From: Halobellus captivus
Lineage (GTDB): Archaea; Halobacteriota; Halobacteria; Halobacteriales; Haloferacaceae
Direction: 5' to 3'
DNA: 40,000 nucleotides
Assembly (NCBI RefSeq): GCF_007655485.1
Contig: NZ_VJXQ01000001.1
Span: 728,521-768,520, forward strand
Each line of letters opens with the position of its first letter. Position 1 is the stretch's first letter. Under the pieces are notes generated by a model. That model made no database searches. It had not been told where the DNA came from and saw only the letters and a list, made by a program, of their open reading frames with translations. The position numbers and the translations under genes were made by a program. Shown here piece by piece: positions 1 to 40,000 of the stretch.

Positions 1-1158
1 GTCAGCGGCCGCATCGTCGCCATCGGGCGCGTCCGGCGCGGGAGCGAACGCGTCTCGCTCCTCGTCGAGCAGGGTAGCCACCCGGTCTTCGACGACCTCA
101 CGGACGTTCGAGTCGGCCGTCTTGCTCGCGCGGATCGTCTCGTCGACGTCGAGCGCGGCCGAGGAGAGGCCCAGTTCGCGGACGCGCTCCTCGACGGCGT
201 CGTCGGGGTCGGCGAAGGAGACGTCGACGGAGGCCTCGACGTCCCGCTCGCGGCGGTCGGTGACGCGGGCGATCAGCGCGCCGCGGTCCGTGAGCGATTC
301 CTCGATCGACGCGGGCGTCACCGGCTCGCCCTCGCCGAGGATCTCGACGACGACGACCGCGTCGTCGACCTCGCGCTGTCGGAGTTGCTCGCGGACGCGC
401 CCGGGCCCCTCGCCCGCGGCCAATTCGACGGGGACGAAGACGAACTCGCGCGTGTCGAGCGTTCGCCGCCGGATGTCGACCGCGGCTGCTTCCGACGCAC
501 CGAACTCGATGAGGTTGTAGCCGCGCGGCTCTTTTTCGGCGGCGCTGGCGCGCTCCGTCGACCCGCAGTAGGTCACCCACGTGTCGGCGACGGTCTCGAC
601 GCCCGGCGCGTGGTTATCCCCGAGGAGCACCGCGTCGAAGTCGATGTTCGAGCGCTCCAGGACGGTCTCGGTCTCCCAGTCGGCGTAGGCGAAGGGGGTG
701 AACAGCCCGTGGCTCACGAGCGCCGCGCGGGTCGCGTCGTGGGGCTCGAACGAATAGTCGAGGTCCTCGCGCCGCGATTTCGGGACGTGATCGAGGCCGT
801 AAAAGGCCGTCTCGCCGACGAGCCGGGGTTCCGCGCCGAGTCGCTCGGCGAGGCCGAGGTTCTCGAAGAGGTCGAGCCACTGCCCGCCGCGCGTCGATTC
901 GTGGTTTCCCACGACCGCGAGAAACGGGATTCCCGTCTCCCTGAGTCGTCGGAGGACGCGGATCGTGCCGAGGAGGTCGCGCAGTTCCGGTCGCCTGTCG
1001 TGGAACAGGTCGCCCGCGTGGACGACGGCGTCGACGTCGTCCTCGATGGCGTCGTCGACCACCTGCTCGAACGCGTCGAGGAAGTCCGCGCGGCGCGTCG
1101 GCGAGTGGTACTGCTGGTACCCGAGGTGGGTGTCGCCGGTGTGGATCACCCGTGTCAT
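1..1158 (-). CDS. mre11: DNA double-strand-break repair nuclease Mre11 (first ~386 codons; 3' end lies beyond the left edge)
   Basis: The frame is open from the ATG at 1158-1156 down to position 1; it is absent from the ORF track because there is no stop in the window. Hand translation gives MTRVIHTGDTHLGYQQYHSPTRRADFLDAFEQVVDDAIEDDVDAVVHAGDLFHDRRPELRDLLGTIRVLRRLRETGIPFLAVVGNHE. The calcineurin-type phosphoesterase motifs (GDTH, GDLFH, GNHE) appear in the order typical of archaeal Mre11. Confidence 0.85.
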   Translation of the reverse strand, partial: MTRVIHTGDTHLGYQQYHSPTRRADFLDAFEQVVDDAIEDDVDAVVHAGDLFHDRRPELRDLLGTIRVLRRLRETGIPFLAVVGNHESTRGGQWLDLFENLGLAERLGAEPRLVGETAFYGLDHVPKSRREDLDYSFEPHDATRAALVSHGLFTPFAYADWETETVLERSNIDFDAVLLGDNHAPGVETVADTWVTYCGSTERASAAEKEPRGYNLIEFGASEAAAVDIRRRTLDTREFVFVPVELAAGEGPGRVREQLRQREVDDAVVVVEILGEGEPVTPASIEESLTDRGALIARVTDRRERDVEASVDVSFADPDDAVEERVRELGLSSAALDVDETIRASKTADSNVREVVEDRVATLLDEERDAFAPAPDAPDGDDAAAD

Positions 1159-1183
1159 CTGTCCCCTGATTGATCGCTCCGTC

Positions 1184-1564
1184 CTAAAACCGTTCCGCGA
1201 CCGGAGCGGAAGTGGTCGCCACCGGCGCGTTCGCCTCCCCATCTAGGGCGGCCGAAAGCCCACGGAGCGTCTCGCGTGCCTCTTGCCCGCGCCGCGTCGC
1301 CTCGCGCGCGCCGCGCCGATCGGCCGCCGCAATAGCCGCCTCCAACTCGGCGATTCGGCCGTCGCGCAGAAACCGGGCCGCCGTTCGGGCGCACGAAGTG
1401 GCCGTTTCAGCGTCGCTGACGACCTCGTCGATACGCCGGTAAGAAGGTGCATCCGTCGAGCGGATCGGCGTCCGGGACGGCGCCGTGCCGTCAGTGAGCG
1501 CGCGGAGCGACCGGCGGACGGTTCTCGACGGCGGTGCGCCGGTCGCAGAGCGGGAGTCGGTCAC
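1184..1564 (-). CDS. hypothetical protein immediately upstream of mre11 (GTG start)
   Basis: 126-aa ORF with good third-position G/C bias by hand inspection. It ends 26 nt before the mre11 start on the same strand. I recognise no motif, and its basic, Arg-rich composition is atypical for a haloarchaeal protein. Confidence 0.45.
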   Translation of the reverse strand: MTDSRSATGAPPSRTVRRSLRALTDGTAPSRTPIRSTDAPSYRRIDEVVSDAETATSCARTAARFLRDGRIAELEAAIAAADRRGAREATRRGQEARETLRGLSAALDGEANAPVATTSAPVAERF

Positions 1565-1720
1565 GGAGAGGATAGCGTCGTAATCGCACTTGAACGTTCG
1601 GCGGTGGAGGCCCGACGGTTCGGCGGTGGGGACTAGACCGTTCAGCGGTGCGGTCGCGGGCGTACGGCCGTCTCGGCTCCGCTCACACGACGGAACTCTG
1701 TGCGTCCCGCCCAGGTCCGC

Positions 1721-1984
1721 TCACAGATTCAGCGTGTACAGCCGTTTCCTCGCGTCGGTGAACGAAAAGCGCGAGTCGACCGCGCCAGCGTCTTCGAGTC
1801 GGGCGAGGGCGTAGCGAACCGTCCGCGGCGGGAGGAGCGTCTCCTCGGCGAGTTGGCTCTGCGTCAGCGTCTCGTTGTAGTCGAGTACCTTCGCGACCAG
1901 TTTCGCGCTCGGCGGCATCTCGCGCACCGGTTCCCAGCGGTCGGTCGACGCCTCTTCGGGGGCGAGTGCCTCGGTGGTGCTCAT
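1721..1984 (-). CDS. small winged-helix (MarR/ArsR-like) transcription regulator
   Basis: 87 aa. The segment AKLVAKVLDYNETLTQSQLAEETLLPPRTVRYALARLEDAGAVDSR is a classic wHTH recognition-helix and wing pattern. An AT-rich promoter region lies upstream (1985-2060). Confidence 0.8.
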   Translation of the reverse strand: MSTTEALAPEEASTDRWEPVREMPPSAKLVAKVLDYNETLTQSQLAEETLLPPRTVRYALARLEDAGAVDSRFSFTDARKRLYTLNL

Positions 1985-2128
1985 TCGTACCTCTCACTGT
2001 GGGATGTAGCTTGATAATATTTTCTGTATTAGATTATTACTCTAAAGAATTTCATCGAGGGCTCGGTCCACCGACGACATCGAGTCGGCACCGTTCGAGG
2101 TCGAATGAACGCCGTCGTTACTCGGATT

Positions 2129-2177
2129 GACTCCGTTCGTAGAACACCTTCGCTCACATGGACTCCGTCCGTAGAAC
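2129..2177. repeat. imperfect 17-bp direct repeat (gactccgtYcgtagaac) at 2129-2145 and 2161-2177, upstream of pan
   Basis: Read directly from the sequence: 16/17 identical, 32-bp period, 74-122 nt upstream of the pan ATG. Confidence 0.8.
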
Positions 2178-2250
2178 CGGTTTCGACCGCGCGCTCACTG
2201 CTAGCGTTTCGTCCACCCGAAGTCTCTTATGAAACCACATCCTACGGTGG

Positions 2251-3471
2251 GTGATGACTGACACTGTGGACGACGTCGAGCTTCCCTACGACGAGGAGGC
2301 GACGTCGCAGCAGGAGAAGATCCAAGCGCTCAGAGAGCGGTTGGACATTCTCGAGTCCCAAAACGAGGAGATGCGGGACAAACTTCTGGACGCGAACGCC
2401 GAGAATAACAAGTACCAGCAGAAACTCGAGCGGCTGACCCACGAGAACAAGAAACTCAAGCAGTCGCCGCTGTTCGTCGCGACGGTGCAGGAACTCACCG
2501 ACGACGGCGTCGTGATCAAACAGCACGGCAACAATCAGGAGGCGCTCACGGAAGTGACAGACGAGATGCGCGAGGACCTCGAACCCGACGCGCGCGTCGC
2601 CGTCAACAACTCGCTTTCAGTCGTGAAGCGCCTCGACAACGAGACAGACGTGCGCGCTCGGGTGATGCAGGTCGATCACAGCCCGGACGTCACCTATGCC
2701 GACATCGGCGGCCTCGAAGAGCAGATGCAGGAAGTGCGCGAAACCGTCGAGATGCCGCTGGAATCGCCGGAAATGTTCGAGCAGGTCGGGATCCAGCCGC
2801 CGTCCGGCGTGCTGCTCTACGGCCCGCCCGGAACGGGAAAGACGATGCTCGCGAAGGCCGTCGCGAACCAGACCGACGCGACGTTCATCAAGATGGCGGG
2901 CTCCGAACTCGTCCACAAGTTCATCGGCGAGGGCGCGAAGCTGGTCCGGGACCTCTTCGAGGTGGCCCGCGAGAACGAGCCCGCCGTCCTGTTCATCGAC
3001 GAGATCGACGCGATCGCCTCGAAGCGGACGGACTCGAAAACGTCGGGTGACGCGGAGGTCCAGCGGACGATGATGCAACTGCTGTCCGAGATGGACGGCT
3101 TCGACGACCGCGGCGACATCCGCATCATCGCCGCCACGAACCGCTTCGATATGCTCGATGAGGCGATCCTCCGGCCGGGTCGCTTCGACCGACTCATCGA
3201 GGTGCCGAAGCCGACCCAGGAGGGTCGCGCGCTCATCTTCCAGATCCACACGCGCGATATGAACGTCGACGACGATGTCGACTTCGAGCATCTCGCCGAA
3301 CTTGCGGACGACGCCTCTGGCGCGGACATCAAGGCGGTCTGTACGGAGGCCGGGATGTTCGCCATCCGCGACGACAGGACGGAGATCACGATGGCGGACT
3401 TCCTCGAGGCGTGGGAGAAGATCCAGTCCGACGCCGTCGACGAGGGGACCGCGAGCCGCGCGTTCGCCTGA
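2251..3471 (+). CDS. pan: proteasome-activating nucleotidase (PAN, AAA+ ATPase)
   Basis: 406 aa. It has an N-terminal coiled coil (QQEKIQALRERLDILESQNEEMRDKLL), Walker A GPPGTGKT, Walker B LFIDEIDA, and the second region of homology ATNRFDMLDEAILRPGRFDR. The start could instead be the second Met at 2254. Confidence 0.95.
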   Translation: MMTDTVDDVELPYDEEATSQQEKIQALRERLDILESQNEEMRDKLLDANAENNKYQQKLERLTHENKKLKQSPLFVATVQELTDDGVVIKQHGNNQEALTEVTDEMREDLEPDARVAVNNSLSVVKRLDNETDVRARVMQVDHSPDVTYADIGGLEEQMQEVRETVEMPLESPEMFEQVGIQPPSGVLLYGPPGTGKTMLAKAVANQTDATFIKMAGSELVHKFIGEGAKLVRDLFEVARENEPAVLFIDEIDAIASKRTDSKTSGDAEVQRTMMQLLSEMDGFDDRGDIRIIAATNRFDMLDEAILRPGRFDRLIEVPKPTQEGRALIFQIHTRDMNVDDDVDFEHLAELADDASGADIKAVCTEAGMFAIRDDRTEITMADFLEAWEKIQSDAVDEGTASRAFA

Positions 3472-3505
3472 TCGCTGGCACGCATCGATCCGCCGAAGAA
3501 CCGTT

Positions 3506-3961
3506 CTATTCCGATTTCTGATCTGGGTCAATAGCCCCCGAGCGGAGCGACTCGACCGCTCGGCGCGTCTCCTCGGTCGCGTCGTAGCCGCGTTCGCCGT
3601 ACACTGTCGCCTCCTCGATGAGCCGCGCCGCCCGAAGTTCAGAGAGGCGACCGTGGAGATCCGACTCACACAGCGAGTACGCGTCGAGGAGTTCGACGAC
3701 CGAAATCGGCCCCCGGTCGGCGAGTTCGACAAGCAGCCCCAGCGACTGCTCGTCGTGCGCGGCGGTGACGAGGCGGCGCGTCGCTTTCGGGATGCCGCTC
3801 GCCGCGACGGAGAGCGGCGCGGCATCGCCCGCATCGAACCGCAGCGTCTCGTTCGGGAGGTACCGCTCCTCGCCGGTCGCCGGATCTCGCACGCGACTCG
3901 ACTCCGCGGAGCGCTTCACGAGCAGGTAGGGGTCGCCGTCGGCGTCGCGGACGGTCTGCAT
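3506..3961 (-). CDS. conserved hypothetical protein with a C-terminal winged-helix-like segment
   Basis: 151 aa with acidic composition and coherent codon bias. The segment LGLLVELADRGPISVVELLDAYSLCESDLHGRLSELRAARLIEE resembles a wHTH. Confidence 0.7.
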   Translation of the reverse strand: MQTVRDADGDPYLLVKRSAESSRVRDPATGEERYLPNETLRFDAGDAAPLSVAASGIPKATRRLVTAAHDEQSLGLLVELADRGPISVVELLDAYSLCESDLHGRLSELRAARLIEEATVYGERGYDATEETRRAVESLRSGAIDPDQKSE

Positions 3962-4051
3962 AGTCGACGAGTGGACCGTCAGGCGCTTATCGGTTGCGTT
4001 GGCGCCGAACGGGCGAGAGAAGCATAATCGATCAACCGTGGCAGTACTGCG

Positions 4052-4429
4052 TCACTCCTCGGACGTCTCGTCGCGGTCGTCGCCCGCTGCGACGTCCGTG
4101 CGGTAGCGCCGGTAGAGGTCGTACGTACGGTAGAGCGCGAAGAGGCCGATCGCGACGCCGCCGCCGCCCCACACCCACTGGCCTCGGAAGCCGATCAGTA
4201 ACAGCCCCAGGCTGATTCCCGCGAGCGCGACGTTGGCGTAGATGACCGTCGCCCAGAAGTACTTCGCGAGGTCGCCGTCGATGTTGACGCCAGCACCCTC
4301 GTCGTCGACGTCGTCACCGGGGACTTCGACGGACGGAACCGTGGCGAGATCGGTCTCGGGATCGCCCCACCGACCTTCGGGATCGGGCTCCTCGGGTTCG
4401 TCGGGCCAGTCGTCGAACTCCGTCGGCAC
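4052..4429 (-). CDS. small membrane protein (acidic N- and C-termini, two predicted TM helices)
   Basis: 125 aa. Hydrophobic stretches YFWATVIYANVALAGISLGLLLIGF and VWGGGGVAIGLFALY are flanked by very acidic tails. Confidence 0.75.
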   Translation of the reverse strand: MPTEFDDWPDEPEEPDPEGRWGDPETDLATVPSVEVPGDDVDDEGAGVNIDGDLAKYFWATVIYANVALAGISLGLLLIGFRGQWVWGGGGVAIGLFALYRTYDLYRRYRTDVAAGDDRDETSEE

Positions 4430-4499
4430 GTTCGGATGCAGGAAGGGTCACCGCAAAAACGGTTCGTTCCGGCGCGCGGTCGAGACGTTCGACCAGAGC

Positions 4500-4564
4500 G
4501 GGGTGCGTTCCACTGCACCGCATAGAGGCCTTAGGCCCCAGAAGGGGTGCGTTCCGCCGCACCG
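4500..4564. repeat. two copies of a 21-nt hairpin-forming motif (ggggtgcgttccRcYgcaccg) at 4500-4520 and 4544-4564
   Basis: Read directly. Each copy contains the inverted repeat GGTGC...GCACC, and a GGCC-tta-GGCC mini-hairpin lies between them (4528-4538). They sit in a 143-bp gap between two minus-strand genes. Confidence 0.75.
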
Positions 4565-4572
4565 GAGAACGT

Positions 4573-4761
4573 TCAGCAGTGCTCGGAAAGCAGAATCGTC
4601 TGTGACGTCTCGACCCACGCCAGCGGGTTCTGCGGGTCGTAGAAGACGACTCCGCCGTCGACCTCATAGGACTCGACGTCGTCGAGTCCGCTCGCTTCGC
4701 CCACCCGCGCCGGTGCGGCTGGCGACCGATCCGTCCGTTCGGAGTCCACAGGGTCGACCAT
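4573..4761 (-). CDS. small acidic hypothetical protein
   Basis: 62 aa, acidic. A TATA-like element (plus-strand atattatagg, 4785-4794) sits at the distance expected for a leaderless transcript. Confidence 0.55.
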   Translation of the reverse strand: MVDPVDSERTDRSPAAPARVGEASGLDDVESYEVDGGVVFYDPQNPLAWVETSQTILLSEHC

Positions 4762-4815
4762 TGTAAATCGTGTTATGTGTTACCATATTATAGGTCTTGC
4801 GGGTCCGTCAACAAC

Positions 4816-4870
4816 TGACTGGTAATTGCTGGCCGACAATCATTGACCGATAATTGCTGGCCGACGGTCA
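4816..4870. promoter_or_regulatory. tandem 27-bp repeat (tgacYgRtaattgctggccgacRRtca) with a perfect 15-bp core taattgctggccgac, upstream of polB
   Basis: Units at 4816-4842 and 4844-4870, 23/27 identical, 28-bp period. They lie between a TATA-like element (4785-4794) and the polB start candidates (4889/4919/4958). Confidence 0.7.
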
Positions 4871-4957
4871 CCGATCGGCTACGACTGGATGACAATCACC
4901 GATCGACGGTCGGGGGCAATGCCGAAGCTTTTACTCGACAGTGTCGAAGGCGTCCCT

Positions 4958-7699
4958 ATGAAACAGGCAGGGCTCACGGACAACTGGGGGGGCGGCGGTG
5001 GCTCCGCCGACGGCCCCCGGCCCGAGGACGAGGCGGTCGCCGTCGCGGGAAACGGCACCCAGCACGTCTCAGAGGTCGTCGACGCCGAGGATATCCGCTT
5101 CCCCGACGCCGACGACACAATCGAGCTGATGGTGACCCAGGTGAACTACTCCGTCGAGGGCAGCGGCGACCGCGAGTACCCCGTCGTCCACGTGTTCGGC
5201 AGGACCCGAGAGAACGAGGTCGAACACGTTCGCGTGCTCGGATTCGAGCCGTACTTCTACGCGCCGACGGACACGCTCGACGACGACAAACTCGACAAGA
5301 ACGTCATCACGCGCACCGAGGAGGGCTTTCAGAGTATCCGCGGCGACGAGCTGACGAAGGTCTGCACGCGGACCCCGCGGGACGTCGGGCAGATCCGCGA
5401 CGAGTTCGACCACTACGAGGCCGACATCCTCTTTCCGAACCGCCTGCTGATCGACAAGGACATCAAGAGCGGCATCCGCGTCCCCGCCCGTCGACTCGGC
5501 GACGAGCCGGACGATCCGGACGCGTCCGGGGGCGAGAAACCCTCGATCCAGATCCCGCACGACGAGATCGAGCCCGTCGAGGTCGACGCCGACCTCCGCG
5601 TGAACACCTTCGACATCGAGGTCGACGACCGCTCGGGCTTCCCCGAGGAGGGCGAAGAGCCGATCGTCTGCCTCACGAGTCACGACTCCTACCGCGACGA
5701 GTACGTCGCGTGGCTGTACGACGCTCCCGACGCGGGCGACGGCGTCGGCTCGCCGGAGTCGCTTCCGGGCTACGAACCGCTCCGCGACGACACCGAGATC
5801 GAGGTCCGCACCTTCGAGCGCGAGGGCGAGATGCTCGACGCCTTTATCGCCTACATCGAGCGGACCGATCCCGACGTGCTGACCGGCTGGAACTTCGAGG
5901 ACTTCGATATGCCCTACCTCCTCGATCGGATGGACGTGATACGCCCCACCTCCGAGTACGATCTCGACCCCGAGCGCTTCTCTCGAATCGGCGAAGTCTG
6001 GCGCAGCGGGTGGGGCGGCCCCAACGTGAAGGGCCGGGTCGTCTTCGACCTCCTCTACGCGTACAAGCGCACGCAGTTCTCCGAACTGGAGTCGTATCGC
6101 CTCGACGCCGTCGGCGAACTCGAACTCGACGTCGGAAAGGAACGCTACGCGGGCGACATCGGCGACCTCTGGGAGCAAGAGCCCGAGCGCCTGCTCGAAT
6201 ACAACGTTCGCGACGTGGAACTCTGCGTCGAGATCGACCGCAAGCAGGAGGTCATCGCCTTCTGGGACGAGGTGCGTACGTTCGTCGGCTGCAAGCTGGA
6301 AGACGCGACGACGCCGGGCGACACCGTCGACGTCTACATCCTCCACGAGGCCCACGGCCGCTTCGCCCTGCCGTCGAAGGGACAGGCCGACGCGGAGGAC
6401 TACGAGGGCGGCGCGGTCTTCGATCCGATCACCGGCGTGAAGGAGAACGTGACGGTGCTCGACCTGAAAAGCCTCTATCCGATGTGTATGGTGACGATCA
6501 ACGCGTCGCCGGAGACGAAGGTCGACCCCGACGGGTACGACGGCGAGACGTTCCGCGCCCCCAACGGGACGCACTTCCGGCGCGAACCCGAGGGGATTAT
6601 CCGTGAGATGATCGACGACCTCCTCGCCGAGCGCGAGGAGAAGAAGTCGCTGCGAAACGAGAACGATCCCGGGTCCGCCGCCTACGAGCAGTACGACCGA
6701 CAGCAGGGGGCTGTCAAGGTGATTATGAACTCGTTGTACGGCGTTCTCGGCTGGGATCGATTCCGCCTGTACGACAAGGAGATGGGCGCTGCGGTCACTG
6801 CGACCGGTCGCGACGTGATCGAGCACACCGCCGAAGCAGCGAACGAACTCGGCAAGCGTGTCATCTATGGAGACACCGATTCGGTGATGTTAGAACTCGG
6901 CGGCGACGTCTCCAAAGCGGACGCGATCGAGCAGTCGTTCGAGTTGGAGGCGCACATCAACGACTCCTACGACGAGTTCGCCGCCCGCGAACTCGACGCC
7001 GAACACCACCGCTTCCAGATCGAGTTCGAGAAGCTCTATCGGCGGTTCTTCCAGGCGGGCAAGAAGAAGCGCTACGCGGGCCACATCGTCTGGAAGGAGG
7101 GCAAGGACGTCGACGATATCGACATCACGGGCTTCGAGTACAAGCGCTCGGACATCGCACCGATCACGAAGGAGGTGCAAAAGCGCGTCATCGAGATGAT
7201 CGTTCACGGCGAATCGAACGACGCCATCGCCGACTACATCCACGGGATCATCGAGGACTTCGAGACGGGCGAGGTCCCGGTCGAGGAGATCGGAATCCCC
7301 GGCGGAATCGGCAAGCGGCTGGACGCCTACGACACCGCGACCGCGCAGGTCCGCGGCGCGAAGTACGCCAACGAGTTCCTCGGGACGAACTTCGGGCGCG
7401 GGTCGAAGCCGAAGCGGCTCTACCTGCGGAAGGTCCACCCCTCGTGGTTCCGGAAAATGGAGGGCGAGAAGGGATTCGACCCGCAGCGAGACGCCCTCTA
7501 CGGCGAGTTCAAACGCGACCCCGACGTCATCTGCGTCGAGTACGACGACCAGCTTCCCGAGGAGTTCGAGGTCGACTGGGACAAGATGTTGGAGAAGACG
7601 CTGAAGGGGCCGATCGATCGCATCATCGAGGCGCTCGGGATGTCGTGGGACGAGGTGAAGTCGGGACAGGAACAGACCGGCCTCGGAAGCTTCGTGTAG
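4958..7699 (+). CDS. polB: family-B DNA polymerase (PolB), intein-free
   Basis: Exo I motif FDIEVDD, polymerase motif A DLKSLYPMCM, motif C YGDTDS and KKKRYAG. The ORF is open from 4889. I prefer the Met at 4958 (MKQAGLTDNW...), but 4889 and 4919 are possible starts. Confidence 0.93.
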   Translation: MKQAGLTDNWGGGGGSADGPRPEDEAVAVAGNGTQHVSEVVDAEDIRFPDADDTIELMVTQVNYSVEGSGDREYPVVHVFGRTRENEVEHVRVLGFEPYFYAPTDTLDDDKLDKNVITRTEEGFQSIRGDELTKVCTRTPRDVGQIRDEFDHYEADILFPNRLLIDKDIKSGIRVPARRLGDEPDDPDASGGEKPSIQIPHDEIEPVEVDADLRVNTFDIEVDDRSGFPEEGEEPIVCLTSHDSYRDEYVAWLYDAPDAGDGVGSPESLPGYEPLRDDTEIEVRTFEREGEMLDAFIAYIERTDPDVLTGWNFEDFDMPYLLDRMDVIRPTSEYDLDPERFSRIGEVWRSGWGGPNVKGRVVFDLLYAYKRTQFSELESYRLDAVGELELDVGKERYAGDIGDLWEQEPERLLEYNVRDVELCVEIDRKQEVIAFWDEVRTFVGCKLEDATTPGDTVDVYILHEAHGRFALPSKGQADAEDYEGGAVFDPITGVKENVTVLDLKSLYPMCMVTINASPETKVDPDGYDGETFRAPNGTHFRREPEGIIREMIDDLLAEREEKKSLRNENDPGSAAYEQYDRQQGAVKVIMNSLYGVLGWDRFRLYDKEMGAAVTATGRDVIEHTAEAANELGKRVIYGDTDSVMLELGGDVSKADAIEQSFELEAHINDSYDEFAARELDAEHHRFQIEFEKLYRRFFQAGKKKRYAGHIVWKEGKDVDDIDITGFEYKRSDIAPITKEVQKRVIEMIVHGESNDAIADYIHGIIEDFETGEVPVEEIGIPGGIGKRLDAYDTATAQVRGAKYANEFLGTNFGRGSKPKRLYLRKVHPSWFRKMEGEKGFDPQRDALYGEFKRDPDVICVEYDDQLPEEFEVDWDKMLEKTLKGPIDRIIEALGMSWDEVKSGQEQTGLGSFV

Positions 7700-7855
7700 G
7701 GCGCAGAAGCAACTCACGGGGACTGCGGCGACGTAGCCGTTTTCGGTTTCGTGAAACACAAATAATTTTTCTCGACAATAAAGAGACGAGGGGCGAATGC
7801 GTAACCATTATGGGCGTTAGAACCCATTTCACAGTCACGAGGCAACGAAACAACG

Positions 7856-8770
7856 ATGGCTACACTCGAAATCAAGAACCTCCACGCGAGCGTGGCGGAG
7901 GAAGGCGGCGAACAGATTCTTCGCGGCGTCGACCTGGAGGTCGACTCCGGTGAGATCCACGCCCTGATGGGTCCAAACGGGTCGGGGAAGTCGACGACGG
8001 CGAAGATTATCGCCGGGCACCCCGCCTACGAGGTGACTGACGGGCAGATCCTGCTCCGCTTCGGCGAGGACGAGGTCGACGACGACGTCCCCGAAGAGAA
8101 ACTGACGTGGGACCTTCTCGAACTGGAGCCGAACGAGCGCGCGGCGCTCGGTATCTTCCTCGGCTTCCAGTACCCCGCAGAGATCGAGGGCGTCACAATG
8201 ACGAATTTCCTGCGGACGGCGCTCAACGCGAAGCTCGAAGAGCGCGAGGAGCTCTTCGAAGACGAAGACGAATCCGAGGAGGCGGAGGCCGACGAGGACG
8301 AAGCGGGCTACGAGACGTCGCCGATGGAGGGCCCCGCAGACGAGGGCGAGGTCGGCGTCGCCGAGTTCCAAAAGCTCCTCAAAGAGAAGATGGAGCTGCT
8401 CGACATGGACGAGAAGTTTATGCAGCGCTATCTCAATGCCGGGTTCTCCGGCGGTGAGAAGAAACAGAACGAGGTGCTGCAGGCGGCCATCCTCGAGCCG
8501 TCGATCGCCGTCCTCGACGAGATCGACTCCGGGCTCGACATCGACCGCCTGCAGGACGTCTCGAAGGGGATCAACGCGCTCCGCGACGAGCAGGGCACGG
8601 GCATCCTCCAGATCACCCACTACCAGCGGATCCTCGAATACGTCGAGCCCGACCACGTTCACATCATGCTCGACGGCCGCGTCGTCAAGAGCGGCGACGC
8701 GTCGCTGGCCGAACAACTCGAAGACAAGGGCTACGACTGGGTCCGCGAGGAAGTCTACGAGACGGCCTAA
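7856..8770 (+). CDS. sufC: Fe-S cluster assembly ATPase SufC
   Basis: 304 aa. Walker A GPNGSGKST, ABC signature FSGGEKK, Walker B AVLDEIDSGLD, and a haloarchaeal acidic insertion. It is followed by sufB and sufD. Confidence 0.95.
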   Translation: MATLEIKNLHASVAEEGGEQILRGVDLEVDSGEIHALMGPNGSGKSTTAKIIAGHPAYEVTDGQILLRFGEDEVDDDVPEEKLTWDLLELEPNERAALGIFLGFQYPAEIEGVTMTNFLRTALNAKLEEREELFEDEDESEEAEADEDEAGYETSPMEGPADEGEVGVAEFQKLLKEKMELLDMDEKFMQRYLNAGFSGGEKKQNEVLQAAILEPSIAVLDEIDSGLDIDRLQDVSKGINALRDEQGTGILQITHYQRILEYVEPDHVHIMLDGRVVKSGDASLAEQLEDKGYDWVREEVYETA

Positions 8771-8797
8771 CCCGACAGTGAACACACAACTACACCC

Positions 8798-10228
8798 ATG
8801 AGTTCCGAACAAGACCACCTCAAAGAGACGGACACCGAAGCCCGCTTCGACTTCAAGAAGGAAGAGACTTCGGCGTTCCAAACCGAGAAGGGCCTGACGG
8901 AGGAGACCGTCCGGGTCATCTCCGAGGACAAAGACGAACCCGAGTGGATGCTGAAGCGTCGGCTCCGCGCGCTCGAACAGTTCCAGGAGATGCCGATGCC
9001 GACCGACTGGCCCGGACAGCCGGACCTTTCGGAAGTCGACATCGCCGAGATCGTCCCGTACATCCGCCCCGACGTCGACGTCCGCGCGGGCGTCGACGAC
9101 TGGACGGAACTGCCCGACGAGATCAAAGACACCTTCGACAAACTGGGCATCCCGGAGGCCGAGAAGAACGCACTCTCCGGCGTCGGCGCGCAGTACGAGT
9201 CGGAGGTCGTCTACCAGAATATGCAGGAGCGCTGGGAGGAGAAGGGCGTCATCTTCTGCAACATGGACGAGGCCGTCCAAGAGCACGAAGAGATCGTCAG
9301 AGAGCACTTCATGACGAAGTGCGTGCCCCCGAGCGACAACAAATTCGCCGCGCTTCACGGCGCGGTATGGTCCGGCGGCTCGTTCGTGTACGTCCCCGAG
9401 GACGTCACCGTCGAGATGCCGGTCCAGGCGTACTTCCGGATGAATTCGGAGGGAATGGGCCAGTTCGAGCACACGCTCATCGTGGCCGAGAAGGGCTCGG
9501 AAGTCCACTACATCGAGGGCTGTTCGGCCCCGAAGTACTCCGCGTTCAACCTCCACTCCGGCGGCGTCGAGGTGTTCGTGGGCGAGGACGCACACGTCCA
9601 GTACTCGACCGTTCAGAACTGGTCGAAGAACACCTACAACCTCAACACGAAACGCGCGCTCGTCGAAGCCGGGGGACGAATGGAGTGGATCTCCGGATCG
9701 ATGGGCTCGAAGGCGACGATGCTGTACCCCTCGAGCGTCCTGAAGGGCCGCGGCGCCTCCGACAACCACATCACCATCGCCTTCGCGGGCGAGGGCCAGA
9801 ACATCGACACCGGCGCGAAGGTCTACCACAACGCGCCGAACACCAAGTCGACGATCGAGTCGAAGTCGATCTCGAAGGACGGCGGCCGCACGAACTACCG
9901 CGGCCTCGTTCACATCGCCGACGGCGCGGAGAACTCTTCCACTGCGGTCGAGTGCGACGCGCTGATGTTCGACAACGAGTCGACCTCCGATACGATGCCG
10001 TATATGGAGATCAACGAGTCGAAGGTCGACGTCGCCCACGAGGCCACAGTCGGAAAGATCGGCGACGAGGACATCTTCTACCTCCAGTCGCGCGGTCTCG
10101 ACGACGACGACGCGAAGCAGATGATCGTCTCGGGCTTCATCGAGCCGATCACCGAGGAACTGCCGATCGAGTACGCGGTCGAACTGAACCGCCTCGTCGA
10201 ACTCGAAATGGAGGGCAGCCTCGGATAG
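8798..10228 (+). CDS. sufB: Fe-S cluster assembly protein SufB
   Basis: 476 aa with conserved SufB-type C-terminal half (NTYNLNTKRALVEAGGRMEWISGSMGSKATMLYPSSVLKG...FYLQSRGL). Position is between sufC and sufD. Confidence 0.95.
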   Translation: MSSEQDHLKETDTEARFDFKKEETSAFQTEKGLTEETVRVISEDKDEPEWMLKRRLRALEQFQEMPMPTDWPGQPDLSEVDIAEIVPYIRPDVDVRAGVDDWTELPDEIKDTFDKLGIPEAEKNALSGVGAQYESEVVYQNMQERWEEKGVIFCNMDEAVQEHEEIVREHFMTKCVPPSDNKFAALHGAVWSGGSFVYVPEDVTVEMPVQAYFRMNSEGMGQFEHTLIVAEKGSEVHYIEGCSAPKYSAFNLHSGGVEVFVGEDAHVQYSTVQNWSKNTYNLNTKRALVEAGGRMEWISGSMGSKATMLYPSSVLKGRGASDNHITIAFAGEGQNIDTGAKVYHNAPNTKSTIESKSISKDGGRTNYRGLVHIADGAENSSTAVECDALMFDNESTSDTMPYMEINESKVDVAHEATVGKIGDEDIFYLQSRGLDDDDAKQMIVSGFIEPITEELPIEYAVELNRLVELEMEGSLG

Positions 10229-10229
10229 T

Positions 10230-11441
10230 ATGAGCAGCGCACAACTTCCCGCGAACCTGTCAGAGCAGACGGTTCGAGAGATCTCGGAGCGGCGGGACGA
10301 ACCCGAGTGGCTGCTGGAGGCGCGGCTCGACGCGCTCGACGCGCTCGACGCCATCGACCTGCCGGACGTCATCCAGACGCCCGGCCGCCGCTGGACCAAC
10401 CTCGAAGCGCTCGACTTCGAGTCACTCGTCGACCCGCTCAATCAGGCCGACGAGACCGAGCGCACGGCGGACGAAGGCGTCGACGTGCTCACGTTCACTG
10501 ACGCGCTCGAGGCGCATCCGGATCTCGTCGAGTCCGCGTTCGGCTCGACGATCGATCCGCAGGAGAACTACCTCACGGCGCTGTCGGCCGCACTCTTCAC
10601 GACCGGAACCGTCGTCTACGTCCCCGAGGGCGTCGACGCCGAGGACGTGACGATCCGCGCGGAGATGAACTCCCGCTCGCTGTTCAGTCACACGCTCGTG
10701 ATCACCGAGGAATCCTCGTCGGTGACGATTCTGGAGAGCATCGAGTCCGGTGCCGAGAGCGACGACGCGCGGTACTTTTCGAACCTCGTCGAAATCGACG
10801 CGGGCGAGAACTCCTACGTGCAGTACGGATCCCTGCAAAACCTCGCAGAAGATACCTACAGCTACTCGCTCAAGCGCGCGGACGTCGGAACCTACGCCAC
10901 GGTCAACTGGATCGAGGGCAACCTCGGTTCGCGGCTCACCCGCTCGGACGTCGAATCCGAACTCAACGGCGACTCCGCGGAGACGAAGATCGTCGGCGCG
11001 TTCTTCGGCCACGACGAACAGCACTTCGACGTCAACGCCCGCGTCTGGCACAACGCCGAGAACACGACGGCCGACCTCGTCACCCGCGGCGTCCTCGACG
11101 ACGCCGCCCGATCGGTGTACGAGGGCGTCCAGGACGTCGGCCGCGACGCGTGGAACACCTCCTCGTACCAGCGCGAGAACACGCTGATGCTCTCCGACGA
11201 GAGCGAGGCCGACGCGTCGCCGAAGCTGATCATCCACAACCACGACACCGAGGCGTCGCACTCGGCGACGGTCGGACAGGTCGATCAGGAGGACCTGTTC
11301 TATATGGTGTCGCGCGCGATCCACCCCGAGAAGGCGCGCAATATGCTCGTCGAGGGCTTCTTCGTTCCCGTGCTCGACGAGATCGACGTCGACGAGTTCC
11401 GCGAGGACCTCGAAGAACTGATCGCCGCGCGGCTTCGGTAA
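10230..11441 (+). CDS. sufD: Fe-S cluster assembly protein SufD
   Basis: 403 aa SufB/SufD-family paralog (FYMVSRAIHPEKARNMLVEGF). It starts 2 nt after the sufB stop. Confidence 0.9.
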   Translation: MSSAQLPANLSEQTVREISERRDEPEWLLEARLDALDALDAIDLPDVIQTPGRRWTNLEALDFESLVDPLNQADETERTADEGVDVLTFTDALEAHPDLVESAFGSTIDPQENYLTALSAALFTTGTVVYVPEGVDAEDVTIRAEMNSRSLFSHTLVITEESSSVTILESIESGAESDDARYFSNLVEIDAGENSYVQYGSLQNLAEDTYSYSLKRADVGTYATVNWIEGNLGSRLTRSDVESELNGDSAETKIVGAFFGHDEQHFDVNARVWHNAENTTADLVTRGVLDDAARSVYEGVQDVGRDAWNTSSYQRENTLMLSDESEADASPKLIIHNHDTEASHSATVGQVDQEDLFYMVSRAIHPEKARNMLVEGFFVPVLDEIDVDEFREDLEELIAARLR

Positions 11442-11492
11442 CGGCGCCCGGTTCGCCCCTCACCGGCGTCTCGGTCGGACCCTTACCGACCT

Positions 11493-11528
11493 CTCGGTTC
11501 GTTATCCCCTCTCGATTCGTTATCTCCC
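11493..11528. repeat. 18-bp tandem duplication spanning the stop codon of the 1023-aa gene
   Basis: ctcggttcgttatcccct (11493-11510) and ctcgattcgttatctccc (11511-11528), 15/18 identical. The TAA stop (11520-22) lies in unit 2 and a homologous tta lies in unit 1. Confidence 0.8.
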
Positions 11529-14500
11529 ATTTTCCCGCGGACACTGTCCGGTCGGCGTGACGCAGCGCGGTCCCGGAGACGGATCGCTCCACGCGAGCGA
11601 CCGCTCGTCCGAATTTCCGTCGGTGTCGCCGACGCCGAGTTTGCCGGGCGGGACGACCGCGAGCGCGACGGTCCGGACGCTGAAATCGACGCGCTCGCTT
11701 CGCCCCAGCGACTCCTCGGCCCCGTCGGCATCGACGTCGAGCGCGACCGCAGAGCCGTCGCGGACGTACGTCGTCTCCGATCCGGAGACGCCCACGGTGA
11801 ACCGGCCGTACGCGCCGCGCGATTCGACGATCCAGAGGTTCGCCGTGGCGACCCACGGGCTGAGCGTCGGCGAGATAGGGAGCCCCGCGGGAATGCCGCC
11901 GACGGTGTCGTTCGTCGCTCGCGTGATCGCCGTTTCCGTCGCGCGCTCTGCGGCGTCGTTCGCCTCTCGTTCGATCTCCGCGCGCACCGAGGAGACGGCG
12001 TCATCGACCGCGGATTCCGGAACGCGAACCCGCTCGGAGCTCGCGACGTGTCGGAGATCCACGCGCAACGCCGTCCGAATGCGATCCTCGGCGACGGCGG
12101 ACGGATCCCCGCGGCCGCCCGCTCCCGCGTCGATCGCGACCGACGCGACCTCGCGCGCCAGCGAGCCGTCGGTGGCCGCCACCGCGCGCTCGCCGGGGCC
12201 GTCGAAGCGGGCAAACGAGCGACGGACGACCCAGTCCCGTTCCTCGCGCGTGAGCGCCGTCTCCCGCATGAGGGTCCGCCTCGCCGTTCGGCGGACGTCT
12301 CGCATCGATCCGTCGACCTTCCGCTCGAGGACGTCCCGTTGGTCTCGGAGCGTCGGGTCCGGATGCGACTCGAGCGTCCGGTCAGCCGAGACGAGCGCCT
12401 GTCCGGCCGTGTGCAGCGACACGCGGCCGGGATCGCCGAACAGCACCCGCGTGACGATGTCCGCGGTGTCGCCGTAGGGGACGCTGAACACGTTGACGTT
12501 TCTGACCGCGAGACCAACGTACTGCTCGTCGTCCGCGACGCCGTCGACGAGCGCGCCCTCGACGGGGTCGGGCGCGAGGTAGGCGGGGTCGCCGTCGGGG
12601 ACGAACGTCGTCTCGCCGCGAGCGCCTGCTTCCGTCCCGTGATCTACCCGAGGCGCGGGTGGTTCGGGCGTGAGCGACGCGAGCTCGTTCACCCGCGAGG
12701 CGGCGAGCCCCCTCGCGCTCAGCGCGCGCTCGATCCCGGCGTTCTGCGACTGGGTCGCACCGGCGCGCTCGTCGAGCCGCGCGACCACCCGATCGAGGTA
12801 TGCCTCGCGGGCGGCGATCCGCGCGCGGTCGGCGACGCCGTCGTACGCTCGCGGAGCGTCGACCAGGTCCACGCGGCGGTCGCGAATGACCGATGCGAGT
12901 TCTGCAGCCCCGTTCTCGCGGCCGGTCGCGGCGTCGCTGGCCTCGACTTCCACCGAGAGACCGCGAACGCGCTCGCGGAGGTCGGCGACGTCGGCGTAGA
13001 TCCAGGAATCGAGATCGGCGGGGCGCTCGCCGGTGACCGTCCGCGACGCGCTCGTCCGGCCGCCGGTGACCGCTTTGCGAGCGATGGCGTCGGGACCGCC
13101 GAGGTCCGAAACGAGCGCGCCGCTCGCGGTGCGGCCTTCACGCAGATTCGGGCCTGAGAGTGCACCGCCCGATCGGAACAGCGGCCGGACGGATCGGGTC
13201 GGTGCCGCGCTCCCGCGCAACCGGGCCGTCGCCGTCACGCGGACGCGGTAGACGTCCTCCCACGACGCCGCAGTCGTCCGCGGCGTCTCGTTGAGCTTCA
13301 CCCACGTCCGCTCGACCCGCCACCGCTCGGTGACGCGCCGGGTGGCCGCGTAGAGCCTGCGCTCACCGGTCCCGATCCGTGAGATCGACCGAGCGCTGCC
13401 GCCGCCGCGCACGGAGACGTCCTTCGAGGTATCGGAGAACACGAGCGTCCAGTTCTCTCCGGGCGCGCGGGGCGAGGGTCGACGTTCGTTTCTGACCGTC
13501 TGCGCGGTGGTGCTCACGGAGACCGTGGCCTCGTAGCCGCCTCGACTGATCGAATCGAGGCGCTTCGCGCCGTTCGAGCCCCGAAGCAGTTCCAAGAACG
13601 CCTCGTCGGCGGTCTCGTTCACGCCCACGGAAACCGTCCGAGTCGCGGGGAGCGCGTCGGAACCGCGTTCGGCGTCTGCCCGCTCTGCGGCGTTGGGGTC
13701 CGGTAGCTGTCCCGTGACGGCGGACGCGACCCGAGAGTTCGACTGGAGATCGAGGACGTCGGCCGCGCCGGTCCGGACCGTGGCCGCTCGAACGCCCGCG
13801 GCCGCGTCGGGATCGCTCCGACCGAAGGCCGCGCGCTGCGCGTCGAGCAGTCCGGCGTTCGTCGAGAGCGCGACGTGGCGGTTCGCGACGACGTTCGAGA
13901 TCGGCAGGCCGCCGTACTGCCCGAGCCCGCGGGCTTGCGCCATTGCGGTGACGCCGACAGTCGTGCGCCGAGCGAGTCCCGGCCCTTCGAGCGGTCCGGC
14001 GTCAAGGCGGGCTTGAAAGCTCTCAGTTCTGTCGTGGAGTGCCAGTACCGGTACGCCCACGGTGACAGTCCGATCCACCCGTCGGGTGTCGACGACGCGG
14101 CCGTCCCGCTCGACCGTCAACTCGACGTCGCGGATCGTCGCGCGGAGTTCAGTTCCGTCGTCGACGCCCTCGATCGAGACGCGGTCGATCGCGTTCGGGA
14201 CCGGCTCGGCTGAGTCACCGAACGATGCGCGGGCGAGGCTGCCGCCGCGGCGGTGTTCGACCGGATCGATCGCCTCGCGCGCGGCGAGGAAGATCCGGAG
14301 TCGAAGGTATCGGCGGAACGTGTCGGGACCGTCGAGCGCGGCACCGGCCTCGGTGTCGGCGGCGACCGTCACCGGCTCTCGCGCCGCGGCGCGGGCGGCG
14401 TCTCGAACGGCCATCCTGAGCGCGGCCGTCACCTCTGCGTCGACGCGATCGGCGGCGATATCGGCCGATCGATCGACCGGCGCGGCCCCCGGCGTAGCGA

Positions 14501-14591
14501 GCGATGCGGCGAACGCAGAGCTCCCGACGAGCAGCAGCACGCCGACGAGTGCGAAGGGGACGCGGCCACGGTTGTCGTCCGCGAGTCGCAT
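11520..14591 (-). CDS. very large (~1023 aa) helix-anchored protein, last gene of the pilus-like locus
   Basis: The ORF is open to 14618. The start at 14591 (MRLADDNRGRVPFALVGVLLLVGSSAFAASLA) gives a TGATG overlap with the upstream stop. It has a single N-terminal hydrophobic helix followed by ~990 aa rich in Ala/Arg/Asp/Thr/Val, and two Cys near the C-terminus (PRCVTPTGQCP). I recognise no catalytic motif. Confidence 0.8.
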   Translation of the reverse strand: MRLADDNRGRVPFALVGVLLLVGSSAFAASLATPGAAPVDRSADIAADRVDAEVTAALRMAVRDAARAAAREPVTVAADTEAGAALDGPDTFRRYLRLRIFLAAREAIDPVEHRRGGSLARASFGDSAEPVPNAIDRVSIEGVDDGTELRATIRDVELTVERDGRVVDTRRVDRTVTVGVPVLALHDRTESFQARLDAGPLEGPGLARRTTVGVTAMAQARGLGQYGGLPISNVVANRHVALSTNAGLLDAQRAAFGRSDPDAAAGVRAATVRTGAADVLDLQSNSRVASAVTGQLPDPNAAERADAERGSDALPATRTVSVGVNETADEAFLELLRGSNGAKRLDSISRGGYEATVSVSTTAQTVRNERRPSPRAPGENWTLVFSDTSKDVSVRGGGSARSISRIGTGERRLYAATRRVTERWRVERTWVKLNETPRTTAASWEDVYRVRVTATARLRGSAAPTRSVRPLFRSGGALSGPNLREGRTASGALVSDLGGPDAIARKAVTGGRTSASRTVTGERPADLDSWIYADVADLRERVRGLSVEVEASDAATGRENGAAELASVIRDRRVDLVDAPRAYDGVADRARIAAREAYLDRVVARLDERAGATQSQNAGIERALSARGLAASRVNELASLTPEPPAPRVDHGTEAGARGETTFVPDGDPAYLAPDPVEGALVDGVADDEQYVGLAVRNVNVFSVPYGDTADIVTRVLFGDPGRVSLHTAGQALVSADRTLESHPDPTLRDQRDVLERKVDGSMRDVRRTARRTLMRETALTREERDWVVRRSFARFDGPGERAVAATDGSLAREVASVAIDAGAGGRGDPSAVAEDRIRTALRVDLRHVASSERVRVPESAVDDAVSSVRAEIEREANDAAERATETAITRATNDTVGGIPAGLPISPTLSPWVATANLWIVESRGAYGRFTVGVSGSETTYVRDGSAVALDVDADGAEESLGRSERVDFSVRTVALAVVPPGKLGVGDTDGNSDERSLAWSDPSPGPRCVTPTGQCPRENGR

Positions 14592-15535
14592 CAGCGCACC
14601 TCCGAGGCGGGCGACCACGTCCGGACGACGATCCGGACCGACGAGACCGTGACCGCCTCGGCGGCAGCCGTCGGCGTGTCGTAGCGGGCGCGGAGCTCAT
14701 CGGCGATCCGCGGGGCGAGCGCGGCCGTGACGCGCGCGTTCGCCGCCGCGGTGTCCTCCGTCGCGAGCGGTTCCGCGAGCGATACGTTCTCCTCGGAAGT
14801 CGCTTCGTTCGTCACCGCTTCGAGCCGCGCGTACCGATGTCGAACCAACGCGGCAGACGGATCGTTCCCGCGGAGCGTCGTTTTCGCGGGACCCGCCGGG
14901 ACGAGCACCGCGACAGTTCGATCGGCCACGACCGCACCGAGCGACTCGAAATCGGTCGTCGCCGATGCGGGAACCGGCTCGATTCCGGTCGGTACGACGA
15001 GCGTCGCGGCGTGAACGCCGTTCCGCGGCGGCGTCGGACCGACGCCGACCGCCCCGCCGACGGGCGAACCGGGGTAGGGACGCCACGTCGCGTCCACGCG
15101 GACGGTCGCGCCGGTCCGCGTCCGAACCGCGTCGGCAACGCCTCGTCGGAAGGACGCTCGCGTCCGGGTGAGCGGTTGAACCTCCGACGCGCGCGGGGTC
15201 GACGCGTTCGGATCCGCGCTCGCTTCGAGGTCGACGCCGCTGGTCGCCGTCGTGGCGCGCGCGAGCAACTCCGCGAGACTCCCGTGCGCGGTGCGGTCGA
15301 GTTCGGGCGAGTCGAGCGGAATCTCGGATCCGCCGGATGCCGCATCGCGCGCGTCCAACTCCCGGATGCCGGGCGCGAGCGAGTAGTCGACCTGCGCCGT
15401 CGTCGTCGCGAGCGCGTCCGCGACCGCGTCGGCCGCTCCCGGCGTTGCTGGCGGCGACTGCTCGATCGTGACGAGGCCGACGACGGCCGCCGAGACGAGA
15501 AGTAAGGAGACGACGGCGTCGATAGCGACGTTCAT
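14591..15535 (-). CDS. helix-anchored 314-aa protein of the pilus-like locus
   Basis: The start at 15535 (MNVAIDAVVSLLLVSAAVVGLVTIEQ) forms an ATGA overlap with the upstream stop. The Arg-rich 57-codon extension shown in the ORF track (to 15706) is rejected. It has an N-terminal hydrophobic helix and then a soluble domain. Confidence 0.75.
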   Translation of the reverse strand: MNVAIDAVVSLLLVSAAVVGLVTIEQSPPATPGAADAVADALATTTAQVDYSLAPGIRELDARDAASGGSEIPLDSPELDRTAHGSLAELLARATTATSGVDLEASADPNASTPRASEVQPLTRTRASFRRGVADAVRTRTGATVRVDATWRPYPGSPVGGAVGVGPTPPRNGVHAATLVVPTGIEPVPASATTDFESLGAVVADRTVAVLVPAGPAKTTLRGNDPSAALVRHRYARLEAVTNEATSEENVSLAEPLATEDTAAANARVTAALAPRIADELRARYDTPTAAAEAVTVSSVRIVVRTWSPASEVR

Positions 15536-16002
15536 CGCCACACCCAGACGCGGAGCGTTCCCCAGACGACGTCGCCGTCGGCCATCGAGACGCTCACCGG
15601 ACGCTCGGCGGCGTCGACGGCGGTGGAACCGGTGGCAGCGCTCGAACCCGTTCCATCGGCGTCGACAGTCGCCGCAGGCTCCGGCGGGTGGCGCCCGTTC
15701 GTCCACGTTCCCCTCGACGTCGTCACCGCGACGGCGACGCGGTAGCCGTCGGGTGTGGCGGGGCCGTCGTCCGGGAGACCGACCGGCGAGACGACGCCGC
15801 CGTCGCTCACCTCGTCGTAGACCCGTTCCAGCGTCGGTTCGGCGAGCGCATTCGCGGTCTCACCGGGCGTGACCACACCCAAGGTCGTCGCGTACAGCGA
15901 GAGCCCGGTACAGACCGCGAACAGCGCGATCAGGGCGACGAGCGGTGTCGTCTGCGCCCGCGACGCTCCGAGCGCGGATTCACGCGTCGACGAGAACGAC
16001 AT
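15532..16002 (-). CDS. pilin-like protein with a candidate class-III (PibD-type) signal peptide
   Basis: 156 aa. The N-terminus MSFSSTRESALGASRA/QTTPLVALIALFAVCTGLSLYA matches the archaeal type-IV pilin pattern: a charged leader, R-A then Q, and ~20 hydrophobic residues. Confidence 0.75.
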   Translation of the reverse strand: MSFSSTRESALGASRAQTTPLVALIALFAVCTGLSLYATTLGVVTPGETANALAEPTLERVYDEVSDGGVVSPVGLPDDGPATPDGYRVAVAVTTSRGTWTNGRHPPEPAATVDADGTGSSAATGSTAVDAAERPVSVSMADGDVVWGTLRVWVWR

Positions 16003-16459
16003 TCACTCCCTCCCACGAGATCCGTCGGACGATGAGCGTGCGTTCCACGGGACGCCAGGGGGCGTCACTGGCCGCCGCTCGCGCGTCGACGACCGCCTGC
16101 CTGAACGCGTCCGGCGAGTCGAAGGCCCGTTCCGGCGGCGTGCCGTACAACACGTCCCGAAGCGGCGAGTCGTCGACGGGAACGGGCGTGACCGGCCCGA
16201 ACGCCAGCGTCGCGTGCGCCGTTCCCGACCCGGATCTGAGCCCGATCCGACGCGTCCCGAGCCTGATCTCGTCGGCGTCGAGCGGGTGCTCGCCGGTGGC
16301 GGCGTACTCCGCGGCGGCGACGCGGTCCACCGTCGCGGCGGCGGCCCCTGCGTCCGGCGGCGGTGCCGTCGGAAGTCCGGTCGCCGCGCCCACGAGCGCC
16401 ACGCCCGCCAGCGAGAGACCGATCCAGCCGTACCACGCGTCCAGCGTCAGGTCGAACAT
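15980..16459 (-). CDS. helix-anchored 159-aa protein of the pilus-like locus
   Basis: N-terminus MFDLTLDAWYGWIGLSLAGVALVGAATGL followed by a soluble domain. It is preceded by a TATA element at leaderless spacing, and its 3' end overlaps the next gene by 23 nt. Confidence 0.75.
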   Translation of the reverse strand: MFDLTLDAWYGWIGLSLAGVALVGAATGLPTAPPPDAGAAAATVDRVAAAEYAATGEHPLDADEIRLGTRRIGLRSGSGTAHATLAFGPVTPVPVDDSPLRDVLYGTPPERAFDSPDAFRQAVVDARAAASDAPWRPVERTLIVRRISWEGVNVVLVDA

Positions 16460-16480
16460 AGCCCCGTTGGCCGCGTTTCA

Positions 16481-16490
16481 GTATATAAAC
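16481..16490 (-). promoter_or_regulatory. TATA element (minus strand GTTTATATAC) 31 nt upstream of the start codon at 16459
   Basis: Read directly. The spacing and sequence match the element at 20600-20609. The centre lies about -26/-27 relative to the ATG, the geometry expected for a leaderless haloarchaeal mRNA. Confidence 0.7.
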
Positions 16491-16532
16491 CATCGCCTCC
16501 GAGTGGCGAGTGGATCGCCGGTCGCGGCCGGA

Positions 16533-18323
16533 TCAAAACAGCATCGACGCGCCCAGGAACGCGACGAGATACGTCACCGTTGCCGAGACGAGGGCGAGGC
16601 CGACCCGGTAGCCGACGAGCGAGCGGTCGAGGCCGCGGTCGAGCCCCGTCGCCAGCGCGGTGAGAATCACCGCGAGCGCGAGCACGTACACGCCGACGGC
16701 CGCGCCGAGCGTCGCGGGCGGGAGCGTCGCGGCACCCGGCGCACCCGCTCCCCCAACCGCTGCGCTCGATCCGGCGACTGACGCACCCTGCATCGTCGCA
16801 CCCTGTGCCGTCGCTCCCGACCTCGTCATCTGCGTCGCCATCGCGACGGTCGCGCCGCCGACGAGCGGACCGAACAGCGCCGCGGTGTGTCCCAGCGTGC
16901 CCGTGATGGCGGCGAGTTCCCGTCGCGCCTCGTCCTCGACGCGCCGGAGTTCGGTGAGGTGATCCGCCAGTCGGACGAGCGTCGCGCCAGCCGGGCGGCC
17001 CTCTTCGGCGGCGACCGCGAGAAGCGAAGCCGTCGCCCGCGCCCGTCGACTCGGCAGATCGCGCAGCGCGCCGTACTCGCCCAGAAACGCCCGGTGAACG
17101 CCCACTTGCAGGCGACGCTGGACGCCAGCGGCCGCGTCGAACAGGTCGCTGGTCCGCCCAGTCGTCGCCGCCGCGGCCGACTCGATCGCCGTTTCAACGG
17201 CCTCTCCGGACCCGACGCGGCGCCCGATGACGGCCGTCGCGTCGGCGAGACCGGCTTCGACCTCGGTCACGTCGCGCCGGACCGCGGCCATCGGTCGGTA
17301 GTGAACGACGAGCGTCGCGCCGACGCCGACACCCACAGCGGCAACGGGCGCGGCCCACGAAGCGACGAGCGAACCGCCGCCGAATCCGAGACCGATCCCG
17401 ATGACGCCCGCCGGGACGCCGTGGGGCGATCCGGAGGGAACGTCCGGATGCGCGGTGGTCACGCGGGGAGGCGCGATCGCGATCGGACGCCGGAGAAGGA
17501 GCCACGCGCCCGCGCCGACGAGCCCGATCGGGAGAAGGAGATCGTACAGGACCACGAACACCGACGTGGGGATCGTCACCCCACCGGCGCGGGCGGCGGG
17601 CAGTACGCCGACGAGCGCGAGCGGGAGGAGGACGCCGAAGGCGTAAATCCCGCTGGCGGGACCGCGCGCCTCGCCCGCGAACTCCACCATCTCCGTCCGC
17701 GCGCCGTCGAGAACGGTTTCCAGCGCGCGGTCGAGTGCGCGATCCCGTTCGTCGGCCGGGGCTTCGACGGCGGCCGCGAGCAGCGCGATCGACCGTTCGA
17801 GCGCGGGAAACCACGAACGCCACTCCGAGGCGAAGGCGTCGAGCCCCGCGGACGGTCCCGAGCGGGTTCGTTCGGTATGGGCGGTCAGACTGCGGGCGAG
17901 CGGCCCCGTCCCGGTCCGGGCGGCGAACGCCGCGGCCCGCTCGGGCGTCGCTTCGAGGCGGAGGCTGAGCGCCGCGCGCGCGACGATCCCCGGCGCGTCA
18001 CCGAGTGCGCGGGTCCGCCGGAGCGTCGCGGCGGCGACGGGGAGCCGGTGGACGACGTGAGTGGCTCCGAGGCCGACGCCCGCGGCCGCCGTGACCGACG
18101 CCACAACGGGGAACGCGGGAAGGAGCACGACGAGCGCGCAGAGCGTCAAGAGAGCGACGGGAGCCGCGGCGACGTATCCGGCGCGAACGAGGGTGTCGGC
18201 GCGGAGTTCGCTGCCGAGAAACGCCAGCGAGCGGTGGAGTTCGTCGGTCGGTTCGACCTCCCCGGGGTACCACCCGGCGAGCGCGCGAGTGATCCGACGG
18301 ATCCGAGCGGCGCTCGCGGTCAT
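16533..18323 (-). CDS. polytopic membrane protein, PilC/FlaJ/TadC-like (T2SS-F family) platform protein
   Basis: 596 aa with many long hydrophobic segments. Its start overlaps the ATPase stop (ATGA at 18320-18323), the canonical ATPase-platform gene pair arrangement. Family assignment rests on context and topology, not on a search. Confidence 0.78.
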   Translation of the reverse strand: MTASAARIRRITRALAGWYPGEVEPTDELHRSLAFLGSELRADTLVRAGYVAAAPVALLTLCALVVLLPAFPVVASVTAAAGVGLGATHVVHRLPVAAATLRRTRALGDAPGIVARAALSLRLEATPERAAAFAARTGTGPLARSLTAHTERTRSGPSAGLDAFASEWRSWFPALERSIALLAAAVEAPADERDRALDRALETVLDGARTEMVEFAGEARGPASGIYAFGVLLPLALVGVLPAARAGGVTIPTSVFVVLYDLLLPIGLVGAGAWLLLRRPIAIAPPRVTTAHPDVPSGSPHGVPAGVIGIGLGFGGGSLVASWAAPVAAVGVGVGATLVVHYRPMAAVRRDVTEVEAGLADATAVIGRRVGSGEAVETAIESAAAATTGRTSDLFDAAAGVQRRLQVGVHRAFLGEYGALRDLPSRRARATASLLAVAAEEGRPAGATLVRLADHLTELRRVEDEARRELAAITGTLGHTAALFGPLVGGATVAMATQMTRSGATAQGATMQGASVAGSSAAVGGAGAPGAATLPPATLGAAVGVYVLALAVILTALATGLDRGLDRSLVGYRVGLALVSATVTYLVAFLGASMLF

Positions 18324-20578
18324 TGCAGACTCCCGTTCCGACTCCGATCACACGCGTCGGGCGTCGTCAGCGAGGCATTCGCGAGTCGGTCGAAGCGGGC
18401 CGTCCGACGGTCGAGACGCGACAGGAGGTCGCTGTAGGATCCTCCGTCGCGACAGAGCCGCTCGAAGACCGCGCTGTCGCCCCGCTCGACGGCCCCCGTC
18501 GACTGGAGTCTTCCGTCACGACGCTGAAACAGCGACACGAACGCGGATTCCTCGCCGGTCGTCCGCACTTCTTCGACGGCGGCGACGTACCGCGAGTCGC
18601 CCTGGCGCGCGCAGGTGACGACCAGATCCGTGGCTCCGAACGACGACGGTGCGACGCCGAGATCGGAGACGACGCGCTCTCGGACCGCGGAAGCGGAGTC
18701 ACCGTGGATCGTCCCGAGCACGGCGTGGCCGTGCGCGCCGACGCGCATCGCCTCGTACAGGGACTTCGCTTCGTCGCCCCTGACTTCGCCGACGACGAGC
18801 GCCCCGTCGCCGAGCCTGAGCGCGGTTCGCAGCGCGTCCGTCGGGGAGAATCCGCCGGTCACGGCTCCGCCAGCGGTTCCGCTCGACCGACTCCCCCCCG
18901 CGCCGCCTCCGCCGCCCGCACCCACGTCGGTGTGTAACGCCTGGACGTCGCGGCCGTGCTCGCGCAGCGCGTCGACGGGAAGTTCCGGGGTGTCCTCGAT
19001 GCTCACGAGTCGCGTCGTCCGTGGAAGCTCCCACAGGAGCGCGCCGAGGAGCGTCGTCTTCCCGGCCCCGCGCGTGCCAGCGACGATGGTCGCCGCACCG
19101 CGTTCGGCGGCGAGAGAGAGGAACGCCGCCGCGTCGGCCGGAAGCGATCCGGCGGCGACGAGTCGCGGGAGCGTCCACGCGTCGTCGTCGCGGGCGCGGA
19201 AGGCGAATCCGACCCCGTCGCTAGCGGGTGCGGTCACCCCGGCGACCCGGATCCGACGCCCCGTCTCGGTGACGATCGACGCGTCGAGCGCGGGCGAACT
19301 CCGCGAGAAGGCGCGACCGCTCTCGCGGCGGAACCGCGAGGCGAGCGAGGCCGCGCCGTCCGGCGTCAGGCGGACGTTGGTCGGAACCCGCTCGCCGTCG
19401 ACGACGACCCGGACGGGCGCGTCCGTCACGGGGGCGGAGACGACGACGTCGGAGATCCGCTCGTCGGCGAAGAAGTGCTCGAAAACACCGAGACCGTGGG
19501 TGTGTCGGTCGAGTACCGCGGCGAGCGTTTCGATTGGATCGTCCGCCCCGGTGACGCGCCTGACCGCCCGTCCGGCCGCGCGCGGCCCGCCATCGACGGA
19601 TCCGTTCGCGAGGACGCGGTAGGCCGCCGAGAGCGTCGCCGTCGCGTCGCCATCGAGACCGTGCGCGACCGGCGTGAGGTGATACAGCGGCCCGTCAGGC
19701 GTGTCGTATCGGCGCGCCTCGGCACCGGTCGGCAGCGAACGCGTCTCGCGAAGCGCGGCCGACGGCGGGGGACGCGTCGAAACGCGAGCCCGGCAAACGG
19801 TCGGTCCGACGAACGCGCGGAGGGCACTCTCGTATCGACCGCAACCGGGGCGTGAATCGGTCGCGTCGGTTCCGTTGATCGAGTCGGTCGCATCGGTCCC
19901 ATCGGTTCCGTCGATCCAGGCGGTCCCGTCGATCGCCGCCGTCGATCGCCGTTCGGTAACCCGCTCGGCACCCGCCGCGAGCCCGGATTCGGCCGCGATT
20001 CGTGCGAGCGCGCCCGCCCGGCCAGCCGCCCGATGGGCGGCCCCGAGCGGATCGACGCGAGCGCGCTCCGCCAGCGATTCGTCGTGGACGCGCGCCCGTT
20101 CGGCGAATCGCCCCGCGGCGAGCAAGAGCCCCACGGCTGCGTCCGAATACGCGCGTTCGACACCCTCGGAACGCGTTCGGACGACGTCGACGTCGCGGTC
20201 TTCGAGCGCGGCGATCACGGTCGCTCGGCACCCCCGACTGCGGGCCAGATCGCCCGCTCCGGGGCAGGCCGATCCGTCGGCGACGAGTTCTCGACGATCG
20301 GCCATTCCCGTTCCGATAGGCTGTTCGAAGTCGATATCACACCGACATTCGTGGGCCGTTTCCGGCGTCTCGGCTTCACCGCCGCCCTCGTGTCGGTCGC
20401 TGCCGCCGTCCGTCGTCAGTCCCAACGCCGCCGAGAGCTCGTCGACGGCTGCCGCCACTGCGGCGAGCCCTGAGACGCTCTCGGCGGGCGATTCGTCTGC
20501 GAGGGGTTCGTCCGCGGTCGATCCCTCGGGCGTCAGTTCGTCCGCGGCGTGGTGCGCGCCGTCGCGGGGCAGAGTCAT
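18320..20578 (-). CDS. type II/IV secretion-family ATPase (PilB/FlaI/TadA class) with a long N-terminal extension
   Basis: 752 aa. Walker A GTRGAGKTT (residues ~501-509 by my count), Asp box VSIEDTPEL, Walker B ALVVGEVRGDE, His box GTIHG. The N-domain motif GVFEHFFADERISDVVV is at ~364-380. Residues 1-~290 are unassignable and include C78, C80, C105 and C117. Confidence 0.9.
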   Translation of the reverse strand: MTLPRDGAHHAADELTPEGSTADEPLADESPAESVSGLAAVAAAVDELSAALGLTTDGGSDRHEGGGEAETPETAHECRCDIDFEQPIGTGMADRRELVADGSACPGAGDLARSRGCRATVIAALEDRDVDVVRTRSEGVERAYSDAAVGLLLAAGRFAERARVHDESLAERARVDPLGAAHRAAGRAGALARIAAESGLAAGAERVTERRSTAAIDGTAWIDGTDGTDATDSINGTDATDSRPGCGRYESALRAFVGPTVCRARVSTRPPPSAALRETRSLPTGAEARRYDTPDGPLYHLTPVAHGLDGDATATLSAAYRVLANGSVDGGPRAAGRAVRRVTGADDPIETLAAVLDRHTHGLGVFEHFFADERISDVVVSAPVTDAPVRVVVDGERVPTNVRLTPDGAASLASRFRRESGRAFSRSSPALDASIVTETGRRIRVAGVTAPASDGVGFAFRARDDDAWTLPRLVAAGSLPADAAAFLSLAAERGAATIVAGTRGAGKTTLLGALLWELPRTTRLVSIEDTPELPVDALREHGRDVQALHTDVGAGGGGGAGGSRSSGTAGGAVTGGFSPTDALRTALRLGDGALVVGEVRGDEAKSLYEAMRVGAHGHAVLGTIHGDSASAVRERVVSDLGVAPSSFGATDLVVTCARQGDSRYVAAVEEVRTTGEESAFVSLFQRRDGRLQSTGAVERGDSAVFERLCRDGGSYSDLLSRLDRRTARFDRLANASLTTPDACDRSRNGSLQ

Positions 20579-20599
20579 AGCGCCGGTGGCCGCGTCTCC

Positions 20600-20609
20600 G
20601 TATATAAAC
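20600..20609 (-). promoter_or_regulatory. TATA element (minus strand GTTTATATAC) 31 nt upstream of the ATPase start codon at 20578
   Basis: Read directly. The 34 nt ending in the ATG match the cassette at 16457-16490 at 30 of 34 positions. Confidence 0.7.
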
Positions 20610-20662
20610 GGTCGGTCCGGGCGCGTTTCGGCGTCTGGAGCAGAGACGTGTCTCTTCGTCGT

Positions 20663-21124
20663 TCACCCGCGCGTCACGACGAGCACCGGCTGCCCCCTGT
20701 CGGCGACGAGCGCGATCGACACCGCGTGCCGCCCGGTCGCCTCGAACACGACGGGACCGTCGGGCGTGCGCACCGGGGTCGGAATCGAGAGGCTCCGAAG
20801 GCGAGTCGAACCGGTAGACGGCCCGTAGACCACGGTCGAGCGGTTTCCCGGGCCGTCAGGTTTCCCGCCGACGGCGACGAACGACGGCCGCGCGGTCGTC
20901 AGCGACGCGCGCGGGAACCGGACGGTCACGCGTCGCGTCGCCGCGTGGCTCCGCCTCGAGGTCGCGTCTTCGCCCGTTGCGAGCGCTCGTCCGGCGCGTT
21001 CGATTCGGTCGATCGTCCCCTCTAGTTTCGCGTCCGTGCCGGTCGCTCGGGCGTCGTCGATGGCGGGCATCGCGGCCGCCAGCGTCGCCACTGTCAGCAC
21101 CGCGGCGACGACCAGGCGGATCAC
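20663..21124 (-). CDS. helix-anchored 153-aa protein of the pilus-like locus (GTG start)
   Basis: N-terminus (M)IRLVVAAVLTVATLAAAMPAIDD followed by a soluble domain. Its GTG start overlaps the upstream stop (GTGA at 21121-21124). Confidence 0.7.
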   Translation of the reverse strand: MIRLVVAAVLTVATLAAAMPAIDDARATGTDAKLEGTIDRIERAGRALATGEDATSRRSHAATRRVTVRFPRASLTTARPSFVAVGGKPDGPGNRSTVVYGPSTGSTRLRSLSIPTPVRTPDGPVVFEATGRHAVSIALVADRGQPVLVVTRG

Positions 21125-21759
21125 CGGAACGCGTCGCGGAGTCGAGTCGCCAGCGACTCGTCGTCGCCGTCGGGCAGTCCCGCGTCGGGATCATCCGCGT
21201 CGAAGTCGAATGCGCCGCCGGGTCTCGGAGACCGAGAGTCGCCGTCGAGCGGAGACTGAGTATCGCCGTCCGGCGGAGACCGAGCATCGCCGTCCAGTGG
21301 ATCCTGAACATCGCTGTCGTCGGCGACGGTCGAGCTGTCTGGCCTGCGCGCCTCGGCGAACCGCTCACGGACCAGGCCGTCGTCCGCGGGCGCGAGCTGT
21401 CGTTCCAACGACTCAACTTTCGCGAGCGCGATCGACGCGCGCTTTTCGACGCGCTCGTCGACGGTTTCGACGCCACCGAGAAGTCCGCGTACCGCGTCGA
21501 TCTCGGCTTCCACCGCCGTCAATCGGCCGTCGAGTGCCTCGATCTGCGCTTCGACCGGCGGATCGACCTCCATCGTTTCAGTCGGCGCTGGTGGTCCGTC
21601 AGTGGACGAGGTTTCACTCGTTGCAGTCCGTTCGTCAGTGGACGGCGTTTCGCCCTCGCGAACGTTCGGTTCGGTATCACTGGCGTTCGATTCGGTATCA
21701 CTGCCGTTCGGTTCCGTCGTCGGCTTCGAGCGCTCGCCCATCTCCGGGGAGGTGGTCAT
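21121..21759 (-). CDS. acidic coiled-coil protein with low-complexity repeats, first gene of the pilus-like locus
   Basis: I chose the start at 21759 (MTTSPEMGERS...) because a TATA element sits exactly 31 nt upstream, and because the longer track ORF (to 22176) runs antisense into cetZ. It has an S/T/E/P-rich N-terminus (SDTESNASDTEPN), a heptad-like core (VEAQIEALDGRLTAVEAEIDAVRGLL...VEKRASIALAKVESLERQL) and SP(L/P)DGD repeats. No TM segment. Confidence 0.7.
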   Translation of the reverse strand: MTTSPEMGERSKPTTEPNGSDTESNASDTEPNVREGETPSTDERTATSETSSTDGPPAPTETMEVDPPVEAQIEALDGRLTAVEAEIDAVRGLLGGVETVDERVEKRASIALAKVESLERQLAPADDGLVRERFAEARRPDSSTVADDSDVQDPLDGDARSPPDGDTQSPLDGDSRSPRPGGAFDFDADDPDAGLPDGDDESLATRLRDAFR

Positions 21760-21780
21760 ACCGCGAGTGGTTCCGCCATC

Positions 21781-21790
21781 GGTTATAAAC
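21781..21790 (-). promoter_or_regulatory. TATA element (minus strand GTTTATAACC) 31 nt upstream of the start at 21759; near-palindromic and possibly shared with divergent cetZ
   Basis: Read directly. It is in the same register as the elements at 16481-16490 and 20600-20609. On the plus strand it reads TTATAAA, 44-50 nt upstream of the cetZ ATG. Confidence 0.6.
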
Positions 21791-21832
21791 ACCAGCACCA
21801 ACGTTGAAGGTCCACCTCGGAGATACACGGGT

Positions 21833-22921
21833 ATGAAGTCCGTCCTGATTGGCGTCGGCCAGGCCGGGGGAAAGCTCACCCGGGAACTGGTCGACTTCGA
21901 CGAGCAGATGGGGTTCGGTTCCATCCGCGGCGCTGTCGGAGTCAACACCGCGCAGGCAGACCTCCGTGACCTCCCGTTCGAGACCGTTCTCGTCGGCCAA
22001 GACCGCGTGAAAGGCCAAGGCGTCGGCGGCGACAACGAACTCGGTGCGGAAGTGATGCAATCGGATCTCCAGGAAGTCCTCGCCGCGCTCGACGGCCGCA
22101 TAACCGCCGGAACCGAATCGATCTTCGTCGTCGCGGGACTCGGCGGCGGCACCGGCAGCGGCGGCGCACCGGTCATCGCGAAAGAGCTCAGTCGCGTGTA
22201 CGACGTCCCGATCTACGGCCTCGGAATCCTGCCCGGCCGCGACGAGGGATCGATGTACCAGGTCAACGCCGGGCGGTCGCTGAAGACGTTCGCTCGCGAG
22301 GCCGACTCGCTTCTCCTCGTCGACAACGACGCTTTCCGCTCGGTCGGCGAGAGCGTCACCGAGGGATTCGATTCCATCAACGGGGAGATCGCCAAACGAG
22401 TCGGGCTGTTGCTCGCCTCCGGCGAGTCCGTCGACGGCGTCGCCGAAAGCGTCGTCGACTCCTCGGAGATCATCAACACGCTCCGGAACGGATCGATCGC
22501 TGCGCTCGGCTACGCCTCCGCGGAGGCGGCCCCCGAGGCCGAGGACAACATCAACACCGTGATGAGCACCACCCGCCGCGCGCTGCTGACGGGATCGAGC
22601 CTGCCGGATACGACCGACGCGGAGGCCGCGCTGGTCGTCGTGGCCGGGAAGCAAGAGGCGATCCCGCGGAAGGGCGTCGAGCGCGCCCGCCGCTGGGTCG
22701 AAGAGGAGACCGGAAGCCTGCAGGTCCGCGGCGGCGACTTCCCGCTTGCGAGCGATCGCATCGCGGTGCTCATCCTCCTCGGCGGCGTGGAGCGCTCCGA
22801 ACGGCTGGAGGCGTTTATGCAGCGCGCGAAAGACGCGCGAGAACAGGAGGCGACCGCTGAAACGAAGCCGTCGGACCCGGGCGATCTGTGGGCCAACGAC
22901 GAACTCGAAGACCTGTTGTAA
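21833..22921 (+). CDS. cetZ: CetZ-family tubulin/FtsZ-superfamily protein
   Basis: 362 aa from the Met at 21833 (MKSVLIGVGQAGGKL...). The tubulin signature is VVAGLGGGTGSGGAPV (GGGTGSG as in CetZ/tubulin rather than the FtsZ GGGTGTG), followed by LGILPGRDEG, and the C-terminus is an acidic tail. The upstream 77 codons in the track ORF are rejected. Confidence 0.9.
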   Translation: MKSVLIGVGQAGGKLTRELVDFDEQMGFGSIRGAVGVNTAQADLRDLPFETVLVGQDRVKGQGVGGDNELGAEVMQSDLQEVLAALDGRITAGTESIFVVAGLGGGTGSGGAPVIAKELSRVYDVPIYGLGILPGRDEGSMYQVNAGRSLKTFAREADSLLLVDNDAFRSVGESVTEGFDSINGEIAKRVGLLLASGESVDGVAESVVDSSEIINTLRNGSIAALGYASAEAAPEAEDNINTVMSTTRRALLTGSSLPDTTDAEAALVVVAGKQEAIPRKGVERARRWVEEETGSLQVRGGDFPLASDRIAVLILLGGVERSERLEAFMQRAKDAREQEATAETKPSDPGDLWANDELEDLL

Positions 22922-22992
22922 GCGTCGGGGAATCGTTTCTGCGCTGTCGGTCGAGACGTGCCCTCGACCGTCGCTACTACTGGCGGCGATCG

Positions 22993-24342
22993 TTACTGCT
23001 GGAGGAGGCTCGCGCCGTCGAACTCCGCGCGGGCGTAGTCGACGTCCATCAGATCGAGGATCGTCGGCGCGATGTCGTAGAGATCCGCGTCCGTGATGTC
23101 GACGTCCGCGTCGTCGACGAACAGCGAGGCGTTGTCGAAGCTGTGCATCCCGTTCCGGGGCCCTTTCCCGAACACGTCCTCGTGGCCTTTGAACCCGGAT
23201 TTGAGATCGAAGCCGTGGTTGGGGACGACGACGAGGTCCGGCGCGATGTCGTCGTGGTCGCCGCGGAAGGCGTCCTCCTTCTCGACGACGCGGTCTGCGA
23301 CCTTCCGCCCGTCCGGCCCCTCCATCGCTTCGAGTTCGGCTTTGAGTTCGGCGCGCGCCTCCTCGTACTCGTCCGCCGGGACGCTGCCGCGCGGTTCGCG
23401 CCCCTCGAGGTTGATGTAGAACCGCCCCGGAATGAGCGAGTACGCCCGCGCGTCGTCGGCGATGTCGCCCAGTTCCTCGTGGTCGTCGTCCGCATAGGAG
23501 AGCCAGCCCTGCTCTTCGAGCCACGCGTTGCAGTGGACCTCATAATCCAGCGAGGTGAAACCGTGATCCGACGCGACCACGAGCGTCACGTCCTCGGGCA
23601 GGGAGTCGCGGATCTTCCCGATGTAGTCGTCGAGCTTCTCGTAGAACTCGATGAACGCGTTCTTGTTCTCGCCGTCGCGCTCGTAGTCCTCGAAGAGGAA
23701 GTGGTTCACCCGATCGGTCGTCATAAAGACGCCGAAGAAGAGGTCCCAGTCGTCGCGGTCGAGAATCGAGGAGAAGGCGTCGTACCGACGGTCGAGCGTC
23801 TCGTGCGCGTTCTCGACGAAGTCGGATTTGTCGTCGTCGTGGCCGAGTTTGGCGTTGACGTCGATGCGATAGCCCAACTCGTCGAGTTCGTCGCGGAACT
23901 CGTCGGGGTGGGCGGCCTTCTTGACGCCGGGGGAGAGGAATCCCGAAACCATCCGCTGGACGTTGCGCTGCGGCGGGAACGTCACGGGGACGTTCATCAC
24001 GCTCGCCTGTCGACCGTCGTCGGTCACGCGGTCCCACAGGCGCGTCGCCTGCACGTCGCGCCCCATCGGAACGTAGGTGTCATACGAGCCGTTCTCGCGG
24101 TCTTGGAAGCCGTATACCCCCGTCTCGCCCGGGTTCACGCCGGTCGTCAGCGAGGGCCAGCAGGCGGAGGACTCGGGGGGAACGATGCTTTCGATCGCAC
24201 CGGCGCTGCCGTCGTCGGCGAGTGCGGCGAAGTTCGGAAAGGTGTCGGGGTTATCGGCGAGGAGACTAAACGGTACGCCGTCGATACCGATGAAGGCGAC
24301 GCGCGGGTGGTCTTCCCCGCGCAGCCGGTCGAACAATCCCAT
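22993..24342 (-). CDS. alkaline-phosphatase-superfamily enzyme (type I phosphodiesterase / nucleotide pyrophosphatase-like)
   Basis: 449 aa from the Met at 24342 (MGLFDRLRGEDHPRVAFIGIDGVPFSLL...). Motifs GIDGV, CWPSLTTGVNPGETGVYG and VVASDHGF are typical of the family. The upstream 50 codons overlap a repeat array and are rejected. Confidence 0.82.
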   Translation of the reverse strand: MGLFDRLRGEDHPRVAFIGIDGVPFSLLADNPDTFPNFAALADDGSAGAIESIVPPESSACWPSLTTGVNPGETGVYGFQDRENGSYDTYVPMGRDVQATRLWDRVTDDGRQASVMNVPVTFPPQRNVQRMVSGFLSPGVKKAAHPDEFRDELDELGYRIDVNAKLGHDDDKSDFVENAHETLDRRYDAFSSILDRDDWDLFFGVFMTTDRVNHFLFEDYERDGENKNAFIEFYEKLDDYIGKIRDSLPEDVTLVVASDHGFTSLDYEVHCNAWLEEQGWLSYADDDHEELGDIADDARAYSLIPGRFYINLEGREPRGSVPADEYEEARAELKAELEAMEGPDGRKVADRVVEKEDAFRGDHDDIAPDLVVVPNHGFDLKSGFKGHEDVFGKGPRNGMHSFDNASLFVDDADVDITDADLYDIAPTILDLMDVDYARAEFDGASLLQQ

Positions 24343-24432
24343 ACCGTCCGTATTTCCTCGTGGCTCATAAGAAGTTTCGTCTCCGCGCGAACGACTGCCG
24401 CTGTCTCGGACGCGGAACGCTCCAACCGAAAC

Positions 24433-24552
24433 AGAGCGGCTCCGACTGTCACAGCCCAGATCCGACTGACACAGAGCGGCTTCACCTGCCACGACCCAGA
24501 ATCGGCTATCACGGTCTGATTTCGACGGTCACGATCCGGAATCGATCGCAAC
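24433..24552. repeat. six phased 20-bp units, each ending in CAC/AAC (organised as ~40-bp degenerate tandem units)
   Basis: agagcggctccgactgtcac / agcccagatccgactgacac / agagcggcttcacctgccac / gacccagaatcggctatcac / ggtctgatttcgacggtcac / gatccggaatcgatcgcaac. The first two 40-bp units are 28/40 identical by hand alignment. Confidence 0.75.
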
Positions 24553-24637
24553 CGAACCGCACGCGCGAACTCGACGCCCGGAGCCGAACTCGCCGAAGGA
24601 GCGAAGTACGCGCCGCGGTAAGGAGTGAGTAAGAGCC

Positions 24638-25126
24638 GTGAAGGAGTTCGAACGAAAGCAGCTGTTGGAACGCGTCAACCGCGAGGCCGCGACCGTCGGC
24701 GCGGAGATCCCCGACGCGATCGACGTCCAGGGCGAGGAGATCGATCTCCGCGAGTTCGTTTTCGAGATCAAGCGTCGCGACACGATCCCGTCAGGCGAGC
24801 GCGACCGCGTCGAGGACGCGAAGCGGAACCTCCGCCGGGAGCGGCGACAGCGACTCCAACGAATCGAAGACGGCGATGTCTCGTACGAGAAAGGGGAACG
24901 TCTCGCCGAGAGTATCGTCGGCATCGATCGAGCGCTGAACGCGCTCGAACAGCTCCGGGCGGTCGACCTCGAACGGGAGGCGGCGGTCCAGGCGACCGCC
25001 GACCAGAAGCGCTGGGTGCGCTTCCTGAAGCAGGCGCTCGGTCGCGACGACGCCGGTGGCGGGCGGGGTTCCGGCGGCGGACGCAGATCGGGAGGCGGCA
25101 GAGGGTCCCGAGGGGGTCGGCGGTGA
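24638..25126 (+). CDS. small coiled-coil protein with a C-terminal RGG-rich tail, translationally coupled to polX
   Basis: 162 aa. The body is charged and helical, and the tail is GRDDAGGGRGSGGGRRSGGGRGSRGGRR. Its stop overlaps the PolX GTG start (GTGA at 25123-25126). Confidence 0.75.
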   Translation: MKEFERKQLLERVNREAATVGAEIPDAIDVQGEEIDLREFVFEIKRRDTIPSGERDRVEDAKRNLRRERRQRLQRIEDGDVSYEKGERLAESIVGIDRALNALEQLRAVDLEREAAVQATADQKRWVRFLKQALGRDDAGGGRGSGGGRRSGGGRGSRGGRR

Positions 25127-26877
25127 GTCGAAACGCGGAGGTCGCAAGACAGCTCGAACTGTTCGCCGACCTCCTCGAAGCTGACGGCGTCGAGTACAAA
25201 CCGAACGTCTACCGTCGGGCCGCCGAGAACATCCGCGAGCACCCCGAGCCGATCGAGGCGCTTGCCGCGGAGGGCGAAGCCGCCGTCGAGGAGATCGACG
25301 GCGTTGGCGACGCCATCTCATCGAAGGTCGTCGAGTACGTCGAAACGGGTGAAATCGGCGAGTTAGGGGAGCTACGAGAGGCCCTGCCGGTCGACATCGA
25401 GGTGCTCACGCGCGTCGAGGGCGTCGGCCCCAAGACCGTCGGTGCGCTGTACGACGCGCTCGGGATCACCACGCTCGACGAACTGGAGGAAGCGGCGACG
25501 GACGGGAAGATTCAGGAGGTGAAGGGGTTCGGCACGAAAACCGAGTCGAACATCCGCGAGAACATCGAGTTCGCCCGCCACGCGAAGGAGCGCGAGCGGC
25601 TCGGCGACGCGCTTCCGCTCGCGGAGGACGCGCTCGGCTACCTCCGCGACGTCGACGGGGTCGAGGCCGCCCAGATCGCGGGATCGATCCGCCGCTGGCG
25701 CGACACCATCGGCGACGTCGACGTCCTCGTCGCGTCCGAGTCGGGGGAGCGGGTCGTCGACGCGTTCGTCGAGTGGCCCGCCGCGACCGACGTCATCGAA
25801 GCGGGCGAGCACAAGGCGGGCGTCCGCATCGACGGCGTTCGCGTCGACCTCCGGGTGGTCATTCCCGAGGAGTTCGGCGCGGCGCTGCAGTACTTCACGG
25901 GCAGTAAAGATCACAACGTCGAACTCCGGAACATCGCAATTTCTCGAGGACTGAAGATGAACGAGTACGGCGTCTTCGACGTTTCGGACGTCGAGGACCC
26001 CGACGCGGGCCAGCGGGTCGGCGAGCGGATCGCTGGCGAGACCGAGGAGTCGATGTACGCCGCGCTCGATCTGCCGCTCGTCCCGCCGGAGATCCGCGAG
26101 GGGACCGGCGAGGTCGACGCCGCTCGCGAGGGGTCCCTTCCCAACCTCGTCGAGGAAGGGGACGTCCGCGGCGACCTCCACACCCACACCGACTGGTCCG
26201 ACGGCCGCGCGTCGATCGAGGAGATGGTCGTCGCCGCCGAGCGACGCGGCTACGACTACTACGCCGTGACGGACCACGCGACCGGCCCCGGAATGGTCGG
26301 CGGCGTCGGTCTCTCGGACGCGGAGCTACGCGAGCAGACGGACGCGATCGAATCGGCGCGCGCGGGGATCGACTCCAACCTGACGCTGCTTCACGGCGTT
26401 GAGACCAACATCGACGCCGACGGGGACCTCTCGACGGACGACGACCTGCTCGCCGACCTCGACGTCGTCGTGGCGTCTCCGCACGCCGCGCTCGGACAGG
26501 ACCGCGAGACGGCCACCGATCGGCTCGTCCGCGCCGTCGAACACCCGAGCGTGGACGTTTTAGGCCACCCCACAGGGCGACTCATCAACCAGCGCGAGGG
26601 ACTCGACCTCGACGTGGCACGGCTCGCGTCGGCGGCCGCCGATGCGGGGACGGCGCTGGAGATCAACGCCGATCCCGCCCGTCTCGACCTTCGCGGCGAA
26701 CTCGCTCGCGTCGCGATCGAACACGGCGCGACGATCGCCGTCGACACCGACGCTCACGCACCGGGTACGCTCGACGTCATCCGATACGGCGTGCACACGG
26801 CCCGCCGCGGGTGGTGCGAGGAGGCAGACGTGCTGAACGCCTGGACCGTCGACGACCTGCGATCGTTCCTGCACTGA
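25123..26877 (+). CDS. polX: family-X DNA polymerase with a C-terminal PHP domain (PolX)
   Basis: GTG start at 25123 gives (M)SRNAEVARQLELFADLLEADGVEYKPNVYRRAAENI, a typical PolX N-terminus. HhH motifs are present (GVGPKTVGALY, GFGTKTE). The nucleotidyltransferase segment is GSIRRWRDTIGDVDVLV, and the PHP motifs are GDLHTHTDWSDG and AVTDHA. The Arg-rich upstream part of the track ORF (from 24625) is rejected. Confidence 0.92.
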   Translation: MSRNAEVARQLELFADLLEADGVEYKPNVYRRAAENIREHPEPIEALAAEGEAAVEEIDGVGDAISSKVVEYVETGEIGELGELREALPVDIEVLTRVEGVGPKTVGALYDALGITTLDELEEAATDGKIQEVKGFGTKTESNIRENIEFARHAKERERLGDALPLAEDALGYLRDVDGVEAAQIAGSIRRWRDTIGDVDVLVASESGERVVDAFVEWPAATDVIEAGEHKAGVRIDGVRVDLRVVIPEEFGAALQYFTGSKDHNVELRNIAISRGLKMNEYGVFDVSDVEDPDAGQRVGERIAGETEESMYAALDLPLVPPEIREGTGEVDAAREGSLPNLVEEGDVRGDLHTHTDWSDGRASIEEMVVAAERRGYDYYAVTDHATGPGMVGGVGLSDAELREQTDAIESARAGIDSNLTLLHGVETNIDADGDLSTDDDLLADLDVVVASPHAALGQDRETATDRLVRAVEHPSVDVLGHPTGRLINQREGLDLDVARLASAAADAGTALEINADPARLDLRGELARVAIEHGATIAVDTDAHAPGTLDVIRYGVHTARRGWCEEADVLNAWTVDDLRSFLH

Positions 26878-26897
26878 GCGTTGGAGAGCGAGTGACG

Positions 26898-27380
26898 ATG
26901 CCCGACCGACTTCTCGTCGACGCGATGTGCGGCAAGCTGACGACGTACCTGCGGATGTGCGGCTACGACGCCGCGTACGTGCTGGAGGGGCGCGTCGGCT
27001 CCGAGGGATCGACATCGGAGAGTCCGCCCGACGACGACATCGCGGCGTGGGCGAAGCGGTCCGGTCGAACGCTCCTCACGCGCGACGTCGGTCTCGTCGA
27101 ACGCATCGACGACGCCGTGGTACTGACCGCTCGCGACACGATCGAGCAACTTGGGGAACTCCACGCGGCGGGCTACGCGCTCGCGCTCCCTGAATCGCCG
27201 ACCCGATGTAGCGCGTGCAACGGCGAACTTCGCCGCGTCGGTTCCGAGGAGTCGCTGCCGCCGGAAACACCGAATCCCGCCGAAGAACCCTGCTGGCGGT
27301 GTCGCGACTGCGGGCAGGTGTTCTGGAAGGGAAGTCACTGGGACGACGTGGCCGCGACGCTCACGAGCGTTACTGACTGA
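26898..27380 (+). CDS. Mut7-C (DUF82) PIN-like ribonuclease-domain protein with a C-terminal zinc ribbon
   Basis: 160 aa from the Met at 26898: MPDRLLVDAMCGKLTTYLRMCGYDA...LLTRD...RCSACNGEL...CWRCRDCGQVFWKGSHW matches the Mut7-C pattern. It starts 21 nt after the polX stop. Confidence 0.8.
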   Translation: MPDRLLVDAMCGKLTTYLRMCGYDAAYVLEGRVGSEGSTSESPPDDDIAAWAKRSGRTLLTRDVGLVERIDDAVVLTARDTIEQLGELHAAGYALALPESPTRCSACNGELRRVGSEESLPPETPNPAEEPCWRCRDCGQVFWKGSHWDDVAATLTSVTD

Positions 27381-27420
27381 GGGCGGCAACCGCGTGCAGA
27401 ACCTTTTCGCGGAGGCTCGA

Positions 27421-27473
27421 CCGCGCCGACCAGTCCTCGCCTCAGCGGTTCGGCCGCGCCGACCAGTCCTCGC
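27421..27473. repeat. perfect 20-bp direct repeat (ccgcgccgaccagtcctcgc) at 27421-27440 and 27454-27473, flanking a stop codon
   Basis: Read directly. One copy encodes the last residues of the 27442-28389 gene and the other lies just past its stop (27442-27444). Confidence 0.9.
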
Positions 27474-28389
27474 AGGGGTCCATATCGTCCATCAGTTCCT
27501 CGTGAGCGCCGCAGTAGGGTTCGATGCCGGAGTCGGTCCGGACGTACTCGAAGTGCGCGCAGTTGCCGCAGTAATGGTCTGCGGCGTCGTAGTTCCGTGG
27601 ACCCGGTTGGCCGGTGTGTTGCCGGGAAGTGGGCCCCGACGCGGCAGCGTTCTGGCGTGCCGTCGACGACGGTCCCCCCGTGGCCTGCGGGCCCTGTGCG
27701 GACGTCGTCGGAGGCGAGTCGTCCAGGGGAGAGGAGATCACTTCGGCGTCGGTGCCGCCGTCGGAGGTGGGTCCGGGACCCGCGCTACCGGTCTGGGTCT
27801 CGACCTCGCCGTCGGGCGTGCCGCCGAAGAAACCGATTCCGCCGAAGCCGCTCCGGGGACGTTCGACCGGGACGTATCGCGTCTCGTGTCGGCGCGTCAC
27901 GTTCACCATCGCGGTGCCTCCCGGATCGTTGCGCGTCTTGAAGTTCGCGACGCCGACGAACAGACACCAGAAGGTGAGCATCGCGCCGAGAAAGTAGATC
28001 CCGACGGTCAGAAGCGTCAGGTCCGGCGTACTGTTGGCGCAGAGCGATCCGGACCAGTGGCAGGGATAGGCGTACGTGAAGAGCGCGACGCCGACCACGG
28101 CGATTCCGGCGCCGACCACCGCGGCCGCTTTCGTGAGTCGCCCCGACGGGAGCACGGCGAAGATCCCGAGGAACACCGACGGGATCCCGACGCCAGCGAG
28201 GACGGCACCGAGCTGTCGTTTGGCCGTGAGTGCCGCGACGTCCGACCCGTACAGGAGATCGGTGGTGGCGACGACGATCCCCGAGACGACGAGGAGAGCA
28301 CCCGCGAGAAACAACCCCAATCCGAAGAACAGTCGGCGGAGGCTCGCCCCCGTTTGCTTTCCCCTGTAGACCTCCGAGAGACTGGGCAT
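27442..28389 (-). CDS. membrane protein (about four TM helices) with a disordered linker and a C-terminal Cys-rich domain
   Basis: 315 aa from the Met at 28389 (MPSLSEVYRGKQTGASLRRLFFGLGLFLAGALLVVSGIVV...). The C-terminus reads HYCGNCAHFEYVRTDSGIEPYCGAHEELMDDMDPCEDW. The track ORF's 72-codon Arg-rich extension is rejected. Confidence 0.75.
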   Translation of the reverse strand: MPSLSEVYRGKQTGASLRRLFFGLGLFLAGALLVVSGIVVATTDLLYGSDVAALTAKRQLGAVLAGVGIPSVFLGIFAVLPSGRLTKAAAVVGAGIAVVGVALFTYAYPCHWSGSLCANSTPDLTLLTVGIYFLGAMLTFWCLFVGVANFKTRNDPGGTAMVNVTRRHETRYVPVERPRSGFGGIGFFGGTPDGEVETQTGSAGPGPTSDGGTDAEVISSPLDDSPPTTSAQGPQATGGPSSTARQNAAASGPTSRQHTGQPGPRNYDAADHYCGNCAHFEYVRTDSGIEPYCGAHEELMDDMDPCEDWSARPNR

Positions 28390-28649
28390 ACCCGCCCTTC
28401 GCGGGCACCACACAAAACGATGCGTCAGACGGACGCACGACGGAGTGGTATCGACGGCGCGTGCCGCCGAGGTGAAACGCTCTCTGAGGAGCGGGTGTGA
28501 CACTCTCGACGAAGGATGTGGCTCGACTGGGCGAGGGGATGTGCCCCTCCCGAGCGACAGGCGTCGACGCACCGAGTAACGAAGTCCACCGTGACGCACT
28601 CTCACGGTGTGTCGAAGGGATTATTGTCGGTGATGGCAAACCGGAGCGT

Positions 28650-28931
28650 ATGGCAGATGAGGAGGAATCCGAGGGCCCCGTCGTTGAACTAGGCGAGGAG
28701 ACGCCCGTCGAGGGCCAGCCGTTGGCGCGCGTCGCCGCGCGGCTCACCTGGCCCCACGAGATGAGCCGGATCGTCGCACAGGAGGGCGACAGCGTCATCC
28801 GAACCCCGTCGGGACCGCAGACGCTCTCCGAGGTGCTCGAAGACGTCGACGAAACGTACGTCGACTCGCGGCAGACGTTCGTATCGCTCGTGAAGGACGT
28901 CGTGGGCGACGGCCCCGTCGCGACCGAGTAA
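28650..28931 (+). CDS. small acidic conserved hypothetical protein
   Basis: 93 aa from the Met at 28650 (MADEEESEGPVVELGEE...). It has acidic composition and good codon bias. The upstream part of the track ORF looks non-coding. Confidence 0.65.
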   Translation: MADEEESEGPVVELGEETPVEGQPLARVAARLTWPHEMSRIVAQEGDSVIRTPSGPQTLSEVLEDVDETYVDSRQTFVSLVKDVVGDGPVATE

Positions 28932-28945
28932 CGCCGCGCACGACG

Positions 28946-29635
28946 GTGTCCGTCAACGCCCGTATCCGGACCGCCGTCGACGAACTGAGCTGGCTGCAGC
29001 GTACGCTACTCGTCGGATTGGTCCTCTCGGTTCTGTGGAGCACGTGGTCGGTTCCGCCAGCGAGTCTCCGGGCCCGCGTGGTCCGCGACGTGATCCTGTT
29101 TCTCCTAATTCCGGTCAGTTTAGCAGTCACTCACGGCCGTCGGCTGGGCTTTCGCGTCGATCGAACCGCCGTCCGCGACACGCTCATTCTCGCGGCGTTC
29201 GTCCTCCCGTTCTATCTCGTGGGTTCGTCGCTGCCGACCATTCGAGCGTACTATCCGATGTGGCACACGACGACCGCGCTCGGCGAATTCCTGCCGCACA
29301 CGATTCAGCAACTGCTCGTCGTCGTCGCCGCCGAGACGTACTACCGCGGGCTGCTCTGCGTCGGCGTCAGCGAGGAGTTCGGGTTCAAGAGCGTCTTCAT
29401 CAGCCCCGTCGTCTACGCGCTACACCACGTCGGCAAACCGCCGATCGAACTGCTCCTCTCGGGTCCGACGGACGTCCTCTTCGGCGCTGTCGACTACCAC
29501 AGCCAGTCGCTCCTGCCCTCGATCGTCGCCCACGGACTGGGGCTGACGCTGCTCGACTGGCTTATCCTCCACAACCCCATATTCCCGCCGGAGGACGTCC
29601 TCGCCGCGCTTCGGTGGCTCCCGATTCCGTTGTAA
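28946..29635 (+). CDS. CPBP-family (CAAX-type) intramembrane metalloprotease-like protein
   Basis: 229 aa and polytopic. Motifs AAETYYRGLL, VVYALHHV and SIVAHGL fit the E-x3-R / H-x3-H / H pattern of the CPBP family, somewhat degenerate. Confidence 0.72.
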   Translation: MSVNARIRTAVDELSWLQRTLLVGLVLSVLWSTWSVPPASLRARVVRDVILFLLIPVSLAVTHGRRLGFRVDRTAVRDTLILAAFVLPFYLVGSSLPTIRAYYPMWHTTTALGEFLPHTIQQLLVVVAAETYYRGLLCVGVSEEFGFKSVFISPVVYALHHVGKPPIELLLSGPTDVLFGAVDYHSQSLLPSIVAHGLGLTLLDWLILHNPIFPPEDVLAALRWLPIPL

Positions 29636-29736
29636 TCTCGACTCGATGTCGTTCGAGAGGACGGGACGCTCCCACGGTAGTGTATAGTACAGACAATTGC
29701 ATACTTTTTCATCGTCGGACGCCGTACGTCGAACCG

Positions 29737-30186
29737 ATGACGCTACCAATCGATCCGAGCGCAATCGCCGCGGGGGACATCGGAGAGGAGCGGGCGACGC
29801 TCCGAATGGAGCACGAAGAGGCCGTCGAACACGTCCGCGAGGCGTTCACGGAGGCGGGCTTCGGCGTCGCCACCGAGTTCTCTCCCTCGGAGATGTTGAA
29901 CGAGAAGGTCGACGCCGGGCGGGATCCGTACTACGTGCTCGGCGCGTGTAACCCAACGATGGCCGACCGCGCGCTCGACGCGAGCGAGCGGAAGATCGGC
30001 GGGCTGTTCCCGTGTAATGTCGTGGTCTGGCAGGAGGAACCGGGCGTTCAGACCGTCTACCACGTGAGCATTATGCGAATCGCGCGGCTCGTCGGAATGA
30101 CCCCCGACGACGAGACGATGGCCGACATCATCGCCGACACCGGTGAACTCGTCGACGAGGCGTTCGGCAACCTCGACGCCGAATAG
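29737..30186 (+). CDS. DUF302-domain protein
   Basis: 149 aa from the Met at 29737. The segment YYVLGACNPTMADRALDASERKIGGLFPCNVVVWQEE matches the DUF302 signature (GaCnP...LPCnv). The track ORF from 29035 is an off-frame artefact overlapping the CPBP gene. Confidence 0.8.
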   Translation: MTLPIDPSAIAAGDIGEERATLRMEHEEAVEHVREAFTEAGFGVATEFSPSEMLNEKVDAGRDPYYVLGACNPTMADRALDASERKIGGLFPCNVVVWQEEPGVQTVYHVSIMRIARLVGMTPDDETMADIIADTGELVDEAFGNLDAE

Positions 30187-30603
30187 CCGTCCCGATCGGG
30201 GAATCGGTAGCGAATACCCGCCCCGTCAACTCCCTTCGTTTGCTGGTCGCGGCGTCCACGAGCCGAGCTGCCGCATCGTCGCATCCATCTGCGAGAAGTG
30301 GGCGGTTTCCCTGCTATGTGAGGTCATAACAAGAACGTCGGCAGTGTGGTATAAGTGTCTTCTGTCGAAGTAGTTTGAGGTACTTAGGTCACTTGCAGGA
30401 AATATAGAGTATATCACCATATATTCAGTATATTTATCTAAATACGTCCAACTATCTGGGGAAGAGTAGGCTGTATGGGTACGCGTTTTGATGCGGTTCC
30501 AGCGGGAGATGCGGTCCGAACACCGTCAAGACACCGAACACGGAGGTGCGGTCGCGCGTCCGTCTCCGGAACACTTAGCCCGTCGCCAGCCACAGCGACA
30601 CGT

Positions 30604-31437
30604 ATGACGCGAAGCGACTGGGGAGACTGGCTCCCGCGCGCCGTCGAAGCAGCGGACCCCGACACCGTCGCCGTCTGGTACCTCGGCTGTAACGGCTTCG
30701 TTCTGAAGGGAAGCGAGGGGACGACCGTCGCCATCGACCCGTACCTCGGCACGGGCGACCCGCCGCGGACGGTTCGCATGATTCCCGTCCCCTTCGACCC
30801 CGAAGACGTCGCGGAGATGGACGCCGTCTTCGCCACTCACGAGCACACCGACCACACCCACGGGCCGAGTCAGGCACCGATTCTCGAGAACACGGGTGCG
30901 ACGTTCTACGGGCCGGACGACTCGCTTTCGGTCGCCTTCGACGACGAGGCGTGGCTCGACGAGTACGATCTCGACGAGTCGCAGTTCACCGAGGTCGCTG
31001 AGGGCGACACCCTCGACGTCGGGGAGTTCACCGTCCACGTAGAGTTCTCGAACGATCCCGACTCCACGCACCCGGTCTCGTACGTCTTCGAGCACGACTC
31101 GGGAACCTTCTTCCACGGCGGCGACACGAAGCCGCACGAGGAGTTCGACGCGCTCGGCGAGCGCTACGACATCGACCTCGGCGTGCTCGCGTTCGGCGCA
31201 ATCGGCAACATCCCCGACAAGCAGACGCGCGAGCCGGTCCGAACCCGCTGGTACTCCACGGAGAACGAGGTGGTCAAATCGGCCTCCGACCTCCAACTGG
31301 ATCGCTTCCTCCCGAGCCACTGGGATGTGTGGAAGGGGATGACCGCCGATCCGAAGGTGCTGCACCACCACACCCGTAGCTACGAGTATCCGCGGTCGCT
31401 GGAGGTCGCCGAAATCGGCGACCGCATCGATCTCTGA
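30604..31437 (+). CDS. metallo-beta-lactamase-fold hydrolase
   Basis: 277 aa from the Met at 30604. HxHxDH motif ATHEHTDHTHG, with later His/Asp ligands (FFHGGDT, PSHWD). Confidence 0.85.
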   Translation: MTRSDWGDWLPRAVEAADPDTVAVWYLGCNGFVLKGSEGTTVAIDPYLGTGDPPRTVRMIPVPFDPEDVAEMDAVFATHEHTDHTHGPSQAPILENTGATFYGPDDSLSVAFDDEAWLDEYDLDESQFTEVAEGDTLDVGEFTVHVEFSNDPDSTHPVSYVFEHDSGTFFHGGDTKPHEEFDALGERYDIDLGVLAFGAIGNIPDKQTREPVRTRWYSTENEVVKSASDLQLDRFLPSHWDVWKGMTADPKVLHHHTRSYEYPRSLEVAEIGDRIDL

Positions 31438-31468
31438 GGCGAGGGGACCGCGTCTCTCGTGACGACTC

Positions 31469-31535
31469 GATTCGAATTCCGCAGTGCCGTTTCCACGCCT
31501 CGCTATCGCTCGGCGGGAAACGAACGTGGCGGGAT
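31469..31535. repeat. 67-bp perfect copy of the tRNA-Arg 3' end (15 nt) plus its 52-nt 3'-flank
   Basis: 31469-31535 is identical to 31648-31714 (gattcgaattccgcagtgccgtttccacgcctcgctatcgctcggcgggaaacgaacgtggcgggat), read directly. Confidence 0.9.
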
Positions 31536-31586
31536 CCCCGCGAGTCGGGCGAGCGGGGGTACGCCACGTGAGCAAGCGGAGCGCAG

Positions 31587-31608
31587 CGAACGTGGCGGGA
31601 TTCGAACC
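31587..31608. repeat. 22-nt copy of the tRNA-Arg 3' end (att-core-like fragment)
   Basis: cgaacgtggcgggattcgaacc at 31587-31608 equals 31700-31721, which is the T-loop 3' half, the acceptor 3' strand and the discriminator of the tRNA. Confidence 0.9.
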
Positions 31609-31647
31609 ACAGTCGGACGTGCTCGCTGCGCTGCGCGCGACCTCCCT

Positions 31648-31714
31648 GATTCGAATTCCGCAGTGCCGTTTCCACGCCTCGCTATCGCTCGGCGGGAAAC
31701 GAACGTGGCGGGAT
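31648..31714. repeat. second copy of the 67-bp repeat (this copy includes the genuine tRNA 3' end)
   Basis: See 31469-31535. The two copies are 179 bp apart. Confidence 0.9.
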
Positions 31715-31773
31715 TCGAACCCGCGATCTAGGGGTTAGGAACCCCTTGCCCTGGTCCACTAGGCCACACGTCC
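31700..31773 (-). tRNA. tRNA-Arg (anticodon CCU)
   Basis: Hand-folded from the minus strand. Acceptor GGACGUG / CACGUUC (one G-U pair); D arm GCCU-AGUGGACCA-GGGC; anticodon arm AGGGG-UUCCUAA-CCCCU (anticodon CCU); variable loop AGAUC; T arm GCGGG-UUCGAAU-CCCGC; discriminator G; CCA not encoded. A TATA-like TTTTAAG lies ~25-30 nt upstream. Confidence 0.9.
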
Positions 31774-31928
31774 CACCGACGAATAGCGTAGCTACCGCTT
31801 AAAACGGATGCGGTTTCGTGAAAAGGACCGGGTGGAAGCAGGATACCGTTTGCCATCGCGTGTACGCATCCGTTCGCACGCCGTCGTGCGATCACGTGAG
31901 TCGAGACGTACAACCGCGACGGGACGTC

Positions 31929-32213
31929 TCAGTTCGTTTCGGTCGACTTCTCGGTCGAGGCAGAATCCGTCGAGGTGGATTCCGTCGACGTCGTGGTCTC
32001 CGCATCTTCCTCCTCGTCGTCGTTGTCCATCTGGCTAAGCTCTTCTTCGATCTCCTCGCGGCCGCGTCTAAACTCGCCCATCGCTTGTCCCGTCGAGCGA
32101 GCGAGTTTCGGGATCTTGTTGGCGCCGAACAGTAGCACCAGTATGAGCAGGACGACGAGCACTTCCGGCCCACCCGGCAGCCCCGGGAACAGTGGGGTGA
32201 TAGTTCCGTACAT
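31929..32213 (-). CDS. tatA: twin-arginine translocase subunit TatA/E
   Basis: 94 aa. N-terminal TM helix and amphipathic helix (GPEVLVVLLILVLLFGANKIPKLARSTGQAMGEFRRG), followed by an acidic tail. Confidence 0.9.
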   Translation of the reverse strand: MYGTITPLFPGLPGGPEVLVVLLILVLLFGANKIPKLARSTGQAMGEFRRGREEIEEELSQMDNDDEEEDAETTTSTESTSTDSASTEKSTETN

Positions 32214-32342
32214 CGCTACCAGAACCTAACCCAGTGGTAATTATAGGCTTTTTGCTCGGCCAGCCCGGTAAAAACCGGTACTCGAAGGGAGATTGCAAGC
32301 AAAGACAGGAACATTCAACCGTGACGGCTCTCGAACCCCCGT

Positions 32343-32831
32343 ATGGTCTCAGTCGGCGACGATGCACCTGATTTCACCGCACCGCTCGCGAACGGCGACC
32401 TCGAATCGTTCACGCTCTCGGAGAACCTCGACGACGAACCGGTCGTGCTCGCGTTCTTCCCGGCGGCGTTCACGGGGACGTGCACGACCGAAATGTGCAC
32501 CTTCCGAGACCAGATGGCCAACTTCGAGGACGTCGGCGCGGCGGTCTACGGCGTCAGCATCGACACGCCGTTCACCCTCAACGAGTTCCGCGCGCAGAAC
32601 GACCTCAACTTCGGCCTCATCAGCGACAACAACCGAGAGATCATCGACGCCTACGACGTCTCAATGGACTTCGCGGACCTCGGCGTCTACGACCTCGCGA
32701 AGCGCGCCGTGTTCGTCGTCGACAGTGATGGAGAAATCACCTACGCGTGGGTGAGCGACGATCCGGGCGTCGAACCCGATTACGAAGAGGTCGCAGCGGC
32801 CGCGAAGGCGGCGCGCGTCACCTCGGTGTAG
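32343..32831 (+). CDS. peroxiredoxin (AhpC/TSA, Bcp/PrxQ-like)
   Basis: 162 aa with the segments GDDAPDFTAP...VVLAFFPAAFTGTCTTEMC (peroxidatic Cys context). Confidence 0.9.
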   Translation: MVSVGDDAPDFTAPLANGDLESFTLSENLDDEPVVLAFFPAAFTGTCTTEMCTFRDQMANFEDVGAAVYGVSIDTPFTLNEFRAQNDLNFGLISDNNREIIDAYDVSMDFADLGVYDLAKRAVFVVDSDGEITYAWVSDDPGVEPDYEEVAAAAKAARVTSV

Positions 32832-32900
32832 TCAAGCGCTACCGAACGCGACGACCGGTTCATCCGCACTTACTTTGCCGTCGGCGGAGTATCGGGAGCT

Positions 32901-33713
32901 ATGACGCAATCGACCGGGAACGGGGGACGCGAGTACGACCCCGATACCGAACACAACTTCCCCGACGAACGGCTCAACGCCGTTCTCGACGAGATCACCA
33001 CGGACCCGGAGATCACGACATACCTGGACGCGCAGAACGTCAACGCCGTGGCGCGAAAGGGATACAACGATCACGGCGCCAAGCACATCGAAATCGTCCG
33101 CAATCGCGCGCTCTGTCTGTACGACCTCCTGAAGGGCGGCGGCGTGGCGTGCAACGGCGCGGTCGATCAGGGGCTCGAGGAGGCCGACGAAGCGGTGATC
33201 ATCGCCCTCGCCGCCACGCTGCACGACATCGGCCACGTTGTCCACCGCGACGATCACGTCTACTATTCGATCCCGCTCGCGGCCGATCTGCTGGATCGAC
33301 TCATCCCGCAGTTGGGGTTCTACGACACCGCGGAGGCGGTCCGCCTGAAGGCCGAGGTGTTGCACGCGATCCTCTGTCACCACACCGAGGAGGATCCGCT
33401 GACGACCGAGGCGGGGATCATCCGCGTCGCCGACGCGTTGGATATGGAACGCGGTCGGTCGCGTATCCCCTACGAGAAGGGCGGTCGTGGGATCAACACC
33501 CTGTCCAGTCGGGCGATCGAGAATGTCTCGCTGCGCGAGGGTAACGGCAAGGCCGTGCTCGTCGAGATAGAGATGGTCAACGCCGCGGGCGTCTATCAGG
33601 TCGACAACCTCCTGAAGGCGAAGCTGGACGGGTCCGGGCTCGAAGAACACGTCCGAATCGTGGCCGTAAACAAGCGCTCCGAGGATCAGTTGGTCGAGCG
33701 AATCGAACTCTGA
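32901..33713 (+). CDS. HD-domain phosphohydrolase
   Basis: 270 aa. It has H...HD metal-ligand motifs (GAKHIE, LHDIGHVVHRDDH, HHTEED and the RVADALD helix). Confidence 0.85.
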   Translation: MTQSTGNGGREYDPDTEHNFPDERLNAVLDEITTDPEITTYLDAQNVNAVARKGYNDHGAKHIEIVRNRALCLYDLLKGGGVACNGAVDQGLEEADEAVIIALAATLHDIGHVVHRDDHVYYSIPLAADLLDRLIPQLGFYDTAEAVRLKAEVLHAILCHHTEEDPLTTEAGIIRVADALDMERGRSRIPYEKGGRGINTLSSRAIENVSLREGNGKAVLVEIEMVNAAGVYQVDNLLKAKLDGSGLEEHVRIVAVNKRSEDQLVERIEL

Positions 33714-33716
33714 GTT

Positions 33717-33749
33717 GCGAGCGGTGTTGCGTCGCGAGCGGCGTTGCGT
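33717..33749. repeat. 16-bp tandem repeat (gcgagcggYgttgcgt) starting 4 nt after the HD-gene stop
   Basis: Units at 33717-33732 and 33734-33749, 15/16 identical, read directly. Confidence 0.85.
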
Positions 33750-33817
33750 TACGAATCGTGTCGTGCTGTGAAACGCAGTGAATCGCGGGCCGTTTTGTCC
33801 GAGGACGCTCCACCGGA

Positions 33818-34732
33818 TCAATCGTTCGCGGGCGAGACCTCTTCGAGACCGGCGACGGTGAGTTCGCCGGTGAGCGTGCGGTTCGGGTACGGGATATCGA
33901 TCCCCTCCTCGTCGAAGCGCCGCTTGACGGCCGTGACGTACTCGCCGCGCGTCTTCACGAAGTCCGCGCGACTCGGGTCAGAGATCCAGATGCGCGAGGT
34001 GAGCGTCACCGAGGAGTCGCCGAGTTCGGTCAGCCGGACCGACGGCGCGGGGTCTTCGAGAATGTCCTCGCGGGCCTCGGCTTCCTCGATGATGATCTCG
34101 GTCGCCTTCTCGGTGTCGTCGTCGTAGCCGATCCCGAACGGCACCTGCAGGCGGAGCTTATTCTTCGCGACGGGGTTCTTGATGACGCCGTCGGTCAGCG
34201 CCGAATTCGGGACGGTGAGCAGTTCGTTGTCGAACGTTCGGACGCGGGAGACGCGGAAGCTGATGTCCTCGACGATTCCCGAGTTTCCGTCCCACTGGAT
34301 CCAATCGCCGATCTTGAACGGCTTGTCGGTGTAGATGAAGATCCCGGCGACGAAGTTCTTCAGGACGTCCTGCATCGCGAAGCCGATCGCCAGCGTGGCC
34401 GCGGCGGCGATCGTCGCGAGCGACTGCAGGAAGTTGGGATAGCCCGCCGCACCGAACGCGGCCGTCACGCCCGCGAAGCCGACGACGATAACGAGGAGTC
34501 TCCGGAGCGGTGTCTGCGCGTGCGGTTCGAGGCCGCGGGAGTCCATCATCCGCCCCGCGATCGGAAGGAGCACGCTGCGGCCGACGATGAACACGACCGC
34601 GAACACGATGAGGAACGCGAGCGCCTGCCCGAGCAGGCTGGCGACCGCGTCCGGGAGACCGAAGCCACCGAGAAGTCGAGCGATCGAATCGTTGAGCCCG
34701 ATTCCGGCCTGCAGCGTCACCCCGGCGCTCAT
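33818..34732 (-). CDS. small-conductance mechanosensitive channel (MscS family)
   Basis: 304 aa with three N-terminal TM helices, then the conserved MscS beta-domain segment NFVAGIFIYTDKPFKIGDWIQWDGNSGIVEDISFRVSRVRTFDNELLTVPNS. Confidence 0.9.
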   Translation of the reverse strand: MSAGVTLQAGIGLNDSIARLLGGFGLPDAVASLLGQALAFLIVFAVVFIVGRSVLLPIAGRMMDSRGLEPHAQTPLRRLLVIVVGFAGVTAAFGAAGYPNFLQSLATIAAAATLAIGFAMQDVLKNFVAGIFIYTDKPFKIGDWIQWDGNSGIVEDISFRVSRVRTFDNELLTVPNSALTDGVIKNPVAKNKLRLQVPFGIGYDDDTEKATEIIIEEAEAREDILEDPAPSVRLTELGDSSVTLTSRIWISDPSRADFVKTRGEYVTAVKRRFDEEGIDIPYPNRTLTGELTVAGLEEVSPAND

Positions 34733-34977
34733 CGGTGCAGGACCCCCGTGTTCCCGCGCGTTTCGATCACCGTCGCGTTCGTGCGCTCGGCGAGATCCTC
34801 GGTGAGCTCCTCGGCGGTCGTGCCCCCGCGGGCCGCCCGGAGGAACTTGACTTTGATCAGGTCGCGCTCTTGCAGCTGATCAGACGCCTCCTCGACGACT
34901 GGATCGATACCCCCCTTCCCCACCCAGACAGTGACGTCCAGGTCGTGGGCCGCCTTTCGCAGCTCGTGGTCCGACAT
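34729..34977 (-). CDS. YhbY/CRS1 (CRM-domain) RNA-binding protein
   Basis: 82 aa. The segment LRKAAHDLDVTVWVGKGGIDPVVEEASDQLQERDLIKVKFL...VIETRGNTGVLHR fits the CRM/YhbY pattern. It overlaps the MscS start by 4 nt. Confidence 0.85.
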   Translation of the reverse strand: MSDHELRKAAHDLDVTVWVGKGGIDPVVEEASDQLQERDLIKVKFLRAARGGTTAEELTEDLAERTNATVIETRGNTGVLHR

Positions 34978-35037
34978 ACGCGTTCGCTAGGGTGGGAGAT
35001 GGTTTGAAACTTAAGACATCCGGACAGACGCTCGCGG

Positions 35038-35109
35038 AGATGACTCCGATCGGTCAGATGACTCCGATCGGTCAGACGACACTGATCGGCCAAACGACGA
35101 TAATCACTC
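35038..35109. repeat. four tandem 18-bp units, progressively degenerate
   Basis: agatgactccgatcggtc x2 (35038-35055 and 35056-35073, identical), then agacgacactgatcggcc and aaacgacgataatcactc. They lie between the rnp4 stop (35131) and the yhbY start (34977). Confidence 0.85.
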
Positions 35110-35130
35110 TCGGGGAGGACTTCAACCGCG

Positions 35131-35409
35131 CTAGTCGTACGGGTATCGCTTCGTCGCGCCGCAGCACAGACACCTGACGACGACGTGCCCCGACTGCAGC
35201 CGAACGCGCGCGGTCGCCCCCGGGCGGAGATACGCGTCGCACTCGTCGCAGGTGAACCGCCGGAACCGCCGCGGCAGTCGGACGCGGTTCCGTTCGCTGA
35301 CTCGGCGGGCGAGACGGACGTACTCGCGGGCGCGGTCGACGTCGCCTCCGGCCGTCGCCTCCCGAGCGAGGTCGTGCAGTCGCTCGATTCGCTCCGCCGG
35401 AATGCCCAT
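35131..35409 (-). CDS. rnp4: RNase P protein component 4 (Rpp21/Rpr2 family)
   Basis: 92 aa with an N-terminal helical region (AREYVRLARRVSERNRVRLPRRFRRFTC) and the zinc ribbon CDECDAYL...CLCCG. Confidence 0.88.
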   Translation of the reverse strand: MGIPAERIERLHDLAREATAGGDVDRAREYVRLARRVSERNRVRLPRRFRRFTCDECDAYLRPGATARVRLQSGHVVVRCLCCGATKRYPYD

Positions 35410-35520
35410 ACCGAGGCACCGAGTCCGGCGAGTAAAGGCGTTCCGAAGCGGCTGGGTGCCTCGAAGCAGAAGGACCGGAAGCGGTACACTCTAAGTCCGC
35501 CCCCGCGAACCGGTGACGAC

Positions 35521-36612
35521 GTGTCTCTCCGCGCGCTCAACTACCTCGAACTCGAATCCCGGCTGGAGCGTAGCGGCATCGGGACCGCGACGGACCAACA
35601 GCGGGCGGCTCTCGACCGAACCGACGTCGACGTCGTCACCTCGCCGTGGCGCGGCGGCGATCCGTTCTCGGGCGTTCGCTCGCTCGCGACCGGGAACGAC
35701 CTCTTCGAGGAGTACGACCTGGCTCATTGCAACCTCGTCGGTCCGGGATCGCTCGCCGTCGCGCGCCACGCCCGGCGCAACGACATCCCCTTGATCCTGC
35801 ACACCCACGTCACGCGCGAGGACTTCGCAGAGTCCTTCCGCGGGTCGACGACGGTCGCGCCCGCGCTGGGCCGCTATCTCAAGTGGTTCTACTCGCAGGC
35901 GGACCTCGTGCTGTGTCCCTCGGAATACACGAAGCGCGTGCTCGAATCGTACCCCGTCGACGCCCCGATCCGGTCGATGACGAACGGCGTCGACGTCGAG
36001 GCGTTAGAGGGATTCGAGGGCCTTCGCGAGGAGTACCGCGAGCGCTACGACCTGTCGGGAACGGTCGTCTTCCTCGTCGGCAACGTCTTCGAGCGGAAGG
36101 GGCTGACGACGTTCTGTCGCGTGGCCGAGGAGACGCCCTACGACTTCGCGTGGTTCGGCCCCTACGATACCGGGCCGCACGCCTCCAAGGCGGTCCGCAG
36201 GTGGACGTCGGACTCGCCCGAGAACGTCACCTTCACCGGCTGGATCGACGATATCCGCGGCGCGTACGGCGCGGGCGACGTTTACCTCTTCCCGACGAAA
36301 AACGAGAACCAGGGCATCGCCGTGCTCGAAGCGATGGCCTGCGGAAAGGCGGTCGTGCTCCGCGACATTCCCGTGTTCGAGGAGTTCTACACCGACGGTC
36401 ACGACTGCCTCAAGTGCGAGACGGACGAGGAGTTCCGCGCGGCCGTCGAGCGGCTCGCCGGGGACGACGCGCTCCGGGAACGCCTGGGCGAAAACGCCCG
36501 ACAGACCGCGATGGAGCACAGCTTAGATCGAGTGGGCGAGCGACTCGCGGCGACCTACCGCGAGGTTCGAGACGCCAAACGCGTCGGTCGCCCGGTCGAA
36601 CTGGGTGACTGA
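35521..36612 (+). CDS. GT4-family glycosyltransferase (GTG start)
   Basis: There is no in-frame ATG after the rnp4 overlap. GTG at 35521 gives (M)SLRALNYLELESRLERSGIGTA, a typical GT4 N-terminus. The C-terminal E-x7-E-type region is FPTKNENQGIAVLEAMACGKAVV. Confidence 0.82.
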   Translation: MSLRALNYLELESRLERSGIGTATDQQRAALDRTDVDVVTSPWRGGDPFSGVRSLATGNDLFEEYDLAHCNLVGPGSLAVARHARRNDIPLILHTHVTREDFAESFRGSTTVAPALGRYLKWFYSQADLVLCPSEYTKRVLESYPVDAPIRSMTNGVDVEALEGFEGLREEYRERYDLSGTVVFLVGNVFERKGLTTFCRVAEETPYDFAWFGPYDTGPHASKAVRRWTSDSPENVTFTGWIDDIRGAYGAGDVYLFPTKNENQGIAVLEAMACGKAVVLRDIPVFEEFYTDGHDCLKCETDEEFRAAVERLAGDDALRERLGENARQTAMEHSLDRVGERLAATYREVRDAKRVGRPVELGD

Positions 36613-36718
36613 GACGACGGCGACGACTGAGACGACCGCGTTCGCAACGACAGCGACTCCCGCGACGCGACTCCTCCAAGTCGCAACGATTTAAGCCCGC
36701 GTGCGTGAATCGCCGTCG

Positions 36719-37849
36719 ATGGCACCCGTCTCGGTCGCGGCGTTCACCGACACCTATCTCCCGACGGTCAACGGCGTCTCCTACACGATTCAGACGTGGC
36801 GCGACCGCTGGCGCGACCGCGGTGGGACGATGCGCGTCGTCTACCCCGGCTGCGACGAGTACGACCCGGCTCCCGAGGAGTACCCCATCAGGAGCCTTCC
36901 GTTTCCGATGTACGAGGGGTTCCGGCTCGGGACGCCGCGGATTCCCTCCGCCGCCCAGGACGTCGACGTCGTCCACGCGCACACACCCTTCGCGGTCGGG
37001 CTCGGCGGCGTCCGACTCGCGCGCCGGAAGGACCTGCCGCTCGTCACGTCGTACCACACACCGACCGCGGAGTACGCCGACTATCTCACGTCGCGACCGC
37101 GGATCGAGCACAGCATCGAGCGCCTGGCTGAGCGCTACGAGCGGTGGTTCCTCGCCCGCTCGGACGCGGTGATCTGTCCGAGCGAGGACGCCAGAAGCCG
37201 CGTCCGCGAAACGGTCGACACCGACACGCCCACAGTGGTGCTCTCGAACGGCGTCGACGTCGAGTTCTTCGCGCCGACCGATCCCGAACCGTTCCGCGAG
37301 CGCTACGAACTTCCGGACGGTCCGCTAATCGGCTACACCGGCCGCCACGGCTACGAGAAGAACCTCTCGGAGTTCCTGCGCGCGGCCGCGGGGATGGACG
37401 CGACGATCGTCGTCGGCGGCGACGGCCCCGCTCGCGATGAGCTCGAAACCCTGGCGGCCGAACTCGACGTCGACGCGCACTTCCTCGGCTTTCTCCCACG
37501 CGAAGAGTTACCCGCCTTCTACTCGCTGCTCGATGCCTTCGTTTTCCCGAGCCCGGTCGAAACGCAGGGCCTCGTCGCGCTCGAAGCCAACGCCTGCGGG
37601 ACGCCCGTCGTCGCGGTCGACGCGGGCGCGCTCTCGGACACGGTCGAGGAGGGCCTCACGGGCTATCACTACGACCACGGCAACGTCGCGGGCTGCCGGG
37701 CGGCGATCGAACGCGTCCTCGACGAGCGCGAGTCGCTTTCACGGACCTGTCTGGAACGTCGCGAGTCGCTGAGCGTCGAACACGCCGTCGATCAGCTCGC
37801 GGCGCTCTACGAACGGGTTATCGACGAAAACGGAAGCGAAAACGAGTAG
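36719..37849 (+). CDS. GT4-family glycosyltransferase
   Basis: MAPVSVAAFTDTYLPTVNGVSYT...VFPSPVETQGLVALEANACGTPVV. An alternative GTG start lies at 36701. It is a tandem paralog of the preceding gene. Confidence 0.88.
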   Translation: MAPVSVAAFTDTYLPTVNGVSYTIQTWRDRWRDRGGTMRVVYPGCDEYDPAPEEYPIRSLPFPMYEGFRLGTPRIPSAAQDVDVVHAHTPFAVGLGGVRLARRKDLPLVTSYHTPTAEYADYLTSRPRIEHSIERLAERYERWFLARSDAVICPSEDARSRVRETVDTDTPTVVLSNGVDVEFFAPTDPEPFRERYELPDGPLIGYTGRHGYEKNLSEFLRAAAGMDATIVVGGDGPARDELETLAAELDVDAHFLGFLPREELPAFYSLLDAFVFPSPVETQGLVALEANACGTPVVAVDAGALSDTVEEGLTGYHYDHGNVAGCRAAIERVLDERESLSRTCLERRESLSVEHAVDQLAALYERVIDENGSENE

Positions 37850-37862
37850 TTCGGCGATCCGC

Positions 37863-38312
37863 TCAGTCGTCGAGGTCTTCGACGGCCTGCGCGATGCGCT
37901 GAAGCTGTCGCGTCGCGTCGCGGACCTCGTCGCGGAGCTGTCGAACCTCGCGGACGAGTTCCTCGTTACCGCCAGACTCGCGCTCCTCGGGGCCGCCCAT
38001 TCCGCCGGGACCCCCGGGGCCGCCTCCCATTCCGGGCGGGCCGCCACCCATTCCGCCAGGACCGCCCCCGCCCATCATTCCGCTCATCATCTGCGCGAAC
38101 GGGTTGCCACCGCCGCCACCCATCCCGCCGGGGCCGCCCCCGCCCATCATCTCCTCGGGCTCGGGACGTTCGCCCTCTTCTCGCTCTTCGGCGCGTCGCT
38201 CGCGGATTTCCTCGACGCGCTCGCGGAACGACTTCTCCTCGGCCTCGGAGTCGTCCGCAGGTGATTGGTCTGCGTCGTTCTCGGCGGCGGAATCGTCTGG
38301 TTCTTCCGACAT
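37863..38312 (-). CDS. acidic protein with a central Gly/Met/Pro repeat tract (GGM-type low complexity) and a C-terminal coiled coil
   Basis: 149 aa from the Met at 38312 (MSEEPDDS...). The central tract is MMGGGGPGGMGGGGGNPFAQMMSGMMGGGGPGGMGGGPPGMGGGPGGPGGMGG, and the C-terminus is LVREVRQLRDEVRDATRQLQRIAQAVEDLDD. The track ORF starts 9 codons earlier. Confidence 0.7.
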   Translation of the reverse strand: MSEEPDDSAAENDADQSPADDSEAEEKSFRERVEEIRERRAEEREEGERPEPEEMMGGGGPGGMGGGGGNPFAQMMSGMMGGGGPGGMGGGPPGMGGGPGGPGGMGGPEERESGGNEELVREVRQLRDEVRDATRQLQRIAQAVEDLDD

Positions 38313-38378
38313 ACCTCCCGGTACAGGCTCGGCCCGCAAATGACTGTTGGTCGGCGAACGACAGTCCCTCGTGCCGAC

Positions 38379-38430
38379 CGAATTCGCGACTCTCGTTACG
38401 CCAGGATCGAATTCGCGACTCTCGTTACGC
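38379..38430. repeat. perfect 23-bp direct repeat (cgaattcgcgactctcgttacgc) at 38379-38401 and 38408-38430, spanning a stop codon
   Basis: Read directly. Copy 2 contains the last codons and the TAA stop (38425-27) of the PRC-barrel gene; copy 1 lies just downstream. Confidence 0.9.
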
Positions 38431-38742
38431 GAGGACCGAATCCTCGTCGCCCTCGCCGTTGGGCTGTGTCATCTGTTCGAGGACGTCGTGGAGGGTGACG
38501 TCATTGATGAGGATGACGTCGCCGACGGCGCGAACCCAGCGGTACGGCAGAATGACGCCGCGCTTGCCGCCGACGATGTCCGAAAAGAGTTCGTCGTTGA
38601 GTTGCGTGAGCGCGAGTCCGGTCACGGCCTGCCGCTCGGTGAGATCGAGTCGGACGTCGGCGACCTCGCCGACGAATACGCCCTCGTTCGAGTACACCTC
38701 GCGGCCGACGAGCGTCGTGATCTTCTGGGGGGTCTCGTCCAT
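38425..38742 (-). CDS. PRC-barrel domain protein
   Basis: 105 aa. The segment LVGREVYSNEGVFVGEVADVRLDL...GVILPYRWVRAVGDVILIN is the usual archaeal PRC-barrel pattern. Confidence 0.8.
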   Translation of the reverse strand: MDETPQKITTLVGREVYSNEGVFVGEVADVRLDLTERQAVTGLALTQLNDELFSDIVGGKRGVILPYRWVRAVGDVILINDVTLHDVLEQMTQPNGEGDEDSVLA

Positions 38743-38841
38743 ACTTCGTGATTGAGAGCGTCCATCTTAATTGTTCGCAGGACACGGTGGAAGCGAGAAG
38801 AACGCGGGTGACGGGAACGCGGATGAGTGTCGACATCTTAC

Positions 38842-39300
38842 TCACGCCGCGTCGAACTCTTCGGCGGTCACGCGGACGACGACAGTCTCCTCGACTTCGC
38901 GGAGGTCGTACTCGGGGACGGTCCCGTCCGGCCGACGCGTGACGTACATCGGTTCGACCAGCGCGCCGTCTTCGAGCCCGTAGATCGCGAGGCGCTCGCC
39001 GGTCTCTTGGGGTCGCACGTCGCCGTCGCGGATCGCCGTCGCGAGCGCGCGACTCAGCCACTCGTCGGTCGAGACGCTGGGCTCGCGGACCAAGGCGACG
39101 TCGGCGAAGCGGACGAGATACCAGTTCAGGTCGTTGCAGAGCGATACCGCCGATCCGAGGCTGACCGTATCGACCGCCAGCGAGTTCTCGAAGGGCGCGT
39201 ACCGGTCGTACGTCGACAGCGCTTCGCGCGCAGTCTCGCGGGAGAGCAGTTCGTACTGAACGTCGACGTCCGCCGACCCGACGAAGCAAACGCGAGTCAC
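38842..39300 (-). CDS. conserved hypothetical protein
   Basis: 152 aa, acidic, with coherent codon bias. I recognise no motif. Confidence 0.7.
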   Translation of the reverse strand: MTRVCFVGSADVDVQYELLSRETAREALSTYDRYAPFENSLAVDTVSLGSAVSLCNDLNWYLVRFADVALVREPSVSTDEWLSRALATAIRDGDVRPQETGERLAIYGLEDGALVEPMYVTRRPDGTVPEYDLREVEETVVVRVTAEEFDAA

Positions 39301-39454
39301 GATCGGAGGATCGAGACGTGACCGCGGCGTCGGTTGTCGGTCGGTGCGTGCGCGATGCGCGGCGAGAGAGCGATCATAGGGAGACGACCGCGCGGTGGCG
39401 CGGGTGCTGTCCCGCGGTTGCCGAGGAGACCATAAATCGGTTGCGGTGCGCCGC

Positions 39455-39504
39455 GTCAGTGATGACTACGGTGCGTCGCGTCCGTGATGACTACGGTGCA
39501 TCGC
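39455..39504. repeat. 25-bp tandem repeat (gtcMgtgatgactacggtgcRtcgc) x2
   Basis: Units at 39455-39479 and 39480-39504, 23/25 identical. They are intergenic, upstream of the 38842-39300 gene. Confidence 0.9.
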
Positions 39505-39580
39505 ATCTGTCGAGAACGTATTGATTCGACGGCGCGCAAGAAACGGCCGATAGAAACTCGCCGCCCCCGGTCTGAGGCAT

Positions 39581-39877
39581 TCAGTGGTTCGCGTCGGCGA
39601 CCTCGTCGGCGACTGTCGTCGTCTCGTCTAGCCACGCGTCGGCACAGCTCTCGTCACAAAATGCGAGCAACCGACGCTCGCGGGTCAGCTTCTCGCCCTC
39701 GGCGGGCGCGCGTTCGCGATCCAGTTCCACCTGGTAGTGCGCGTCCAGGAGATCGACGCTGTCGCCGCACATCGGGCACGTTTCAGTGGTCGAATTCCAG
39801 TCGCTGCACGGTACTACGTGTCTCACGGTCCACTCCGCATCCGACGTCGAGGGGGAGGGACGGCAGCTCTTTGACAT
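39581..39877 (-). CDS. small Cys4 zinc-ribbon / TRASH-like protein
   Basis: 98 aa with CPMC...FCDESCADAW. A TATA-like element (minus strand ATTTACATA, 39909-39901) sits at leaderless spacing from the ATG at 39877. Confidence 0.62.
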   Translation of the reverse strand: MSKSCRPSPSTSDAEWTVRHVVPCSDWNSTTETCPMCGDSVDLLDAHYQVELDRERAPAEGEKLTRERRLLAFCDESCADAWLDETTTVADEVADANH

Positions 39878-40000
39878 TGACAGAACGTACGTCCTCTAGG
39901 TATGTAAATCCATTTTTGCCCGGATTATCACACAGAAATCGAACAATAGTGAACGATGATTCGGCATTTGATACACATACACATAGAAATTGTGCTGTGC

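Follow-up and report, generated by a model that had tools for sequence, protein, structure and literature searches.

The 40,000-nucleotide stretch of Halobellus captivus DNA analysed here (the window) carries eight complete open reading frames on its minus strand, numbered g1 to g8 in the direction of reading and lying at the coordinates given in a preliminary description of the region. The first two encode a 212-aa acidic, Asp-rich cytoplasmic coiled-coil protein (g1, 21121–21759) and a 153-aa basic, N-terminally anchored protein (g2, 20663–21124). They are followed by a 752-aa secretion ATPase of the PilB/FlaI/TadA class (g3, 18320–20578) and a 596-aa polytopic platform protein resembling TadC, PilC and FlaJ (g4, 16533–18323; arCOG01814 type). 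The remaining four genes encode a 159-aa protein with a single-helix anchor (g5, 15980–16459), a 156-aa pilin-like protein (g6, 15532–16002), a 314-aa protein again anchored by a single helix (g7, 14591–15535) and a surface protein of 1023 aa counted from its ATG (g8, 11520–14591), for which the databases hold a Halobellus captivus protein of identical length and 100% identity. Read directly from the sequence, five junctions are overlaps, namely GTGA between g1 and g2 (21121–21124), ATGA between g3 and g4 (18320–18323), 23 nt between g5 and g6 (15980–16002), ATGA between g6 and g7 (15532–15535) and TGATG between g7 and g8 (14589–14593). The chain of overlapping genes described earlier is nevertheless broken at two of the seven junctions, by gaps of 84 nt between g2 and g3 (20579–20662) and 73 nt between g4 and g5 (16460–16532), each containing a promoter-like element. 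The cetZ2 gene (21833–22921, plus strand) diverges from the cluster 73 bp from the start of g1, and together with genes for SufCBD, PolB and PAN it makes up the housekeeping neighbourhood previously noted in the flanks.

The assignment of the cluster to the type-IV-filament class of assembly loci is borne out by its two core components. The g3 product matches the Pfam T2SSE model with 70.8 bits (cut-off 24.9), and all four motifs reported for it were located (Walker A GTRGAGKTT at residue 501, the Asp box IEDTPE at 527, Walker B LVVGEVRGDE at 594 and the His box GTIH at 622). The best PDB relatives of its family profile are afGspE (2oap), CpaF and FlaI, and these matches, with the T2SSE hit and the four motifs, place it among the ATPases of the TFF superfamily. 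Its N-terminal domain contains four cysteines, C78, C80, C105 and C117, which are invariant in 19 orthologues (pattern CxC...CPGxGDL...C). The expected match of the g4 product to T2SSF proved weak, at 24.2 bits (E = 3.6e-5) about 1 bit below the gathering cut-off of 25.2; the model is matched by eight of 18 orthologues (E ≤ 0.01), and a profile search of PDB sequences gave no match. At least seven hydrophobic segments, the ATGA coupling to g3 and the position and size of the protein all fit a platform component.

The six accessory proteins, previously considered unassignable, each match a dedicated Pfam family of unknown function far above its cut-off: g1 DUF7310 (PF23991, 64.9 bits; arCOG07564 type), g2 DUF7311 (PF23993, 145 bits; arCOG10216 type), g5 DUF7283 (PF23954, 191 bits; arCOG04673 type), g6 DUF7285 (PF23956, 119.6 bits; arCOG05166 type), g7 DUF7284 (PF23955, 262.6 bits; arCOG06291 type) and g8 DUF7286 (PF23957, 1136 bits; arCOG02945 type). 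The g1 protein (pI 4.05, 25% D+E) lacks a transmembrane segment and includes in-frame tandem repeats, whereas that of g2 has a pI of 11.6 (orthologue median 11.0) and begins with MIR followed directly by a transmembrane helix, with neither a leader nor a G/A cleavage site found across 35 orthologues. Makarova et al. (2016) labelled the family of g2, arCOG10216, a “predicted major pilin”; contrary to that prediction, we infer that the protein is an accessory on the cytoplasmic side.

A conserved prepilin-type cleavage motif was found only in g6 and g8, where cleavage is predicted from a motif-level comparison across orthologues. In g6, which carries a canonical class III signal, R[AG]|Q is present in 59 of 69 orthologues after a leader varying from 6 to 37 aa. 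In g8, leaders of varying length (5–38 aa) precede the motif DDxR[GA]|R[VI]PFAL; 79 of 80 orthologues have A or G at -1, and R[AG]|R occurs in 76 of the 80. At the level of motifs, both proteins thus qualify as TFF class III subunits with variable leaders, but the R at +1 of g8 lies outside the FlaFind-type rules, and an A-x-A-like site past its hydrophobic stretch would also permit ordinary signal-peptidase cleavage. Contrary to the earlier claim that the 156-aa protein alone has a convincing class III signal, the 314-aa g7 protein fits the FlaFind-type pattern as well (DA|VV); its processing is uncertain because about 40% of orthologues have V at -1. The conserved N-terminus of g5, MFDxPxDAWYxWxG, does not match the class III motif. 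The AF2 model of g6 (pLDDT 78) consists of a long N-terminal helix and a four-stranded sheet, and that of g8 (pLDDT 75.9) has a mixed alpha/beta fold; neither matched solved pilins structurally, and a Foldseek search of the g8 model against the PDB returned nothing below E = 0.3.

This Halobellus captivus locus is orthologous to a type-IV-filament system already known from Halobacteria, which Makarova et al. (2016) and a 2026 TFF preprint call subclade or subsystem 4F and which Brown and Duggin (2023) describe as the cetZ2-adjacent pilB2/C2 regulon. The preliminary description had found no resemblance to known adhesion-pilus operons, yet gene order and sizes match the subclade_4F rows for Haloarcula hispanica in Table S4 of Makarova et al. 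(2016), which comprise arCOG07564, 10216, 01818, 01814, 04673, 05166, 06291 and 02945. Direct homology and collinearity extend to loci of Halomicrobium, Haloferax and other genera, and all eight families lie on one strand in 58 of the 63 full related genome loci, from about 15 genera. The Hfx. volcanii pilB2/C2 regulon has the same eight families in identical order and with near-identical sizes, and shares with the Halobellus locus the 4F hallmarks of a Cys-rich N-terminal ATPase domain (an extra domain described for 4F by Makarova et al. 2016), an Asp-rich coiled-coil protein, a surface protein of about 1000 aa and a divergent, FtsZ-family cetZ2 gene. Judging from this synteny, the ATPase probably belongs to the 4F branch of the archaeal secretion-ATPase tree. 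Against the PDB, the cetZ2 product scores 534 bits with 4b45 and 322 bits with 4b46, which we take to be Hfx. volcanii CetZ2 and CetZ1, respectively. The divergent adjacency is kept in most related loci, and Brown and Duggin (2023) devote their section 3.8 to it.

Two differences set the Halobellus locus apart from other 4F loci. Its ATPase is longer, at 752 as against about 620–700 aa, through an acidic N-terminal extension and a repeat insert; and whereas in most genera g8 is followed by a DUF5791 gene (arCOG04674) and an epimerase gene, neither of which is found in the window, the Halobellus g8 faces a convergent sufBCD operon. The system is thus, gene for gene, one already described in silico, but an experimentally characterised counterpart was not found, and our survey of the literature revealed no experiment on any 4F locus.

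The sister group within clade 4 is subclade 4C, exemplified by pil-2 (pilB2/pilC2) of Halobacterium salinarum (Losensky et al. 2015), in which a haloarchaea-specific ATPase/TadC pair likewise precedes several small pilin-like genes. However, the TadC protein of 4C belongs to arCOG01810 rather than arCOG01814, the pilin set differs (arCOG06296, 03933, 04679 and 04680), and the ATPase of Hbt. salinarum clusters with Hfx. volcanii GI 292654785 and not with the 4F ATPases. The shared name “pilB2” is misleading, and what has been measured of pil-2 expression in Hbt. salinarum cannot be transferred to the Halobellus locus. Among the other systems compared, the bacterial Tad/Flp pilus provides the best NCBIfam match of the ATPase (TadA, TIGR03819; 113.7 bits against a cut-off of 373) and, in CpaF, one of its best solved relatives, and its layout is loosely parallel, with an ATPase and a platform followed by two small and one large helix-anchored protein; however, Flp pilin, TadZ, the secretin RcpA and TadV were not found, and the accessory proteins show no detectable similarity to Tad proteins. 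The archaellum has the ATPase and platform superfamilies in common with the locus, and its FlaF and FlaG, like some of the accessory proteins, have uncleaved N-terminal anchors. As stated earlier, the locus is not an archaellum: the FlaI equivalog model scores 71.8 bits (cut-off 550), and none of the archaellin, FlaC-H, che or prepilin-peptidase families occurs among the approximately 28 window ORFs scanned. Nor does the locus qualify as a Bas (bindosome assembly) system of Sulfolobus, which comprises BasE/BasF and BasABC, the BasE model reaching 45.6 bits against a cut-off of 1000; this low score weakens a claim of membership in Bas but leaves room for a mode of action that may be bindosome-like.

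The cluster appears to be organised as three translationally coupled units, g1-g2, g3-g4 and g5-g6-g7-g8, each preceded by a minus-strand promoter-like element in which a TATA box lies 30 nt ahead of the ATG, with a box of consensus CGSGRCCA at -16 to -9. Ahead of g1 (21760–21789) the TATA sequence is TTTATA (21784–21789) and the box is CGGAACCA (21768–21775), with the ATG at 21757–21759. In the elements of the g3-g4 unit (20579–20608; TATA 20603–20608, box 20587–20594) and of the g5-g8 unit (16460–16489; TATA 16484–16489, box 16468–16475) the box reads CGCGGCCA. The g3-g4 element exactly matches a strict pattern, TTTAWA-N8-9-CGSGRCCA, which has two matches in the window against 0.01 expected. 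Across 36 genome loci the pattern has 55 matches, every one of them on the coding strand and positioned at a g1, g3 or g5 start; under a looser pattern, 135 of 150 matches fall at these starts. In an independent metagenome set, 15 occupied loci gave 23 matches, 10 empty loci gave none, and 523 kb of sequence elsewhere gave two. When the regions upstream of 74 g5 orthologues were aligned solely by their start codons, their consensus had an identical TATA sequence and box, and the g1 architecture recurs upstream of g1 orthologues in other genera. The CGSGRCCA box is almost exclusive to the three unit starts across many genera. With transcription starts placed by spacing alone, the mRNAs are probably leaderless, since each unit begins 30 nt after its TATA box, and because the box is common to all three units they are probably switched together by one factor.

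From what is known of type IV filament machines, we infer that the locus encodes one in which a processed subunit is of giant size. A hexameric ATPase, with its additional four-cysteine N-terminal domain, would drive the TadC-like platform, which would lift subunits from the membrane after their processing by a prepilin peptidase whose gene lies elsewhere. The archaeal enzyme (PibD/FlaK) is usually encoded elsewhere in the genome. The processed subunits would be the small DUF7285 and the 1023-aa DUF7286 proteins, both with a conserved R-[A/G] motif; the products of the coupled genes g5-g8 may make up a module of priming, tip or minor subunits in which the giant protein is the exposed head, and the acidic g1 and basic g2 proteins may pair as accessories on the cytoplasmic side, with a possible link to CetZ2. 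The major filament subunit, if any, is probably encoded elsewhere in the genome.

A rather unlikely alternative is that the machine acts not as an adhesive pilus but like the Sulfolobus bindosome system or a type II secretion pseudopilus, with a short membrane-embedded piston built from the small subunits, possibly positioned by CetZ2, installing the 1023-aa DUF7286 protein in the cell envelope or displaying it there. This protein is by far the largest product and has a conserved prepilin-like N-terminus; the translational coupling of g5-g8 points to complexes of set stoichiometry and not to a single abundant filament subunit, and no PilA-type pilin is encoded in the locus or the window. Visible pili in Hfx. 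volcanii derive from pilB3C3 only, none having been attributed to its other clusters, and BasE is among the weak matches of the ATPase. However, it ranks there below both TadA and FlaI, and Makarova et al. (2016) linked stand-alone PilA-family pilins (arCOG02981) to 4F systems, while the present observations fit a short and a long filament alike.

The base composition bears on the origin of the machine's genes. GC content is 0.72–0.74 in the locus and 0.62–0.67 in its flanks, so the composition is not native in the plain sense proposed earlier, but GC3 (0.81–0.88 in g2-g8 and 0.73 in g1) is like that of the flanking genes (0.80–0.89). Because the excess is confined to codon positions 1 and 2, it reflects amino-acid composition and not foreign origin. 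A recently imported mobile island, as opposed to a resident part of the chromosome, would accord with the excess of 5–10 points and with the presence or absence of the whole block at always the same site, flanked by cetZ2 and the DUF5791/epimerase pair. We nonetheless consider this very improbable, given not only the codon positions concerned but also that Pfam scans of the window ORFs revealed no integrase or transposase and no flanking repeat was seen, that no tRNA gene is adjacent (the sole one lies 10 kb off), that the g8-sufD junction is identical in all 10 Halobellus loci long enough to cover it, and that the locus proteins diverge in step with CetZ2 and the phosphodiesterase (rho 0.57–0.82). 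The description of the locus as ancestral is roughly right for the genus, but across the class it behaves as a presence/absence cassette. That the cluster is a decaying, non-functional relic is scarcely credible: it has no known phenotype, its accessory proteins evolve fast (median identity 39–52% versus 70–80% in neighbours) and several products are far less acidic than is usual in haloarchaea, but its reading frames are intact, dN/dS values of 0.15–0.39 show all eight genes to be under purifying selection, the complete gene set is widely retained and the promoters are conserved across genera.

Taken as a whole, the identity, organisation and mechanism set out here for a 4F type-IV-filament system make up an explanation that we regard as likely to be correct. 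The locus is real and conserved, but its kind has already been catalogued beside cetZ2 in many haloarchaea; what goes beyond the published descriptions is its division into three transcription units, the distribution of signal peptides among its products and the recognition of occupied and empty sites.

The eight genes of the locus, designated g1 to g8, constitute a conserved, selected gene set of the type-IV-filament class with three similarly built promoters. They are present in the window as intact minus-strand reading frames running from 21759 down to 11520, and the five overlaps named in the preliminary description (GTGA at 21121-21124, ATGA at 18320-18323, 23 nt at 15980-16002, ATGA at 15532-15535 and TGATG at 14589-14593) can be read directly off the sequence, the other two junctions being gaps of 84 nt (g2/g3) and 73 nt (g4/g5). 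The motifs of the ATPase encoded by g3 are likewise found at the positions ascribed to them, and g8, when read from the ATG at 14591, specifies 1023 aa, identical in length (and 100% identical in sequence) to the database protein of Halobellus captivus. The general class proposed earlier, a type-IV-filament type assembly locus, is correct; the claim that the accessory proteins are unassignable has to be withdrawn, since Pfam gives every product a family, namely DUF7310 for g1 (64.9 bits), DUF7311 for g2 (145 bits), DUF7283 for g5 (191 bits), DUF7285 for g6 (120 bits), DUF7284 for g7 (263 bits) and DUF7286 for g8 (1136 bits). As for the core pair, the anticipated T2SSE match was obtained for the ATPase (70.8 bits), whereas the T2SSF match of the platform protein g4 stays below the cut-off (24.2 versus 25.2 bits, E = 3.6e-5). 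The idea of duplicated pilins was dropped for lack of sequence-level support, as the hhalign probability stayed below 4% for each accessory pair compared (g2/g5, g6/g7, g6/g2, g6/g8).

Among the products, the ATPase alone is matched by NCBIfam models, best by the TadA family (113.7 bits) and next by FlaI (71.8 bits), all these matches being far under the respective equivalog cut-offs. A profile of 19 orthologues, in which four N-terminal cysteines are invariant, identified Archaeoglobus GspE (2oap), Caulobacter CpaF and Sulfolobus FlaI as the nearest relatives with solved structures. The ATPase from the window is longer than its orthologues partly because of tandem repeats; an in-frame repeat in its N-terminal region (19856-19935) has 18/36-nt units encoding GTDATDS-like repeats. 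The T2SSF model is matched by 8 of 18 orthologues of the platform protein, and the profile of this family retrieved no match from PDB sequences.

The existence, composition and cetZ2 linkage of the locus are already published: judged from its genes, it is the orthologue of a system so far described in silico, so the novelty suggested for it does not hold. Makarova, Koonin and Albers (2016) recognized subclade 4F as a halobacterial system around clade-4 ATPases, marked by an ATPase with a variable Cys-rich N-terminal domain, the unique cytoplasmic coiled-coil protein arCOG07564, a gene of the FtsZ family nearby and, frequently, a large protein of the surface or S-layer-like type. In their Table S4, the locus of Haloarcula hispanica reads arCOG07564, arCOG10216, arCOG01818 (ATPase), arCOG01814 (TadC), arCOG04673, arCOG05166, arCOG06291 and arCOG02945 (surface protein), continuing with arCOG04674 and an epimerase; its gene order and sizes match g1-g8 one to one. 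Brown and Duggin (2023) reported that the pilB2/C2 regulon specifically adjoins cetZ2 in Haloferacales and Halobacteriales, and a 2026 preprint again presents subsystem 4F with CetZ2 and the adhesin-like protein arCOG02945. The nomenclature is confusing, as "pilB2" denotes the cetZ2-adjacent 4F ATPase in Haloferax volcanii and an ATPase of subclade 4C, not 4F, in Halobacterium salinarum (Losensky et al. 2015; classification from the supplement of Makarova et al.), and one paper assigns both PilB1 and PilB2 of Hfx. volcanii to 4C. Since pil-2 of Halobacterium salinarum belongs to 4C according to that supplement, its expression data are inapplicable to the present locus and were rejected as evidence. 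Visible pili of Hfx. volcanii have been reported from pilB3C3 only; our literature search encountered no experiments with any 4F locus, and nothing under the DUF names or HVO_0740-0745.

A profile of g8 detected relatives in at least 274 species-level haloarchaeal genomes, from which 79 loci were retrieved; the genera concerned include Halobellus, Halopelagius, Halogeometricum, Halogranum, Haloplanus, Haloferax, Halorubrum, Halobaculum, Haladaptatus, Halorussus, Halomicrobium and Halostella. All eight families occur on a single strand in 58 of the 63 loci having the full 10 kb upstream, and in most of these cetZ2 is divergent and upstream. The corresponding tubulin-like gene of the window (plus strand, 21833-22921) scores 534 bits to PDB entry 4b45, which is CetZ2 of Hfx. 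volcanii, versus 322 bits to 4b46, which is CetZ1. Comparison among Halobellus species gives dN/dS values of 0.15-0.39 for each of the eight genes. The products of the locus diverge more rapidly than those of the neighbouring genes (median identity 39-52% versus 70-80%), yet the extent of their divergence parallels that seen in CetZ2 and the phosphodiesterase (rho 0.57-0.82). One locus, with g4-g8 on contig CAWGFK010000010.1, comes from a MAG labelled "uncultured cyanobacterium", most probably through faulty binning.

The flanks of the locus (1-11441 and 22993-40000) consist of ordinary housekeeping genes, encoding an Mre11-like phosphoesterase, PAN, DUF7346/DUF7322, PolB, SufCBD, a type I phosphodiesterase, PolX, DUF7139/7140, a CAAX protease, a peroxiredoxin, MscS and two GT4 glycosyltransferases, together with a small MarR-type HTH protein (1721-1993) and tRNA-Arg(CCT) (31700-31773). 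The base composition had been called native, which is true of GC3 (0.81-0.88 in g2-g8 and 0.73 in g1, flanking genes 0.80-0.89) but not of overall GC, which exceeds that of the flanks across the locus. The excess lies in codon positions 1 and 2, which points to Ala/Arg/Gly-rich proteins and not to foreign DNA, and a foreign origin judged from GC content was rejected on the same ground.

Metagenomes scanned with a CetZ2 profile served as an independent test set. About 15 CetZ2 loci proved to be "occupied" by the block and 10 "empty"; in the latter, cetZ2 has a DUF5791 gene (arCOG04674) and an epimerase as immediate neighbours. The block was found at none of the CetZ1-like loci of this set. DUF5791, the family of the small gene after g8 in most genera, also follows g8 in 42 of the 63 genome loci; the eight-gene block is therefore a cassette that is either present or absent at a single fixed site. 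On its far side, Halobellus instead has the convergent sufBCD operon, a junction common to all ten loci long enough to include it and seen in no other genus, and neither DUF5791/arCOG04674 nor the epimerase was found in the window. The locus is therefore at least as old as the genus, and its description as ancestral can be kept to this extent but not across the class, where it is a presence/absence cassette; the class-wide pattern possibly reflects one old insertion followed by losses. The Halobellus-specific junction carries an 18-nt direct repeat at 11490-11524 (CCTCTCGATTCGTTATCC, 1.9 copies, 94% match), which spans the g8 stop and the short convergent spacer to sufD. A 1156-aa metagenomic homologue of g8 (P0106) contains both PF23957 (DUF7286) and PF19104 (DUF5791), and may be a genuine fusion or the result of a gene call that read through.

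The three promoters are an addition to the published descriptions. TTTATA begins 30 nt before the ATG of g1, g3 and g5, and an eight-base box lies at -16 to -9, reading CGGAACCA in g1 and CGCGGCCA in both g3 and g5; the upstream 33-mers of g3 and g5 (TATA through ATG) differ at five positions only. The strict pattern TTTAWA-N8-9-CGSGRCCA has two matches in the window versus 0.01 expected. It has 55 matches distributed over 36 of the 79 genome loci; every one is on the coding strand and, judged by position, at a g1, g3 or g5 start. At these starts a looser pattern places 135 of its 150 matches, the remainder lying mostly ahead of g1-like genes missed by tblastn. The same TATA and box emerge when 74 g5 upstream regions are aligned on the start codon alone, and the metagenome set yielded 23 matches in occupied loci, none in empty ones and two in 523 kb of other sequence. 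An inverted repeat around the box was considered and dropped after a permutation test (mean best stem 3.62 versus 3.49 ± 0.07 with permuted pairings). Haloarchaeal promoters have TATA elements centred near -27, and the mRNAs are mostly leaderless. From this and the TATA spacing we infer three leaderless transcription units sharing one regulatory element. The g1 and cetZ2 starts are 73 bp apart on opposite strands (spacer 21760-21832), and the g1 element TTTATAA (21783-21789), nearly palindromic and the sole obvious A/T-rich element in this spacer, might serve both genes.

A census of prepilin-peptidase-like substrates is likewise new. A convincing class-III signal had previously been ascribed to the 156-aa g6 only. 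The g6 motif is indeed conserved, 59 of 69 orthologues having a leader of 6-37 aa, R-[A/G]↓Q-x-x-P (the arrow marks the putative cleavage site) and then a conserved hydrophobic helix, and the predicted model combines a long N-terminal helix with a small sheet. In the window genome g7 also fits a FlaFind-type pattern, but its -1 residue is V in about 40% of orthologues. The weak candidate noticed in the 1023-aa g8 gains in credibility: a leader of 5-38 aa precedes D-D-x-R-[A/G]↓R-[V/I]-P-F-A-L, of 80 orthologues 45 have A and 34 have G at -1 (79 in all), R[AG]↓R is kept in 76 of 80, and R8, R10, P12 and F13 are invariant. Such conservation would be unusual in an ordinary signal peptide and agrees with processing by a prepilin peptidase, although R is an atypical +1 residue for that enzyme; g8 may instead be cleaved at a signal-peptidase-I-like site farther along, where an A-x-A-like sequence lies near residue 37. 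The N-termini of g5 and g2 are conserved without a cleavage motif, and a FlaFind-like six-frame scan of the window for extra pilin genes returned only g7 and two internal TM segments of unrelated proteins. Comparison of the g8 and g6 models with solved structures gave no match. The C-terminal ~90 residues of g8 (11520-11800) include invariant D952, D954, D956 and E960 in a pattern, DxDxDG...E, reminiscent of calcium-binding loops, as well as a conserved GVGDxDGN motif and nearly invariant C1010 and C1017; no PGF-CTERM or C-terminal anchor was found there.

The first two genes (20663-21759) differ strikingly in charge, g1 being very acidic (pI 4.05) and g2, with a pI of 11.6 and a median of 11.0 over 35 orthologues, strongly basic. 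Basic proteins are uncommon among haloarchaea. This contrast, with translational coupling via GTGA, suggests a charge-complementary pair, and we regard g1-g2 as accessory, a reading that departs from the suggestion of Makarova et al. (2016) that arCOG10216, the g2 type, is a major pilin. In-frame tandem repeats at 21226-21318 and 21663-21714 in g1 (24-nt and 21-nt units) encode acidic peptide repeats. At one metagenomic locus, L097, g1-like (DUF7310, 99.5 bits) and g2-like genes (L097:8739-9907, minus strand) stand alone beside cetZ2 (L097:10001-11077), retaining the upstream TATA and a CGGGACCA box, and within 9 kb no ATPase, TadC or g5-g8 was found. The arrangement is a hint that the g1-g2 unit could work for CetZ2 without the remaining locus.

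In the mechanism that we propose, the ATPase hexamer would power the TadC-like platform, which would pull processed g6 and g8, perhaps also g7, out of the membrane. The products of g5-g8 would form a stoichiometric priming or tip module exposing the 1023-aa protein, g1-g2 would work on the cytoplasmic side, possibly toward CetZ2, and any abundant filament subunit would be encoded outside the locus. Its chief competitor, which the present data accommodate as well, is that the machine resembles a bindosome or a pseudopilus and would serve to install the giant protein, not to make a long pilus. An unlikely alternative holds that 4F is a cytoskeleton-coupled envelope device, not an adhesion pilus, with the acidic coiled-coil protein g1 and the basic, anchored g2 coupling the platform to filaments of CetZ2, the ATPase then installing or extending the giant DUF7286 protein at particular places, and a single dedicated regulator switching everything on through the CGSGRCCA box; in its favour are the L097 arrangement, box included, the short distance between the g1 and cetZ2 starts, and the fact that no pili have been ascribed to the cetZ2-linked 4F cluster.

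Being widespread and located beside a tubulin-like cytoskeletal gene, the locus is a fair experimental target. The box common to its three units provides a lead to the regulator, for which DUF5791/arCOG04674 is one candidate, to the inducing condition and to any subunit genes elsewhere, and the occupied and empty sites offer a clean pair for comparative work. Together with the census of processing motifs, these two resources make the question of function easier to attack.
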